Shown here: positions 1-64,000 of the stretch, one piece after another | Layout: the number at the start of each line of letters is the position of its first letter | Position numbering within the stretch: position 1 is the first letter of the stretch | Assembly: GCA_016716185.1 (NCBI GenBank) | Contig: JADJWV010000003.1 | Location: 23,759 to 87,758 of the forward strand | Direction: 5' to 3' | DNA length: 64,000 nucleotides | DNA from: Saprospiraceae bacterium | Lineage (GTDB): Bacteria > Bacteroidota > Bacteroidia > Chitinophagales > Saprospiraceae | Notes under the pieces: generated by a model | Databases searched by the model: none | Told to the model about the DNA's origin: nothing | The model's input: only the letters and a program-made list of their open reading frames with translations | Position numbers and translations under genes: made by a program

Positions 1-366
1 AGAATGGAGAATAGATGATGGAGAATGGAGAATATTGCGAAACTTCTTGCTGACTACAGCCTACAGACTCCTGACTAAAGAAGAATGCATAATGATGTAT
101 AGAGCAAAGAGGTAAGATTATAGGGCAAAATAAATGGATAAAAAGTGAATACAAGCGTTAGAAAGCTCAAGAGCGAGCATTTACGCTATTTTAAAGGCTC
201 TCTATAATAAATGTTTTGTAAGCTACATAGATCTTTAAATTTTCATTTGATTCAATTTATTCGGAAACAAAACCCCTAAGGGGTGGCAATATATTAACAG
301 GCTAAATATTAAATAAACATGAGATAATTTAATTTTGGGGAACTAAAAATTAGTTGCCGAACTTTC

Positions 367-574
367 CAAAACGTCAAAACGTCAAAACGTCAAAACGTCA
401 AAACGTCAAAACGTCAAAACGTCAAAACGTCAAAACGTCAAAACGTCAAAACGTCAAAACGTCAAAACGTCAAAACGTCAAAACGTCAAAACGTCAAAAC
501 GTCAAAACGTCAAAACGTCAAAACGTCAAAACGTCAAAACGTCAAAACGTCAAAACGTCAAAACGTAAAACGTC
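367..574. repeat. Tandem 8-bp microsatellite, CAAAACGT x25 perfect copies plus one variant copy
   Basis: Direct reading shows period 8 from 367 to 566 with no substitutions, then AAAACGTC at 567-574. ORF 354..617 (KRQNVKTS reiterated) is only the translation of this array. It lies about 70 nt upstream of galK. Confidence 0.95.
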
Positions 575-644
575 TATTTTCCCAACAGGATCGAATTACG
601 TTCAGAAAAATTTTTAACTTGCCAATTCAATTATAATCTCATTC

Positions 645-1772
645 ATGAATGTAAACATCGCATTCAAAAATCAATTTAAGCAAGAGCCCCTTATGACCTA
701 CAAAGCTCCTGGACGCGTCAACATCATAGGGGAACACACCGATTACAATGCAGGATTTTGTCTACCTGCTGCCATAGATCAATCTGTATTTTTTGCGCTC
801 AGTGCTTCAAACGAAACCAGGATTCATTCTTTTAACCAAAATGACAGTTGGTATCCTGGACAAACCAAAAACCAACCAGACTGGGCCGTATATTTTAATG
901 GCGTATTGCAATTATTAAAAGAAAAAGGATATTCGTGGCCCTATTTTAATCTTGGCTTCGGTGGTGATCTTGTCATCGGCGCCGGATTGTCCTCATCTTC
1001 CGCTTTAACCTGTGGATTTATAAGCATCCTTGATGAATTTTCATCGTGGAATTTGTCTATTGAGCAGCTTACGAAATTTGCCGTTCAGGCAGAAAAAGCT
1101 TCAGGAGTTGATGGCGGAATGATGGATCACATATCGATCATGCATGGCAAAAAGGACCATGCACTTTGCATCGACTGCATGGATTGGAGTTTTCAATACA
1201 TCCCCGTTGTCATGGATCATTACAAATGGCTCGTCGCTGATACAAAAGTTAAACATCATCTCATCCATACAGATTACAACAGTCGGTCAGCGGCTTGTAA
1301 AAAGCTGAATGAAATCATTCATTCCATTTATCCGGATAAATATTTTATTTCACAGCTATCCTTCTCCGAACTCCAACAATTGAAATCTCAAATCAGCCCA
1401 AGGCAATTTGAAATGGCTTTTTTTATTCTGGAAGAAAATATCCGGGTGCAAAACATGGCTATAGCCTTACAGGAACATAATACCAATCTGGCTTGTTCCA
1501 TTCTTTTCGATGGCCATGAAGGCTTGAGAAGTTTATATAAGGTTAGTTGTCAGGAACTCGATTTTATGGTTAATTTTTCAAAATACTCCGGTCTCCAAAC
1601 CGGAGCCAGAATGGTCGGTGGCGGATTTGGTGGTTGCACCTTACACCTGGTACCGTCACCAATGATCAATTCTTACAGTTCCGGATTAAGCAATGCTTTT
1701 AAAAATAAATTTGGGTACGAACCCCATTGTTTTGAAGCTCAATTCGGAGATGGAGTAAAGCGATTGGAATAA
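645..1772 (+). CDS. galK: Galactokinase
   Basis: Galactokinase signature GRVNIIGEHTDYN near the N-terminus. GHMP-kinase motif GAGLSSSSAL and C-terminal GGGFGGC. 375 aa, a typical length. Confidence 0.9.
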   Translation: MNVNIAFKNQFKQEPLMTYKAPGRVNIIGEHTDYNAGFCLPAAIDQSVFFALSASNETRIHSFNQNDSWYPGQTKNQPDWAVYFNGVLQLLKEKGYSWPYFNLGFGGDLVIGAGLSSSSALTCGFISILDEFSSWNLSIEQLTKFAVQAEKASGVDGGMMDHISIMHGKKDHALCIDCMDWSFQYIPVVMDHYKWLVADTKVKHHLIHTDYNSRSAACKKLNEIIHSIYPDKYFISQLSFSELQQLKSQISPRQFEMAFFILEENIRVQNMAIALQEHNTNLACSILFDGHEGLRSLYKVSCQELDFMVNFSKYSGLQTGARMVGGGFGGCTLHLVPSPMINSYSSGLSNAFKNKFGYEPHCFEAQFGDGVKRLE

Positions 1773-1784
1773 ATTTCTGATATA

Positions 1785-3092
1785 TTGATTTATGCAAAAA
1801 TATTAACTTTTATATTACTGATCATTCCTTTGATTACTGATGCAAATGGTTTTGTTGATCGCGATTCCGTAAAATTGCGCAAACATTTGCAAATGGTTTT
1901 TCCTGGAATTCAGATAGAACCATTGGCCACTCAGGTACCTTACAAGTTTGTTTGGAAACTAAATCTCATACAGGCGTTGGATCATAACGCTCCCGAAACA
2001 GGAAGTTTCATGCAACAGGTAATCCTATTCCACAGAGGATTTCATAAACCCAATGTCCTCGTCACCGAGGGGTACCAAATTGTAAATCGTATCTATGAAC
2101 CAACCATGATCCTCGACGCCAACCAGATCTCCGTTGAATACAGATTTTTTGGAGAATCAAAGCCTTCAGCCATCCCGTGGGAATTACTCAACCACAAACA
2201 AGCATTGCAGGATTTCCATAAAATACAATCAGGTCTTCAGTCTGTCTACAAAAAAAACTGGCTGGTCACTGGAATATCAAAAGGTGGAACAACAGCAACA
2301 CTATACAGCCTGAACTATCCGAATGCTGTCAAAGCTACTATAGCCTATGTAGCTCCATTTGTTTTAGAGCAGGAAGACAAAAGAACTATCGAGCATTACA
2401 ACCATGTCGTCGGAACTCCAGAATGCAGATTGAAAGTTAAAAAGTTTCAAAAACTGATTTTGAATTCCCGTGAGGAGTTGAAACCCATGTTAAAACAACT
2501 CGAAGTTTCAGAAAACGTCAAATTTGAAATGGATCTGGATAAGGTCATTGATTACACAGCTTTGGAATATCCCTTTTCATTCTGGCAATGGGGATTTGGA
2601 TGTAAGGAAATTCCTGGTGACCAATCCACAGTGGAAGATGTATTTGATCACGTTGAGCAAGTCGTAGATTTTAATTATTACGATAACAAATATTGTGCAT
2701 TGTATCTCCCGGCTTATTATCAGTTTATGACAGAATATGGATACTACGGCTTTGACACATCTGGCTTGAGCCATTTATTGAAACACCAATATTTCAGCAA
2801 TCTCGAATTTTGTCCAAATGATGTTTCAATCCATTACGATGGGAAATACATGAAAGAAATGTTGGACAAAGCAATACATTCCAGTAAGAACATCATCTAT
2901 ATTTATGGGGGACTGGATACTTGGACTTCTTGTGCTGTGCATCCTTCTCCGGCAACCAATGCTTTGAAACTGGTAAAATACAACGGTGGCCATCGCACCC
3001 GCTTACGTGATTTTTCAAAATCTGAAAAAAACCAGGTTTATAAACTAATAAAAAAATGGATGCGATCTCCCATTGAGCCACTTCCCTACTGA
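1785..3092 (+). CDS. Secreted alpha/beta-hydrolase serine peptidase (S28/S37-like)
   Basis: TTG start, hydrophobic N-terminal signal-like segment, and nucleophile elbow GISKGGT (GxSxG type). It has the size and layout of secreted S28/S37 peptidases. The family call is from memory, not from a search. Confidence 0.55.
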   Translation: MIYAKILTFILLIIPLITDANGFVDRDSVKLRKHLQMVFPGIQIEPLATQVPYKFVWKLNLIQALDHNAPETGSFMQQVILFHRGFHKPNVLVTEGYQIVNRIYEPTMILDANQISVEYRFFGESKPSAIPWELLNHKQALQDFHKIQSGLQSVYKKNWLVTGISKGGTTATLYSLNYPNAVKATIAYVAPFVLEQEDKRTIEHYNHVVGTPECRLKVKKFQKLILNSREELKPMLKQLEVSENVKFEMDLDKVIDYTALEYPFSFWQWGFGCKEIPGDQSTVEDVFDHVEQVVDFNYYDNKYCALYLPAYYQFMTEYGYYGFDTSGLSHLLKHQYFSNLEFCPNDVSIHYDGKYMKEMLDKAIHSSKNIIYIYGGLDTWTSCAVHPSPATNALKLVKYNGGHRTRLRDFSKSEKNQVYKLIKKWMRSPIEPLPY

Positions 3093-3187
3093 TCCTAAAG
3101 ACCTCTTTGGATCCAAGCTTTGATACACTATTTAAAAAAATTGCAATTACATTTGTGCAATTATTTACGGTCAATACAACAGAAAAT

Positions 3188-4414
3188 ATGGAATTAATCA
3201 ACGGCGAATACAGCATTCAGAAGTTAAAAGTCCTCGACCTGGTCGAAAAATATCACACACCCTTTTACTTATATGACACTGAAGTCATCAAAAGACAGAT
3301 CGACCGATTAAAAAATGCTTTTGATATTCCAGATCTGGGTATCCACTTTGCATGCAAAGCACTAAATAACATCAACATACTGAAATTGATGAATCAATGG
3401 GGTGTCGGACTGGATACGGTTTCCGTTCAGGAAATCTGGACAGGGATGAAAGCGGGATTTAAAGCTGAAGAAATCATTTATACGCCCAATTGTGTGGGTC
3501 CTGACGAAGTCGAAATGGCAATCAAACTCGGAGTGCAAATCAATATCGATCATATTGAAACGCTGGAATATATAGGGCACCATTATCCGGATACAAAAAT
3601 TGGGATCCGGATCAACCCTCACGTTATGGCCGGAGGCAACGAAAAAATTTCAGTAGGTCATATCGATAGCAAATTCGGCATTTCCATATATCAGCTTCCA
3701 CTGGTGCTCCGGTTAGTAGATGCTCTTCAACTCAAAGTGAATGGCTTGCATATGCATACCGGCTCAGATATTCTCGACGCAGGAGTTTTCAGTCTGGCAT
3801 CTGAAATCCTCTACGATGCTGCGAGAAAATTCAAAGATCTCGAATTTATCGATTTCGGAAGCGGAATAAAAGTTCCTTATAAACCCGATGACGTTTATAC
3901 CGATATCGAAGAATTGGGACAGGTCCTCTCAAAATCATTCAATGCATTTTGCAAAGAATATGGAAAACCATTAAAACTCTATTTTGAACCAGGCAAGTAT
4001 CTGGTATCCGATTGCGGTTACTTTTTTGTCAAAACCAATGTGATCAAACAAACGCCCTCCACAGTTTTTGCTGGCGTCGATTCCGGATTAAATCACCTGA
4101 TCAGACCCATGTTTTACGATTCCTATCACCACATCTTTAATGTAAGCCACCCAAATGGAAAACCAAGAGTTTACAACATTGTTGGTTACATCTGCGAAAC
4201 TGACACCTTCGCCAGCAATCGGGTCGTGGCAGAAATTCATCCTGGTGATATTTTGTGTTTCAAAAATGCAGGGGCTTATTGTTTTACGATGTCATCCAAT
4301 TACAACTCGCGCTTCCGCCCGGCAGAAGTAATGATCCACGAAGGAAAGGATTATCTGATCCGCGAACGGGAAGTACTGGATGATTTGCTGCGACATCAGG
4401 TGGAAGTGGTTTAA
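3188..4414 (+). CDS. lysA: Diaminopimelate decarboxylase
   Basis: PLP-lysine region HFACKALNN plus YFEPGKYLV, GYICETDTF and SSNYNSR. The ORF is open from 3107, but the ATG at 3188 (MELINGEY) gives the usual ~408 aa. Confidence 0.88.
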   Translation: MELINGEYSIQKLKVLDLVEKYHTPFYLYDTEVIKRQIDRLKNAFDIPDLGIHFACKALNNINILKLMNQWGVGLDTVSVQEIWTGMKAGFKAEEIIYTPNCVGPDEVEMAIKLGVQINIDHIETLEYIGHHYPDTKIGIRINPHVMAGGNEKISVGHIDSKFGISIYQLPLVLRLVDALQLKVNGLHMHTGSDILDAGVFSLASEILYDAARKFKDLEFIDFGSGIKVPYKPDDVYTDIEELGQVLSKSFNAFCKEYGKPLKLYFEPGKYLVSDCGYFFVKTNVIKQTPSTVFAGVDSGLNHLIRPMFYDSYHHIFNVSHPNGKPRVYNIVGYICETDTFASNRVVAEIHPGDILCFKNAGAYCFTMSSNYNSRFRPAEVMIHEGKDYLIREREVLDDLLRHQVEVV

Positions 4415-4442
4415 AAGATGAAACCGAAAGCACGTATAAAAT

Positions 4443-4458
4443 ACTAACAATTGTTAGT
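4443..4458. repeat. Perfect palindrome ACTAACAATTGTTAGT (copy 1 of a recurring ACTAAC-N4-GTTAGT motif)
   Basis: Read directly, 29 nt after the lysA stop. Near-identical copies occur at 13721-13736, 21406-21421 and 25960-25973. Confidence 0.85.
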
Positions 4459-4588
4459 TAAATTAACTGTTAGGCTTTTAGGATCATCCAGCGTAAGAAC
4501 TAAAAGTTCTTACAAATAAGAAACAATTTTTAAAAATTTCGTTCTGAATTCTTTACCCCACTCTCTGAAATTGGTGCTATTGAGATTT

Positions 4589-5051
4589 CACCCCTACAGG
4601 GCTGGATTTTGATCTCTATTCTCCATTCTCTATTAATATGTCACCCCTACGGGGCTGGATTTAGATTAATCTAATATGCCTAAATGCTTTATGCATTCTC
4701 TATTTATATGTCACCCCTACGGGGCTGGAATTTGGTTATATTAATGATCCTGTAATCTTTATATAATCGCAATTTTCTTCCCGACATAAAGGTGATGTAT
4801 TTCTATTTCAGCAATTTCATGTCGGGACACCATTCTCTATTCATATGTCACCCCTACGGGGCTGGAATTTGGTTAAATTAATGATCCTGTTATCTTTATT
4901 TAATCGCAATTTTATACCCTCACTCCGCGCTTTCTGCTTATCGCTTTGCGCTTTAAGCTTCTTATCCATTCCCTATTGACATGTCACCCCTACGGGGCTG
5001 GAATTTTAATATTTGCATTCTCTATTAATATGCCACCCCTACGGGGCTGGA
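4589..5051. repeat. Cluster of six copies of a ~40-nt unit (CATTCTCTATTnATATGTCACCCCTACGGGGCTGGAWTT) with irregular spacing
   Basis: The core CACCCCTAC(G/A)GGGCTGGA occurs at 4589, 4642, 4712, 4849, 4985 and 5034. Two copies sit inside longer ~85-nt duplicated units (about 4697-4778 and 4831-4915). A related copy lies at 21489-21507. Confidence 0.9.
4780..4826 (+). repeat. Hairpin element, copy A (CCCGACAT ... ATGTCGGG)
   Basis: 8-bp terminal inverted repeat. The loop shares ATTTCTATT and AGCAATTTCAT with the copy at 40827-40882. Confidence 0.7.
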
Positions 5052-5157
5052 TTTAGATTCTCTTTACTCTAGAAACTTTGCTCTTTTATCTTTGCTCTTT
5101 AATCTTTTCCCTTTAAGCTTTTGGCTTTGCACTATCAACTAATCTATCATCCATCAT

Positions 5158-5195
5158 CTAAAAAAGATATCCCGGTATGCAAGCTCCATACCGGG
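5158..5195 (-). terminator. Putative intrinsic terminator of CDS 5278..7497
   Basis: 9-bp stem CCCGGTATG / CATACCGGG (5171-5179 / 5187-5195). On the minus strand it is followed by ATATCTTTTTT. Confidence 0.5.
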
Positions 5196-5277
5196 AGTAC
5201 CTCGTCACAATTTTCAGCATCAACTCAGGCGTTCCCGGTTGAAAAAATTAAGGTTTTGCGTTGACGTTTGTAAATAC

Positions 5278-7497
5278 TTAATATTTTGACGGTACGATCA
5301 TCAATTTTTCAAATGCGATGATACCTCTGTTGTTTTCAAATTTTACAAAATAAATTCCTGCTTCGAGCATACCATTCAGGTCAAGCGATAGTGGCTGCCC
5401 TTCCCATGGAAGCCTGAAACACATGTTGCCGCAAGCATCGAGGATACTTACTATACCTTGTTGTTTCAGGCCCTTGAATTCAATTTGAAACAAACCGTTG
5501 TTGGGATTTGGGTAAATGTTCATCATGTGTTTCTCAGGACCGGCAGGTGGTTGGGTGCTTACCACAATAAAATCTTTTGATAATGTGTGCAAAGTAGTAT
5601 TCGTAATAATTGCCGCATTCATATCGAATACGATTTCTGCAGTATTATTTATGCGTGCTTTTAAAGGTGCAGAAGACAGAGGCTGCAGAGCATAGGTGAT
5701 GTAACCCTGCGATCCGGTTTCATTCGCTGAACGATGTGGTAACTGAATACCATCAAATCTTACCGTAAGTACATTCCCAACCAAACTATATCGGTATGGA
5801 TGTGAAGAACCGGTCATTTTAAAAGTTTCCAGATCCAACCAGCTATCCAGTGTATCGAAGATCGCAACCTGAAAAGCCGTATCATTCCCTGTATTCTGAA
5901 AGCGAATCCGGTATTCGATCTGCCGATTGGGTTCAATAAAATTTTCCTGACCATATCCTCTGGGCCAGGCGGTTTTATCGTTAGGATCAAATGAACCCCG
6001 CGATTCCTGACAATCTATTGCTATATGAAGGTCTTCTTCATCTTCAGGAAATTGCAACACATAACCCCTGCTGAAATCTCCCTGTTGGTTTTTTCCACAG
6101 CCTTCAATCGCAACTGTCGGATTGGATTGTCCAGGATGAAATGCAACCTGATCAACCATGAGGCGATAAGTTTTCCCGTTAGCAGGATATTCAAGATCGA
6201 GAAAAGCCCCTTTATTGAGCAAGACATTTTTCTTGAGTCCGGGCATGATATCATCCTCCACAATCCAATATTGAGAAGGTTCTGTCATGTTTTGTTCGCC
6301 GGAATTCAGGATCCTGAATTTAACTTTACCTTCAGAACAAATGCCATTGACTTCAACATGAGCACCCGACCAGTTGGGCGATGAAAGACAATTTACCTTT
6401 GGTAATATTTCTGCCTTCAGACAGTGCGTTTGCCCAACCAATGTTCGATTGCAATCCAACTCAACCGTGATTAGAAAAACGCCTTCCTCAAAAACATCGA
6501 GATTTCCTATGGCAAATTCTACAACAGGCCATTGAATTAACGAAGGTTGTATACTGGCTCCTTTATAAATCATAAACGAATCCAGGGTGATCCGGATCAG
6601 GGAATTAGGCTCTGCGATGGTGCCGGTATTCTTATAGTGTATTTGATAATTGTAATTGACACATCTTCTGACAATCGGAGAACTGACCTCAACTTCAAGC
6701 AAGGGACAAACAGAAACCGGCTGAAGTCCGAATTGAAGACTGATCAGTTTGGTGGTGCTGTCGATATAGAGTCTCTGGCTTCTGTTACAGGCATTCCACA
6801 AAGACGATTTTGAAGAAATGCTAAAATAATGAAAGCCAAACTCAGCTGAAGAAAAACTCAACAACTGTGGGTTCTTCAGAATTCTGGTTCTTCCATTAAA
6901 ACTATCGATAATGGTATAATCAGATAACAATTGTTCCTGGTTGTCGTAGCTACAATTTGAATTTGCATCCCTGTACACACTCAAATACGTAGGAATAAAT
7001 TGTACGGACTGACAACTCTTATAACCGTTTACCGGAATACTGTTTGCATTGGTATTGAGAAATTCTATGATTACCGGGGCGTTGGCAATTTCATAACAAT
7101 GGCTTTGAAGCGGATCCGACAACCATTTGATGCGAAAAAGGGTTTCGCCATCCGGTAGAGTCATTCCCTGAGCTGCAAAATCCCAGGACACGGTCAGGGC
7201 ATTAAATCCCTGATGAAAGGAATAGTTACCGCTGTTGAAATTCGGCAAACGGACCTGGTCGATTCCTGCCAGCTGGCCCAGACGGTTCTCGTCTCTGAAA
7301 CTTAATTGAAATGCCAGAATATTTTTAAATCCGGTGGCCCTTAGCTCAATGAAATTCGTATCGCCTACCCAGCCTTTATCAACCGGAAAAATAACAACCT
7401 GATCCTGCCCGGATAGTGGCCTGCAAAAGCCACTTAAGGCGAGAATAAGTACGGCTAATAGTCTATTTCTGATAAATCCAAACATGGGCTTTGCCAT
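5278..7497 (-). CDS. Secreted cell-surface protein with T9SS type-A C-terminal sorting domain
   Basis: N-terminal signal peptide. Internal DUF11-like segment (IEYRIRFQNTGNDTAFQVAIFDTLD). C-terminal IYPNPNNGLFQIEF ... GIYFVKF, typical of the Por/T9SS CTD. Confidence 0.75.
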   Translation of the reverse strand: MAKPMFGFIRNRLLAVLILALSGFCRPLSGQDQVVIFPVDKGWVGDTNFIELRATGFKNILAFQLSFRDENRLGQLAGIDQVRLPNFNSGNYSFHQGFNALTVSWDFAAQGMTLPDGETLFRIKWLSDPLQSHCYEIANAPVIIEFLNTNANSIPVNGYKSCQSVQFIPTYLSVYRDANSNCSYDNQEQLLSDYTIIDSFNGRTRILKNPQLLSFSSAEFGFHYFSISSKSSLWNACNRSQRLYIDSTTKLISLQFGLQPVSVCPLLEVEVSSPIVRRCVNYNYQIHYKNTGTIAEPNSLIRITLDSFMIYKGASIQPSLIQWPVVEFAIGNLDVFEEGVFLITVELDCNRTLVGQTHCLKAEILPKVNCLSSPNWSGAHVEVNGICSEGKVKFRILNSGEQNMTEPSQYWIVEDDIMPGLKKNVLLNKGAFLDLEYPANGKTYRLMVDQVAFHPGQSNPTVAIEGCGKNQQGDFSRGYVLQFPEDEEDLHIAIDCQESRGSFDPNDKTAWPRGYGQENFIEPNRQIEYRIRFQNTGNDTAFQVAIFDTLDSWLDLETFKMTGSSHPYRYSLVGNVLTVRFDGIQLPHRSANETGSQGYITYALQPLSSAPLKARINNTAEIVFDMNAAIITNTTLHTLSKDFIVVSTQPPAGPEKHMMNIYPNPNNGLFQIEFKGLKQQGIVSILDACGNMCFRLPWEGQPLSLDLNGMLEAGIYFVKFENNRGIIAFEKLMIVPSKY

Positions 7498-7632
7498 TAT
7501 TTCTAAACAAATGTAGGATATGCGATCGGTCCTGTAAAATAAAAAAAAATTGGTTTGTAGAATATTCTTTATATTTGAATTAGTTTAATTAATTAATATT
7601 CAGTTGTTTATAAAATTTATTTGTAGCCCAAA

Positions 7633-9039
7633 ATGAAAAGTCCCTTTGTTCTGGAGTTATATAACACCTTAAATGCCAAACAGCGCCAGCGATTCATTGA
7701 ATTCCTGAAATCACCCTATTTCAATACAAACAAGAAATTAATTGAAGGTTTGCTTGCCCTGCAATCCCTGATTCTTAAAAAAACTGATTTGATTAAGCCG
7801 GAATTATTCCATGCGCTCTATCCGGGAGAAAACTATGCCGATATAAAATTGCGTTTGTTTTTTTCAGAACTGCTCAACCAATTAAAGACTTTCATTTTTA
7901 TCGAATCCAAACACAAATCAGAAATAGAAAAAAATCTACTCCTCCTCAAACATCTTCGCAAAAATCAAAAGATCAGGGAATTTGAAAGAGAAGCTTCAAA
8001 ATTACAAGAGACCATCGATTCAGGTGATCATTGGGACCCGCAACGCTACGAATGGAAGCATCAGCTGGATATGGAAATTCTATCCTACGAATCATTCAGA
8101 AACAGATTCACGCATTTCGATTTTGGGCTCTGCGCCGAACATCTGGAAGTATCTGCCTTGATTCAACGACTCCGAATTTATCTCGAACAACTTTCGCATG
8201 AATCCATTGGCCGTAAATCTTCCGAATATCCTATGGTGGATGTCTGGATGCAACAAGCTGTCGTTCAAAACTGGGCGAAATATCCCGAGTTAAAATTATA
8301 CCTGCTGGCGATCCAACTGTTCCGGAATCCCGAACAGGAAACCTACTTCGATGAATATCTTGATTTGCTTAAACAACATGAAAAATATTTCGACTTCGAA
8401 TACGGTCGTGAATTATACCTCACTGCTTTGAATTATGGCATCCGTAAAATCAATCAAAACAACACCAAATATTTTCGGATCACACTGAACTTATTTCAAC
8501 ATTGCATTGAAAATACCTGGATTCTGGACTACGGAGTGATGAGTTCCCTGACTTATAAAAACATTATCGTATTGTGTATCAGGATGAATGATCTGGAATT
8601 AGCCGAACAGGTCCTTGAAAAATACAAAGCCCTTGTAAATGTCAAAGACCGAAATATGATCTATCAGTTCTGCAAGGCGAAAATTCAGAAAGAAAGAGGC
8701 CAATATCAACAGGCATTATATCTGTTAAATACCAGCATTTTCAAAGATCCGCTTATCGAACTCAATGCCCGGGTGGAAATGATTAAAATTTATTATGAAT
8801 TGAAGGAATCGGAACTGATGGGTAATCAAATTATTGCTACTAAAAATCTGATCCGCAGATCTAAAAAATTGGGTTATCACCGGGACTATTACATTAATTT
8901 TCTGGCATCGGCAGGCAAACTCAACCACACTTTGAAACTACCTGCCAAAGAAAAAGACAAATGGCTTTCTGAAATTTTGAACGACAAAAAATTAATTGAA
9001 AAAACCTGGCTTCACAGCATGGTATCTAAACTAAACTGA
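7633..9039 (+). CDS. Hypothetical helical-repeat (TPR-like) protein
   Basis: Long intact ORF with ATG start and no signal peptide. Composition is helical-repeat-like. No family recognised. Confidence 0.6.
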   Translation: MKSPFVLELYNTLNAKQRQRFIEFLKSPYFNTNKKLIEGLLALQSLILKKTDLIKPELFHALYPGENYADIKLRLFFSELLNQLKTFIFIESKHKSEIEKNLLLLKHLRKNQKIREFEREASKLQETIDSGDHWDPQRYEWKHQLDMEILSYESFRNRFTHFDFGLCAEHLEVSALIQRLRIYLEQLSHESIGRKSSEYPMVDVWMQQAVVQNWAKYPELKLYLLAIQLFRNPEQETYFDEYLDLLKQHEKYFDFEYGRELYLTALNYGIRKINQNNTKYFRITLNLFQHCIENTWILDYGVMSSLTYKNIIVLCIRMNDLELAEQVLEKYKALVNVKDRNMIYQFCKAKIQKERGQYQQALYLLNTSIFKDPLIELNARVEMIKIYYELKESELMGNQIIATKNLIRRSKKLGYHRDYYINFLASAGKLNHTLKLPAKEKDKWLSEILNDKKLIEKTWLHSMVSKLN

Positions 9040-9040
9040 A

Positions 9041-12000
9041 TTAACGCAGCAGGGTAATATCACCACTGGCTTGATGCCTGCCGCCAAATTTATCCCGCCA
9101 TTCAACGCGGTAAACAAATACGGCAGGATTCGCCGGTTGTCCTTTTAACTGTCCATCCCAGCCTATGCTGTTGTTGTTCGGAGGAAAGGATCGGCTTTCG
9201 AATACTTGTTCGCCCCAACGATTGTAAATTGCAAATAAATCGATCAACTCCACATCCTGATTCGCAAATACAGTCACGCGGTCATTAATCTGATCGCCGT
9301 TCGGACTAAAAACATTAGGTACATACACTTCTCCGGAACCCACTACGATCAAATATAAATTGAGAACAGAATCACAACCCCGTTGGGTAAAATGATTGAA
9401 GGAATAGCTTCCACTCTTTTCGTATAGTTCACCATTCGCATTCCACACATGCTTGTTTAATGCACATATGGTGTCGAAATGCTTGAATTCAGGATGGATG
9501 ATGAGTAGTAATTGAAAATCAGAATCACATCCATGTATGGTTTTTGAATTCAAATTATAAATTCCGCTTGCTGTGTATTCCTTTGCGGTAGGCTCCCAAT
9601 AATAAACTACGCAACTTTCTACCGTGTCTACGTTTTGATATTCCGGATAAAAGTTTAAATTCACCTGAATGGTTGAATCGCAACCATATTGATTGGCTGC
9701 CGGTAAAATGATCTCTCCTCTTGTATTATCTACGTCAAACCATTGCTGGTGAATCCTTACTCCTGTAGACGGACATACGAATGTGTCCAATTGAAATTTG
9801 GTTTCAGGCAAGATTTGAACATTAACATCGATGATGGAGTCACATTTATTTTGATTAGCGGACGATAGTACCAGGCGTCCGGCAGTTCTGTTTTCATCAA
9901 ATCGTTGTTGATGTATGACCAAAGAACTTCCTTTGCATATCGCTGTATCGAGCTTCGAAGTCGAAGTTGCACGAACACTCAACTGCACAGTTATCAACGA
10001 ATCACAACCATAATGATTCACACCAGGTAAAATGATTTCACCTTTCAAACGGTTTTCGTCAAACTTCCTGCTATGGATGATTAAGGATTCCCCTGGACAT
10101 ATTGATGTATCTATTTTTGAACTGGTTGTTGGTAAGATTTTAAGTTCGACATGGATGGAAGAATCACAACCGAATTGATTTGCATTCTTGAGCAAAACAT
10201 TTCCGCTCCTGTTTAACTCATCAAATAGTTGGTTGTGGATCGATACCACTCCTCCCGGACAAATGCTGGTATCCAGTCTGGCCTGGCTGGTTTGTAGTAA
10301 ATTTATTTTAACATGGAGAATGGAATCGCAGCCAAATTGATTCATACCAGATAGCAGCACATCTCCATTTAATCTGGATGCATGGAATAACTCTTGGTGG
10401 ATCTCCAGCGTATCTGATGGACAAATCGAACGTTCTATAACACCTTCGCTATAAGGTAAAATTGAAATATTTACTTCAATGATGGAATCACATCCATTTT
10501 GATTTAATCCTGCGAGTACAATAGTCCCTGCAGTCCTCGACGAATCAAATTTTTGTTGATGTAAAATTAAACTGTCGGTAGGACAAATGGATGCATAGAA
10601 TATCGATGATGTATGCGATTTGAAATGAATTTGAACCTGAATCATCGAGTCGCAACCCTTGTGATTCAGATTCTTTAGTAAAATCACACCCTGCGTTCGA
10701 TTAGAATCGAACACCTCCTGATGAATTTCCAATTGTGTGGATGGACAGATCGCTGTATCCAATATAAAAAAACCTGGCTGTAGGATATATGATTCAACCC
10801 TCACCAAAGAATCACAGCCAAAACCTCTGGTGTTGTTGAATCTCAACAGGCCGTTGGGATTCCTATCTGAAAACCACACATCGCCAAGCTGTACAGAATC
10901 ATTCAAACAAATTTCGGGATGAAGTGTATCCGGAATATTCTGATCGCAGGGAAACAAGCCAAAATCAATAGAAAAATTATTCTCTCCGTCTTTCCCTGTT
11001 AAATAATTTAAAGCAATCTTATTTTGATATACAGGAGGCAATGGCAAATTTTTAGATGCGTCCGAATCATTTTCTGAATTTCCAAAATTGATCCGGGAGT
11101 GATACATGGTAGTTGCATACGGAATGTAATTATGAATAAATTCTCCGTTTACATAATGTGTATCTCTCCCGATTTGAATTACATACTCGGTATAGGGATC
11201 TAAGCCTTGGAAATAATACAATCCATTTGTATCTGTCTGGGTTTGCCGCAATAGTGTATCGTTCTTAAAGAGTAATACTTCGACGGCAGCCAGAGAATTT
11301 TCATTAGGATCCTGCACCCCATCCTGGTCGCGATCAGACCAGATGTAATTTCCAATGGAAACACCAATTCCTTTTGAAGTAGATGAACCTATTAATAATT
11401 CAATATCCCCAAGGCCTGCGGCTTTTCCAAATGTACCATACTCGCCGGTAAAAATATTATAATTCACCCTTTTGCTTCCCAATGAATTATCGAGTTGACT
11501 CCAACCATTCGACCAGATATTTGCCGGATCCATAAGCGTAGCCACAATGGTATTGTAACTTGGATGTGCGGCAAGAGCCCCAAGCGTACTTTCCTGATGA
11601 CTGTAAAATCCATCCTGAAAATAAAACTCACCACCACAAACACCTTGATTGTTATTCACTCCCAAGGTGGTATGGAATCCAGCTGTGGCATTTTGCTCCA
11701 GCAGATATGATCCTTTTAAATGAAAGAGTTTTAAATTATCTCCACCGGCAAAACTAATATACACAACTCCATCTCTGGTATTGGTACCATAATCGCGGCC
11801 ACCGGTCTGATATCCATAGCGATCACCCAATGAAACGATCATGTTACCATCAGAATCGAATTCTATATCAGACAATACCGGAACCGGGCCACAAACCACA
11901 TCCGCTCCAATAAAATAATAATAGAAATTTCGATTCCAGGGCCTGAAGGTCGAACAGTAATTCGAGTTAAGAAATCCTTTTACATAATTGAGATCAAACG

Positions 12001-13576
12001 AAACCACATTATTGAAATTGCCATCTTTATATGCATAAACTACTGCTTTCAAATCATCGGGATTGTTGGTTGATTCGGCTGAGCACACGCCACCAACATA
12101 CAAAACGCCTTGATGATATTTCAATCCCCACGGCCTCCAATCTCCAGCATCGCTGCAACCGGGATCTGGGATGGGGATTTCCTGTATTCTGTTTGCCGTA
12201 ACCGGTAAGACCAAAGGATTGCCAAGGGCAATGCTGATGAGGGACCGGTTGAAAAGATTAACAGCATATAAAGTATCTTCTGATTCATTTATATCGATAT
12301 CGCCCAAACCCCATTTTCCAATCTTATCGAATGCTGCGGTATCGTGCGAAGCCTGCAACGGATTCAACGGTAAATTCCTTACAAGCGTAGCTTCGTTTCC
12401 AGTAGGAATACCAAAAGAATCAAAATTTAATAAGATACTGGTGTTACCATAATATCTGTAACCTGCTCTGAACGGAGGATTGGGTAGAAACCCATTCAAG
12501 TCTGTTTTATAAATAGCTCCCAATCCACCGGGACCCAAGGATGCATTTCTTTTTAAAAAAGCTCCGGAAAATAACTGTCTCGAACTTTTCTGAAAACTCA
12601 GTCCCCAAACCGATCCCGTTTCTCCGGCACTTGCCAGATAATAATTTCCATTCGGTCCGGTGCGAGGACCCCCTTCTGTTGTATTGTAAAGATTAGCGAC
12701 TAATGTAGGTTCATTAAAAGCAGGACTGGCCCTGTTCAGCGCATTGCATTTTGCAAAACAAGTGGAAACCATCCATGGATTTGGGTCGATGAGGCTGGTG
12801 ATCTGATAAATTCCAAGATCATTATTGCATGTACCCACATGTGCAATTTGAGTACGCGTCTTATTATCTGAACCAGGATTGGCATCGAACAAAATGGGAT
12901 CGATCTGGTATTCTATGCGAAGATTTTGTCCCGGATTCAGATTTCCGATAGCCCACAACCCATTTGTACCTGTTCGGGTAATTCCATACAATTGTTTCGC
13001 ATCGTTGTACAATCTGACTTCAATTCCTGAAATCCCATTTTCCGAACTTTCCTGAATTCCGTTGTTGTTGTAATCTGAAAAAACTTTACCTCCGATAAAA
13101 TCACTTCCTGCACACAGAGGCGGATCACAGGGACCAGGCAGTTGAATAATCCGCGAGCTTGCCTGGCAAGTGCCACCTTCAAATTCGGCAGTTAAGTTAT
13201 AATTCATACCATCAGGGACCAACACAAACTTCACATACGGCGGACAGCCTTTCATTGCCGGATTGAAATATTTTGTCTGGCCGTTAAGAATCACTCTGAT
13301 CCGTTCACCTGCTACCGGCATGTTCCAACTTAAATATGCAGCTACTATGACTTTAGACTGGTTTCCGGTGGCCATACTGTACTCACAATCGCCGACGATC
13401 ACTTTGTCGATATTCAGGTTACAGGCTAAATGATTTAAGTTCTTAGATGTTGAAATGTCTGAGGTATTACCAATCCGTAACCAACCCGGCAACAACGGAA
13501 GAGAAAACAGCACCAGATTGTAGAGTTTCCACATGATATGGAGTTTCCTTCGATAAAAAGCAGTTAAAGATAACAT
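9041..13576 (-). CDS. Giant adhesin-like protein with SdrD-B-like domains, ten ~70-aa Cys-containing repeats and a gliding-motility (CHU_C / T9SS type-B) C-terminal domain
   Basis: C-terminus VPNVFSPNGDQINDRV ... IYNRWGEQVF ... GWDG ... VFVYRV. SdrD-B-like motifs GGKVFSDYNNNGIQESSENGISGIEVRLY and GNYIWSDRDQDGVQDPNENSL. Ten repeats each end in GCDS. The start may instead be the second Met (MWKLYNLV). Confidence 0.85.
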   Translation of the reverse strand: MLSLTAFYRRKLHIMWKLYNLVLFSLPLLPGWLRIGNTSDISTSKNLNHLACNLNIDKVIVGDCEYSMATGNQSKVIVAAYLSWNMPVAGERIRVILNGQTKYFNPAMKGCPPYVKFVLVPDGMNYNLTAEFEGGTCQASSRIIQLPGPCDPPLCAGSDFIGGKVFSDYNNNGIQESSENGISGIEVRLYNDAKQLYGITRTGTNGLWAIGNLNPGQNLRIEYQIDPILFDANPGSDNKTRTQIAHVGTCNNDLGIYQITSLIDPNPWMVSTCFAKCNALNRASPAFNEPTLVANLYNTTEGGPRTGPNGNYYLASAGETGSVWGLSFQKSSRQLFSGAFLKRNASLGPGGLGAIYKTDLNGFLPNPPFRAGYRYYGNTSILLNFDSFGIPTGNEATLVRNLPLNPLQASHDTAAFDKIGKWGLGDIDINESEDTLYAVNLFNRSLISIALGNPLVLPVTANRIQEIPIPDPGCSDAGDWRPWGLKYHQGVLYVGGVCSAESTNNPDDLKAVVYAYKDGNFNNVVSFDLNYVKGFLNSNYCSTFRPWNRNFYYYFIGADVVCGPVPVLSDIEFDSDGNMIVSLGDRYGYQTGGRDYGTNTRDGVVYISFAGGDNLKLFHLKGSYLLEQNATAGFHTTLGVNNNQGVCGGEFYFQDGFYSHQESTLGALAAHPSYNTIVATLMDPANIWSNGWSQLDNSLGSKRVNYNIFTGEYGTFGKAAGLGDIELLIGSSTSKGIGVSIGNYIWSDRDQDGVQDPNENSLAAVEVLLFKNDTLLRQTQTDTNGLYYFQGLDPYTEYVIQIGRDTHYVNGEFIHNYIPYATTMYHSRINFGNSENDSDASKNLPLPPVYQNKIALNYLTGKDGENNFSIDFGLFPCDQNIPDTLHPEICLNDSVQLGDVWFSDRNPNGLLRFNNTRGFGCDSLVRVESYILQPGFFILDTAICPSTQLEIHQEVFDSNRTQGVILLKNLNHKGCDSMIQVQIHFKSHTSSIFYASICPTDSLILHQQKFDSSRTAGTIVLAGLNQNGCDSIIEVNISILPYSEGVIERSICPSDTLEIHQELFHASRLNGDVLLSGMNQFGCDSILHVKINLLQTSQARLDTSICPGGVVSIHNQLFDELNRSGNVLLKNANQFGCDSSIHVELKILPTTSSKIDTSICPGESLIIHSRKFDENRLKGEIILPGVNHYGCDSLITVQLSVRATSTSKLDTAICKGSSLVIHQQRFDENRTAGRLVLSSANQNKCDSIIDVNVQILPETKFQLDTFVCPSTGVRIHQQWFDVDNTRGEIILPAANQYGCDSTIQVNLNFYPEYQNVDTVESCVVYYWEPTAKEYTASGIYNLNSKTIHGCDSDFQLLLIIHPEFKHFDTICALNKHVWNANGELYEKSGSYSFNHFTQRGCDSVLNLYLIVVGSGEVYVPNVFSPNGDQINDRVTVFANQDVELIDLFAIYNRWGEQVFESRSFPPNNNSIGWDGQLKGQPANPAVFVYRVEWRDKFGGRHQASGDITLLR

Positions 13577-13720
13577 GAATTCTTTGGGATCTGAAAGTTT
13601 ATTTTTGATGGCAAAAGAATAAGAGACTAAAGCAAGAAGCTGGAGGCAAGAAGTTGGAAGCCTAAAGCTTAAAGCTTAAAATGGTGCTTTAAATTTAAAA
13701 CAGTTACAATACTAACATTT

Positions 13721-13736
13721 GTTAGTGTGTATAAAA
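13721..13736. repeat. Palindrome ACTAACATTTGTTAGT (copy 2)
   Basis: Read directly. It lies in the intergenic region between rnpA and the adhesin gene, preceded by heptamer word repeats (TAAAGCT x2-3). Confidence 0.85.
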
Positions 13737-13961
13737 TTTGATTTCTTGCTGAATCTGTAAATCATCACATGATTAAAGATCACTCGAATTAGAAATGTAA
13801 AATTTTAGGAAATATCTTTAAATTTCTAAATATTAAAGGATTAAAAAAATTTTCTGCGAAATTTCAGTCCGTAAGGCAAAAATATTTACATAAAATAGAT
13901 TCATTTAAATCAATCTTAAGCCCGATATGTATCTCTTGATTATTACAAGGACTATTGGTCT

Positions 13962-14017
13962 CCCATTAAAATAAAGATGATTATTTCTTGTTTTTATGGC
14001 TATGTTATTTTATCGGG
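13962..14017 (+). repeat. Hairpin element, copy D (CCCATTAAAAT ... ATTTTATCGGG)
   Basis: The loop GATGATTATTTCTTG ... ATGGCTATG aligns with copy C (GGATTATTTCTATTATGATGAGCAATTTCAT). The left arm has two mismatches. Confidence 0.55.
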
Positions 14018-14165
14018 ATTTCGACCTTTCGAAAATTAACTTTATAATTTAAGCAGCCACCGTTGGCCTCCTGCAGATGATGCTGATAACTCAGATGAAT
14101 ACATTGAATGATTTATATACAAGGAATTGCTCTTTACTCTCCCTTCACAACAGGAAAGATTGAAC

Positions 14166-14534
14166 TCATTTCAGTCCTTTTAATATGCGTATCACGGCTT
14201 TCTCTATTTCGCCATAATCCAATTTAGTTTTACCTACATAAATAAACATCAACAGAAGTTTTCTGGAAGTTACATGGTCTTGCCAATGCAAACGATAGGC
14301 CTCGCGGATCCTTCTTTTCAGTAAATTGCGGTCGGTCGCCTTTTTAAATGCCCTTTTTGAAACAGAAATTCCAATTTGGGGGTCGGTAATTTGAAAATCC
14401 GGTTCATCCGGGATTTCACGGAATTTCAATAAAAGAGGATGAGAAAACCTGGAATCAGCTTCCTCAAATAATTTTTCAATTTGTTTTCTGGATTTTAATC
14501 GGAGCCTTTCTGGAAATGAATAGCGTTGGCTCAC
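14166..14534 (-). CDS. rnpA: Ribonuclease P protein component
   Basis: Small basic protein immediately downstream of rpmH, the conserved rpmH-rnpA arrangement. N-terminal FPERLRLKSRKQI and central KRAVDRN-like (KKATDRNLLKRRIRE) region. Confidence 0.85.
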   Translation of the reverse strand: MSQRYSFPERLRLKSRKQIEKLFEEADSRFSHPLLLKFREIPDEPDFQITDPQIGISVSKRAFKKATDRNLLKRRIREAYRLHWQDHVTSRKLLLMFIYVGKTKLDYGEIEKAVIRILKGLK

Positions 14535-14548
14535 GGCCTGGCCTGTGA

Positions 14549-14704
14549 TTATTTCAGGCCTCTTTCGTCGGAAACACTCAGCTTGGCCCTTCCACGCGAA
14601 CGCCTGCGAGCAAGCACTTTGCGTCCGTTTTTAGACGCCATACGGCTCCTGAATCCGTGCTTATTCGATCTTTTTCTTCTGGAAGGTTGAAATGTCCTTT
14701 TCAT
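14549..14704 (-). CDS. rpmH: 50S ribosomal protein L34 (below the 60-aa cut-off of the ORF track)
   Basis: Manual translation of the minus strand gives [51 protein letters not shown], the canonical L34 sequence pattern. Confidence 0.9.
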
Positions 14705-14883
14705 AACTAATTAATTATCAACGACTTTTAAAAGGGATCGCAAAGATACTACAATTCTGATCTTTTCCATAATCAATTTATATACAAATTCATTTTTTCG
14801 AAATGATCAGGCCACTTTTGTCTTCAGCTCGCGAGTTGTGACCAATCCCCTGGTTCTTTTTCTCAACTCTTATGTCAGTAATA

Positions 14884-16623
14884 TTAACTATTCATCGAAA
14901 TGAGAAACTCATCATTGGTCATAGTGCCCACCATATGTTTTTTCACAAACTCTACGGCTTCCTCCGGTTTCATATCTGCCAGGTGGTTCCTCAATACAAA
15001 CATTTTTTGAATAGTGGTATCGTCGAGCAACAGGTCTTCGCGTCTGGTACTGGACTTGGTAAGATCGATAGAAGGATACAAGCGCTTATTGGCCAATGTG
15101 CGATCGAGTTGTAATTCCATGTTACCAGTTCCTTTGAATTCTTCAAAAATCACTCCATCCATTTTAGAACCGGTATCGATCAAAGCAGTAGCAATGATGG
15201 TTAACGAGCCTCCATTTTCAATTTTTCGGGCAGCACCAAAGAATTTTTTAGGCTTTTGCAAGGCATTCGCTTCCACACCACCTGAAAGCACCTTACCGGA
15301 AGATGGTGCAACGGTATTGTAGGCTCTGGCAAGGCGGGTAATGGAATCCAATAAGATCACCACATCGTGACCACACTCCACCATCCTTTTGGCTTTTTCC
15401 AAAACAATATTGGCAACCCTGACGTGGTTATCTGCCGGTTCGTCAAATGTGGAAGAAATAACCTCTGCTTTCACGCTTCTTTTCATGTCGGTAACCTCTT
15501 CAGGCCTTTCATCGACCAGAAGAACGATCATATAACTCTCCGGGTGATTGGTAGCTATGGCATTCGCAAGATCCTTCAACAAAAAGGTCTTTCCTGTTTT
15601 AGGTTGGGCAACAATCAGGGCACGCTGTCCTTTTCCAATAGGCGTAAACAGGTCAATCATCCTGTTGCCGTAATCCCTCCCAGCCGGACTGGTGGTTAGT
15701 TTGAATTTTTCATTGGGGAACAAGGGAGTCAGGTAATCAAATGGCACACGATCCCTTATCCATTTAGGGTCCAATCCGTTGATCTTTGAAACTTTAAGCA
15801 GTGCAAAATACTTTTCGCCTTCCTTGGGAGGTCTGATTGCCCCCTCAACAGTATCGCCGGTTTTTAGCCCAAATAATTTTATTTGCGATGGAGAAACATA
15901 AATGTCGTCCGGAGATGAAAGATAATTGTAATCTGAGCTTCTCAGGAATCCATATCCTTCTTGCATCATTTCGAGGACTCCGGTACCCTCGATTACACCC
16001 TCCAACTCAACTACAAAAACGGGTTCAGGCTTTGGAACAAATTCCATTTCAGATTGGTCTGAATGACCAGGCTCCTGCTCATCGTTTGTGGTTTTTCTTA
16101 CTTCTGCTGGTCTCGATTCTTTATAGTTTCTAGGGTTTCTGTAGTTGCCATTTTCTTTGTTTCCGTCTCGGTTGTTATCCCTTTGGTAGGGCTTAACAAA
16201 GGGCTTGCGTTGCCTGTGTTGTTCGCTGGTATCTTTTTGCTCTGATGATTCTGCTATTTCTGATTCTGCAACTTCTGATTCAGAGGACACAGTCGCACCG
16301 ACGGCTTCCGTTTCTTCTTCCTGTGTTTCATCAACCGGGTTTTCAACTTCTTTAATGAGCTGTTCGGCTGCTTTTCCAACTCTACGTCTACGCCCGCGTA
16401 CATTATGCTCATCGACCAAAATGTCATATGAAGCCTGCTGACCTCCTTCGCCTTGCTCACCGGGACCTTTATCATCACCGCTCTTATTTAAGGCTTGTTG
16501 GTCGAGAATTTTATAAATCAGGTCTTGTTTGGGTAATTTTTTGGAATTCTGGACACCGAGTTGCTCTGCTATATCCCTAAGTTCCGGAACAAGCATGTCA
16601 TTCAATTGTAAAATGTCGTACAT
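14884..16623 (-). CDS. rho: Transcription termination factor Rho with long N-terminal insertion
   Basis: Walker [22 protein letters not shown] and a C-terminal [15 protein letters not shown]-type motif. At 579 aa it carries a ~150-aa acidic, Q/E/N/R-rich insert after the first ~45 residues. Confidence 0.92.
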
Positions 16624-16888
16624 AATAAAAAGTAAAACGAAATAAAAATGTGTTTAGATTAGATAAGGGCTTGATTCACAATCGATTTTCAGAGAACCTG
16701 TTCAACCAAAAACTGGATGGATATGATTAACTTACCGAGGATGATCAGGAAATACTCTGGAGATGCGATAGATATGAAAAACCATTCGGTTTGACCCTGC
16801 AAATATACTATTCTTTAAATGAATTTAGTATTTTTAAAAAAAAATTTAAGGGACTTGCTTAACATTGCCGGGCAGAAACACAGCACAA

Positions 16889-18169
16889 ATGGTTGAATTG
16901 AGAATACTTAGAAAGGATACATCGGCAGTTGTAGATGCTTATCGCAAAAGAAATCTAAACGACGGCCAGATTGGATTGGTTTATGAAATTATTGACCTGG
17001 ACGATACCAGGAAAAAATTACAATCTCAAATTGACCAACAACTTGCCGTGCTTAATCAACTTGCAAAGGAAATAGGCGAATTGTTTAAATCCGGCAAAAC
17101 CGAAGAAGCCAACCAATCCAAAGATAAAGTAAATGCATTAAAGTCAACATCCAGGGAACTGGAACTTCAATTGGACCAGGTAAAGCAGTCCATTGAGGAA
17201 AAATTATTGGCGCTTCCCAACATCCCTAACGAACTGGTTCCTCAGGGCTCGACACCTGAAGAAAATCAAATTGTTAAAACAAGCACTGAAACTTTACCTC
17301 AACTACCCGAATCGTGTTTACCGCATTGGGAGCTGGCTAAAAAATACAATTTATTCGATATGGAACTTGGCGTAAAATTGTCGGGTTCTGGTTTCATCGT
17401 CTATCGTGGTCAAGGTGCGAAACTTCAGCGGGCTTTGATCCAGTTTTTCCTGGATAAAGCTGTGAACGCCGGTTATGAAGAGATCCATGCTCCACTTCTG
17501 GTGAATGCCGATTCTGCAAGGGGAACGGGTCAACTTCCAGACAAAGAGGGCCAGATGTATTTTGTCGAAAAAGACGATTTATATCTGATCCCTACCGCTG
17601 AAGTGCCCATTACCAATATATTCAGAAATGAACTCCTCAAAGACGATCAATTCTCGATAAAATTATGTGGTTATACACCTTGTTTCAGAAGGGAAGCTGG
17701 ATCCTATGGTGCACATGTAAAGGGTCTTAACCGGGTCCACCAATTCGATAAAATTGAAGTTGTTCGCATTGAAAATGTAAACCGCTCCTATGCTGCTCTC
17801 GATGAAATGTTGGTACATGTCGAAAGCCTTTTGAACGATTTGCAGTTGCCCTACCGGATCCTGCGGCTTTGTGGCGGTGATCTGGGCTTTGCATCGGCAC
17901 TCACCTATGATTTCGAGGTCTATTCAGCAGCTCAGAAAAGATGGCTGGAGGTAAGTTCCGTTTCCAATTTTGAAAGTTTTCAAGCCAACCGGTTAAAACT
18001 CCGCTATAAAAATGAAAAAGGGGAATCCATTCTCGCTCATACTTTGAACGGAAGCGCTCTTGCCCTGGCTCGGATTGTCGCAGCTTTGCTGGAAAACAAC
18101 CAGACAGGAGAAGGAATTGCAATTCCTCCTGCACTCAGGCCTTATACGGGATTTGACTGGATCCGTTAA
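16889..18169 (+). CDS. serS: Seryl-tRNA synthetase
   Basis: N-terminal coiled-coil arm and class II motifs (FRREAGSYG, TAEVPITN, GSALALARIVAALLENNQ). The ATG at 16889 gives ~426 aa; the ORF is open from 16865. Confidence 0.9.
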   Translation: MVELRILRKDTSAVVDAYRKRNLNDGQIGLVYEIIDLDDTRKKLQSQIDQQLAVLNQLAKEIGELFKSGKTEEANQSKDKVNALKSTSRELELQLDQVKQSIEEKLLALPNIPNELVPQGSTPEENQIVKTSTETLPQLPESCLPHWELAKKYNLFDMELGVKLSGSGFIVYRGQGAKLQRALIQFFLDKAVNAGYEEIHAPLLVNADSARGTGQLPDKEGQMYFVEKDDLYLIPTAEVPITNIFRNELLKDDQFSIKLCGYTPCFRREAGSYGAHVKGLNRVHQFDKIEVVRIENVNRSYAALDEMLVHVESLLNDLQLPYRILRLCGGDLGFASALTYDFEVYSAAQKRWLEVSSVSNFESFQANRLKLRYKNEKGESILAHTLNGSALALARIVAALLENNQTGEGIAIPPALRPYTGFDWIR

Positions 18170-18241
18170 GAAATTTTTAATTAAAATTTGAAATCTTATA
18201 GGCCCGGTGGCTGTTATTAAAGAACTTAAAATTATACAACT

Positions 18242-18943
18242 ATGCCATTTTCTGGAGATTACATGATTTATTACATCCTTGTTATAGCCCTTTCTTTGGT
18301 AGGAATGTGGGTTTCAGGCAGATTGCAAAGCAAATTTAAAGCCTATTCCAAAGTTGGTCTGAGAGCCAATCGTTCGGGCCGTGAAATTGCAGCTGATATG
18401 TTGCAATACTATGGATTGCATAACGTTCGGGTGCTGGAGTCTGATGGCTTTTTATCAGACCATTACAATCCGGTCAACAGAACCGTAAACCTGAGTCCAG
18501 AAGTTTTTCATGGCAGAAGTGTTGCAGCAGCAGCAGTGGCAGCACATGAATGTGGGCATGCTGTTCAACACGACACGGCTTATTCCATGCTTCAACTCCG
18601 GTCAAAACTGGTTCCTGTTGTAAAGTTTGCCAGTGTAGCCCAGCAATATCTCTTATTGGCAGCTTTTATGCTGGCAAATACTTTTCCAAGCCTGATGCTT
18701 GTAACCATTATCCTGTTTGCCATAACGACCTTATTTAGCATCATTACCTTGCCTGTGGAATTCGATGCCAGTAAACGCGCCTTGGTGTGGATCGATAAGA
18801 GAGGGGTGGTCACCTCTGAGGAATATGCCGGTGCTAAAGATTCATTGACCTGGGCAGGAATGACTTATGTTGCCGCCGCACTTTCTTCACTTGTTATGCT
18901 TGTTTATTTAATTTTGCGCTACGTCGGTGCAAACCGGGAATAA
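18242..18943 (+). CDS. Membrane zinc metallopeptidase (Zn_peptidase_2-like)
   Basis: HECGHAVQH (HExxH) motif with an N-terminal and several C-terminal TM segments. An alternative ATG at 18263 (MIYYILV) is possible. Confidence 0.75.
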   Translation: MPFSGDYMIYYILVIALSLVGMWVSGRLQSKFKAYSKVGLRANRSGREIAADMLQYYGLHNVRVLESDGFLSDHYNPVNRTVNLSPEVFHGRSVAAAAVAAHECGHAVQHDTAYSMLQLRSKLVPVVKFASVAQQYLLLAAFMLANTFPSLMLVTIILFAITTLFSIITLPVEFDASKRALVWIDKRGVVTSEEYAGAKDSLTWAGMTYVAAALSSLVMLVYLILRYVGANRE

Positions 18944-18974
18944 AGCCCATTTAAAACATAAAAAACAAATTAAC

Positions 18975-19538
18975 ATGTCGGCAGAATTAGATGCAGCCTG
19001 GTCAAAAGCCAAAGAAGAGTTTGAAAAAGCAATGGACCACCTCCAAAAGGAATTGCAAAAGGTAAGAACCGGGAAGGCTTCCACTTCCATTTTTGATGGC
19101 ATTCTCGTCAATTATTATGGATCGCCTACTCCCGTTGGACAAATTGCAAACATCAGCGCTTCTGATGCGAGGACGCTTACCATCCAACCCTGGGAAAAGA
19201 AAATGATCAACGAGATTGAGCATGCCATTTTTGCTGCTAATTTGGGATTGACACCGCAAAATGATGGCGAACTGATCCGGATTTCCATTCCGCCATTAAC
19301 CGAAGAGAGAAGAAAAGAATACGTAAAACAGATCAAGCACTACGGTGAAGAAGCGAAAGTCAGCATTCGTTCTACCCGGCATAAAATTCTGGATACCATT
19401 AAGAAAGAGCAAAAGAACGGGCTTCCGGAAGATATAGCCAAACGCAAAGAACACGATATTCAAAATCAGGTCAACGATTATTCTTCCAAAGTTGATAAGA
19501 TCATCGAGGCAAAAGAGAAAGAAATCATGACCGTTTAA
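18975..19538 (+). CDS. frr: Ribosome recycling factor
   Basis: KVRTGKASTSIFDGILVNYYGSPTPVGQIANISASDARTLTIQPWEK is the canonical RRF pattern. The ATG at 18975 gives 187 aa. Confidence 0.9.
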   Translation: MSAELDAAWSKAKEEFEKAMDHLQKELQKVRTGKASTSIFDGILVNYYGSPTPVGQIANISASDARTLTIQPWEKKMINEIEHAIFAANLGLTPQNDGELIRISIPPLTEERRKEYVKQIKHYGEEAKVSIRSTRHKILDTIKKEQKNGLPEDIAKRKEHDIQNQVNDYSSKVDKIIEAKEKEIMTV

Positions 19539-19640
19539 TATTAAAGTCGGCATTGACCGCTTTTAAAAATAAAATAACGGATTCCTTTGGGGATGCGTAT
19601 TGTTGATCTTTTATCGTTGTTCTAATCATTTTCCGAAATT

Positions 19641-20051
19641 ATGAAAACTGCAGAAGTCGTTTACCTGGGAGAATTACGGACAGAAGCTACCCATCTCCGC
19701 AGCGGACAAAAAATTCAAACGGTTGCACCGCCCGACAATCAGGGAAAGGGAGACGCCTTTTCTCCAACGGATCTTGCGTCGACCTCTCTGGCTAGTTGTA
19801 TGATGACTATTATGGGAATAGCTGCCAGAACATACCAAATTGAAATCACCGGCATGAAAGCAGAAGTGCAGAAAATTATGGCGGACCAGCCACGAAGAAT
19901 AGCGGGAGTTGAGATCGATCTGTTTATGCCCGACATCCGGTATTCACAAAAAGAAAAAGCAATTCTGGAACATGCCGCACATGCCTGTCCTGTCGACCGG
20001 AGCCTCCATCCGGATTTAAACTCGGTCTTGCGCATTCATTGGAAGGATTGA
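19641..20051 (+). CDS. OsmC/Ohr-family protein
   Basis: 136 aa with two conserved Cys contexts (LASCMMT and AHACPV), typical of the OsmC family. Confidence 0.65.
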   Translation: MKTAEVVYLGELRTEATHLRSGQKIQTVAPPDNQGKGDAFSPTDLASTSLASCMMTIMGIAARTYQIEITGMKAEVQKIMADQPRRIAGVEIDLFMPDIRYSQKEKAILEHAAHACPVDRSLHPDLNSVLRIHWKD

Positions 20052-20059
20052 TTCCTGTT

Positions 20060-21256
20060 ATGGAATTCCCAACCATACTACTTCCCGCATCCAAAAGCAT
20101 TTCGAACCGCTTATTAATCATTCAGGCACTTGGTAATTTCAAAAACGTCTTGAAAAATTTGTCGGAATCTGATGACACAAATTTCCTCAAGAAAGCCTTG
20201 CATGATGTAAATGAAAGGATTCAAATCGGAGAAGGGGGAACCACGTTGCGATTTGTTCTGAGTTATTTTGCGATGATTGATCGCCGGGTAGTTCTCGAAG
20301 GAAAAGGATTGCTCCGGAACAGGCCGCTGAAGCCCTTGCTCCTCTTGCTTGAAAAAATGGATTGCACTTTTCGCTTTGAAAATGAAGAATATAAAATACC
20401 CCTGCGGATCGACAAGGGAATAGACAAGAATTATTCCGATCCGGTGCAAATGGAATCAGGCATCAGTAGCCAATTTGTTTCTTCAATCCTGCTCATCGCT
20501 CCTTATTTCAAGCACGGACTTCATCTCAGCTGGTCAGAAGATGGCGTTTCGGAACCATATATCCGGATGACTTTGAGCTTAATGAAAGAATTCGGGATCC
20601 AATGGAGTGCTACGTCACATGCAGTAAACGTAGAAGCGGGAAGTTACAAAGGTCATGATTATACGGTGGAAGCCGATTGGAGTGCAGCAGCTTTCCCTCT
20701 GGCCTGGATTGCGCTCTGCGATGAAGCCCATTGCTTTTTTCCCAATCTCAAAAGATCCGGTTTACAAGCCGATGAAAGAATACTCGATTTCTTAAAAGCT
20801 TTCGGTGTGGTTTCACGAGAAACGTCAGATGGGATAATGATCCATAAAACAAAAGCTTCCCTGCCTGCAGCAATTGAATTTGATTTCACCGAATGCCCGG
20901 ATCTCTTTCCAGCACTCAGCATTTTTTGCGCCCTTCAAAAAATAAATGCTCGATTCAAAGGCTTGCATCATTTGGTCCACAAAGAATCCAACCGCCTGCA
21001 AATTATCTCGGAATTCCTTACTCAATGCGGCGTTGAAATCCGCGAAATCGAATCCGATCGCGACTTGTATTTTAAAATGGAAACATTCCATTTAGATCAC
21101 CACATTGCTCTCGATAGTCACGGCGATCACCGTATCGCTATGGCATTCAGCCTTCTTTATAAACTAACACCCGTTCGCATCGCACCGGAAGTCGTAAGCA
21201 AATCTTTTCCGGCGTATTGGGAGGAATTTGAGAAATGGAGACGGATAGGAATGTAG
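20060..21256 (+). CDS. aroA: 3-phosphoshikimate 1-carboxyvinyltransferase (EPSP synthase)
   Basis: LPASKSISNRLLIIQAL at the N-terminus, ESNRL, and DHRIAMAFSLL near the C-terminus. The ORF is open from 20039; the ATG at 20060 is preferred. Confidence 0.88.
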   Translation: MEFPTILLPASKSISNRLLIIQALGNFKNVLKNLSESDDTNFLKKALHDVNERIQIGEGGTTLRFVLSYFAMIDRRVVLEGKGLLRNRPLKPLLLLLEKMDCTFRFENEEYKIPLRIDKGIDKNYSDPVQMESGISSQFVSSILLIAPYFKHGLHLSWSEDGVSEPYIRMTLSLMKEFGIQWSATSHAVNVEAGSYKGHDYTVEADWSAAAFPLAWIALCDEAHCFFPNLKRSGLQADERILDFLKAFGVVSRETSDGIMIHKTKASLPAAIEFDFTECPDLFPALSIFCALQKINARFKGLHHLVHKESNRLQIISEFLTQCGVEIREIESDRDLYFKMETFHLDHHIALDSHGDHRIAMAFSLLYKLTPVRIAPEVVSKSFPAYWEEFEKWRRIGM

Positions 21257-21402
21257 GCCTGGAGGAATGTAGGCCTGGAGGAATTTAGGCCTGGAGGAAT
21301 TTAGGCCTGGAGGAATTTAGGCCTGGAGGAATTTAGGCCTGGAGGAATTTAGGCCTGGAGGAATTTAGGCGTTTAGGCGTTTAGGCGTTTAGGCGTTTAG
21401 GA
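21248..21402. repeat. Compound tandem array: 16-bp unit GGAAT(G/T)TAGGCCTGGA x7, then 8-bp unit TTTAGGCG x~5
   Basis: Read directly. The first unit overlaps the last codons and stop of aroA (GGA ATG TAG). The array ends 3 nt before palindrome copy 3. Confidence 0.95.
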
Positions 21403-21405
21403 AAC

Positions 21406-21421
21406 TAACGTTTGTTAGTAA
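21406..21421. repeat. Palindrome ACTAACGTTTGTTAGT (copy 3)
   Basis: Read directly. Confidence 0.85.
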
Positions 21422-21488
21422 TATTTAATTTGCTGAATTATTTTTTTTCGCGCAATATTGTAAGCTCCACTTTACCCTATAATTTTAC

Positions 21489-21609
21489 CCCCCCCTACGG
21501 GGCTGAATTTGGTATTAATTAAATTTCTTAAATGCATATGCTATTCTCTTTGCTCAATCAATAAAAAGGCTGAAGGCGTAAGGCTGAAGGCGTAAGGCTG
21601 AAGGCGCAA
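21489..21609. repeat. Composite repeat: CCCCTACGGGGCTGAATTT hairpin unit, 28-nt core TATTCTCTTTGCTCAATCAATAAAAAGG, then 14-bp tandem GGCTGAAGGCG(T/C)AA x3
   Basis: The 28-nt core (21542-21569) reappears reverse-complemented at 26038-26064 (27 of 28 positions). The 14-bp array spans 21568-21609. Confidence 0.85.
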
Positions 21610-21805
21610 AGCCTAAGGTAGTCGCTAACCTTTGCTACGAAGGCTCAAAGGCTCAAAGTTTCACAAATCAGATCTTTTGAAATAAGAATTTACTCCCCTT
21701 ACAATTGACTTGCCCCCTATTTTTACTTTACAACGATCAAACAAACATTTATCAAACAAACAACTGACTGCTTGACTACGAACTGCCAACTGGGGACTGC
21801 CAACT

Positions 21806-22297
21806 CTATTTCATCGGTCTTCCTCGTCCCATTCGGTTATCTCTTCGCTCCTTAAGTTTGCGGAGGACTTCGTGATTGAATTCCTTTTCAGCTGGCTCGA
21901 GCTTAGCAAGCTTTTGTGCGGGCAGGATGGCTTTGAATTTTTCGTAATAGTTGCGTTTTAAATTCAGCTCTTTTTCCTGTACGGCCATTTGTTCTTCCAG
22001 TTCCTTTTCAGATTCTTCCTCCGATAAATTCCCTTTGCGTTGTTGCCGCTTTCTGTCCATTATATCCCTGCGCAATTCCATTCGCTTTTTGGAATATTCA
22101 TTGTAAACCGGCCAGAATTTTGCAGATTCCTCTGAAGTAAGGTCGAGTTCATTAGTAAGAAAGGCTACCCGCATAGATTCCATTTTCTCGATCATGCGTT
22201 CATTTCCTTTTCCCGGAGGGCCGGGTGGTGGACCATCTTGCGCCTGCAGACAAACAAAGCAGACAAACAAGGCCAGGAGTGTACTCCATTGTTTCAT
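21806..22297 (-). CDS. Periplasmic Spy/CpxP-like helical protein
   Basis: Signal peptide and a highly charged helical protein with LTNELDLTSEESAKFWPVYNEY. It sits downstream of an ECF sigma/anti-sigma pair, a common Bacteroidota triad. Confidence 0.5.
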   Translation of the reverse strand: MKQWSTLLALFVCFVCLQAQDGPPPGPPGKGNERMIEKMESMRVAFLTNELDLTSEESAKFWPVYNEYSKKRMELRRDIMDRKRQQRKGNLSEEESEKELEEQMAVQEKELNLKRNYYEKFKAILPAQKLAKLEPAEKEFNHEVLRKLKERRDNRMGRGRPMK

Positions 22298-22342
22298 AGA
22301 TTTCGATTTTATTTTTTAGTTCGATAAGTTAATTTATGGTGT

Positions 22343-22969
22343 TTATTCAAGGTATTCGATTAAAAGATCTTCCGTAGATTCATCCAGTTCCCCCATAACA
22401 TCAAGAACATCGAGATCTGTTTCTTCTATCAGTGAAGCAATGAGTTCCTGATCAAAATCATCGGCATAGGTAGTCACATATTCCAACAACTCCTCATCAG
22501 AACATTCTGCAAAGAATAACGTGGTACTTTCATTTTGCTGCGACCATTTTATTGCAAATAAACCTACTGCAGTGAACAAACATGCTGCTGCAGCATAATA
22601 CCAGAGCTTCTTCATTTGAATGACCCGAGTCGAAGTCTGGATGGTTTTGCGATTCAATCTCGATGATAAGCGATCGTAGAAGGACTCGAAATAATTCTCC
22701 GGAACTTTAAACCCATCGGAATCAGGCAAACACTTCAGTGCATCGATTTCAATTTTTTGCATAAGTTTTTCGGGAAGCGTTTCAAAATAACCTTGTGGAA
22801 CTCCAAATCCTTTAGAATCATTTGTATCAGTTCCACCGACACATTGCGCCAGGATCATAGGGCCTGCATTTTCGAAATAATCAGCAGGGACCTTAAATCC
22901 ATCTGCATTCTTCAGCGTGTTGCCAAAAGGCAAATCCGGATCTTCCCGATATTGATTTTGATTGTCCAT
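22343..22969 (-). CDS. Putative anti-sigma factor / membrane protein
   Basis: Lies 3 nt downstream of the ECF sigma gene and has a single central TM segment (LWYYAAAACLFTAVGLFAI). Assigned by position only. Confidence 0.5.
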   Translation of the reverse strand: MDNQNQYREDPDLPFGNTLKNADGFKVPADYFENAGPMILAQCVGGTDTNDSKGFGVPQGYFETLPEKLMQKIEIDALKCLPDSDGFKVPENYFESFYDRLSSRLNRKTIQTSTRVIQMKKLWYYAAAACLFTAVGLFAIKWSQQNESTTLFFAECSDEELLEYVTTYADDFDQELIASLIEETDLDVLDVMGELDESTEDLLIEYLE

Positions 22970-22972
22970 TTT

Positions 22973-23542
22973 TTATATTAATTCCAATGATTTAAAATAT
23001 TCTTCAATTTTCTTGACTGCGTGATGATAAGATGCCTTCAATGCTCCTTCTGAAGTGTTCAGAATTTCCGACATTTCCTTGTACGACATCTCATCGTGGT
23101 ATCGGAGTAAAAACACCTGTTTTTGTTTATCCGGAAGCCTTACCAAAGCCTCCTGCAGCCGCATTTGAATTTCATTTCCTTCAAAATAAGGGTCTGCAGC
23201 CAACTGTGCTATCGCCGGGTGTTCGCTTTGCTCATCCACCCCGTCATACTGATACCTTTTGTTTTTATCCAAAAAGCTCAGACACTCATTGGTGGCTATC
23301 CGGTATAACCAGGTAAACAAACTGCTCTTGCCTTCGAACTGGTGTATACTTTTATACACCTTGACAAATGTATTTTGCAATACGTCGTCGGCATCTTCGT
23401 GAACCAGCACCATCCTCCGGATATGCCAATACAATTTTTGCTGGTATTTTTCAACCAAAGCCCGAAAACCCTTTTCCAGAGTTAATTCCCCGGCTATCCA
23501 TTCCAGAATGATCCGGTCATCCGTATTTTTTAATCCCGCCAT
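22973..23542 (-). CDS. ECF-type RNA polymerase sigma factor
   Basis: Region 2 (DADDVLQNTFVKVYKSI ... LFTWLYRIATNECL) and region 4 (SYKEMSEILNTSEGALKASYHHAVKKI). Confidence 0.85.
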   Translation of the reverse strand: MAGLKNTDDRIILEWIAGELTLEKGFRALVEKYQQKLYWHIRRMVLVHEDADDVLQNTFVKVYKSIHQFEGKSSLFTWLYRIATNECLSFLDKNKRYQYDGVDEQSEHPAIAQLAADPYFEGNEIQMRLQEALVRLPDKQKQVFLLRYHDEMSYKEMSEILNTSEGALKASYHHAVKKIEEYFKSLELI

Positions 23543-23847
23543 CGTTTTTAAGACTGTTTTAATCTTCTAAAGTTTAACGAAATAAGCTGATTTCTCATAT
23601 TCTTTTCAGGTTTTTGACCATAAAACAGCCCAATTGATCCATAAATATTGATTTGATCGAAAAATTAGCTGATTTGGCTGAAAAGTAGTTTTGAAATCAG
23701 GAAGCCAGTTTACAGAAATTGAATTAAAGAGTAGATTCGGCTAACTGGATTTGGCTCAGCTTGTGTCTTTTACCTATGTTAAAGCCCAATATTCAATGCT
23801 TTTTATGAATCAGTTGTGTTTGATTCAATACGAGCCAATAATTTTGC

Positions 23848-24414
23848 ATGTTAATTATCCATATGCAAAAAATCAGTCAATGGATTTTAAAGCTATTCGG
23901 CTGGCGATACGAAGGAGCCGAAACACTGAGAAAACTGGATCAGTTTGTCGTTGCAATCGGACCACATACATCCAACTGGGATTTTCCACTCGGGCTGCTG
24001 GTCAGATGGGCTGGCGGGTTGCAAAAAATAAGGTATGTCGGAAAGGACAGCCTATTTAAACCCCCTTTTGGTTGGATATTCAGGGCATTAGGGGGCATTC
24101 CTGTGGTTCGTTCTCAAAGCAAAAACCAGGTTGAAATGTATATCGAGCTTTTTAAAGCTCATCCGGTATTTGCAATCGTGATCGCTCCGGAAGGAACCCG
24201 CAAAAAGACCGATCAACTCAAAACCGGATATTATTTCATTGCAAAAGGTGCCCGGGTACCCATAGTTCCTGCCACCATTGATTACAAATCCAGGACAGTT
24301 TGCTTTCACCAGCCCTTCCTGGCCACCGAAAATGCAGAAAAAGATATGCTGGAGGTCGCCAGATACATTGCCTCCGTTCAGGGAAAATATCCTGAAAACA
24401 GTTACAAATTGTAA
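23848..24414 (+). CDS. Lysophospholipid (1-acyl-sn-glycerol-3-phosphate) acyltransferase family protein
   Basis: HxxxxD motif HTSNWD and APEGTR motif. An alternative start at 23863 (MQKISQW) is possible. Confidence 0.7.
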   Translation: MLIIHMQKISQWILKLFGWRYEGAETLRKLDQFVVAIGPHTSNWDFPLGLLVRWAGGLQKIRYVGKDSLFKPPFGWIFRALGGIPVVRSQSKNQVEMYIELFKAHPVFAIVIAPEGTRKKTDQLKTGYYFIAKGARVPIVPATIDYKSRTVCFHQPFLATENAEKDMLEVARYIASVQGKYPENSYKL

Positions 24415-24529
24415 ACTTCTGCGTTACCCATTTAACCTTTTGTTAAATCGTCAGTCATAAATAGCAACTAACTTTGCCAAGCGATGCAGCCTATGAAAAA
24501 AATGATCTACTTGATTTTCCTGCTTTCTT

Positions 24530-25336
24530 TTGTCGGTTTGGTCACCATGTCAAATCAAAAAGGCAGGGGGTTCTGAAGGTGCCAAAGGAAGTACTGGGGC
24601 ACCAGGAGACGATGACACCGTTTGTAAGTCTTGCCACAATGGCCCGATTAATGTCGAAGTGAAAATTCACATTCTGGACGGACTTGATACCATTCAGGAA
24701 TACGAACCCAGTAAAAGTTATTCCATCCATGTTCGGGTCAATAAAACCGGTGGTAACGACCCTAAAGCTTATGGATTCCAAATGACTTTGTTGAATGCTG
24801 CTGAAAAAGTAAACGGACCTAATTTGAAGGAGATCAGTCCCATCAGTTCTAATGTAAAGCTCATCACCCTAAGAACTGGTCGACTGTATGCTGAACATGT
24901 TGACCGGAGTGAAAAAAATTTATTTGAAATACAGTGGACGGCTCCTGTTAAAGGTTCAGGTCCCGTAACCATTTATGCCGGTGGTACCGGAGTGAATTCG
25001 AATGGTTCGGATAGCGGCGATGGAGGAAACAAAGTAGCCCTGCAGGTCAATGAAAAAACTGCCACCGGAACAGTACAATCAGGATTTAATGTTGCAAAAG
25101 TTTTCCCTAATCCATTTCACGATAAAGTACACATTGAGAGAAACAGCCAGGAAGTTGTGGTTTATGAACTCTTCGATTTCTTAGGAAAAAGGATAGAGGC
25201 CGGTCAGTTTAATTCCAAGCTGGAGACTTTGGATTTATCAGAGCAGAAAGATGGAATTTATTTCCTGAAATTTCTGGATCTGCATTCACGCGTAATTAAA
25301 ACGCAAAAACTCATTAAAAGGAATACAAGGACCTGA
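24530..25336 (+). CDS. Secreted T9SS-CTD protein with a CxxCH motif; N-terminal signal peptide is in another frame (24493-24576)
   Basis: C-terminal FPNPFHDKVHIE ... GIYFLKF sorting domain and CKSCH at 24623-24637. A signal peptide MKKMIYLIFLLSFVGLV is encoded from the ATG at 24493 in frame +1 and would join if the A5 run at 24557-24561 were A4. Confidence 0.65.
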   Translation: MSVWSPCQIKKAGGSEGAKGSTGAPGDDDTVCKSCHNGPINVEVKIHILDGLDTIQEYEPSKSYSIHVRVNKTGGNDPKAYGFQMTLLNAAEKVNGPNLKEISPISSNVKLITLRTGRLYAEHVDRSEKNLFEIQWTAPVKGSGPVTIYAGGTGVNSNGSDSGDGGNKVALQVNEKTATGTVQSGFNVAKVFPNPFHDKVHIERNSQEVVVYELFDFLGKRIEAGQFNSKLETLDLSEQKDGIYFLKFLDLHSRVIKTQKLIKRNTRT

Positions 25337-25437
25337 TCGTTTGAATTGAATTCGCAGTCGCTAAATTGTAGATAAAATTATTTTCTCTGCAACTCTTTTT
25401 GGTATGGATTTAATTTAGAGTATCTTCAGAACATTTT

Positions 25438-25740
25438 ATGAGCGATTCATTTCTGCCGGAATACAACGAACGTTTTTTAGAAGAGCTGGATCTTGAAAAA
25501 CACTGGCTGGAATCCATTGAAGGAAGGGTAAATGAATTATTAGAGACCGATCCGGGACTATTATTCAGCCATTTATACCGGCTGGATGTGGAGGAGCATA
25601 TTTTAGCGAATCTGATCAAATTTTGTTCGGCAGATTCCCTTCCAAAAGCCATCAGCGAAGAGATCTGGAAACGACAAAAGGCGCGGGCAATCAGTCGCAG
25701 AGATCATCCCCAAAATCTGATATTGGATTCGGACTTTTAA
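25438..25740 (+). CDS. Hypothetical 100-aa acidic protein
   Basis: Intact ORF with coding-like composition. No recognisable motif. Confidence 0.4.
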   Translation: MSDSFLPEYNERFLEELDLEKHWLESIEGRVNELLETDPGLLFSHLYRLDVEEHILANLIKFCSADSLPKAISEEIWKRQKARAISRRDHPQNLILDSDF

Positions 25741-25861
25741 GAGAGGCCTAAGACTAAAGGCTTAAGGCAAAAAAATATGGAAGATGGATGGTGGAGTATA
25801 CAGGATGGCGAATATAGAATAGAGAATAGTTTATAAAATTTAATAGTCAAAAAGTCAAAAT

Positions 25862-25916
25862 CCCGATAAAATTGCATAATATTTTAGTAAAGAAATAATT
25901 CCCTTTATTTTATCGG
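25862..25916 (-). repeat. Hairpin element, copy B (CCCGATAAAAT ... ATTTTATCGG), inverted orientation
   Basis: The reverse complement of the loop (GGAATTATTTCTTTACTAAAATATTATGCAATTTT) aligns with copy C. Confidence 0.65.
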
Positions 25917-25959
25917 TAAAAAAAAGTCCAACATCCCCCCTTTTCAAAATCTAACGTTC

Positions 25960-25973
25960 GTTAGTAACCTTGA
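25960..25973. repeat. Palindrome CTAACGTTCGTTAG (copy 4)
   Basis: Read directly. A degenerate fifth version, ACTAACAAATGTTCGTTAAC, lies at 26215-26234. Confidence 0.8.
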
Positions 25974-26015
25974 ACTTCCAGCTTTATGCTTCAGGCTTTA
26001 AGCTCTATTTCTTCC

Positions 26016-26064
26016 GCCTTAAGCCTTAAGCCTTAAGCCTTTTTATTGATTGAGCAAAGAGAAT
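26016..26064. repeat. Heptamer array GCCTTAA x3.5 followed by an inverted copy of the 28-nt core seen at 21542-21569
   Basis: CCTTTTTATTGATTGAGCAAAGAGAAT is the reverse complement of TATTCTCTTTGCTCAATCAATAAAAAGG minus one base. Confidence 0.85.
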
Positions 26065-26247
26065 GAAAATGATGTTAAAATGACTCAAGAAACTGACTTT
26101 TAATCCAGATAGGAAGATCAATTAATGAAATCTCAAAGTTACTTGAAATCGGGACTGAATTCTGGCTGCTAAATACGGGATGCAGTGTGTATGGAGCAAT
26201 TTAAGTGGGTGATAACTAACAAATGTTCGTTAACCAAAATCCAATAT

Positions 26248-26454
26248 CTGAGAACTGCAAACTGAGAACTGCAAACTGAGAACTGCAAACTGAGAACTGC
26301 AAACTGAGAACTGCAAACTGAGAACTGCAAACTGAGAACTGCAAACTGAGAAACTGCAAACTGAGAACTGCAAACTGAGAACTGCAAACTGAGAACTGCA
26401 AACTGAGAACTGCAAACTGAGAAACTGCAAACTGAGAACTGCAAACTGAGAACT
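26248..26454. repeat. Tandem 14-bp minisatellite CTGAGAACTGCAAA, ~14.5 copies, two of them 15 bp (extra A)
   Basis: Read directly. It ends 1 nt from the stop codon of the minus-strand CDS at 26456. ORFs 26169..26444, 26216..26401 and 26230..26430 are translation artefacts of the array. Confidence 0.95.
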
Positions 26455-26455
26455 C

Positions 26456-27394
26456 CTAATCTCTATTCCCCTGATACCAATTTCTCAAAACCGCTTCTGC
26501 CTTTTTTCCCTGGGGAGTGTAATCTTTTTCCGGAAAACCTTCATGTCCTTTTCCTTCCGGAAACCATTTCCATAAAAATCCACCTGCCCACCAGGGTTTT
26601 TCCCATAAACTGGAGAACAAAGCCTGATAAGCGTTTGCTTGCACCATTTCATTGACAGGGATGGATTGCATAATTTTTTCGACTTCCCAGGTTTTACCGG
26701 CACTTCCATCGACACTCAGGTATCCAAATTCCGTAAATAAAATTGGTTTCTGAATCTTTTCGGAAAAATCTTCAAGCAATTTCAGATAAGGGTCCCATGC
26801 CTGTTTTAGATCCGCTAAACCGGGATTCCTGCCTTCCGATAAAGGAAAATAAGCACTGATTCCAACATAATCCAATGCATCCCAAAAAGGTATATTCTGA
26901 AATTGATCCCAATTGGCACTGTAGACCAACTTACCCTGGTAAATTTTCCGGATCTCAATTATCAGATTTCTGAAAAATGTTTCTCTTTTGATTGCCGCTT
27001 TATCGTATTCCGTAGCGATGCACAGAAGTGGTACATTTTCATCTTTGGCCATTCGCACGTACATCATCAGGTATTCGGTATAACTCTTCTCCCAGACCTG
27101 CCATTCATTTTCAGTTTGAAAATCAATGGCACCAACCCAGGATCCATGAATATAGACTTGCGGTTTGAGCATGATATGGATCCCCGACTTTTTGGCCAGA
27201 CGTATGCATTGCCTGATACCTTCGGGCTTTTCTCCCCACCATTGCCAGTGAAGGTTTGCAAAGCGGACTTCAGGATGATGCTGGGACGAGAACCCGTACG
27301 GAATAAAACTGACCCAATTCGCACCAACGCTTTTTACATCGATCATCGGATCTGTTGTAAACGGATCGGGAGGGCAACAAAATTTAATCCGCAA
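26456..27394 (-). CDS. TIM-barrel glycoside hydrolase (clan GH-A-like); N-terminal signal anchor is in another frame up to ~27486
   Basis: Candidate acid/base ATEYDK and nucleophile LFTEFGY motifs, with WW/W-rich barrel strands. The upstream frame encodes (L/M)KLIYLSVSFLVFLFLIWHW...NERICGLNFVA. It would join PPDPFTT if the C3 run (plus-strand GGG 27372-27374) were C4. Confidence 0.6.
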   Translation of the reverse strand: MRIKFCCPPDPFTTDPMIDVKSVGANWVSFIPYGFSSQHHPEVRFANLHWQWWGEKPEGIRQCIRLAKKSGIHIMLKPQVYIHGSWVGAIDFQTENEWQVWEKSYTEYLMMYVRMAKDENVPLLCIATEYDKAAIKRETFFRNLIIEIRKIYQGKLVYSANWDQFQNIPFWDALDYVGISAYFPLSEGRNPGLADLKQAWDPYLKLLEDFSEKIQKPILFTEFGYLSVDGSAGKTWEVEKIMQSIPVNEMVQANAYQALFSSLWEKPWWAGGFLWKWFPEGKGHEGFPEKDYTPQGKKAEAVLRNWYQGNRD

Positions 27395-27580
27395 ATTCTT
27401 TCATTTGAGGGATTATAATGGAATTTCCAATGCCAAATCAGGAACAGAAACACCAGAAAACTAACTGAGAGATAAATTAATTTCAAATAAAATGTACTTT
27501 CACGTTAAGGTAATAAAGATATTCATCAACTTTAAATTGTTGTATTGAGCATTCCAAATTAAATCCTTTATTCACATTTA

Positions 27581-28189
27581 ATGCAAATTCCTAAAGAATA
27601 CTATTTGAATAGCGATGTTGTTTTTCTAGCACAGGATATATTGGGAAAAGTGCTGGTATTTAATCGTCAAGGCATTCGCCATTCCGGTATAATAATAGAG
27701 GCAGAAGCTTATCGCGCTCCTGAAGATAGAGCTTCACATGCCTTTGGCAACAGACTTACCGAACGCACGAAAACCATGTTTTATGAGGGCGGACACGCAT
27801 ATATCTATGTTTGTTACGGGATCCATGAGATGTTTAATATTGTTACGGGACCAGAAGGGCTCCCACATGCCATTTTGATTCGGGCATTGGAACCACTTGA
27901 AGGAATTCAGGAAATGCTGAGAAACAGGAATATGCCGGAAATTCTATCCAGGATCACCAAAGGTCCCGGATCGCTGACACAGGCTTTGGGAATCGACCGG
28001 AATTACAATGCCTGTAAGTTATATCATCCGGATAGTCCATTGCAAATACACGATCAAGGAATCTCCTATACGCCTCAACAAATTGGAAACTCTAAACGCA
28101 TTGGGGTTGAATCTGCAGGAGATGCAGCTGAATGGTTATATCGATTCTATGTAAAAGGAAACCGTTTTGTAAGTGGTAAAAAATTATAG
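27581..28189 (+). CDS. mpg: DNA-3-methyladenine glycosylase (AAG/Mpg family)
   Basis: LLGKVLV ... IIEAEAYRAPEDRASHAFGNRLTERTKTMF ... YIYVCYGIHEMFNIV matches the AAG family pattern. 202 aa. Confidence 0.85.
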   Translation: MQIPKEYYLNSDVVFLAQDILGKVLVFNRQGIRHSGIIIEAEAYRAPEDRASHAFGNRLTERTKTMFYEGGHAYIYVCYGIHEMFNIVTGPEGLPHAILIRALEPLEGIQEMLRNRNMPEILSRITKGPGSLTQALGIDRNYNACKLYHPDSPLQIHDQGISYTPQQIGNSKRIGVESAGDAAEWLYRFYVKGNRFVSGKKL

Positions 28190-28323
28190 TTTGTTCCAAT
28201 ATACCGCAAACCGATTGTAATAATTTTAATAACAAATGTGACGGTGGAATACCCATTTATATTTATAAAAAGTATTTGCCAAACCAGGAACCTTAACTTA
28301 GAGTTCCACTGGGAAGCAGGACC

Positions 28324-29655
28324 CTATTGCGATGGATCCCGGACATGAAGTATTCTTATAATTAATAAGCTTGCCGCAAAAGGGACTAACCAAATCATTT
28401 TACATCCTAGCCTATCTATTGCATTTGCAAATGTTCCGCAATCCCAGGCATTCAGCACTATACCCCCTAAAAAAATCAGTACAATGATTTTCACATGACT
28501 GCCCAGGATTCCTGTAAATAAAGGCCAAATAATCAAAATGGCCATCAATCCTAAAATAACAATGATCTGAAATAGAGTATTAAAAAAGTCTATGAAGGCA
28601 AATTGGGATTGGTTTTGCTTTGAAGAAGAGTAGGCTTTCAATTCGTGTGGAAAATATTGGGAAATTCTTTGGTACAAAAGCGTTCCCTTAAGAAAACTTA
28701 TGTTGCCATCATTGATTGAAAATAGTTTCAATTGTTGAATTGTAGCTTTGAACGACTCGATAAGATGCATAGCAATAAACTTTGGTTGAGTTAGCGTAGC
28801 GTAAATTATTTCATTGAATTCTTTTTCTGTTTCTCTCCATCCTCCAATTTTATAAAAAGGACTTTCTTCATCCCATATAAATTTATAAGCTCTGTCTGGT
28901 AAAGAATCTTTGTAAGCACATAATTTATATTGTTTAGCAGCGCAGAAGTCTTTCAGGTAATTTTTTAAAATTCCATGCTCAACTAATGCTCCCATAAAGA
29001 AAACATGTTTTGATTTAGAGAGAGCCGAGCCCATTGTAATTACGGAAGTGATTGTTAAAAGAAGAAGCCATACAATTTTTGAATTTCTGTCGGGGCAATT
29101 TTTTATTGGTAGAAGAAAATTTCTCAAACTGAATATCAAAAGAAGTAATATCCCGAACAATAAAATATGAGACATATGGGTTGCAACTGAAATAAAAAAT
29201 ATAGCATACAACAAAACCACAACCCAACGACTGGTTGTACTGAACAAAACAAGTATTAAAGAAACTAAGGCAATTGGAGTAAATACATCAGGCATAATTT
29301 GGCTTACGGTCCATGAAATACCTGTAAATACGGATAGAAATGCAATAATCAGGAGTCCATATTTGAGATAGGAATTGCTCCCTGTGATGAGCCTCACAAG
29401 AATATAGATAAGATACGATAGGATTATTCCCTGAAAAAAAACTACAAGCCATAATGATAATCCGTTCATACTGAAAATTCGTATTAAAAGTCCATAGGCA
29501 ATAGGCCTGTCAAACGGTGTTTCCAGTTCAAACCCAGAAGCAATGTATGTTGAAGTGTCTGAATAAACGATTGGGAATCCGTTATAAAAAGCATCAGTCA
29601 TCAGACAAAGTGCCCCAAGAAAAACAAAGAGAATAAACTTAAAGTTTTCTTTCAT
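28324..29655 (-). CDS. Polytopic integral membrane protein (function unknown; possibly glycosyltransferase-C-like)
   Basis: More than 8 hydrophobic segments with one central soluble loop. No catalytic motif recognised. Confidence 0.6.
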   Translation of the reverse strand: MKENFKFILFVFLGALCLMTDAFYNGFPIVYSDTSTYIASGFELETPFDRPIAYGLLIRIFSMNGLSLWLVVFFQGIILSYLIYILVRLITGSNSYLKYGLLIIAFLSVFTGISWTVSQIMPDVFTPIALVSLILVLFSTTSRWVVVLLYAIFFISVATHMSHILLFGILLLLIFSLRNFLLPIKNCPDRNSKIVWLLLLTITSVITMGSALSKSKHVFFMGALVEHGILKNYLKDFCAAKQYKLCAYKDSLPDRAYKFIWDEESPFYKIGGWRETEKEFNEIIYATLTQPKFIAMHLIESFKATIQQLKLFSINDGNISFLKGTLLYQRISQYFPHELKAYSSSKQNQSQFAFIDFFNTLFQIIVILGLMAILIIWPLFTGILGSHVKIIVLIFLGGIVLNAWDCGTFANAIDRLGCKMIWLVPFAASLLIIRILHVRDPSQ

Positions 29656-29916
29656 ATTTAAATGTCGCTTACGACAGTTCGTTCAAAACTACCGTTGTAA
29701 ATCCGAAGTTAAATGAATAGGATTTATGAATGCAATATTAATGATTTGCAGCGCGAAAATTACTAAAAAAACAGAGTTGGATTCTTCCGTACATAAATTA
29801 TAACTCCTTTATTCTTCCTAAAATTCGTTGTCATAGCCAAAATATAAGAGGGCTCTCCGATGGGTACCCAATCATTAAAACATCAGATGAGATGGTTCCA
29901 ATTTCTCATTCGGCTT

Positions 29917-30558
29917 TCATGAGACCTTTAAAGTGGGATAAGTTTGTTTATTTGCTTCTGCGCTTTTATTTCTTATAATGATCCAGGCAACTATGAGGTT
30001 TGGAATCCAACATAACCAGGCTACGATTCGGTAAGCACTATTGAAATCGCCCAAAGTAAAAGTTAATAAGGGAAGCCAAACTCTTAAAGTCACTGCTGCA
30101 AAACAAGCTGCGTAACTAAAGATCATAAGTTTTTCGTGGCGATCCATATTTCCCCTTCTAATGGCCGTGTATCCCGAACCAGTCGTTATTAACCAAATTA
30201 TGCCAAGAAAAAAGAATCCAAGAATACTTACGATTCCTCCAGTAGCGAACAAAGCAATATAGAGACTACTGACACCACTAACGAGGACAGAAATTACATA
30301 GATCTTGCCAATTGCTTTATGCAGCTCATTCTTTTTGATCCTCAACTTCGAACTAAATTGCAGCCATCCTACTAATAAAGCCAGTCCACCGAAAATTATA
30401 TGGCCGTAAAAAGCCATGTTCCATAAATGGTCATTTAACAGATCTTCTGATTTTGAAGACAATAATCCAAATCGCCTGTCCATCAGAAAATAGATCATTG
30501 GATACAGCCCAATAAGCGTGGATAAAGTACCCACGAGAATCCAAGAAATTTTCTTCAT
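29917..30558 (-). CDS. DUF2306-like membrane protein
   Basis: Six TM segments and a YGHIIFGGLALLVGWLQF motif resembling DUF2306. The call is from memory. Confidence 0.55.
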   Translation of the reverse strand: MKKISWILVGTLSTLIGLYPMIYFLMDRRFGLLSSKSEDLLNDHLWNMAFYGHIIFGGLALLVGWLQFSSKLRIKKNELHKAIGKIYVISVLVSGVSSLYIALFATGGIVSILGFFFLGIIWLITTGSGYTAIRRGNMDRHEKLMIFSYAACFAAVTLRVWLPLLTFTLGDFNSAYRIVAWLCWIPNLIVAWIIIRNKSAEANKQTYPTLKVS

Positions 30559-31024
30559 TTGATATGATTATTTGATTTTAAAGAGATCATTTAACATTGA
30601 TATTAAAAGTGGCTTAAAATTTCGTTCAAAATTCAAAACGAATAGAATAAGCTTTTCAGAACTAAAGACGGTCAACATCGAACAGCGGATTATAAGATTA
30701 TCAAGTGTTAGAGTTTTTACTTCAAGAAATATTTTTTATGCTCATATAATTCAATAGGAGATAATCTGTATTCATAATTAAAACGCATGATTTTAAATAC
30801 TTCATTAATAGTAATTCAGCCGGCATAACGTTGAACCAGTTAAGCATTTCATGTAATTTTTTATATAAAAGGGTCCTTTTCTTAAAATCTATAAAATGCA
30901 ACACAATCATTTACCAACCCATTATAGACCCTGTCAGTTCAATTGTATTACATACATAAAGAGACCTTTAATGTCATTATGTTTACTCTTTCAATACAAA
31001 TGTAAACTTGCAGACATTATTATT

Positions 31025-32266
31025 TCAATGGCTCACAAATATTTTATGGAGCTTGTTGTCAGTTTCTATTAAATAAAGTCCGTTCTGAAACTCTTCGGTC
31101 GAAATACGATTGACGTTTTCTCTTTTTAAAATTAACCTTCCAAAAATATTAAATACCCTTACGACTTTAACTTTAGCTGAGAAATCCAAAACTTCATCAG
31201 CAGGGTTTGGGTAAGCCAAAATGGATGGGTAGGAGTTCCTTTCATCATTAGCAGTTGCAACATTAGTTGAAATTGGTCCGATGTATTTTTTTGCAACTAC
31301 CAAGTGGTCGAAGTAAACATTACCCATATGATTTGGCGGATTCTGGTCATTAAAATTACGAAGCCATAAATAATTAAGATTGAGAGCTTTATCATTTCTA
31401 AATTGAAATCCTTCAAAAGGTAATCCGGCTCCTTCTGTAAAATAATTATAATTCCAGGTTCCTGTTGGAAATTGATAACCCAGGTCAGATACCAAAATTC
31501 CGTTCACCCATAGTTTAATGGCGCCATTAGATGAAGAAACGGGGTCATTGAGCTTAATCATAACCTCAATACAATTCCAGGCAGCCAGTTCAATGTTGTC
31601 AAAAGAGGTGTTATTGTAAAATTGATTTCCATAATATGGCCCAAGTGAACTCTGATGCATCCCCATCCAATATGTGTATAAACCAAATAGGGAATTTGCA
31701 GTTGGCCTTCCGTTGGCAATATCCTTTATTTCTGTTCCAACATGGAATTCTTTATTCCCTGATGGTAAATTTCCACCAATATTCCCAGGTATATTAGCAG
31801 GTGGATTTTTTCCACCAATCCATAAGCCTGAATGGTGATAAATTGTGTTGGTATCGTATTTAATATAATATCTAACGAAAATAGAATCTACAATGTCAGG
31901 AGCAATCAACTTGTAGAGCAAAGTATTCTGATTAGTGTTTGTGCCATCTTGTATGGTTACAAGTCGCAATGATTTATTTCCAGGACTGCCCTTAGGCACG
32001 GAAGGGTCCGAAAGGATATTTGAAGCATTCGGAGAAATTTTATTCCAGTTTCCGCTTGAGATTAAATTATTAACGGAACCTTCAAACATTTCTACAAAAA
32101 TAACATTCGAATCTTTTTGTATATTATTATCAAAAGGATAGCTGCTTGCGATTTGAGCATTTAGTTTTCCTGCCGTTGTCGGAATTAATCCTACAGCCAG
32201 AAATACAACAGCATTAAATTTGGATTTATGCCTCATGTTTAAGATGTTTTGAACTTTAATATGCAT
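31025..32266 (-). CDS. Secreted jelly-roll/lectin-like protein with T9SS type-A CTD
   Basis: Signal peptide (start probably MRHKSKFNAVVFLAV at ~32236). C-terminal AYPNPADEVLDF ... GLYLIE sorting domain. The central WNCIEVMIKLND ... GAIKLWVNG segment resembles concanavalin-like folds. Confidence 0.65.
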   Translation of the reverse strand: MHIKVQNILNMRHKSKFNAVVFLAVGLIPTTAGKLNAQIASSYPFDNNIQKDSNVIFVEMFEGSVNNLISSGNWNKISPNASNILSDPSVPKGSPGNKSLRLVTIQDGTNTNQNTLLYKLIAPDIVDSIFVRYYIKYDTNTIYHHSGLWIGGKNPPANIPGNIGGNLPSGNKEFHVGTEIKDIANGRPTANSLFGLYTYWMGMHQSSLGPYYGNQFYNNTSFDNIELAAWNCIEVMIKLNDPVSSSNGAIKLWVNGILVSDLGYQFPTGTWNYNYFTEGAGLPFEGFQFRNDKALNLNYLWLRNFNDQNPPNHMGNVYFDHLVVAKKYIGPISTNVATANDERNSYPSILAYPNPADEVLDFSAKVKVVRVFNIFGRLILKRENVNRISTEEFQNGLYLIETDNKLHKIFVSH

Positions 32267-32600
32267 GACTCACTTTCAATTCAAATGAAAGTTATTGATT
32301 TTTAATAAAAATACAATATTCCGGTAGAAATTTCAATTAATTTTTTAAATAGAAATAGTAACAGAGACTGAAAATCCATTGTGGAACTTTTATCAAATAT
32401 GGCCTCGGTTCGAAGCTTATAGAACCCAGGTATTAGAGTTGGGAACCATCTACGTCCAACTGTTGGTTTTGAGAGTCCGCATAAATTGAAAAGTCAGTTC
32501 AATCTTCCTTTCATTTAAACCCATATTTTCGCAAATACAATAGCCCGTTTGAAGTTGGTTAACCAAAGATCGATCCAAAGTTATTAAGACTTCCTGGTCA

Positions 32601-33152
32601 TTATTCCTTGTTGAGTGATAAACTTCTGTAATCTTTCCAAAGATAGACCACCCACAAGACACCTAAAAATTGAATACCTGTATATGCTAAAGTGTTGGAC
32701 AAATTATCGTGACTGTAAGTTCCATTGACCACATTCCAATACATGAAAAAAAATGGAAAGAATATGAGTAGGGAACCTCTTCTTAACCAGGCAGGATAAA
32801 TCCTGCAAAAACTAATCAATACGATCGCAGGCAATAAAGGCAATAATACAGTTGCCATCTTTTCATTGTTTATGGCTGATACAGAACTCGATGCAAATGA
32901 AACTCCATAGGCAATGCCCAATAAAATATAACCGACACCAAAGGGGGAAGCCAGATTTTGACCCCGAGAACCAACTTGCCTGCTCGCCAACACACTTGCC
33001 ATGATGGCCATGCTATCTCCAATTTGCCAGGAAGTCATTTGTTCAAAACTTTCCCAGGGAAAAAACGAGCCCAGTATACCCAAACAAAAATTGGCTATGT
33101 AACCAACCGATATAAAAATCAGAAGTAAACGAGTTTCTTTTTCAGGATTCAT
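32601..33152 (-). CDS. Hypothetical integral membrane protein
   Basis: Five to six hydrophobic segments. No motif recognised. Confidence 0.5.
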   Translation of the reverse strand: MNPEKETRLLLIFISVGYIANFCLGILGSFFPWESFEQMTSWQIGDSMAIMASVLASRQVGSRGQNLASPFGVGYILLGIAYGVSFASSSVSAINNEKMATVLLPLLPAIVLISFCRIYPAWLRRGSLLIFFPFFFMYWNVVNGTYSHDNLSNTLAYTGIQFLGVLWVVYLWKDYRSLSLNKE

Positions 33153-33645
33153 GATTTTATAATATTTCTTTATTGTCCCAATGCAATTTTATTTCATTCC
33201 TTCTCACCCCATCATCCAATAAGAATCAAACAAAAGTAGCAAAACCTCCACTACTGCTATTGCATTCTAAATCTCCAGAGTTTTCTTCAGCTTTTTACTC
33301 TGGCCTTTAATCATGGCGCTGTGCTCCATGGCTGGGTTCAATCTATTCGGTTAATTCAATACCAACCTGGGGTTTGCCCTGAAGTTCTGTTTTGGCTTTT
33401 ACAATAAGGAGTGTCCAATTCCAGAAGACCGGTCTGACAAGAACCTATATTTTAAGATTTCGGGACCCATTTTCTATCGTTTGAGAGGTTTAAACATGAA
33501 TTTCATCTCCAAATTCAAATTTTTTTTATTAAATATTATAATATATTATGTTGTATTTAAGTGTTTTATACATTATAGATAAAATTATTTATTAAAAACT
33601 TCAAAAAAAACTTGGATCGGTAAAATATTCATGTATACCTTTGTG

Positions 33646-33667
33646 GTGTACTATTAAACTAATACAC
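33646..33667. promoter_or_regulatory. Candidate operator for the downstream YtrA-like GntR regulator
   Basis: Imperfect inverted repeat GTGTACTA-N6-TAATACAC, 15 nt upstream of the first gene of the ABC/GntR operon. Confidence 0.3.
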
Positions 33668-33681
33668 TAAAACAATAGACA

Positions 33682-34499
33682 ATGATACAGGTAAATGAAA
33701 TGAGTTTCGGATACCGAAAGAAAAAGGCTCCCCTGTTCCAGAATCTGAATCTTCAGCTGGAACCCGGAACCATCAATGGTATCCTCGGTAAAAACGGTGC
33801 CGGTAAAACTACTTTTCTGAGAGTGGTTTCGGTCTGCTGTTCCCTCAGCATGGTGAGGCCCTGGTAAACGGTGTTGAAAGCCGCGATCGTCATGTAGAAA
33901 TGCTTTCCGACATGTACTATGTTCAGGAAGAATACATTCTTCCCGAAGTCACAATTAAAAGATATGTCGATTTGTATGCCAACTTCTATCCCAACTGGAA
34001 CCAGGAAAAATTCGAAAGCATCCTGGTCGAATTCGAACTGCCCTCTGATGGCAAGCTTAAGGAACTGTCTTTTGGCCAGAAGAAAAAATTCCTCATTGCA
34101 TTCGCATTGGCTACCGGATGTAAACTCCTGATTTTAGACGAACCCACCAACGGTCTGGATATTCCGTCTAAAATGGTGTTCAGAAAAGTAGTTTCCGCTT
34201 CTTTAAATGAGGACCAGTGCATTTTGATCTCAACCCACCAGGTGAAAGATGTAGCCAACTTATTGGATCGCATCGTGGTGGTAGAAGGTGGCCGTGTGAT
34301 CTTCAACAAAGATCTTTACAGCATCTCTTCTGCATATCGCTTTGATTTCGTACCGGGATCACAGCTTCCCGAAAAATACATTTACGCAGAACAAGTTCCG
34401 GGAGGCCACGTCGTCATGAATCCAAATACGGATCATCAGGTTCAAACCGAAGTGGATATTGAAATATTATTCAATGCCATTATTTCAAAATCAATTTAA
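33682..34499 (+). pseudogene. ABC transporter ATP-binding protein, split by a 1-nt frameshift near 33829-33832
   Basis: Walker A GKNGAGKTT lies in ORF 33682..33867. Signature SFGQKKK, Walker B LLILDEP and the H-loop STHQ lie in ORF 33900..34499. Frame 3 reads GLLFPQHGEALVNG directly after VVS if the GG at 33830-33831 were GGG. Confidence 0.8.
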
Positions 34500-34520
34500 T
34501 CCTGCTAAAAATCAACAATT

Positions 34521-35277
34521 ATGAACAGCTCATTTAGTATGAACAGAATAAACTGGTTGACCAAAAAGGAATTTTACGAATCGTTTCTTCCTTTTTTCAG
34601 GATCATGGGTATTGTGCTCGTTGGAATCCTGGTACTCACCAGTGTTGTCGCCTACTTCGAATCAGGAAATGTCGGGACCGTATCACTTGAAGGATTTTTT
34701 GTAGTCTTCGGATTTATCTATATCGTCAATTCGTTTGAAGAACTCAAAAAATTACCCACGCGAGCGGATTATCTGAATTTACCTGCCACCACCTTTGAAA
34801 AGGTATTCACCAAATGGTTGTTTGGTAATATCCTTTACTGGATAGGTGCCGTAATCATGTTTTACATGTTTTATCTGGGTCACCAGCTCATCGTAGATGT
34901 GATTATGAAAAAAAGAAACCGGTGGATACAATATTTTCACCAAAGAAAATCTACAAGGACTTCATTTTACGATTGTTGTGTTTAGTATTTTCTTCTTTGG
35001 AGCAGCCATGTTCAACACGGGTTCCTGGTATAAAGTAATCCTTTGGACCATCTTAGGAGCATTGGCTTACATGTTGCTGGTGACCATTTTTGCTTACCTG
35101 TTGTTTCCGGAATTCAGAGATGGCATACATGGTGTCGATGTCGATCACAATGTGCCCATCGATCTCATCCTCGAGGATTTCTGGATGTTTAAATTCGGAA
35201 AGTTTTTCATTCAATATTTGGCTGCACCTTTCTTCTGGTATATGACTTATTTAAAAATAAAAGAAAAGGAGGTGTAA
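34521..35277 (+). pseudogene. Membrane protein of the ABC/GntR operon, split by a frameshift in the A7 run at 34908-34914
   Basis: With A6 the reading continues MKKETGGYNIFTKENLQGLHFTIVVFSIFFFGAAMF, merging ORFs 34521..34985 and 34978..35277 into one ~250-aa polytopic protein. Confidence 0.7.
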
Positions 35278-35279
35278 CT

Positions 35280-35663
35280 ATGGAATTCAAAAAATCATTA
35301 TCAATATTCGAACAAATCGGTATGTCAGTTCAGGAAAACATCATCAGCAACTCCTGGAAAGAAGGGGACAGGATCCCTTCAGTTCGCGAATACGCAACTA
35401 ATATCCAGGTCAATCCCAATACGGTTATGCGCACGTATACATTATTGCAGGACCAGGGAATCATCGAAAACAGGAGAGGCATTGGATTCTTTGTTGCCAA
35501 CGGTGCCAAACTTAAATCCATCGATAATCGCAAAGATCAGTTTGCCGAAGATTTTCTGCCGGAATTGTTCAGAACCATGGACCAACTTGGCATCAGTTGG
35601 GACGAAATGAAAAATTATTATTCACAATGGAAAAACAATCAAAGCCATGAAGCTCAGCAATAA
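35280..35663 (+). CDS. GntR-family (YtrA-like) transcriptional regulator
   Basis: Winged-HTH segment GDRIPSVREYATNIQVNPNTVMRTYTLLQDQGIIENRRGIGFFV with a short C-terminal tail (127 aa), typical of the YtrA subfamily. Confidence 0.85.
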   Translation: MEFKKSLSIFEQIGMSVQENIISNSWKEGDRIPSVREYATNIQVNPNTVMRTYTLLQDQGIIENRRGIGFFVANGAKLKSIDNRKDQFAEDFLPELFRTMDQLGISWDEMKNYYSQWKNNQSHEAQQ

Positions 35664-36405
35664 ATTAGCCATCGCCGCCATTGGCCTGGTGGTCGTAAGT
35701 ACTCTGGTGGTCATGATCAAGGTTAAAATGGAATCAAAAACTTACATTGAAAACCTGACTATTGGAAACAAAGCCTGGATAGAAATTGACGTCCCTCTCA
35801 GCAATTATTCCGTGATCGATGCAGGGAAACATTTTGAAGTCTATTGGCACAAAGGAAGTCCAAAAGCAACCATTCGGGTAGAAGAAAATCTGAAAGACTT
35901 TGTTAAAGTAACACAGGATAGCAGTAAAGTAAAAGTGATCATGGACAGCATCCAAAGTTACAGATCTCATGAAGCCATCAGAATTGACTTCTATTCAGAT
36001 ACACTGACCGAAATCTATTTACATGGATTTGTTGAATTTGTAATGAAAGACAGCCTGATGGCCAACCAACTTATGATTACCATGGAAAATCATGCAGAAG
36101 CTTCGATGAAACTGATCGTGAGCCAATTGAATGTGCGTTTGAATGATTTTTCACAGTTAAAAATCCGGGGTCAAGCCACCCAGACTGAAATCGTCATGGA
36201 TGACCATAGCGAACTGAAAGCAAGAGAACTCAACACCGAAACGATGAACCTCGAGATGCAGGATTTTTGCGAAGCCAGGGTAAGCGTTGCAAAGAAACTG
36301 GTGGCTAATTGCTCCGATCATTCAAATCTTACTTATTCCGGTTCATTGAGTCTGGAAACTCAAATCAATAACAAGGAATTTAGCGAAGTAAACAGATCAG
36401 AATAA
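35647..36405 (+). CDS. DUF2807 / GIN-domain (beta-helix) protein with N-terminal TM anchor
   Basis: N-terminal TM segment, then repetitive beta-strand units (LNVRLNDFSQLKIRG, TEIVMDDHSELKAREL, MNLEMQDFCEARVSV, VANCSDHSNLTYSG). Confidence 0.6.
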   Translation: MKLSNKLAIAAIGLVVVSTLVVMIKVKMESKTYIENLTIGNKAWIEIDVPLSNYSVIDAGKHFEVYWHKGSPKATIRVEENLKDFVKVTQDSSKVKVIMDSIQSYRSHEAIRIDFYSDTLTEIYLHGFVEFVMKDSLMANQLMITMENHAEASMKLIVSQLNVRLNDFSQLKIRGQATQTEIVMDDHSELKARELNTETMNLEMQDFCEARVSVAKKLVANCSDHSNLTYSGSLSLETQINNKEFSEVNRSE

Positions 36406-36739
36406 AACACAGGACCAGCTCAAAGGAGCGGGAAAGGATTTTAGAAGACAGAGTAAATACAAAATATTATTCTGTTTAAAGTCAATAAATGTGTGAATCA
36501 AAAAATTTATTTTAACAATATTTTAAAAATAAAAAATAATAATTAAGTTTTTATTAAAAACATTCTCACCGGTGCAACGTTATCTTTACGTAGTCATCTT
36601 TAGAGAAGACTTTTGAAACACCTGGGATTTTAAACAAACCGACGCTTCCGGAACAAGCAAATGATGGAGAAAGATTGCGACTTGCCAATGGGCAGGGTGG
36701 GAGCTTCATTTTTTAATCGAATTAAAAAAAACTGGACAT

Positions 36740-37495
36740 ATGAAAACATTAAACATTTTTAAAAACGCATGGGTAGCTTTGTTCTTCCTCGTTTTTTCAA
36801 CAACAACTTCTTCTTTTGCCGGAGATCAAATGCCCGAAGCATTAGAAGCCACCGAACTCAGATTTTCAGAGTTCAAATGCAACGTGAAAGATTTTCACAG
36901 AAATATTCTCTTCACAGCACAAGGCGAATATTTTAAATATTTCTTCTTTCAAAATGGACTGAGTATTCTTCCTACAGAAACGCTGAATGCAAATTCCATG
37001 GCCGTATTAAAAACTACAGATCATAGGCAGTCTTTTAATCTCCGCTGGGATAATGCCAACAGCAATATGGAAGTCGTGGGTGCTGAAGAATTCAAATACA
37101 GAAGAAAAGCAAAAGCTGCTAAAGACTGCGAAGAAAAACAATACCGCAAGCTTTACTTCAATCAGCTGTATCCCGGTATCGACCTGATGTATGCAGATCA
37201 TGCCGACCAATTGGAATTGGATTTTCAGGTGGCTGCCGGTTTTAATCACGGAGATATCAGTTTCAGACTCGATGGAGCCGGAGAGATTAAAATTGACCAA
37301 TCCGGCAGACTGATTGTCAACACCCCGGGGGGAGAGTTCATGCTCGAAAAACCATTGGCTCAACAGGAAGGGAAACCTCTGAATGCGTCCTGGATAATCA
37401 ATGGACAAAGTATTCAATTAAAGATTTCTGCCTGTGATCATCAAAAACCAACATTGATCCGCACTCACCTGATCCAGAAAGGACAGGATAGCTGA
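36740..37495 (+). CDS. Secreted protein resembling the N-terminal module of SBBP-repeat proteins
   Basis: Signal peptide, then YPGIDLMY ... LELDFQVAAGFNHGDISFRLDGAGEIKIDQSGRLIVNTPGGEFMLEKPLAQQ. This is the pattern usually found in front of SBBP beta-propeller repeats. Confidence 0.55.
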   Translation: MKTLNIFKNAWVALFFLVFSTTTSSFAGDQMPEALEATELRFSEFKCNVKDFHRNILFTAQGEYFKYFFFQNGLSILPTETLNANSMAVLKTTDHRQSFNLRWDNANSNMEVVGAEEFKYRRKAKAAKDCEEKQYRKLYFNQLYPGIDLMYADHADQLELDFQVAAGFNHGDISFRLDGAGEIKIDQSGRLIVNTPGGEFMLEKPLAQQEGKPLNASWIINGQSIQLKISACDHQKPTLIRTHLIQKGQDS

Positions 37496-37532
37496 TCCAA
37501 AGATCTATAAATTTGAAGGTGTAGTTATGAAG

Positions 37533-37565
37533 GCAGTCTGTGCAAACGGACTGCTTTCTGTTTTA
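37533..37565 (+). terminator. Intrinsic terminator after CDS 36740..37495
   Basis: Stem GCAGTC / GACTGC (37533-37538 / 37549-37554) followed by TTTCTGTTTT. Confidence 0.6.
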
Positions 37566-37957
37566 ATCGAACTCGATTTTTCAGCTCATGTTGATCCTAT
37601 GAGGATTTGATTGATATTTTGGCGTTAAAATGAAAGCAATAAAAGCATTCCACCTCCTTAAATCAAGAATTCACGTCAACCATTTTCATTTTAGCTACTG
37701 AAATATCTGTGCTGATTTCTCCAATCACCAAAAAATCTTCTTGTTCCTTAGCGTCTTGGTGTCTTCTTGTAAAAAGTTAGGCAACGGAATTTCCATTTTT
37801 TAATACATGTCTGCTGGTCTAATGTCCTAAAGGTCAAAAGGTCTAATCGTCTAAAATTTTCTGGCTTTTCTATCTGACTTTGAAAGTCATAAACTAAACA
37901 GTTACAAAATTGAACGAATCAACCATACTTTTCCAATAAATTTGCCTTTCAGAAAGA

Positions 37958-40801
37958 ATGGAGAAGAGTAAGCACGATAGTATTTTTAAAGAACTGGCAG
38001 CAGGCTTAAAAGGTGAATTGCATTCGGATAAATTAAATACTTCCATTTACGCGACGGATGCCAGTAATTATCAGATCCAGCCACAGGCAGTGGCATTACC
38101 CAAGGACGAAGAGGATGTAAGGCAAATCGTTGGCTGGGCTGCAAAGAACCGTGTTCCCATTGTAGCTAGAGGAGGTGGAACCAGTTTGGTGGGTCAGACT
38201 GTCGGGGAGGGATTGGTAGTTGATTTCACCAAATACATGAATCAAATTCTGGAATTGAATGTTGAGGAGCAATGGGCCTGGGTGCAACCCGGCATCGTCA
38301 GAGATGAACTCAATCGAAAATTACTTCCAGACAAACTACACTTCGCCCCGGATCCGGCAACGACAAGCAGGGCAACTGTAGGCGGAATGATTGCCAACAA
38401 CAGCAGTGGAACCAGAAGTATCCTTTACGGAAAAACATTGGATCACGTGTTAGCGTTGGAAGTATTGCTGGCTGATGGCAGTATAATCCATTGCAGCGAC
38501 CTGACAGAAACAGAACTCGAAACCAAGCTTGAAGGACAAAACATAGAATCCGGCCTTTACAAAATTATCTTCGAAATTGTAAATGAGCACCGTGAGGAAA
38601 TTGAAACCAGATTTCCAAAAGTAATGCGGCGCGTTGGCGGGTATAATCTCGATGAATTTTTGGATAACAAATGGAATCTTAGCCGCTTAATTACCGGAAG
38701 TGAATGTACACTTGGAATTATCCTGAAAGCCAAGATCCGTCTGGTTCCCAATCCAAAATTTCAATCTCTTTGCATCGTCCATTTTGCAGATTTTTTTGAT
38801 TCGATCTCTCATATTCAGCGCATGGTAGAATTCAACCCGGCTTCTGTTGAATTACTCGATCATTTGCTGATTGAAAAAAGTCGTGAAAATCTTGAAACCA
38901 AAAGGTATTGCAACTTTATTCAGGGAGAACCTGGGGGCGTACAAGTCGTCGAATTTTTTGGTGAAACCAAAGAGGACGCGGAGCGAAAAGCACAAGCATT
39001 GGCAATGCAACTAAAAAATCAGGGAATTGGTTACGCCTGGCCTGTGATTTCGGATCCAAAGGAAATGGAATCGGTATTCACGGTGCGCAAAAAAGGCCTG
39101 GGCTTGTTGATGGGTGTGAAGGGAAACAGAAAGCCAATCGCTTTTATCGAAGATGCAGCCGTTCCGCTCGAGCATTTGCCGCATTATATCCGGGAAGTCT
39201 TTGATGTTTGTCATCGGGAAAAAGTACCCGTAGTGGCTTATGCGCATGCGAGTGTTGGCTTATTGCACGTAAAACCTCTTTTGGATCTACGGGATGCAGA
39301 AGATATAGAACACATGAAGAACATCTCGGCTTCCTGCCTTCAACTGGTAAAAAAATACAAAGGGAGTTGGAGCGGTGAACATGGCGACGGATTGGCAAGG
39401 AGTCCGTACAACGAAGCATTTTTTGGATCGACTTTGTATAATGCTTTTAAAGAAATCAAACAGCTTTTTGATCCTTTGAACATCATGAACCCAGGAAAAA
39501 TCACAGAGGCACCTCCGGTTGATGAAAACTTAAGATACGGAAAAAATTATAAAGACAAAAATTTCCGTTCCATGTACCACTATCGTTCGGAAGGCAGTTT
39601 TTCGGAAGCAGTGCATTTGTGCAATGGGGTGGGTGAATGTCGAAAACTGCAAGGCGGAACCATGTGCCCAAGTTACCGTGCGACTCTCGAAGAAAAAGAC
39701 AGCACCAGAGGACGGGCCAATCTGTTGAGGATGGCCATGAGTGGTCAATTGGATGATCGCGGATTAGAAAGTCCATTGCTCGAAGAAATTATGGACCTCT
39801 GTCTTTCCTGCAAGGCCTGTAAATCAGAATGTCCAAGTAATGTAGACATGTCAAAACTCAAAAGCGAAGTCCTCCATGCTACAAAAAAAAGAAAAGGAAA
39901 ATCTTCTACCGATTATCTCATTCAGTGGCAACAGCATTTAGGGGATTTGAGTACGGGTTATGCTTCGGGCTTAGTCAATGTGCTGATGCGATCTAAGCCG
40001 TTTAGAAGTATCCTTGAAAAAATTACAGGACTCGATAGCCGACGAATTTTACCACAATACAGCCAAAAGCCTTTTCAGAATAATTTAGCAGAGGTCGAAA
40101 ATCCGGATGTAGTTCTGTTTGCCGATACGTATGTCAAATACCACGAACCTTCCATTGGGTATGCGGCATTGAAAATTTTAAGTTCTCTGGGACTGAAAGT
40201 AGCAGTTTACAGCAAAGGATGTTGTCAAAGGCCTGCACTATCCAAAGGATTGCTGGAAGAGGCCAGAAAAAAAGGTAATGCAACCTTAACAGATCTCGAA
40301 GCATATTTGAAAAAACAAATTCCGCTTGTTGTATGCGAACCTTCATGTGCAACAGCTTTGAAAGATGATCTTCCGGATCTGTCGACAGATCCCAGGTTTA
40401 TCCAATATGCAGATCACATATTTCAACTTGAAGATTTTTTGACTTCCCGTCAGGAATGGATCGATCAAATAAAGATCCGGCCAGGTGATTATCTGCTCCA
40501 CGGGCATTGCCATCAGAAAGCCATGTTCACCACCAAATCGGTTCATCAACTTTTCGCGAAACAAACGAACGTTCGTTTGGAAGAATTGCAAACAGGCTGT
40601 TGCGGAATGGCAGGCTCCTTTGGTTATGAAAAAAAACACTACGATCTTTCAAAAGCCATTGCTGAAAGTGTATTGATTCCAGGTATCGTCACGAGCAATC
40701 CGGATAACCACATCATTGCCAATGGCTTCAGTTGCAGGCACCAGATTCAGGATCTTGCAAACAGACCGGCAAAGCATTGGGCCGAATATGTTGATTTATA
40801 A
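37958..40801 (+). CDS. FAD-linked oxidase fused to Fe-S / CCG-domain module (GlcD-GlpC type, D-lactate/glycolate oxidase-like)
   Basis: FAD_binding_4 motif RGGGTSLVGQ, ferredoxin-type cluster CLSCKACKSECPSN, a second Cys cluster CNGVGECRK...CPS, and C-terminal CCGMAGSFG. Confidence 0.85.
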   Translation: MEKSKHDSIFKELAAGLKGELHSDKLNTSIYATDASNYQIQPQAVALPKDEEDVRQIVGWAAKNRVPIVARGGGTSLVGQTVGEGLVVDFTKYMNQILELNVEEQWAWVQPGIVRDELNRKLLPDKLHFAPDPATTSRATVGGMIANNSSGTRSILYGKTLDHVLALEVLLADGSIIHCSDLTETELETKLEGQNIESGLYKIIFEIVNEHREEIETRFPKVMRRVGGYNLDEFLDNKWNLSRLITGSECTLGIILKAKIRLVPNPKFQSLCIVHFADFFDSISHIQRMVEFNPASVELLDHLLIEKSRENLETKRYCNFIQGEPGGVQVVEFFGETKEDAERKAQALAMQLKNQGIGYAWPVISDPKEMESVFTVRKKGLGLLMGVKGNRKPIAFIEDAAVPLEHLPHYIREVFDVCHREKVPVVAYAHASVGLLHVKPLLDLRDAEDIEHMKNISASCLQLVKKYKGSWSGEHGDGLARSPYNEAFFGSTLYNAFKEIKQLFDPLNIMNPGKITEAPPVDENLRYGKNYKDKNFRSMYHYRSEGSFSEAVHLCNGVGECRKLQGGTMCPSYRATLEEKDSTRGRANLLRMAMSGQLDDRGLESPLLEEIMDLCLSCKACKSECPSNVDMSKLKSEVLHATKKRKGKSSTDYLIQWQQHLGDLSTGYASGLVNVLMRSKPFRSILEKITGLDSRRILPQYSQKPFQNNLAEVENPDVVLFADTYVKYHEPSIGYAALKILSSLGLKVAVYSKGCCQRPALSKGLLEEARKKGNATLTDLEAYLKKQIPLVVCEPSCATALKDDLPDLSTDPRFIQYADHIFQLEDFLTSRQEWIDQIKIRPGDYLLHGHCHQKAMFTTKSVHQLFAKQTNVRLEELQTGCCGMAGSFGYEKKHYDLSKAIAESVLIPGIVTSNPDNHIIANGFSCRHQIQDLANRPAKHWAEYVDL

Positions 40802-40826
40802 AATAGGACTTTTTCTATTTCGACCT

Positions 40827-40882
40827 CCCGATAAAATGTCCAGGATTATTTCTATTATGATGAGCAATTTCATATTATCGGG
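40827..40882 (+). repeat. Hairpin element, copy C (CCCGATAAAAT ... ATATTATCGGG)
   Basis: Terminal inverted repeat plus the conserved loop GGATTATTTCTATTATGATGAGCAATTTCAT. It lies 94 nt upstream of the SBBP gene start. Confidence 0.7.
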
Positions 40883-40975
40883 ACGATCTTTTGGGCATTT
40901 GTGCATTTTAGAAATTGATCCATCCGGTCAATTTGCTTATCTTTAAGGATTATCCATTCTTTAATTATTTCGATT

Positions 40976-42724
40976 ATGAAAAAATTTCCAGTTCAGCTGA
41001 TCATTGGTCTGCAATTCATCTTCCTATCTACCGAGCTCTACGCTCAAACTCCCGATTGGATCTGGGCTAAGAGCGTTGGAGGATCGGGAAATGAGTTAGG
41101 AAATTCAATCGCCATCGATACAGAAGGAGATGGAAGTATTTACGTGGTCGGACCATTCCAGAATTCTGTAGATTTTGATCCGGGCCCAGGTGTGGAGACT
41201 CTTGTTTCCAAAGGTTTCTATGATTTATTTATTTTGAAATTAGACCGGCGTGGAAATTTTGTTTGGGTAAAAGGCATTGGCGGTAATCTTGGGAGTGATG
41301 TGGCTAAAGCAGTAGTATGCGATCCTTCTGGTAATGGAAATATTTTTATTACCGGCGATTTTATTGGGACAGTTGACTTTGATCCGGGAGCGGCCATTGC
41401 CAATTTATCTTCTGCTGGATCAAATGATAATTTTGTTCTTAAACTCGACAAGGATGGAAATTATATCTGGGCACGAGCAATAAGAGGTTCCAGCAACGCC
41501 GGAAGTAATTTCTTAGCCGTTGACCCAAATGGAAGCGGAAATATTTATGTCACCGGATTGTTTACCGGAACTGCCGATTTCGATCCCGGAACCGGTGTTT
41601 TCAATTTGAGTTCCAATGGCTCATTCGATATTTTTGTTTTAAAATTAAATGGCGAAGGTGATTTTGTTTGGGCCAGATCCGTTGGTGGAGATAATTTTGA
41701 TGTAGCTTATCATCTGGCATTAGATACGATTAACGGTGGTCACATTTATTTGACAGGAAGGTTTCGCACCACCGTAGATTTTGATCCCGGAACCGGAACA
41801 CATATGGTCACGGCATCTGGAGTCGACGATATTTATATTTTGAAACTAAACCAAAACGGAGATTTTGTCTGGGTAAATGATCTGGGAGGTATGGGATACG
41901 GCGAAGGAAATGCCCTGGTCGTTGATCAGCAAATTGATGGAGGATTATATCTCGCAGGAAGGATTGGTGGGGGAACGGTAGATTTAGATCCCGGAATGGG
42001 GGTTTATAATCTTAAATCAGTAGGAGTAACAGATTTGGTTGTCTGTAAATTTGACAAGAATGGAAATTTTTTATGGGCGAGTCAGATGGGCGGAACGGGT
42101 TCTGAAACCAATGCCACTGCTCTGGTTAAAAAAGGAGGACAATTGTATGTAGTTGGTTTCTTTTCCAATACGATCTACTTCAATAACAACAGTGCAAATG
42201 CAGCAATATCTGTAGGCAACACCGATGTTCTCCTTTTAAAATTGGATGATCTTGGAAATTTCAAATGGGCGAAAGAAATGGGTGGATTAGCGTATGACAT
42301 TGGCTTGTCTATGGCCTTGGATGATCAGGGGATGCTCCATATCACCGGAGATTATTTTAGTAAATCCATTGCATGTGGCCAGGAAGAAATTTTTAATTTT
42401 GACAGTACTTCAATTACAGTCGATGTTTTTATTGCGAAATTGAATGCTAACCTTACGGCTACTGAAGATGATCAATCCGATCAGAAGATCTCTGTATACC
42501 CGAATCCAACAACAGACTTTATAAACATTCGTATAAATGATTTTCCAGAAACAGAATATCAAATCTGTCTCCTGAATTCACTGGGTGTTGTTGTCTACAA
42601 TACTCGCTTTACGGTCCGTGAATTTCAATTGAATATGCAATTATTACCGGATGGCATTTACCATCTCAGAATTCATGAAAATGACCAATTCGATTGCATC
42701 AAAATATTGAAGGTATCAAATTAA
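40976..42724 (+). CDS. SBBP beta-propeller-repeat protein with T9SS type-A CTD
   Basis: About 9 repeats of G(T/S)VDFDPG ... D.F(V/I)LKLD..G.F.W. C-terminal VYPNPTTDFINI ... GIYHLRI sorting domain. Confidence 0.85.
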   Translation: MKKFPVQLIIGLQFIFLSTELYAQTPDWIWAKSVGGSGNELGNSIAIDTEGDGSIYVVGPFQNSVDFDPGPGVETLVSKGFYDLFILKLDRRGNFVWVKGIGGNLGSDVAKAVVCDPSGNGNIFITGDFIGTVDFDPGAAIANLSSAGSNDNFVLKLDKDGNYIWARAIRGSSNAGSNFLAVDPNGSGNIYVTGLFTGTADFDPGTGVFNLSSNGSFDIFVLKLNGEGDFVWARSVGGDNFDVAYHLALDTINGGHIYLTGRFRTTVDFDPGTGTHMVTASGVDDIYILKLNQNGDFVWVNDLGGMGYGEGNALVVDQQIDGGLYLAGRIGGGTVDLDPGMGVYNLKSVGVTDLVVCKFDKNGNFLWASQMGGTGSETNATALVKKGGQLYVVGFFSNTIYFNNNSANAAISVGNTDVLLLKLDDLGNFKWAKEMGGLAYDIGLSMALDDQGMLHITGDYFSKSIACGQEEIFNFDSTSITVDVFIAKLNANLTATEDDQSDQKISVYPNPTTDFINIRINDFPETEYQICLLNSLGVVVYNTRFTVREFQLNMQLLPDGIYHLRIHENDQFDCIKILKVSN

Positions 42725-42830
42725 AATTCATTGCAAATATTGATTCAGCGTAAAGCCGGGTAGACATATGCAGACCTGGCCCATTCTAAAACAAATAGTT
42801 AGTATATGTTGGAGCTTGGATAAAAAAAAT

Positions 42831-42882
42831 AAAAAAAGCTGCCAACTCCTCTTTCCTGAATCAAGGCAGCTTTGATTTCTTC
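42831..42882. terminator. Possible bidirectional terminator between convergent genes
   Basis: 7-bp stem AGCTGCC / GGCAGCT (42837-42843 / 42865-42871) with an A-run upstream and T-rich tail downstream. The 21-nt loop weakens the call. Confidence 0.4.
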
Positions 42883-42897
42883 TACGAATTGAATCAA

Positions 42898-43173
42898 TTA
42901 TTGAGCCGGAGCTTTTTTAATTAATCCTCCCAGTAACGATCCGGCACCACCACCGATTAGCGAAATGATCAGGCCAATCAGGTTAAAACCCCCCTCGTCG
43001 CCACCACTTCCCAGCATTCCCAAAGCAGAAACCACCACCGGGAGCACATTCCCTCCGGCAGCACCGGCAATGAGGTTTCCAATCATACCTAAGCCGTTCT
43101 TTTTTAGCATGTTACCTAAATAACCGCCGCCAGCTCCGGCAACTGTGTTGATCAAAATTGAAGTCAAATCCAT
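42898..43173 (-). CDS. Small glycine-zipper membrane protein
   Basis: 91 aa, very Gly/Ala/Leu rich with GxxxG-type repeats (AGAGGGYLG, AGAAGGN, IGGGAGSLLGG). Confidence 0.5.
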   Translation of the reverse strand: MDLTSILINTVAGAGGGYLGNMLKKNGLGMIGNLIAGAAGGNVLPVVVSALGMLGSGGDEGGFNLIGLIISLIGGGAGSLLGGLIKKAPAQ

Positions 43174-43371
43174 CGTTGTAAGTTTTGAAGGTGATAAAAG
43201 ATTAACATAGCGAATCTAAGTCTTTTTAACAATTTATTTTCAAAAATCACTCACCACATCCCCCGTTATTCTGACAATTAACATGTGGGAAGCCTGTCTT
43301 TTCAAAAGGAAACATGAGATTATCCGCAGGTTTACATTAATTTGTAATTTCACAACTGAATTCCTTCAATC

Positions 43372-45024
43372 ATGTCGAAAAACATCAGCCATTTATCAGG
43401 TCGGAAAGAGCTTCAGGAAAATTTGTTTGAAGATCTGGGAATCCGGGCCAACCAGAATCCTAATTTGAGCAAAGAAGAGATTCAAGCCCTGGCAGAAGAG
43501 TATCTTCTGGGAACTTCTACTCTTTTCGGCAGTCTGAGTTTCTACGATTTTACCAGGACATCGAATGCAGGAAAAGAAATTTACGTTTGCAATGGCTCCG
43601 CATGCCTGACCGCCGGTACTCAAAAAAAATTGGAGGAAGAAATTGAGAAATATTTTCCCAAATCGGCCATTGGAGAAATGTGTTGTTTAGGACGTTGCCA
43701 TGAAAACAAAGCCTTTCACTACAAAGGCTCTAATTATTCGGGACAGGCTGAAGCAGAATTAGAAAAAATTCGTCAAAACCAAATAAAAATCAGAGATCGG
43801 TATCTTATTAAATCGACCGGTCGCGGATTGTTGACGCAAGATCCTCCGGACCATGATGCCCTACGCGAACAACTGTTAGTTTTGTTCAGCCATCCGGCCA
43901 CCAGATGGATCGAAGAATTGAAACAATCGGGTTTGAGAGGCCGCGGGGGTGCGGGTTTTCCAATGTGGATCAAAATGGACAGCTGTTCGAAAATGCCGGG
44001 TCCCAGAAAATTCATCGTATGCAATGCAGACGAAGGAGATCCAGGTTCGTATAGCGACCGTTACCTGCTTGAGAATCAGCCTTATTTATTGTTATTCGGG
44101 ATGATCGCCGCAGGATACATGGCCGGAGCAGATAGAGGAGTAGTCTATATCCGGGCAGAATACCCTGAATCTGTTGAAATCATGCAGGAAGCGGTAGAAA
44201 CTTTCAGAAATTGGCGATTCACCGGAGAACAAATATTGGGCAGCGAATTCAGTTATGAATTTAAAGTCATTAAAGCTCAAGGAGCTTACATCTGTGGAGA
44301 AGAAACGGCTTTATTATCTTCAATAGAAGGGCAACGACCAGAAGTAAGAGTAAGACCTCCTTTCCCGGTGCAGGAAGGCTTGTTCAGAAAACCGACAGTT
44401 GTCAACAATGTTGAAACCCTGACTAATCTATTTGCAGTTGTGAAAGATGGCGGTGCTGCTTTTTCTTCAATTGGTACAACGAAATCTACAGGAACAAAAC
44501 TGATCTCACTGGATGGTCATTTCAACAAACCCGGAATTTATGAAGTAGACATGGGTACCCCATTGAAAGAGGTGGTTTATCAGTTGGCAAACGGATTTAA
44601 AACTAAGGTTAAAGCGCTGCACATCGGCGGCCCATTGGGTGGCTTGGTACCCATTTCAAAAATTGACGACCTGACTGTTGATTTTGAATCTTTCGCAAGT
44701 CAGGGATTTATGTTGGGCCATGCTTCCGTTGTTTCTGTTCCCGATACCTTTCCAATGGTTTCATACCTCGAACATCTTTTTGCCTTTACGGCACATGAAA
44801 GTTGTGGCAAGTGTTTCCCATGCAGGTTGGGTTCGACCCGTGGAAAAGAAATGCTGCAAAAAGCGCAAGCCGATTCAAATTATAAGATTGACCGCGAACT
44901 CTTAATGGACTTATTGGATACCATGAAACGTGGATCTTTATGCGCACTCGGTGGAGGAATTCCACTTCCTGTCTACAATGCTTTACAGTATTTTGAGGAT
45001 GAGTTGAAAGATTATCTGAATTAA
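43372..45024 (+). CDS. NuoE-like [2Fe-2S] thioredoxin-fold domain fused to NuoF/HoxF-like FMN/NAD(H) flavoprotein
   Basis: N-terminal CNGSACL...CCLGRCH. NuoF motifs GRGGAGFPMWIKM, CNADEGDPGSY, YICGEETALLSSIEG and ESCGKCFPCRLG ... SLCALG. Confidence 0.8.
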   Translation: MSKNISHLSGRKELQENLFEDLGIRANQNPNLSKEEIQALAEEYLLGTSTLFGSLSFYDFTRTSNAGKEIYVCNGSACLTAGTQKKLEEEIEKYFPKSAIGEMCCLGRCHENKAFHYKGSNYSGQAEAELEKIRQNQIKIRDRYLIKSTGRGLLTQDPPDHDALREQLLVLFSHPATRWIEELKQSGLRGRGGAGFPMWIKMDSCSKMPGPRKFIVCNADEGDPGSYSDRYLLENQPYLLLFGMIAAGYMAGADRGVVYIRAEYPESVEIMQEAVETFRNWRFTGEQILGSEFSYEFKVIKAQGAYICGEETALLSSIEGQRPEVRVRPPFPVQEGLFRKPTVVNNVETLTNLFAVVKDGGAAFSSIGTTKSTGTKLISLDGHFNKPGIYEVDMGTPLKEVVYQLANGFKTKVKALHIGGPLGGLVPISKIDDLTVDFESFASQGFMLGHASVVSVPDTFPMVSYLEHLFAFTAHESCGKCFPCRLGSTRGKEMLQKAQADSNYKIDRELLMDLLDTMKRGSLCALGGGIPLPVYNALQYFEDELKDYLN

Positions 45025-45030
45025 ATTTAT

Positions 45031-46218
45031 TTGGTACTTATGCCTCCCATGCAGCAAGCCTTCATCATTGCCATGTGCAGATCAGCCTTTACCAAAGCAA
45101 AAAAAGGTGGTCTTCGATTTACACGATCTGATGACTTTGCTGCTCATATTGTAAAATCCCTGATCCACAAGATCCCGGGAATAGAAAATTACGTAGATGA
45201 TTTAATTGTGGGTTGTGCTAACCCTGAAGGAGAGCAGGGCTTACAAATCGGAAGGCAAATTGCATTGAAAGCACTCGGCATAAAACTGCCCGGTATGACC
45301 GTCAACAGGTATTGCGCTTCGGGTTTGGAAGCCTTGGCTATCGCTACTGCAAAGATTCGAAGCGGAATGGGACATTGCTATATTGCCGGTGGAGTGGAAA
45401 GCATGAGCCTGATACCCATGGAAGGATACAAGTTGGCTCCCAATTACGAACTGGCTCTGGAACACCCCGATTATCTGGTTGGAATGGGCTTAACCGCAGA
45501 AGCTGTTGCACAAAAATATAAAATCAGTCGTGAAGATCAGGATGCCTTTGCCTTGCAATCGCATGCAAATGCAGCTGCAGCGCAGGATGCCGGAATTTTT
45601 GATCGTGAAATTGAAGCTGTAATCGTAGAAGAAAAAATTTTTGAAGAGGGAACATTATCATCAAAACAAACACGAATCGACAAAGATGAAGGGATCAGAA
45701 GAGACACGAATCACGCCAGTCTGGCAGCATTAAAACCGGCATTTGCCAAGAACGGCTCAGTTACTGCAGGCAATTCCAGTCAGACCACCGATGGAGCTGC
45801 TTTCCTTCTTGTTGTGAGTGAAGAACTTCTTCAAAAATTAAACTTACAGGCGTTAGGTCGTTTGATTAGTTGCAGCATTGCTGCTGTGGATCCTCTCTAT
45901 ATGGGTATAGGCCCCTGCTTCGCCATTCCCAAGGCCCTGGAACAGGCCGGATTAAAATTAAGTGAATTAGATCTTATTGAATTAAACGAAGCATTTGCTT
46001 CACAATGCCTTGCTGTCATCCGGGAAACCGGATTAAATCCAGCAATAGTAAATGTAAATGGTGGTGCTATAGCCCTTGGTCATCCTCTGGGCTGCAGCGG
46101 TGCACGCCTGGCCATGACGGCCTTAAATGAACTGCAAAGAAGAAAACAAAAATATGGCCTTGTAACCGCATGTGTAGGAGGAGGACAAGGCATAGCTGCG
46201 GTGTTGGAGAGATTATAG
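45031..46218 (+). CDS. Acetyl-CoA C-acyltransferase (thiolase)
   Basis: Active-site contexts NRYCASGLEA, GHPLGCSGARL and CVGGGQG. The start is probably the ATG at 45040 or 45049. Confidence 0.88.
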   Translation: MVLMPPMQQAFIIAMCRSAFTKAKKGGLRFTRSDDFAAHIVKSLIHKIPGIENYVDDLIVGCANPEGEQGLQIGRQIALKALGIKLPGMTVNRYCASGLEALAIATAKIRSGMGHCYIAGGVESMSLIPMEGYKLAPNYELALEHPDYLVGMGLTAEAVAQKYKISREDQDAFALQSHANAAAAQDAGIFDREIEAVIVEEKIFEEGTLSSKQTRIDKDEGIRRDTNHASLAALKPAFAKNGSVTAGNSSQTTDGAAFLLVVSEELLQKLNLQALGRLISCSIAAVDPLYMGIGPCFAIPKALEQAGLKLSELDLIELNEAFASQCLAVIRETGLNPAIVNVNGGAIALGHPLGCSGARLAMTALNELQRRKQKYGLVTACVGGGQGIAAVLERL

Positions 46219-46307
46219 CAAATCAAAAGGTCATTAGCCTGAAGCATAAGCCTGTTAAATTTCTGTATCTTCATCCAACTTTAAGTCTCCCTTTTATCTG
46301 ATTAACC

Positions 46308-49300
46308 ATGAAATACATAAGCGTATTTACTTTTCTTTTGATTTCAGCTGGCATTGCTTTTTCCCAATCCAACGATTCTTTGCTCAGAATTCAATTCAAT
46401 TTAATGATCAAAGCTTCTTTGAAGAGTATGAATGTCGCACGATATGAAGAGGCTCACGCGTTGACAAATTCTGCTGAAAAATTAGTTTTGGATTCCATGA
46501 CTTTACCATCTCCACTTTTGGGAAATTGTTGCTTCAACCGGGCCAGGATCTATCGGAGAAAAAAAGATTTTGACAGCGCGGAAATATGGTTCATCAAGTC
46601 AAAAGAAAGCTGGGAAAATACATTGGGAAAATACCATCCCCTTTATCTGAATTCAATTTATCAGTTGGGCCTGATGTATCGGGAAATGCATCAATATAAG
46701 AAAGCCGTTGATGCTTTTCTGGATCTCAAGCAAAATTTAAATGAATCCGTAAGTAGAAAAGATTCTTCATACCTTGAATGCCTGAATAGTCTGGGCCTTT
46801 GCTATTTGGATTTAGAAAAATTTTCTAAAGCAGAGTTGATTTTAACCGAAGCTTATGATAATCTATACGACTCCTCTGGTCGAATACATCCATTGGCTTC
46901 AAATACGCTCAACAATTTAGCATTGCTTTATAAAAAGACAGCTCAATTTGAAAAAGCAGTTAGTAGCCTGAAAGAAGTGTTAAAAATACGTGAAAAAAGC
47001 ATCGGCAAAAGAAACCTGATCTACACAATTTCACTTGGGAATTTGGCCTCCTTGTATAAAGAAATTGGAAATTATGAAAATGCAGAAGATTATTATTTGG
47101 AAGCTTTTAATTTAAGAAGAGAAATTTTCGGAGAGAACCATGTATATACCCTGGGAAGTCTGGAAAACATCGCTGGACTGTACAGAGAAATGGGAAATAA
47201 AGACAAAGCCATCGAATTATATAAACAGGTTAACGAAGGCCGAAAAAGGTTGCTCGGAAAAATGCATTCGGTATATGGTATTGGTCTGAATCATTTAGCA
47301 AATACGTACAATGAAATAAATAAACCCAACGAGGCCATGCTTCTTTATAAAGAACTTCTGAATTTAAGAGCCCACAATCTGCCCACATATCAAAAAGAGT
47401 ACGTAGAAACTATGAATAAGCTGACCGGAATATATTTGAAGCTCGACAGTTTTGATCTGGCAATGGGCATGAATAACTTCGCCCTCTTGTATTGCGATTC
47501 TGTTTTTGGCAGATCAAACGCTCTTTATGCTAATAGTTTAAGTCAGCGGGGATTACTCGAAAAACAACTTGGACATTGCGATGAAGCTCAACAACATTTT
47601 CTGGAAGCATCAAAAATATATAAAGATATATTTGGACAGGATCATTACAAATATGCTGAAAGTATTGAAGACCTTGCATCTCTGCACCTTGATTTAGGTA
47701 ATTATAAGGAGGCAGAGCCTCTTTTTATAGAGTCTGCTAAAATAAAAAAGCAGGTGCTCGGCAGAAAGCACAACCTGTATATCGCGAGTCTTGATCAACT
47801 TGGCGAATTCTATGAATTGCAAAAAAAATACAGATCTTCAGATCCATTATTCAGAGAAATCAGCGATCGCGATCAGGAGCAGCTGAACATGGCCACAGGG
47901 TTTTTAACCGAAAGAGAATTGGAAAGTTTCACACAATCATTCATTGAGCGCTCAGACAAACTTGGGAGTTATGTTATATTGAGATCGCAACAACCAAACG
48001 AGCAAGGATATTTGTCCACTTATGTATTGAATAATAATTTATTTTATAAAGGCTTTTTATTGACTTCTGCCAAGCAACTCAATAAACAGGCTTCGATTAC
48101 GGAGGAAGCGTTAAAATTAAATTCGGAATTAAAGAACCTGAGAAGGCTATTGGGTAGATCATATATCAGTCCTTTGGCTAATTCTGAAGAAATAAAAAAT
48201 CTGGAAGAACGAGCCAATCAACTCGAAAAAGAATTAAGAAAAATGATTAGTGGTTACACCGAAGCGAATGAAAGTATCAGGTGGCAACAAATTCAACAGG
48301 TATTAAGTGAACAGGAAGCCGCTCTTGAATTTATACATTTCAAAGACATTTCAGACACCATCAACCATTCCATTCAATACGCTGCAATAATCATCAAAGC
48401 CGGCAGCAAAGAACCACAATTTATACCCTTATTTAAAGAAAGTGCACTGATATCCCTGCTGCCTTCGAATTCAGAATTTCAATCATCGATCATAACAAAT
48501 TTGTATTCCAGTCACAGAGGTTCTTCGAAATCATTGACAAAAAAGAAACCCGATTTGTATGAGCTCATTTGGCAACCGCTGGATTCTGTGTTAAATGACG
48601 TGAAGACAATTTATTATTCACCGACCGGTGTCTTGCATCGTTTAAATTTAAATGCCATTCCGGTAAAGGCCAAAACAATTCTTGCAGATCAGTTTGAATT
48701 GATCAATGTTAACAGCACGCGGCAATTAGCGGCATCCACACAAATATATAGCACGAACAGTACGGCACTATTATATGGGGGAATTGATTATAACCAATCG
48801 ATTGATCAACCCTCTGGTCCAATACAAGGTCAGCCGGTCATTGAAAATATATCGGTTTTCCAACAGAATACTGATTCTGGCGATGAAGAAGCATTTTCAT
48901 TTCTTCCAGGCACAGAAGAAGAAGTTGATTCTATTTGCAAGACCATGCAACTGGCCGGATTAAAAGTCGATATTAAAAAAGGACAAGAGGCTACAGAATC
49001 TTATTTTAAAAGCATTTGTCAGGATCATAGTGAATCGCCACGGGTTATCTTCCTCGGCACACATGGTTATTTTTTCCAGTCGTCAGCCAATCAAAATGAG
49101 ATTGCCAAAACAACAGCTTCCAAAGATTCAGAGCCTGTTTTTAAAACAAGCTCAGATCCTATGTTCCGTTCCGGACTGATATTAGCAGGAGGTAATGTTT
49201 CATGGCGGGGAAAACAAATGGAGCCAGGCCAGGACGATGGAATATTGACCGCCTACGAAATCAGTCAGTTGAATTTGTCTAACACAGAACTTGTAGTTTT

Positions 49301-49571
49301 ATCTGCCTGTGAAACTGGATTAGGCGATTTGCGGGGAAGCGAAGGAGTCTACGGATTGCAACGCGCATTCAGAATTGCAGGTGTCAAACATCTCATTATG
49401 AGTTTGTGGGAGGTTCCGGATGGATCAACAACTCGCTTAATGATGGAATTCACTAAAAATTGGTTATTAGAAAATATGACCATTTCCACTGCATTATATA
49501 CAGCACAAAAATCATTAAGAGAAATGGGGTTTGACCCTTATCAATGGGCGGGTTTTGTGCTCGTGGAATAA
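46308..49571 (+). CDS. Exported TPR-repeat protein with C-terminal CHAT (caspase-fold) protease domain
   Basis: Signal peptide MKYISVFTFLLISAGIAFSQ and ~12 TPR_12-like units (LNNLALLYKKTAQFEKA etc.). The C-terminal domain has His in FLGTHGYF (49062-49064) and Cys in LSACETG (49308-49310). Confidence 0.8.
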   Translation: MKYISVFTFLLISAGIAFSQSNDSLLRIQFNLMIKASLKSMNVARYEEAHALTNSAEKLVLDSMTLPSPLLGNCCFNRARIYRRKKDFDSAEIWFIKSKESWENTLGKYHPLYLNSIYQLGLMYREMHQYKKAVDAFLDLKQNLNESVSRKDSSYLECLNSLGLCYLDLEKFSKAELILTEAYDNLYDSSGRIHPLASNTLNNLALLYKKTAQFEKAVSSLKEVLKIREKSIGKRNLIYTISLGNLASLYKEIGNYENAEDYYLEAFNLRREIFGENHVYTLGSLENIAGLYREMGNKDKAIELYKQVNEGRKRLLGKMHSVYGIGLNHLANTYNEINKPNEAMLLYKELLNLRAHNLPTYQKEYVETMNKLTGIYLKLDSFDLAMGMNNFALLYCDSVFGRSNALYANSLSQRGLLEKQLGHCDEAQQHFLEASKIYKDIFGQDHYKYAESIEDLASLHLDLGNYKEAEPLFIESAKIKKQVLGRKHNLYIASLDQLGEFYELQKKYRSSDPLFREISDRDQEQLNMATGFLTERELESFTQSFIERSDKLGSYVILRSQQPNEQGYLSTYVLNNNLFYKGFLLTSAKQLNKQASITEEALKLNSELKNLRRLLGRSYISPLANSEEIKNLEERANQLEKELRKMISGYTEANESIRWQQIQQVLSEQEAALEFIHFKDISDTINHSIQYAAIIIKAGSKEPQFIPLFKESALISLLPSNSEFQSSIITNLYSSHRGSSKSLTKKKPDLYELIWQPLDSVLNDVKTIYYSPTGVLHRLNLNAIPVKAKTILADQFELINVNSTRQLAASTQIYSTNSTALLYGGIDYNQSIDQPSGPIQGQPVIENISVFQQNTDSGDEEAFSFLPGTEEEVDSICKTMQLAGLKVDIKKGQEATESYFKSICQDHSESPRVIFLGTHGYFFQSSANQNEIAKTTASKDSEPVFKTSSDPMFRSGLILAGGNVSWRGKQMEPGQDDGILTAYEISQLNLSNTELVVLSACETGLGDLRGSEGVYGLQRAFRIAGVKHLIMSLWEVPDGSTTRLMMEFTKNWLLENMTISTALYTAQKSLREMGFDPYQWAGFVLVE

Positions 49572-49596
49572 TTTCCAACAAAGGTCATCGAATGAA

Positions 49597-50235
49597 TTAT
49601 TTATCCGTTCCTAAATCGTAAATTTCTCTGATAGATTCGAGGACATTAATAAAATTTATTTTTAAATCAATTAGTTTTCCACTTTTAACATCAAAAACCC
49701 AACCATGCACAAGCGGCCCTCCGGTGGTCAGATAACTTTTTTGCCATCGAGCCATTTTAATGATATTAACGAGTTGTTCCTGAACATTCAATTCTACCAG
49801 CCTGTCGTATCTGGCATTTTCATAGGTGATGGAGTTGAGTTCTTCTTTATGTAGTCTGTATACATCCCGAATATTTCTCAACCAAGGATTGAGAATACCC
49901 AAATCAGAACTGACCATTGCAGCTTTCACTCCTCCACACAGATAATGTCCACAAACAATGATATGTTTTACTTTCAAGTGTGCGATTGCATATTCAACTA
50001 CAGCCGCAGAATTGTTGTCGTTGTTAGGTACAAGATTGGCAACATTCCGGTGAATAAAAACGTCTCCTGGCGAAGCCCCCATCAATTCTTCAGCGGTTAC
50101 GCGGCTGTCGCTACAACCGATGAATAAATAATCAGGATTCTGGCCCGAAGCAAGTTTTTCAAAATATTCGCTGTCCGCTCCAAGTTTATCAGCGATCCAA
50201 TTCTGATTGTTTTTAAAAATTTGTTCGTACTTCAT
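49597..50235 (-). CDS. Beta-class carbonic anhydrase
   Basis: Zinc ligands and active-site motifs CSDSR, HRNVANL and CGHYLCGG. Confidence 0.88.
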   Translation of the reverse strand: MKYEQIFKNNQNWIADKLGADSEYFEKLASGQNPDYLFIGCSDSRVTAEELMGASPGDVFIHRNVANLVPNNDNNSAAVVEYAIAHLKVKHIIVCGHYLCGGVKAAMVSSDLGILNPWLRNIRDVYRLHKEELNSITYENARYDRLVELNVQEQLVNIIKMARWQKSYLTTGGPLVHGWVFDVKSGKLIDLKINFINVLESIREIYDLGTDK

Positions 50236-50299
50236 ATTACTTGCAAAGGTAAAGCTCCGTAAATATAAAGTAGAATTGCCTCAGATTTTGCTTAAAAAT

Positions 50300-50333
50300 A
50301 AAAAAACCAGTCCGGATTACCTGACTGGTTTTT
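50300..50333 (-). terminator. Intrinsic terminator downstream of CDS 50353..50796
   Basis: Stem AACCAGTC / GACTGGTT (50305-50312 / 50323-50330) flanked by an A-run and a T-run. On the minus strand the hairpin is followed by TTTTTTT. Confidence 0.7.
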
Positions 50334-50352
50334 ATAATCGAAAGGATGTATT

Positions 50353-50796
50353 TTAATTTTGTTTTTCCATAGTTTTATTCACAGAATGCTTTTTAACAGT
50401 AGGCTTACGAGGTATAAATTCGATTAATGCATCGTCATCAATCTTTTCATACTTAACCGTAATTTTTGTTGCTCCCGGTCTGCAAATATCGACCTTTTTC
50501 ACATCAGTGAGCTCTTTGCCTTGAGCGCATACCTGAATCATATCAGGAGATTTTTTAGCGTCAGCAGGAACAGAAACAGCATATTTCACACAACCTTTTC
50601 TTACGATCAGATCAACACAATCTGTTTCTTTTGTCACTTCTCCTCTCTTGCCACTAGGAGTCACTTTTGAATAATCTGCATCAGCAACCGGGGCTGTTGA
50701 TTTTGTTGGAGCATTCTGGGCCGCCAAATTGCTGGAAATAGTCAATACAAACAGAAATGCAAAAAAACTTAAACTTTTACTTAAAATAGTTTTCAT
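50353..50796 (-). CDS. Small exported four-Cys protein, unknown function
   Basis: Signal peptide MKTILSKSLSFFAFLFVLTISSNLAAQ. Lys-rich, with 4 Cys. It lies 110 nt downstream of the C14-TPR gene and is followed by a terminator. Confidence 0.55.
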   Translation of the reverse strand: MKTILSKSLSFFAFLFVLTISSNLAAQNAPTKSTAPVADADYSKVTPSGKRGEVTKETDCVDLIVRKGCVKYAVSVPADAKKSPDMIQVCAQGKELTDVKKVDICRPGATKITVKYEKIDDDALIEFIPRKPTVKKHSVNKTMEKQN

Positions 50797-50906
50797 AAAA
50801 TAATTTTTTTTTAAATGATTGAAATAAAATTTATCGTTTAGTTATATAAATGTATAAAAAATACGTGTTGGTTATCAGTTCAGAACCTAATTAAATTAAA
50901 AATACA

Positions 50907-53045
50907 TCATTTTTTTTGTTCTGAACTGAAATATTTGGCCATAAGTGAATTCCACTTAGTAGAATCTGCTTTTAATGGTTCCAGGCTTTGATCTTCCGAA
51001 AGATGTTTGTAATCATTCCACCCGTTCTGTATGGCTGCTTCCAGATATCTGAATGCCAGGTCAGATTGGTTTTCACCTGCGTAAAAACAGGCTAGATTGT
51101 AATTAAAATAAGGTCCATAAGGATCAAGTTCGTAAGCCCTTTTAAATGCCTCTTCGGCAGCTTTTTTATCCTGCTGCAGATAATGGACAAACCCAAGATT
51201 GGAATGGGCCATTGGATATTCAGCATCCATCGCAATGGCTTTCAGATAATGAGTCTTCGCAAGTTCTAACTGATTTGAATATAAATAAACATTACCTAAT
51301 AAATTGTGTGCTGACATATGATTTGAATCCATAGCAATGGTCTGCATTAAATAATATTCTGCTTTTTTGAAATCACCCAAGACATCGTAAAAAATCGCAT
51401 TGGAATACGTGGCAACCATCGTTGTTGAATCTATGGCATTGATTTTATCGAGATAATACTTCGCTTTTTCTTTATTTCTAAATTTATCTGCAAACATAAA
51501 CACGAGGTTTGCATAGGGAAGCTGCCAGGACGGGTTCAGGGCTATGGCCTTTTCCGTAAAATATTCAGCAGAATCCATTTGCATGAGATTAAACCCGTAG
51601 GCAAAATTCATCGCCCAATAGATGTGCGGCATATCGGACTGATATTTCAAAGATTCATACAATTTGTCCAGAGCTTTCCTGCCAATTTCTTCGTTTTTGT
51701 TTTTATTTTCAAGGTGTAACAAATAGGCTTCAAAAAAGTACTTCCTGGCCTTCAGGATCGGATACATGTAATGATTCTGGCCAAGCAATTCCCAAGCGCG
51801 TTCGAGATAAGAAGGATACACTGAGTATTTTTCAATAGCTGTTCTTTTGGACAAACTGAGTTCTACCAATTCAGACCGCAGGAATCTGTTTAAAACCTGT
51901 TGGGCATCATCTTGTAATGCGGCGGCATAATTTCTTTTCATTGAATTCAACAAACTTCCAAGGGTGGTGTCTTTTTCCAGGATTTTGTAATAATAGTCTG
52001 CACAATCAGATGCCGGTGCAAAAAAAGATTTTTGTGTAAGACATTCCTTAAATCTGTAGTACTTCAATTTTACAAGCGAATCCACCTTGGAAAGGATTTC
52101 GTCTTCCAGTCCTCTGCTTTCAGTTTTTACAAATGCTACAATTTGACCTTCTTTGCTTTTTTTCAATTGAGCCAAAACGCTTTTGTCAACGATACCTATT
52201 TGTTCGGTTTTATTTCCGATAATGACAGGTATCTGACTTTGCGGAGCTACTTCCTCAATCACATGATCTTCCAGGTAACGGTTTATTTCGTGCAAAGAAA
52301 TGATGGCATCTGAATTTTTATCGGCAAGTCCCATCAATCCATCCACCAGATGATAACTAAATACCCCACGGCCCCCACCCCATTGCTCTCCCTCCAGGGA
52401 AAATTCATTTGGCTGACAGGATAGTATTTTTATTTCGTTTGAATATTGTCTGGCCAGATTAGCTGCAGTAGCCTGAGTACCTCCTATTTGATTGCCTGAT
52501 AATTTACCGGAGTGACATGCATCAGCCACCATCACTACTTTGGATTTGTTTTGAGTGGATAGCGTGTTGATGATTTCTTCAAGATAGGCTAAGCCAAAAG
52601 CGCCTCCAGACATATATACCCGGCCGGGAGCATCCCAACACAAGAGAAAACCTGGTTGTGAAACCGTTTTGCGTTCGACATCGCCGTGCCCTGAAAAATA
52701 TATAATTGCACGGTCACCTTCTTTGCATACTTCCAGCAACCAATCCAACGCAGAAGCAAACTGACCCAAAGTAGCGTTTGAGTTCAACAGGATTTTCAGG
52801 TGATCTTCATCAAGGCCGCCACCTGCCGGGGTCTTTAAGTATGCTGCAAAAGCATTTGCGTCTTTGTCGGCATATTTTAAATCGGGGATGGAAGGGTCCT
52901 GATAATCGGAAATCCCAACAACAATTGCATAAGTTTTATTAGTGGCTTGTGCCCCACTTGAAGGAATAGCCCCAACACCTTTTGTTTGTGAAAACGAAAG
53001 ATTGATCCCCGATATGAATAAAACTAAAATAATAAATTTCCCCAC
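50907..53045 (-). CDS. Exported caspase-like (peptidase C14) domain fused to C-terminal TPR repeats
   Basis: Signal peptide. YAIVVGISDYQD, His in IIYFSGHGD (52686-52688) and Cys in VADACHSG (52515-52517). The C-terminal half is TPR-like (AEYYLMQTIAMDSNH, AKTHYLKAIAMDAEY, AEEAFKRAYELDP). Confidence 0.8.
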   Translation of the reverse strand: MGKFIILVLFISGINLSFSQTKGVGAIPSSGAQATNKTYAIVVGISDYQDPSIPDLKYADKDANAFAAYLKTPAGGGLDEDHLKILLNSNATLGQFASALDWLLEVCKEGDRAIIYFSGHGDVERKTVSQPGFLLCWDAPGRVYMSGGAFGLAYLEEIINTLSTQNKSKVVMVADACHSGKLSGNQIGGTQATAANLARQYSNEIKILSCQPNEFSLEGEQWGGGRGVFSYHLVDGLMGLADKNSDAIISLHEINRYLEDHVIEEVAPQSQIPVIIGNKTEQIGIVDKSVLAQLKKSKEGQIVAFVKTESRGLEDEILSKVDSLVKLKYYRFKECLTQKSFFAPASDCADYYYKILEKDTTLGSLLNSMKRNYAAALQDDAQQVLNRFLRSELVELSLSKRTAIEKYSVYPSYLERAWELLGQNHYMYPILKARKYFFEAYLLHLENKNKNEEIGRKALDKLYESLKYQSDMPHIYWAMNFAYGFNLMQMDSAEYFTEKAIALNPSWQLPYANLVFMFADKFRNKEKAKYYLDKINAIDSTTMVATYSNAIFYDVLGDFKKAEYYLMQTIAMDSNHMSAHNLLGNVYLYSNQLELAKTHYLKAIAMDAEYPMAHSNLGFVHYLQQDKKAAEEAFKRAYELDPYGPYFNYNLACFYAGENQSDLAFRYLEAAIQNGWNDYKHLSEDQSLEPLKADSTKWNSLMAKYFSSEQKK

Positions 53046-53668
53046 TAAAATCTATTGATTTTTGAAAACTTGAAACTTTGTCTTATTTGCTAAGGCCTCA
53101 GGCTAAGGGTAAAAAGGTTTTAAGATATAAAGGCCAGATGCAATTTTTTATGCAATCCACTATTTACGTTTCATTCCCTTAATCTGCATTCTTCCTCTCA
53201 AAACCATCCATGAACCGATTTATATCTTCTACGATCCATCATCCACCGATCTTCAACTATTCTCTGGAAAGAATGAGCCTTTTGCATTGAAACGTTTAAT
53301 CTCCGCAATCGTTATTGCAATTCTGGTTTTTGGACCATCTGTTGGATGGTATACCAGATTATCTCAATTTAGACTCAAATTTAACTTTAAAATTGAATTT
53401 ATTGTTGTATTTGTATCGAAATATTCCAACTTCACTCCTGTTACATAAATTCAGAATAGAAAAAATTCTAATTTGAACTTATAAAAACGATCAACATCCT
53501 TTATAAAATTCCCTAAAGGGTATTTAAAATCAGATTTCTCTTAGCAATCAAATTTTAGAACATTTCGTATGGAATAATCTTGAATATTGAAGTAAAAGCC
53601 AAAAGAAATATTATTAAAAAATTAATTTTTCAAAACGTATTATTTTTACTTAAGGCAAGATCCTAAAA

Positions 53669-54595
53669 TCAATACTGAGACTCTAATTGCAGCTTGAGTA
53701 AGGATTCATAATAAGACTGAACATAATCAGTTAATTGCACATTCTCTGGATTTTTAGAGCATTTTTGCCAACCATAAAACATGGCATAATTCACAAAACC
53801 CAATTCTTCCAGAGATTTCATGATGAAAACGGTACGAGGTAAATCTTGCAATTCCGTTTGAGAATGGATAATTTGTTGTTCCAATTCATCGATCAGAACC
53901 TGATATGCCCCAGGTTCTGACAATCTAAAAGTCGATGCATTAACATCGGCAGTAGTACCGGCCACTCTGACTGTCCAATAATATTCGTTTCCAGGCTGCA
54001 ATCTTTCAAGGTAATTATCCAAAGAATATTCTTTATTCCTGGTACTGGTGGAATAGATTTTAGATCTGGTATCAAGAGCGTATAGATCAAATTCATAAGT
54101 ACAAGTATCACAAAAATGTGTCCATTTGAAAGGAAGAGCAGATGTTTCAGATGGCACAACACCTGAAAAAGGAAAATTCAGAATGGCTAATGTTGCATCT
54201 CCTCTGGAAATGGCATGAACAGTATTTTTATAACTATCTTTGGATTCAGAAGAATGCTTGGCTTCTAGAAAAGACTTAATAAATCCTCCCAATTTATTTA
54301 AAAAAGAACTTTCAGATGTTCTTAAAAAATTCAAAGCACCAATATTGTATATACCTGCTTGAGTGACCTCGCATTGTTCGCCGGATTGCTTGATGAATCG
54401 CACTTTGGAATTTTTGCTCAGTATTAATTTTTGGTTGGAAGAAACAGGACCAAAACTCAATGCCCTGGAATGTGATTCGTTTTCACCCTGATTGCAGATG
54501 CGTACCTGCCCTTCTATGTGAACAGCCATGATATCCTGACCACAGCACATCGCTGTAAAACACATGAAAATACCGACAATCCAGAATAAGCGCAT
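53669..54595 (-). CDS. Exported hypothetical protein, last gene of the caspase/ECF/CHASE2 cluster (possible FecR-like N-terminal region)
   Basis: Signal or lipoprotein-like N-terminus MRLFWIVGIFMCFTAMCCGQ. The N-terminal VHIEGQVRI ... QKLILSKNSKVRFI pattern is reminiscent of FecR-type sensors, but this is a weak call. Confidence 0.45.
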   Translation of the reverse strand: MRLFWIVGIFMCFTAMCCGQDIMAVHIEGQVRICNQGENESHSRALSFGPVSSNQKLILSKNSKVRFIKQSGEQCEVTQAGIYNIGALNFLRTSESSFLNKLGGFIKSFLEAKHSSESKDSYKNTVHAISRGDATLAILNFPFSGVVPSETSALPFKWTHFCDTCTYEFDLYALDTRSKIYSTSTRNKEYSLDNYLERLQPGNEYYWTVRVAGTTADVNASTFRLSEPGAYQVLIDELEQQIIHSQTELQDLPRTVFIMKSLEELGFVNYAMFYGWQKCSKNPENVQLTDYVQSYYESLLKLQLESQY

Positions 54596-54687
54596 ATAAG
54601 ATCTGTTTATTTAGAGTCCTTATTTAGTTATTTGGTTATCAGGGTAGCTCAAAGTTATGATAAAAAGTGCGGATTAGCTAATTCTAC

Positions 54688-55956
54688 TCAGCTTTTTGAA
54701 ATGAGCCGGTTTCGACGAGTCCAAAGCCCAATTTCATCGAGAAAAACCTGGACTTTAGCTTTGAGCTTTAACTCATAGATCTCGTAAAATTCAAACGAAA
54801 GAATGACGCAAGTGGCTAGGAAAGTAAATCCAAGTTTTATGTTAAGATTAATCAAAAGGAAAATACAAGTGGCAAGAATGATAAAAAATTCAATAACCTG
54901 AAGAAAACGAATATAGGGCAAAGACCGGAAAAAATTAAAATGATGCAGGGTTTTAAAAAGAAAAAAATTAAATAGAAATAACATTATCGCCAGATAATAA
55001 ATCGTTGACTCCGGAATATCCCTGATGTAATCGCCATCCAGAATCATAGAAATAATATTGGCATGCACAATAACTCCATACATGTCCGGATGGGATCTTC
55101 CTGTATACTGTTCGTTCAGAGGAGTGTAATGCCTGTCTTTCATAGAATAAGCATTTTCATCCTCGCCACAAAATCCAATCAAGACTATTTTATTTGCGAG
55201 CTGTTCCTTTTCATACTGAGCTGTATCGGATAAAAACTGGTCCATTTCTATCAGATCGTAATGAATTACCTGAGAAGAATTGATGGGATATTGCATGTTG
55301 ACCGCTCCAGGCTGAACCCTTTTGAAATTGATCCATTCCAATTGGCTTTTTCTGGCTCTGATTTGACTCGTTAATTCCGGATTAAACAGATCGGCCAGTT
55401 CAACTGCAAATGCATTTCTATCAACGCCCTCCACCTTGTGAAAAGGTTCAAATGCACGCACCGAAAATCCATCGTTTGTTGCAATGTTTACATAGCCCAC
55501 CCGGTTGCCTTGATCAAAGAATGGATGAGGGTAAAATCCAATTTTCGAATCTTCGTGATATCTACCCTCATTAAATGTAAAACCCAATACCGTCTGTTTC
55601 GCGCCCATCAAAGACTTTTGCAACAAACTATCTTCCGGCAATTGGTAAAAGCTATCCAGCAGAATATCAAGCCCTATGGCTTTTGCATCTACCCTGTTCA
55701 AATAATCAAGGGTATGTGCAATTTTTTTCCGATCTGTTTTCCCGGAATTCAGGACGAGAATTCTTCCATCGTAAAATGACGGATCTGTATGATTTCTAAA
55801 TTTCGAAAAAGCAATATCCATGAGGTCGTGCCCTTTAATTGCTTCGCTGAAGGGATCAATAAAGAGCTGATTTACCGGCAGATGGTGAATGATATAGAGC
55901 ACCAATAAACTACCCAGTGAATAGACGCACCCATGTAAAAATGTCTGTACCTTCAA
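54688..55956 (-). CDS. CHASE2-domain membrane sensor without recognisable output domain
   Basis: N-terminal TM, then ILVLNSGKTDRKKIAHTLDYLNRVDAKAIGLDILLD (CHASE2 signature region). Three C-terminal TM helices and only a ~30-aa tail. Confidence 0.7.
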   Translation of the reverse strand: MKVQTFLHGCVYSLGSLLVLYIIHHLPVNQLFIDPFSEAIKGHDLMDIAFSKFRNHTDPSFYDGRILVLNSGKTDRKKIAHTLDYLNRVDAKAIGLDILLDSFYQLPEDSLLQKSLMGAKQTVLGFTFNEGRYHEDSKIGFYPHPFFDQGNRVGYVNIATNDGFSVRAFEPFHKVEGVDRNAFAVELADLFNPELTSQIRARKSQLEWINFKRVQPGAVNMQYPINSSQVIHYDLIEMDQFLSDTAQYEKEQLANKIVLIGFCGEDENAYSMKDRHYTPLNEQYTGRSHPDMYGVIVHANIISMILDGDYIRDIPESTIYYLAIMLFLFNFFLFKTLHHFNFFRSLPYIRFLQVIEFFIILATCIFLLINLNIKLGFTFLATCVILSFEFYEIYELKLKAKVQVFLDEIGLWTRRNRLISKS

Positions 55957-55965
55957 AACTTGGAC

Positions 55966-57540
55966 TTAGTTGTATGTTTTTATTTCAACCCCCAGCCATG
56001 GTTTCCTGGCTTTACTTTGCAAATATAAGTAACCAGAAGCTTCACATTCTACAAAAATACCCCGATAAGTATCCATCCATTTAAGTTGACTCGATGACTG
56101 GTAACTATTATGGCGATATATGGGATGATCGGAGTCTATTGAATTCCAACGAACCGATAAAAAAATCTCGCCACCACTAGAAAAGTCAGAGAATACTTTC
56201 AGACTTTTATCATGATAAATATTTAAAGTAATTTTATCACTCCCAAAATCCAACTGTAGCGTATCGGAGTTTACGACAACAGATTTACCGCCGGGGGCCG
56301 GTTCCCTGGAAATTTTCCATCCTTCACAAATGACAGAAGACTCCGGGACCATTTTCAGAGCACTGCGATCTCCTTTTACAATTTTCAAATTGTGTTTTGC
56401 AAACATCGAAAGTTTTTCATTTTTGGATTTTAAAACTTCCTGAAAAAATAATTCTGCTTTAACATCAGACAACAGTCCGTTTGCGATTCCCAGCAATAAT
56501 GCCATGGAAGGATTTTTTTGAAATTCGTTTTTTGATTTGATTAAAGCATTCATGTAAGTTAAGGCCTGCGGAGCTTCGCCGGATAACAACATGCAGCTGA
56601 TAAAATTGAAATAGGCCAAACTGTAATCGCTATTCAGGGTAATGGCCATCGTAAAATTTGTTTTGGCCATATTCAAATTATTCCTTCTCGCCAATCTCAT
56701 TTCCTGAGTTAAAGGTCCTCTGGCTTTTTTAAACTTTTTCAATCCGGTATTAAAATCAGGTTCCAGTAAATAAGCAAAGTAGTCTGAGTCCTCATCAAAT
56801 ATTTCCAATGCTTTCAATGCGTATACCCATCCCAAATTGTTATAAATCTCAGCTCCTTTATACACATCCAGAATTCTCTCGTAACATGCGGCTGCCAAAT
56901 CATAATATCCCTTAAGTGTAAGCACGTTTGCAACTTCAAAAAGCTGAAGAAACCCCAGCATTTTATGAACTAAAAATTTACTGCTATTGATGCGTTCAGA
57001 TTTTGAGGGATACTTCTCGTTTTCGGTTTCTGAAATTTGGTAAGATCCATAAATCTGTTTTAATAAGTGGCCCAGGATCTTCTCGGGATTATATCCTGCC
57101 AGAAAACTCAGAAATAATCCGTTGATGTCAGAAGTTAATTCATTCCCAAGTTTGGTCGTTTCAGATTTATGTGATTGAACGAAATAAGAAGGCAGCTGGG
57201 TGGTATCCCGGTCAAACATAGCATGGCTCAGTTCATGCGCAAGCACAAATGATAGTGCATCTGATGAATCTTCCTTGAACGATCTGCAAATATTCAAGAT
57301 CTCTTTTTCAATCTGAATTTCATGTTTGAGCGGTACGTATCTGGCAGCAAACACCTTTCCGGCTACAACTGCAATTCCGGGTTTAGGAATGCGCTTATTG
57401 GACAATGTCCCGTATAATTTATCCAAAACACTTTGGGACCAGGCATGTGGTTGGTTCTGTGCATTCAACCCTCCAGCTTCCCATGGCCACTGAAATATAG
57501 CCAAACATATAAAAACTCTGAAAATCGATTTCAGGTTCAT
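55966..57540 (-). CDS. Exported HExxH (putative zinc metallopeptidase-like) protein with TPR-like region
   Basis: Signal peptide. FVLAHELSHAMF, with HELSH at 57223-57237. The middle is helical-repeat (YYDLAAACYERILDVY, YSLAYFNFISCMLLSGEAPQAL). The C-terminal ~150 aa are beta-rich. Confidence 0.6.
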   Translation of the reverse strand: MNLKSIFRVFICLAIFQWPWEAGGLNAQNQPHAWSQSVLDKLYGTLSNKRIPKPGIAVVAGKVFAARYVPLKHEIQIEKEILNICRSFKEDSSDALSFVLAHELSHAMFDRDTTQLPSYFVQSHKSETTKLGNELTSDINGLFLSFLAGYNPEKILGHLLKQIYGSYQISETENEKYPSKSERINSSKFLVHKMLGFLQLFEVANVLTLKGYYDLAAACYERILDVYKGAEIYNNLGWVYALKALEIFDEDSDYFAYLLEPDFNTGLKKFKKARGPLTQEMRLARRNNLNMAKTNFTMAITLNSDYSLAYFNFISCMLLSGEAPQALTYMNALIKSKNEFQKNPSMALLLGIANGLLSDVKAELFFQEVLKSKNEKLSMFAKHNLKIVKGDRSALKMVPESSVICEGWKISREPAPGGKSVVVNSDTLQLDFGSDKITLNIYHDKSLKVFSDFSSGGEIFLSVRWNSIDSDHPIYRHNSYQSSSQLKWMDTYRGIFVECEASGYLYLQSKARKPWLGVEIKTYN

Positions 57541-57546
57541 GGGTAT

Positions 57547-58377
57547 TTATTTCATTTTATCAACCAGCACTTGTGCTTGCTGTGAAAAAGTAGATTCTTT
57601 GTCTTCGCTAACCCTTTTTAGCAAGGATTTCCATTCTGAGGTTTCATTTGAGGTTTTCATCAAGGCCAGAGCAAGATACCAACAGGAGGCGCTTTGAAGC
57701 TGTTGATTTTTAATTTCGCAGAGCGGTCTCAAAAGTGGTATGGCTTTTTCAGTTTCAGAAAGTGCCAGGTAATTCAATGCCTGATAATAGCTGCAAAGAT
57801 TGCCTATACCCTCTTCAAGGCTGCATCGACTGAAAAATTCAAGAGAAAGGCGATAGTTGCCATCCAAATAATTTTGTAAAGCCCATTGTATAGAATCCGC
57901 CGGCACACTGGAAGGGATGAATCCGGATGGATCGAGTTGTGAAATCACTAATTTGGTTGTCGATTCATCTGCATGGTAATATTCTGCAAACCACTGATCC
58001 CGTATATTTGAATTGCTGTTGAAAAACTTGATGAGAAATAAGGATGTTACAGTCAGGAATACGGTAGCCGCAATAGCATAGATTTTATTTGTTTTGATGA
58101 ATTGTATGATGCCTGGTTTTGAAATTGGCACATGCTGCTTAAAAAAATTCTGGTTTTCCAGTTCTATATCCACTTTAGATATTAAATTTTTCAGTTGCAT
58201 ATCTCCCCAGTGTTCTATTCCATTCATAATATTGCGGTAATTTTGAAGTTCTTGTGCTAATGCGACATCCTTTTGAATTCTGTTTTCAAAATCAGATTTT
58301 TCCACTGCTTCCATTTCCCCATTCAGGTAACGGATAATTTCTTCCTGCAGATCAAAATTTTCTATAGACGGTTCCAT
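57547..58377 (-). CDS. Putative anti-sigma factor (single-pass membrane protein with periplasmic TPR-like domain)
   Basis: Start overlaps the sigma-gene stop by 1 nt. The N-terminal ~60 aa are helical and cytoplasmic, followed by TM IYAIAATVFLTVTSLFLIKFF and a C-terminal helical-repeat domain. Confidence 0.6.
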   Translation of the reverse strand: MEPSIENFDLQEEIIRYLNGEMEAVEKSDFENRIQKDVALAQELQNYRNIMNGIEHWGDMQLKNLISKVDIELENQNFFKQHVPISKPGIIQFIKTNKIYAIAATVFLTVTSLFLIKFFNSNSNIRDQWFAEYYHADESTTKLVISQLDPSGFIPSSVPADSIQWALQNYLDGNYRLSLEFFSRCSLEEGIGNLCSYYQALNYLALSETEKAIPLLRPLCEIKNQQLQSASCWYLALALMKTSNETSEWKSLLKRVSEDKESTFSQQAQVLVDKMK

Positions 58378-58943
58378 TAAAAGGCGTTTTTAAGGTGGCG
58401 GTAATCAGGCGAATCCACGATGAGTTTTTTCAAACCCTGGAGGCATCTGTGTTTTTTTACTTTAATAAATTGTTCCGTATAACCCATTATGCTGGCCAAT
58501 TCAGAATTTGATTTCTTTTGATAAAATCCCTGATAAATGATCTGTTGGCATTCTTTTGAAATTTCTGAAAGCTTACCCGAGATCAATTCAAACAAGGTAT
58601 TTTTTTCTTCCGCTTGACTGGTTTCATCTTCCCTTTCATTGAAAATGACATCATCATATGAAACGGTGTGCTTTTCTTTGTGCACTTTTTTCAACCATAA
58701 ATTTCTTGCCATTCCCATAAGATAATACTTTTCATTTTGTATGGTTTCAAGTGTGCCGCTTTGCAGTATTTTTAAAAAATTCAAAGCAATCTCCTGAAAC
58801 AGATCCCTTGCATCCTCAGCTTGCCCACTGTTATTGCACACATATTGCAAGACATCCAAATAATACAGTTTGTACAATTCTTTAATCTTTGCTTCTATGA
58901 CTTCGGGGCCTGTTATCATTTCGTTATATATTGCTTTTTGCAC
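58377..58943 (-). CDS. ECF-type sigma-70 family factor (GTG start)
   Basis: Region 2-like DARDLFQEIALNFLK ... YLMGMARNLWLKK and region 4 HTH SNSELASIMGYTEQFIKVKKHRCLQGLKKL. Confidence 0.75.
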   Translation of the reverse strand: MQKAIYNEMITGPEVIEAKIKELYKLYYLDVLQYVCNNSGQAEDARDLFQEIALNFLKILQSGTLETIQNEKYYLMGMARNLWLKKVHKEKHTVSYDDVIFNEREDETSQAEEKNTLFELISGKLSEISKECQQIIYQGFYQKKSNSELASIMGYTEQFIKVKKHRCLQGLKKLIVDSPDYRHLKNAF

Positions 58944-59029
58944 GCTGGTGAATTTTAATTTTTTAAAAAATGCTTATTTATTCATATATCAAAATGCAAA
59001 ATATACCTTGTTTCTTGAAAATAATAAAA

Positions 59030-60580
59030 TTATTCACCCATTCTGTAGGCCAGGCCAAAATAGATACCGGTATCAAATTTCTTTTCAACAGGCAGGATTC
59101 CATCACCAATTATTACTGAATCTCCAACTTTCAATCCATTGGTCAATCGTTCAACTTTTGAGAACATGAATCCACCACTCAGCATGATTGTCTGCTTTCT
59201 ACCCAGATACAAACCGGGTCCGAAGAAGAATGCCAAGCCTTCAGTGCTCTCTGCGCTGGATAAAGGCAAGCCCATGCCAAAAGAAAGTGCAGGAGTCACC
59301 GCACCACCGGTAGTATAACTCAAATTGAAAAACGAACTCAACATCGGAGCATATCTGTCCTCATCTACCGCAGTGATCACATTGTCTTTTACAAAAAACC
59401 GCTGAGGTGTATTGCCATATCGGATTCCATTTACTCCAAATGAAGTACCCAGTTTGAATTCGCCATAGGTATCGACTTTTAATTTTATAGTTTTTACCGG
59501 TTTAAGTTCAGTCTCGTTCTCTACATTAAGGTCCGTACTGTCTTTTCTAAAAAGTTTTAAACTGTAAACCAGGTAACGACCTTCTGCAGTTGAGTTATGC
59601 GTATAAGCAAAATCATTATTCAGCAAGTCCATATACTTGACGAAATAAGTTTGAATATAAGGTGCATAATCATTGCTGGTTTGATTGCTTTCTCCGGCCA
59701 AATTTTCAGCTCCAAGACTGACTTCTAATCGCTGGACCAGGCTTTTTATCTGCGGTACATCGGTTTCATATTTTTGAAGAAGACCATATAAATCATCGAT
59801 ACCGTGATCGACCGATTTAAGTTTGGTTACAATTCTGCCAAGGTCTGAAATTTTTCCAACATAATTTTCCAGCCTTTTTCTGGCCAATTCGCGCAATGAA
59901 GGGATCTCTAACAAACGTTCGTTAAGTTGTTCGACATCTTTAACCTCAAATTTCTGCCCCTGCTCCAGAATAAATGCATCTTCAAAAACATCCATCACCA
60001 ATTCTTTAACCAGTGAAGGTGCCAACGAGGGTGTTTTACACAATTCGTTGATATAGTTAATATTGCCTTTTAAAGTCCGGGCTGCTTTTTCCCTTTTGTT
60101 GATATCTGTGATGAGCGTATTCATCGCTTCTGTTTCCAGCGCCAATTCATCGAGTTTTTCTTTAAACTCAACGACATCCTCCATGTCTCCTCTCGCATTT
60201 CCATCCGGATTGGCACCGGATACCGCTCCAAGCATTTTTCCAAAAATCGGCACATTCATAAAAGGCAACCCACCGCCTGGAAAAAAACTGTTCAGCAATT
60301 GCGGCATGAATCCGCGGAAACTACCGTTGTCGCTTCCATATTCGGCAGGCATCAACGCGTGATTAGTTGCATCGAATAAGGCTGAATAAATGTAATTGTT
60401 GAATTCAACCAGGTGAAAATGGACTTGCCGGTCTTTTCTGATTTTTAGTTCTTTGACCTGTTTTCCATCCTTCATATACCACAGACTGTCGTTATGGACG
60501 TCGTAATAAATATGCAAGTCCTGTGCCTGCAAAAAGTTGCAACTTAAAAATGCAAGTGCAATAAAAATGTGCTTGAACAT
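59030..60580 (-). CDS. Exported hypothetical protein: central coiled coil and C-terminal beta-barrel-like region
   Basis: Signal peptide MFKHIFIALAFLSCNFLQAQ. Heptad-rich middle. The last ~170 aa show alternating hydrophobic beta-strand patterns ending in YFGLAYRMGE. The start lies 1 nt after the caspase gene stop. Confidence 0.55.
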   Translation of the reverse strand: MFKHIFIALAFLSCNFLQAQDLHIYYDVHNDSLWYMKDGKQVKELKIRKDRQVHFHLVEFNNYIYSALFDATNHALMPAEYGSDNGSFRGFMPQLLNSFFPGGGLPFMNVPIFGKMLGAVSGANPDGNARGDMEDVVEFKEKLDELALETEAMNTLITDINKREKAARTLKGNINYINELCKTPSLAPSLVKELVMDVFEDAFILEQGQKFEVKDVEQLNERLLEIPSLRELARKRLENYVGKISDLGRIVTKLKSVDHGIDDLYGLLQKYETDVPQIKSLVQRLEVSLGAENLAGESNQTSNDYAPYIQTYFVKYMDLLNNDFAYTHNSTAEGRYLVYSLKLFRKDSTDLNVENETELKPVKTIKLKVDTYGEFKLGTSFGVNGIRYGNTPQRFFVKDNVITAVDEDRYAPMLSSFFNLSYTTGGAVTPALSFGMGLPLSSAESTEGLAFFFGPGLYLGRKQTIMLSGGFMFSKVERLTNGLKVGDSVIIGDGILPVEKKFDTGIYFGLAYRMGE

Positions 60581-60581
60581 A

Positions 60582-62609
60582 CTATTGATTTTCTGTAATG
60601 ATAAATGTGTCTGAATAAATATTGATATCTCCGGAAGGAAGGCTTAGTGCTTTCCCTCCCCGGGTTTGATATATTTCTTCGTCTTTGGTTTCCATGAAAA
60701 GTTTTTCAAACGGGCTTGTTTGTTTGAATCCTCTGGTACCCAAAGTTGATCTTAAATCAATCGGCTTGGTCGAGGCAATCAATTTGAACATTTCCTGTCC
60801 ATAGGGCGCCCCGATTTCAAAAGTCTGAGACATCAGGAGTTTCTGACCGGGCAGGATTCTCAATTCTTCTGGTTCAACAACATCGTTAGGGCCGGGAATC
60901 AATGGATTGATCAAATTGTCAGGTTGCAGATCAATCATATTAAAATAAGCAGGCTTGATTCCCTCGTTTTGAACCAAAATCCTGATCAGAGAACCCACTT
61001 TTAATTTCTTTGCCCCATCCTCACCAAAATTTAATGCAGGCAATTCATCAACGCTCATCCCTTCGCGAATACTATCTACAGGTACGATCTTAAAAGTAAC
61101 TTTAATCTCAGCCGCTTCCATCTCCATTTTTTTCATAAACTGTCCCTGAAGATATTGTCTCAATTTCTTGACCAATTTATTTCTGAAGATCACCGGTGTT
61201 TTCAAATCAGATGCGATGATGACACTATCGATGGGATAGCCATCGCTGGTGATGATTCTGAGCATTGCGCCAGGTTTAGTCTCTGGATATTCGAACCAGA
61301 TTTTTGCACCTTGCTGGTCGTGTTTGATGAACGGTTTATCAAGCAACCAGGATTTTAAATCCATTTCCAAATCCGATAAACCCATTTTGAATCCAATCGG
61401 AATAGTCAAATCGCCAAAACTTTGTTCGAGTACATAAACCCAAGCCAATTCTGATAAATTTTTTCCAAGGGCGCTGTCCAATGTAATTGTGGATTGCGTA
61501 GCAAAAGCTTTCGTCAGAGTTCCGGTAACCATTGGTGTTGCACTCAGGTAATCGCGGGTATCTGCAGGAAACAATCCTACGATTGCGCCTTTATTCAAAC
61601 CATGAAGCTGTCCGCCGTTGATGGTAATTTCATGGTCAGAAAGCACTTTAAGCACTCTAAAATAGCTGGCTTTCCCCAACATTTTTCCGTTGAAAACGTC
61701 CATATCGAGTTCGCCTTCTACCTGCGGTTGCTGCAAAGGTGCGATACGGCTCATTTCATTGCGAATTTTATCGAATAAAGCCCGGTAAGAACTTCCTTCT
61801 TTAACCTTGAAAATGGATTGTGTCAACGCATAGGATAACGAACCAAAACTTTGGCCTGCTTCATCTGTCATCTCGTAGTTTAATTGGTTTTGTGCAGAAC
61901 CAAAGAAAGAAACCATCGGTGCCAATGGTTTAACTCCTTCTCCTCCTCTTGATTTTGGTTTGATTTCGTTATTTTCTTTTGCTAATAATTTTTTGCCATT
62001 GTTTTTTAAGTAGTCCGGACTTGCCATAATGTCTGTGGTCCCTCTCGCTTGTGAAAAACCTCTGGTCCCTGTTCCTGAATGACAAGCATCCAGCACAACC
62101 AGAACATGGCCTGTCGGACCTACTTTTTCACGCAGATTCTCCATGGCCTGGCCAAGTTCTTCATCGCGGATAAGTTTTTCTCCTTCATTGACACCAGACT
62201 GGAATTTCTTAGGTGAATCGTAGGGTACGATGCACTCATCCAGGCCGTCAATTTCGTCACCATTTTGATCTGCAGCCTGCTGACCATGACCAGAGAATTG
62301 AAAATAGATGATATCACCCGGTCTTACCTTGTTGTAAAAATCCTGTGTAATGGTTTTGAGTATATTTTGTTTGTTGGCTTGTTCATCAGAAAGGATTAAT
62401 ATATTTTCCTTTTTGAATCCCTGATCCAGTAATGTCTTGGTAACCAAATCAATATCGTTCATTGAACTTAATGAATTCCAGCCTCCAGCTTCAGGATATT
62501 TGCCCACCCCGATCAACAAAGCCTTTTTGCGGTCTGCCTGTCCATAAGCCTGAGCCATCCAAAACAAGCCGGCCAATGATAAACATAAGATTTTGAAGCA
62601 GTTGTTCAT
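60582..62609 (-). CDS. Exported caspase-like (peptidase C14) protease with ~450-aa C-terminal extension
   Basis: Signal peptide. KKALLIGVGKYP, His108 in YFQFSGHGQ (62286-62288) and Cys176 in VLDACHSGTG (62082-62084). Confidence 0.8.
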   Translation of the reverse strand: MNNCFKILCLSLAGLFWMAQAYGQADRKKALLIGVGKYPEAGGWNSLSSMNDIDLVTKTLLDQGFKKENILILSDEQANKQNILKTITQDFYNKVRPGDIIYFQFSGHGQQAADQNGDEIDGLDECIVPYDSPKKFQSGVNEGEKLIRDEELGQAMENLREKVGPTGHVLVVLDACHSGTGTRGFSQARGTTDIMASPDYLKNNGKKLLAKENNEIKPKSRGGEGVKPLAPMVSFFGSAQNQLNYEMTDEAGQSFGSLSYALTQSIFKVKEGSSYRALFDKIRNEMSRIAPLQQPQVEGELDMDVFNGKMLGKASYFRVLKVLSDHEITINGGQLHGLNKGAIVGLFPADTRDYLSATPMVTGTLTKAFATQSTITLDSALGKNLSELAWVYVLEQSFGDLTIPIGFKMGLSDLEMDLKSWLLDKPFIKHDQQGAKIWFEYPETKPGAMLRIITSDGYPIDSVIIASDLKTPVIFRNKLVKKLRQYLQGQFMKKMEMEAAEIKVTFKIVPVDSIREGMSVDELPALNFGEDGAKKLKVGSLIRILVQNEGIKPAYFNMIDLQPDNLINPLIPGPNDVVEPEELRILPGQKLLMSQTFEIGAPYGQEMFKLIASTKPIDLRSTLGTRGFKQTSPFEKLFMETKDEEIYQTRGGKALSLPSGDINIYSDTFIITENQ

Positions 62610-62942
62610 GAGTCAAATATATATTAAAAGGTGAATTTGCCTTTCTGAATGATAGTTACTAGAATTCAAAAACGTTATCAGAATGCCTGATTAAACTTTT
62701 GGCTAAATTGAGGATAAGTAAAGGTACAAATGATCTCTATAATTTATAAATTGGGAGGATGCTTGATGAAAGCAATTCTGAAGCCAGGCGCTTGAAGCTC
62801 AAAGCCGAAAGCTCGAAGCTTTAAGAAGTGTCTCATAGCAAGGTCTAATTCACTTTAAAAACTTCAGCTCTTTTTCGGATATTTCCCCAAAATGTTTGAA
62901 GTTACTCATCCGATTTTCAAAAAATCAAAATATCAATCCACC

Positions 62943-64000
62943 TTATCCAAGCAGGTTTTCTGCGGCCTCTTCTCCGCTCACAATAGCGCCCTCCATAAAT
63001 CCCTGCCAGTCGGCAAGATGCTCTCCGGCAAAATGGACCTTCATAAATGGTTGTTTGAGCACAGGCATGATCCCGAACCATTGGTTTTTTCCATAGAAGG
63101 CATAAGCCCCTTTAGAAAATGAATCGGCTCCCCAATAATATTTCAGACTTTGCTTCAGGTACTTACGTACGTCTCCAAAAGCAGGTTTGAGGGCATCCAG
63201 GATGATGGATTCTCTTTGTTCGGCATTTACGGAATTTAATACTTCAGATTTTTCTCCGATGGCATAACAGATCAGAACTCCTTCGCGATGATCCTGATTT
63301 TTTGTGGCATGATAAAAATAATGGGCAGGTGTATCCGTCACCATATCAAAATCTTCCGCTTTCCAGAATCTTTCGGAAAACACCAGCGGATACTTTCCTA
63401 TACGGGCATATTGCAAAGCATTGATGGCATCGGTTTGAATAGCAGGCAGACCCGGTATCCATTTGATTTGCTGAATGGAAGCTGTTGGGAGCGTACAAAT
63501 AACAGCATCTGCTGTGAAAGATGTACCGTTATCACAATCGACACGAACACCCGTTTGTTTTTCCTGTGTAATCCGGATTGCTTTGTGCCGGAGTAAAATA
63601 TATTCAGCACCCACTTCATTACCGAGGGATTCTGCCAGCTTGCTGTTCCCTCCCCGGATTTTAAGATCCATTTCATTTTTCTCGCTACTCTCAGCATACT
63701 CGGCAAAAGCTGCGTAACACGATGTGTGTCTGATGCTTTCACCAAAATCCGTACTGTCCAGCAACTCTCTCAAAAACAGATCGCGTTCCTCAAACTTTTT
63801 ATTGGATAAATATCTCCACCAATCCATTTTGTCCAGCTTTTTCTTTTGTTGTGGGCTAAGTTCATTCCAGATTTCGGTTTTCTTATTCCAGAATTGATCG
63901 AATTCCTGGCTGAAACCCCATTTCCCGGCAGCCTGATAAGATCCATTCAAAGTTAGATGGCTTTCAAATTGGTTGTTTTGCAATTCAAGCCCAAATTGAT
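62943..64000 (-). CDS. Flavin-dependent amine oxidase (partial; N-terminus lies beyond the window edge)
   Basis: C-terminal FAGEHLADWQGFMEGAIVSGEEAAENLL is typical of the amine-oxidase/L-amino-acid-oxidase family. The reading frame stays open to position 64000 and the N-terminal GxGxxG is absent. Confidence 0.7.
   Translation of the reverse strand, partial: QFGLELQNNQFESHLTLNGSYQAAGKWGFSQEFDQFWNKKTEIWNELSPQQKKKLDKMDWWRYLSNKKFEERDLFLRELLDSTDFGESIRHTSCYAAFAEYAESSEKNEMDLKIRGGNSKLAESLGNEVGAEYILLRHKAIRITQEKQTGVRVDCDNGTSFTADAVICTLPTASIQQIKWIPGLPAIQTDAINALQYARIGKYPLVFSERFWKAEDFDMVTDTPAHYFYHATKNQDHREGVLICYAIGEKSEVLNSVNAEQRESIILDALKPAFGDVRKYLKQSLKYYWGADSFSKGAYAFYGKNQWFGIMPVLKQPFMKVHFAGEHLADWQGFMEGAIVSGEEAAENLLG

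What the first reader, a model, noticed from the sequence alone, without database searches (positions are those of the whole stretch)
53669..62609. Seven-gene cluster joining an exported caspase-like protease to an ECF sigma/anti-sigma pair, an HExxH-TPR protein and an output-less CHASE2 sensor
**Seen.** Seven minus-strand ORFs are packed with gaps of 1, 86, -1 (overlap), 6, 9 and 92 nt, in this order:
- C14 caspase-like, 675 aa, with dyad H108/C176
- a 516-aa coiled-coil protein with a barrel-like C-terminus
- an ECF sigma factor
- a single-pass anti-sigma-like protein
- an exported HELSH + TPR protein
- a CHASE2 membrane protein
- an exported 308-aa protein

Every member except the sigma factor has a signal peptide or TM segment.

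**Established.** C14/CHAT proteases act as effectors or maturases in bacterial conflict and programmed-death systems. ECF sigma activity is normally released by regulated proteolysis of the anti-sigma factor. CHASE2 is an extracytoplasmic sensor module normally fused to cyclase, kinase or caspase outputs.

**Inference.** This looks like an envelope-located proteolytic signalling or conflict module. The caspase-like and/or HExxH protease could act on the anti-sigma factor, or on an envelope target, under the control of a CHASE2-sensed cue. I do not know of a described system with this composition.
Basis: partly seen in the sequence, partly recalled or inferred. Interest (0 to 1): 0.85.

Follow-up and report, generated by a model that had tools for sequence, protein, structure and literature searches.

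The report
Sigma-factor-controlled envelope protease and sensor cluster
A conserved gene cluster in Saprospiraceae bacteria puts an alternative sigma factor, its membrane inhibitor and a zinc protease in charge of a set of exported caspase-like proteases, a new outer-membrane protein and an orphan CHASE2 sensor pair; the set has not been described before and its function is unknown.

Summary

**What I found**
- **Synteny.** The same gene order recurs in about 15 Saprospiraceae genome and metagenome loci. The 516-aa protein is only 36-62% identical across the genome loci.
- **Predicted regulon.** A promoter-like motif, TGATAAC-N16/17-(T/A)AC, occurs three times in the 64-kb window. The sites lie upstream of the caspase operon, the 308-aa gene and a small exported protein gene at 50353-50796. 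The motif sits at the same places in the orthologous loci. It is about 11-fold rarer in related loci that lack the sigma factor.
- **Protein identities.**
  - The HExxH-TPR protein is a divergent M48 peptidase with the BepA domain layout.
  - The 516-aa protein is predicted to carry a C-terminal outer-membrane beta-barrel.
  - The 308-aa protein resembles MtxA, which is also encoded next to a CHASE2 gene.
- **Modularity.**
  - A 308-aa-family gene follows the output-less CHASE2 gene in 56 of 62 metagenome loci.
  - The caspase, barrel, M48 and CHASE2 families co-occur in many loci without any sigma factor.
  - The sigma/anti-sigma/M48 trio is a clade-specific regulatory add-on.

Two more exported clan-CD peptidases lie nearby.

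**Verdict.** This is an undescribed variant of ECF cell-envelope signalling. Its biochemical output is unknown.

The parts
62647..62680 (-). ECF-type promoter candidate P(casp): TGATAAC-N15-TAACT, about 40 nt upstream of the caspase start codon
   Evidence: The same motif lies 36-68 nt upstream of the caspase gene in all 10 orthologous genome loci. It is one of only 3 bipartite matches in the 64-kb window.
60582..62609 (-). Exported C14 caspase-like peptidase (675 aa) with a DUF4384-like C-terminal domain; catalytic dyad H108/C176
   Evidence: Pfam PF00656 72.7 bits; DUF4384 24.7 bits, below its cutoff. Dyad at 108/176, with both motifs kept in all 22 orthologues. Signal peptide with Gln at the predicted cleavage site.
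59030..60580 (-). 516-aa exported protein: N-terminal beta-sandwich, helical region and predicted C-terminal outer-membrane beta-barrel. It starts 1 nt after the caspase stop codon.
   Evidence: AF2 model with pLDDT 78.8. Only weak Foldseek hits to OmpA, OpcA, OmpW and FadL barrels. The family is restricted to Saprospirales. The caspase gene lies directly upstream in 25 of 60 loci.
58377..58943 (-). ECF (group 4) sigma factor, 188 aa
   Evidence: TIGR02937 52.4 bits, above the 42.9 cutoff. Sigma70_r2 and r4 hits are sub-threshold. The stop codon overlaps the anti-sigma start codon by 1 nt.
57547..58377 (-). Single-pass anti-sigma-like protein (276 aa): cytoplasmic N-terminal helix motif, TM at 101-119, periplasmic TPR-like domain with a largely conserved Cys pair
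   Evidence: Alignment A5. One of 10 members hits zf-HC2, and there are TPR/ANAPC3 hits. Weak BamD-like TPR matches. Hydropathy.
55966..57540 (-). Exported M48-like zinc peptidase + TPR (524 aa), with the BepA domain layout; H102-E103-xx-H106, E134, D138
   Evidence: These residues are invariant in 21 family members. 19 of 21 members hit Pfam Peptidase_M48, best 2.3e-7. The family profile hits PDB M48 entry 3c37 (4.8e-5) and BepA (2.3e-3). All 47 family ORFs keep HExxH. This paralogue clade occurs only next to the anti-sigma gene.
54688..55956 (-). Output-less CHASE2 membrane protein (422 aa, TTG start)
   Evidence: PF05226 84.2 bits. Hydrophobic segments at 5-23, 316-334 and 351-369, then a short tail. 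Relatives are ORFs of 360-480 aa.
54608..54641 (-). ECF-type promoter candidate P(308), in the 92-nt CHASE2-P308 spacer
   Evidence: The motif lies upstream of the 308-aa orthologue in 9 genome loci and 4 further metagenome loci.
53669..54595 (-). Exported 308-aa MtxA-like protein: N-terminal beta domain, flexible linker, FN3-like domain (F156, W158, Y205, W207), C-terminal TPR-like helices
   Evidence: AF2 model with pLDDT 72.9. The best PDB fold match is the MtxA C-terminal domain 4z29, E 2.9e-5. The gene directly follows CHASE2 in 21 of 21 genome loci and 56 of 62 metagenome loci. A Bernardetia homologue also sits next to a CHASE2 gene.
50907..53045 (-).
   Evidence: PF00656 60.9 bits plus TPR families. 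SGHG at 118 and CHSG at 177. Homologues lie downstream of the cluster in L001, L003, L007 and L012.
50844..50877 (-). ECF-type promoter candidate P(147)
   Evidence: TGATAAC-N16-TAC. It is the only exact match to TGATAAC-N16-18-TAC in the window. Analogous sites precede small exported protein genes in L001, L003, L008, L010, L011, L013 and L019.
50353..50796 (-). Small exported Cys-containing protein (147 aa), predicted regulon member
   Evidence: Signal peptide with Gln at the predicted cleavage site. It is homologous to the motif-preceded small proteins of L019 (E 2e-5).
46308..49571 (+). Exported TPR-CHAT protein (1087 aa), a possible accessory member
   Evidence: CHAT 177 bits and TPR_12 203 bits. 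Signal peptide with Gln at the predicted cleavage site. CHAT ORFs occur near the cluster in L001, L021, L065, L084 and L116.

Best explanation
The locus is an autoregulated ECF sigma unit that controls a Saprospirales-specific envelope module.

**Shown**
- A sigma/anti-sigma/M48-TPR trio sits inside a conserved set of exported proteins.
- A promoter-like motif, TGATAAC-N16/17-(T/A)AC, marks three transcription units:
  - caspase, barrel, sigma, anti-sigma, M48 and probably CHASE2;
  - the MtxA-like 308-aa gene;
  - a small exported protein gene.

**Inferred**
1. The single-pass anti-sigma factor holds the sigma factor at the inner membrane.
2. An envelope cue inactivates the anti-sigma factor. 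The most likely agent is the co-translated periplasmic M48-TPR protease, and the neighbouring CHASE2/MtxA-like pair may gate it.
3. The freed sigma factor transcribes its own operon (positive feedback) and the other two units.
4. The products form two pairs:
   - a periplasmic caspase-like protease partnered with a novel outer-membrane barrel protein (adjacent genes, 1-nt gap);
   - an inner-membrane CHASE2 protein partnered with its MtxA-like periplasmic protein.
5. The final output is extracytoplasmic proteolysis of a target that is still unknown.
For: - **Synteny.** Gene order is kept at 36-62% identity of the 516-aa protein in L001, L003, L007, L008, L010, L011, L013 and L052. L012 and L019 show variants. 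Six further metagenome loci also carry the sigma factor next to the module.
- **Translational coupling.** The gaps are 1, -1, 6 and 9 nt.
- **Promoter motif.**
  - It lies upstream of the caspase gene in 10 of 10 orthologous loci.
  - It lies upstream of the 308-aa gene in 9 genome loci and 4 metagenome loci.
  - It lies upstream of small exported protein genes in 7 loci.
  - It is always on the strand of the downstream gene at these conserved sites.
  - The three window matches are all in this cluster.
  - Its density is 4.4 per 100 kb in sigma-bearing loci and 0.41 per 100 kb in sigma-less paralogous loci.
  - It ends in AAC and has 16-17-nt spacing, as ECF -35 elements typically do (my own knowledge).
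- **M48 link to the anti-sigma factor.** The M48 catalytic residues are invariant. The M48-A clade is found only next to the anti-sigma gene, including in L032, where the trio lies apart from the caspase-barrel pair.
- **Caspase activity.** Both catalytic dyad motifs are kept in all 22 orthologues.
- **Export.** All structural members have Sec signal peptides. Pfam and NCBIfam found no T9SS C-terminal domain in any of them, so a periplasmic or outer-membrane location is likely.
Against: - No transcript, binding or cleavage data exist. The motif could bind another regulator.
- The window's own P(casp) and P(308) -10 elements deviate from the consensus (TAACT and GACT).
- CHASE2 is separated from the M48 gene by an inserted CNNM-family gene or a longer gap in some orthologues. 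CHASE2 is absent from L019.
- The anti-sigma assignment rests on position, topology and a weak zf-HC2 hit in 1 of 10 members.
- The barrel fold has only weak PDB matches.
- The substrate and the physiological role are unknown.
- Deleting mtxA in Magnetospirillum gave no phenotype (PMC4439547).
Confidence: 0.55

Rival explanations
1. The exported caspase and/or the HExxH protease are the input: on a cue sensed by CHASE2 they cleave the anti-sigma factor, and the ECF regulon lies elsewhere.
For: - The M48-TPR gene abuts or overlaps the anti-sigma gene in every sigma-bearing locus, and that paralogue clade occurs nowhere else.
- The gene order anti-sigma, M48, CHASE2, 308-aa fits a sensor-protease-substrate chain.
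- Proteases are known to free ECF sigma factors. Examples are Csx29 acting on Csx30 with RpoE (bioRxiv 10.1101/2022.08.17.504292) and regulated proteolysis of anti-sigma factors (PMC8999054).
Against: - The caspase, barrel, M48, CHASE2 and 308-aa families co-occur in dozens of loci that have no sigma or anti-sigma gene. Their primary substrates therefore cannot be the anti-sigma factor.
- The conserved promoter motif places the caspase operon and the 308-aa gene inside the regulon.
- No evidence links the caspase specifically to the anti-sigma factor.
Confidence: 0.3
2. The locus is an envelope quality-control or surface-maturation module. The BepA-like M48-TPR protease and the TPR proteins would assist or police assembly of the 516-aa barrel protein. 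The caspase-barrel pair would act as an outer-membrane-tethered processing protease, as the clan-CD peptidase PorU does with the PorV barrel. The ECF pair would respond to assembly stress.
For: - The family profile matches M48 and BepA, and the domain layout (M48 then TPR) is the same.
- The anti-sigma periplasmic domain gives weak BamD-like TPR matches.
- The 516-aa barrel gene is tightly paired with a caspase gene (1-nt gap, 25 loci) or with an M48-TPR gene.
- The PorU/PorV analogy comes from my own knowledge.
Against: - This does not explain the near-obligate CHASE2/MtxA-like pair.
- It does not explain why several paralogous modules exist per lineage.
- The BepA match is weak (E 2.3e-3), and the window protein alone is below the Pfam M48 cutoff.
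- No BAM or T9SS genes are adjacent.
Confidence: 0.2
3. The locus is an envelope-level conflict or anti-phage system, or a programmed-death system. Exported caspase-like effectors would be triggered by an attack on the cell surface and transcriptionally amplified by the ECF sigma factor.
For: - Caspase and CHAT proteases are recurrent effectors in bacterial conflict systems, and some neighbour ECF sigma factors (PMC8195603).
- An ECF/anti-sigma pair controls a phage-defence island in Myxococcus (PMC11506125).
- Three exported clan-CD peptidases lie within 16 kb.
- The paralogous modules are diverse and shuffled.
Against: - PADLOC matches only its generic caspase model and no known system.
- No NTPase, nucleic-acid sensor, toxin or mobile-element hallmark is present in the cluster.
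- Base composition is not atypical.
- All components are extracytoplasmic, unlike the described caspase-based defence systems.
Confidence: 0.1
4. The genes are neighbours by chance or by shared export only, and they have independent functions and regulation.
For: - Gaps of 86, 92 and 624 nt allow separate transcription.
- An unrelated CNNM-family gene is inserted in L003, L010 and L011.
- Some 516-aa paralogues stand alone.
Against: - Gene order is conserved in about 15 loci down to 36% identity of the 516-aa protein.
- Start and stop codons overlap or nearly abut.
- A shared motif sits at orthologous positions, and the families co-occur in independently seeded locus sets.
Confidence: 0.03

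Closest known systems
ECF sigma/anti-sigma cell-envelope signalling with regulated proteolysis (for example RpoE-RseA, SigW-RsiW/PrsW, FecI-FecR)
   Same: - A small group-4 sigma factor is translationally coupled to a single-pass anti-sigma factor.
- A candidate autoregulatory promoter has an AAC-ending -35 element.
- A protease gene is adjacent.
   Different: - The anti-sigma periplasmic domain is TPR-like, not RseA-like or FecR-like.
- No TonB-dependent transducer is present.
- The candidate site-1 protease is a soluble exported M48-TPR enzyme.
- The predicted regulon is a set of exported caspases, a novel barrel protein and a CHASE2 pair.
MtxA (MGR_0208) with the adjacent CHASE2-adenylate cyclase gene in Magnetospirillum (PMC4439547, PDB 4z29)
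   Same: - The 308-aa protein has the same layout: signal peptide, N-terminal domain, protease-accessible linker, FN3/Ig-like domain at about 142-226, then TPR-like helices.
- It is the best fold match for the model.
- Both genes lie next to a CHASE2 gene.
   Different: - No sequence similarity is detectable.
- The CHASE2 partner here has no cyclase or any other output domain.
- Here the pair is embedded among proteases and an ECF unit.
EACC2-caspase systems with variable C-terminal sensors (including CHASE2), an ECF sigma factor and the DUF1822 TPR protein (Kaur et al. 2021, PMC8195603)
   Same: [quoted passage not shown] A proposed proteolytic step is coupled to a transcriptional response.
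   Different: - In those systems the caspase is fused to EACC2 and to the sensor in one protein.
- Here the caspases have Sec signal peptides and no EACC2 domain, and CHASE2 is a separate output-less protein.
- No DUF1822 hit was found.
- An outer-membrane barrel protein and an M48 protease are added here.
BepA (YfgC), the periplasmic M48-TPR beta-barrel assembly-enhancing protease
   Same: Both are exported, both have HExxH with a downstream Glu, and both have a C-terminal TPR domain. The family profile matches BepA and another M48 structure.
   Different: - The sequence is very divergent; the window protein alone is below the Pfam M48 cutoff.
- It has an extra C-terminal region of about 130 aa.
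- It is encoded with an anti-sigma factor or with CHASE2, not as a housekeeping gene.
Type III-E Craspase (Csx29 TPR-CHAT, Csx30, Csx31, RpoE)
   Same: A clan-CD protease is genetically linked to an ECF-type sigma factor. Some Csx30 C-terminal domains are DUF4384 (bioRxiv 10.1101/2022.08.17.504292).
   Different: - There is no CRISPR or gRAMP component here.
- Craspase is cytoplasmic, whereas these proteases are exported.
- Here DUF4384 is on the protease itself.

Membership tests
Peptidase C14 (caspase/orthocaspase, clan CD) | Profile match above the curated cutoff | tested here: met
   PF00656 scores 72.7 bits (cutoff 21.4) for the 675-aa protein and 60.9 bits for the 712-aa protein.
Peptidase C14 (caspase/orthocaspase, clan CD) | Catalytic His-Cys dyad in the SGHG ... 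DACHSG context | tested here: met
   H108 and C176 are present. Both motifs occur in all 22 full-length orthologues; 21 of 22 passed the order check, and L019 failed only that check.
DUF4384 | Profile match above the curated cutoff | tested here: inconclusive
   24.7 bits against a cutoff of 27, covering 2-81 of the 81 model positions. Orthologues carry 'weak' precomputed hits.
ECF (group 4) sigma factor | Regions 2 and 4 only, about 190 aa, profile match above the cutoff | tested here: met
   TIGR02937 scores 52.4 bits against a cutoff of 42.9, and the protein is 188 aa. The Pfam r2 and r4 hits are each just below their cutoffs.
ECF (group 4) sigma factor | Cognate promoter with -35 and -10 elements, often autoregulatory | tested here: inconclusive
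   A conserved bipartite motif lies upstream of the operon and is specific to sigma-bearing loci. Recognition by this sigma factor is not shown.
Anti-sigma factor (class I/II ASD, single-pass) | N-terminal anti-sigma domain that binds the sigma factor | not testable with these tools
   Only indirect support exists: a 1-nt overlap with the sigma gene, an N-in single TM segment, a conserved IxxYLxGE...E..FE helix, and a zf-HC2 hit in 1 of 10 members at E 0.008.
CHASE2 | Profile match, and a periplasmic domain flanked by one N-terminal and several C-terminal TM helices | tested here: met
   PF05226 scores 84.2 bits over residues 74-328. Hydrophobic segments lie at 5-23, 316-334 and 351-369.
CHASE2 | Cytoplasmic output domain (cyclase, kinase, GGDEF or peptidase) | tested here: not met
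   No further domain was found, and the tail after the last TM helix is about 25 residues. All 79 related metagenome ORFs are 360-480 aa. It is therefore a stand-alone CHASE2 protein.
Peptidase M48 / BepA-like | HExxH plus a downstream Glu ligand; profile match | tested here: inconclusive
   H102, E103, H106, E134 and D138 are invariant. The window protein scores 13.4 bits against a cutoff of 20.3, but 19 of 21 family members hit M48 (best 2.3e-7). The family profile hits PDB 3c37 at 4.8e-5 and BepA at 2.3e-3.
MtxA-like periplasmic partner of CHASE2 | Signal peptide, N-terminal domain, Ig/FN3-like domain and TPR-like domain; gene adjacent to CHASE2 | tested here: met
   AF2 model. Foldseek match to 4z29 at E 2.9e-5 with a TM-score of about 0.5. 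Adjacency holds in 21 of 21 and 56 of 62 loci. The MtxA layout and its CHASE2 neighbour come from PMC4439547.
MtxA-like periplasmic partner of CHASE2 | Detectable sequence homology to MtxA | tested here: not met
   A profile search against PDB sequences did not recover 4z29 at E <= 1.
DUF928 | Profile match above the curated cutoff | tested here: not met
   There are only weak hits in two family members: E 0.02 and E 6e-4, the latter 20 bits against a cutoff of 26.
FecR-type anti-sigma or periplasmic partner | FecR domain (PF04773) | tested here: not met
   No FecR hit was found in the anti-sigma family or the 308-aa family, even at E <= 1.
EACC2-caspase / ECF / DUF1822 systems | EACC2 domain fused N-terminally to the caspase, sensor fused C-terminally, DUF1822 neighbour | tested here: not met
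   The caspases start with signal peptides. CHASE2 is a separate gene. No DUF1822 hit was found. I had no EACC2 model to test.
Known anti-phage defence systems (PADLOC) | Match to system-specific component models | tested here: not met
   Only the generic caspase model matched (8.5e-15 and 3.5e-14). No other component matched convincingly.
Outer-membrane beta-barrel protein | Closed antiparallel barrel resembling solved outer-membrane proteins | tested here: inconclusive
   The model has 11 long strands in 326-515 with pLDDT mostly 80-90. The best Foldseek hits are OmpA, OpcA, OmpW and FadL, but at E >= 2e-3.

The most novel reading that the evidence does not exclude
Stand-alone CHASE2 with its MtxA-like partner may be a signalling device whose output stays outside the cytoplasm. 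It would gate exported proteases (M48-TPR, C14 and CHAT), some tethered to a dedicated outer-membrane barrel, so that bacteria run an extracytoplasmic caspase/metalloprotease cascade. In one Saprospiraceae clade this cascade has been wired to an ECF sigma factor through M48 cleavage of the anti-sigma factor. If true, this would give the first functional context for CHASE2 and MtxA, and a new role for bacterial caspases.
Probability: 0.2. Interest if true: 0.85.

Novelty: new variant of a known kind. Interest (0 to 1): 0.62.

Why it matters
- **Orphan sensor domain.** CHASE2 is a widespread sensor domain with no known ligand or mechanism, and MtxA is a solved structure with no known function. 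This locus places both in a conserved and testable genetic context. The CHASE2 to MtxA-like adjacency holds in 56 of 62 independently sampled loci.
- **Exported caspases.** Bacterial caspase homologues are usually discussed as cytoplasmic death or defence effectors. Here active-site-intact caspases are exported, paired with a dedicated outer-membrane protein, and predicted to be under ECF control.
- **Direct experiment.** The predicted three-promoter regulon can be tested directly: express the sigma factor with promoter reporters, then look for protease substrates.
- **Ecology.** Saprospiraceae are abundant protein-degrading filamentous bacteria in wastewater treatment (my own knowledge), so the module may matter there.

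Tried and rejected
- **Generic promoter and terminator scan.** It showed no enrichment (38 sites found, 39 expected) and does not model Bacteroidota promoters.
- **Spacer between the 516-aa gene and the sigma gene.** It is not conserved in length or sequence (26-115 nt), so I found no internal sigma promoter.
- **Rfam.** There were no hits in 50-64 kb.
- **FecR likeness.** The N-terminal domain of the 308-aa protein looked FecR-like by eye, but Pfam did not support this.
- **DUF928 link.** It is only weak, and there is essentially no DUF928 literature. The cyanobacterial CHAT/CHASE2/DUF928 neighbourhood that I recall from memory could not be verified, so I did not use it.
- **Word-indexed homologue searches.** They under-sampled both orphan families (23 and 28 proteins). 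The exhaustive HMM search gave 3810 hits for the 308-aa family.
- **Plasmid tblastn with CHASE2.** It gave a single hit, which was nonetheless informative.
- **Conserved Arg in the 308-aa linker as a caspase site.** A basic residue is nearby in both subfamilies but not in the same alignment column. This remains only a lead.
- **Small exported proteins.** They form at least two families that are barely related to each other.
- **CHAT proteins.** Single-sequence searches find them near the module in only 5 loci.

Full report

Yes.

Profile searches confirm the main domain calls:
- Peptidase_C14 scores 72.7 bits against a cutoff of 21.4.
- The C-terminal DUF4384 match is just below its cutoff (24.7 against 27).
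- CHASE2 scores 84.2 bits.
- The generic ECF model TIGR02937 scores 52.4 bits against a cutoff of 42.9.

Sequence checks agree. H108 and C176 are in the caspase, HELSH is at residue 102, the anti-sigma-like protein has one TM segment at 101-119, and the CHASE2 protein has several TM segments followed by a short tail.

Each exported member has a basic n-region, a strong h-region and a Gln at the likely signal-peptidase I site. This is the Bacteroidetes Q-rule (PMC5837995). The sigma and anti-sigma proteins lack such N-termini.

PADLOC recognises only a generic caspase model. Rfam finds nothing in 50-64 kb.

**2. What the orphan proteins are**

*The 516-aa protein.*
- It belongs to a small family found only in Saprospiraceae, Lewinellaceae and related MAGs.
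- Its AlphaFold model (pLDDT 78.8) has a small N-terminal beta-sandwich, a disordered linker, a long helical region at 111-320 and a C-terminal beta-barrel at 326-515.
- The barrel gives only weak matches to OmpA, OpcA, OmpW and FadL.

*The HExxH protein.*
- It belongs to a family in which H102, E103, H106, E134 and D138 are invariant.
- 19 of 21 members hit Pfam Peptidase_M48 (best 2.3e-7).
- The family profile hits an M48 structure (3c37, 4.8e-5), BepA (2.3e-3) and many TPR proteins.
- It is therefore an exported, divergent M48-TPR protease with the BepA domain layout.

*The 308-aa protein.*
- It is modelled (pLDDT 72.9) as an N-terminal beta domain, a flexible linker, an FN3-like domain at 145-225 and TPR-like helices at 230-307.
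- Its best PDB fold match is the C-terminal domain of MtxA from Magnetospirillum (4z29, E 2.9e-5).
- MtxA has the same domain order and boundaries. It is exported and is encoded next to a CHASE2-adenylate cyclase gene. Its deletion gave no phenotype (PMC4439547).
- No sequence-level similarity to MtxA is detectable.
- DUF928 similarity is only marginal.

*The anti-sigma-like protein.*
- It has a conserved N-terminal helix motif, one TM segment and a periplasmic TPR-like domain with a largely conserved Cys pair.

**3. Conservation and modularity**

A genome scan seeded with the 516-aa family returned 57 loci, all from Saprospirales-type organisms.
- The full order (caspase, 516-aa, sigma, anti-sigma, M48-TPR, CHASE2, 308-aa) recurs in L001, L003, L007, L008, L010, L011, L013 and L052, at 36-62% identity of the 516-aa protein.
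  - L012 shows a rearranged form and L019 a partial one.
  - L003, L010 and L011 carry an inserted CNNM-family gene.
- In about 40 loci with distant 516-aa paralogues (22-29% identity), the same families recur without any sigma or anti-sigma gene.
  - One typical layout is 308-aa, M48-TPR, 308-aa, CHASE2, divergent from the 516-aa gene.
  - Another is caspase, 516-aa, M48-TPR, caspase-TPR.
- Every one of the 21 CHASE2 genes in these loci is followed by a 308-aa-family gene.

An independent metagenome scan seeded with the CHASE2 profile returned 79 loci.
- A 308-aa-family gene lies directly downstream in 56 of the 62 loci that have enough sequence.
- A caspase is present in 29 loci, an M48-TPR in 22, the 516-aa family in 14 and the sigma factor in 6.

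A Bernardetia (Cytophagales) plasmid carries only the CHASE2 gene and a 308-aa-family gene (hhalign E 6e-8).

An exhaustive HMM search found 3810 relatives of the 308-aa family, so it is far larger than word-indexed searches suggested.

The architecture is therefore nested:
- The broadest core is a stand-alone CHASE2 protein with its MtxA-like partner.
- Exported proteases and the barrel protein often join it.
- One clade adds a sigma/anti-sigma/M48 trio. That trio is always contiguous. Its M48 paralogue clade (scores of 204 or more) is found only there, including in L032, where the trio lies apart from the caspase-barrel pair.

**4. A predicted regulon**

I aligned the regions upstream of the orthologous caspase genes. 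The intergenic sequence is otherwise unalignable, but a conserved TGATAAC appears, followed 16-17 nt later by (T/A)AC.
- **In the window.** The bipartite pattern occurs three times, all on the gene strand and all inside this cluster:
  - at 62680, upstream of the caspase gene;
  - at 54641, in the 92-nt CHASE2 to 308-aa spacer;
- **In the orthologous loci.** It lies upstream of the caspase gene in 10 of 10 loci, upstream of the 308-aa gene in 9 loci, and upstream of small exported protein genes in 7 loci.
- **In new data.** Four further sigma-bearing metagenome loci show it upstream of the 308-aa gene.
- **Specificity.** Its density is 4.4 per 100 kb in sigma-bearing loci and 0.41 per 100 kb in the sigma-less paralogous loci.
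- **Form.** An AAC-ending -35 element with 16-17-nt spacing is what ECF promoters look like (my own knowledge).

The simplest reading is that this is the promoter of the cluster's own sigma factor. The regulon would then be the caspase operon (autoregulated), the MtxA-like gene and a small exported Cys-containing protein. That this sigma factor recognises the motif is an inference and is not shown.

**5. Mechanism**

The shown and inferred steps are separated in the Best explanation section. In short, the anti-sigma factor would hold the sigma factor until an envelope cue removes it. The sigma factor would then amplify its own operon and switch on the module.

The strict genetic coupling of the M48-A paralogue to the anti-sigma factor makes that protease the best candidate for the inactivating step. 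The neighbouring CHASE2/MtxA-like pair is a plausible gate.

The caspase looks like an output rather than an input:
- It is inside the predicted regulon.
- Its gene is separated from the barrel gene by a 1-nt gap.
- Homologous caspase-barrel pairs exist without any sigma factor.

None of the exported proteins has a T9SS C-terminal domain. The proteases therefore probably act in the periplasm or at the outer membrane. What they cleave is unknown.

**6. Comparison with known systems**

The regulatory logic is ordinary ECF signalling. The cargo is not.

The nearest published relatives are:
- the EACC2-caspase(-CHASE2) / ECF / DUF1822 neighbourhoods of Kaur et al. (PMC8195603);
- Craspase, which couples a CHAT protease to an ECF-type sigma factor;
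- the MtxA / CHASE2-cyclase pair;
- periplasmic LysM-FecR proteins encoded next to CHASE2 histidine kinases in Burkholderia (PMC5192318).

None of these has exported caspases, the barrel protein, an M48-TPR protease or a stand-alone CHASE2 protein. The defining fusions of the EACC2 systems are absent here. Literature searches found no description of this cluster.

**7. Verdict**

The feature is real and conserved, and it extends beyond the reported coordinates. I rate it a new variant of a known kind, because the ECF signalling logic is conventional while the module it controls is undescribed.

Interest is moderate to high. The locus offers a testable entry point into CHASE2 and MtxA function and into extracytoplasmic bacterial caspases.

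The limits are that the full sigma-bearing cluster is known only from Saprospiraceae and unclassified metagenome contigs, that no experimental data exist, and that the biochemical output remains unknown.

Noticed in passing
window 46308-49571 (+): A 1087-aa TPR + CHAT protein with a Sec signal peptide and a Gln at the predicted cleavage site. It is the third exported clan-CD peptidase within 16 kb. CHAT ORFs also lie near the module in L001, L021, L065, L084 and L116.
   Followed up: partly
Homologues lie downstream of the orthologous clusters and in many sigma-less modules. No promoter motif lies upstream of it in the window.
   Followed up: partly
window 53046-53668: A 624-nt AT-rich gap with no ORF of 54 aa or more and no Rfam hit. 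In L007 the equivalent interval holds a 1236-aa secreted HEISH metalloprotease-like protein, which suggests a deletion here.
   Followed up: partly
window 58912-58918 (-): A TGATAAC copy lies 25 nt inside the GTG-started sigma ORF and overlaps an in-frame ATG (MITGPEV...). The true sigma start codon may be this ATG.
   Followed up: no
L007 11537-11640 and L052 11540-11653: The spacer between the 516-aa gene and the sigma gene contains inverted repeats (for example CCCATCTGAATTC...GAATTCGGATGGG). These could be an attenuator or partial terminator inside the operon. They are not seen in the window's 86-nt spacer.
   Followed up: no
Proteins P0056, P0067, P0078 and others: The FN3-like domain of the 308-aa protein (F-x-W ... 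Y-x-W) is repeated 10-34 times in giant proteins of 2000-5200 aa. Pfam labels these repeats Ig_Rha78A_N, fn3 or DUF928.
   Followed up: partly
L112, L121, L128 (about 5950-9480): Two tandem output-less CHASE2 genes are followed by a single 308-aa-family gene.
   Followed up: no
L019 14956-17532: Four tandem paralogues of a small exported Cys-containing protein related to the window's 147-aa protein. Two of them are preceded by the promoter motif. A second, barely related family of small proteins plays the same positional role in L001, L003, L008, L010, L011 and L013, and it also sits next to caspase-barrel pairs in the sigma-less loci L015-L018.
   Followed up: partly
window 35647-50235: The flanking genes appear unrelated: DUF2807, DUF7948, an FAD-linked oxidase with an Fe-S domain, a protein with a T9SS C-terminal sorting domain, a Nuo51-like flavoprotein, a thiolase and a beta-carbonic anhydrase. 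An amine-oxidase gene at 62943-63983 runs to the window edge.
   Followed up: partly
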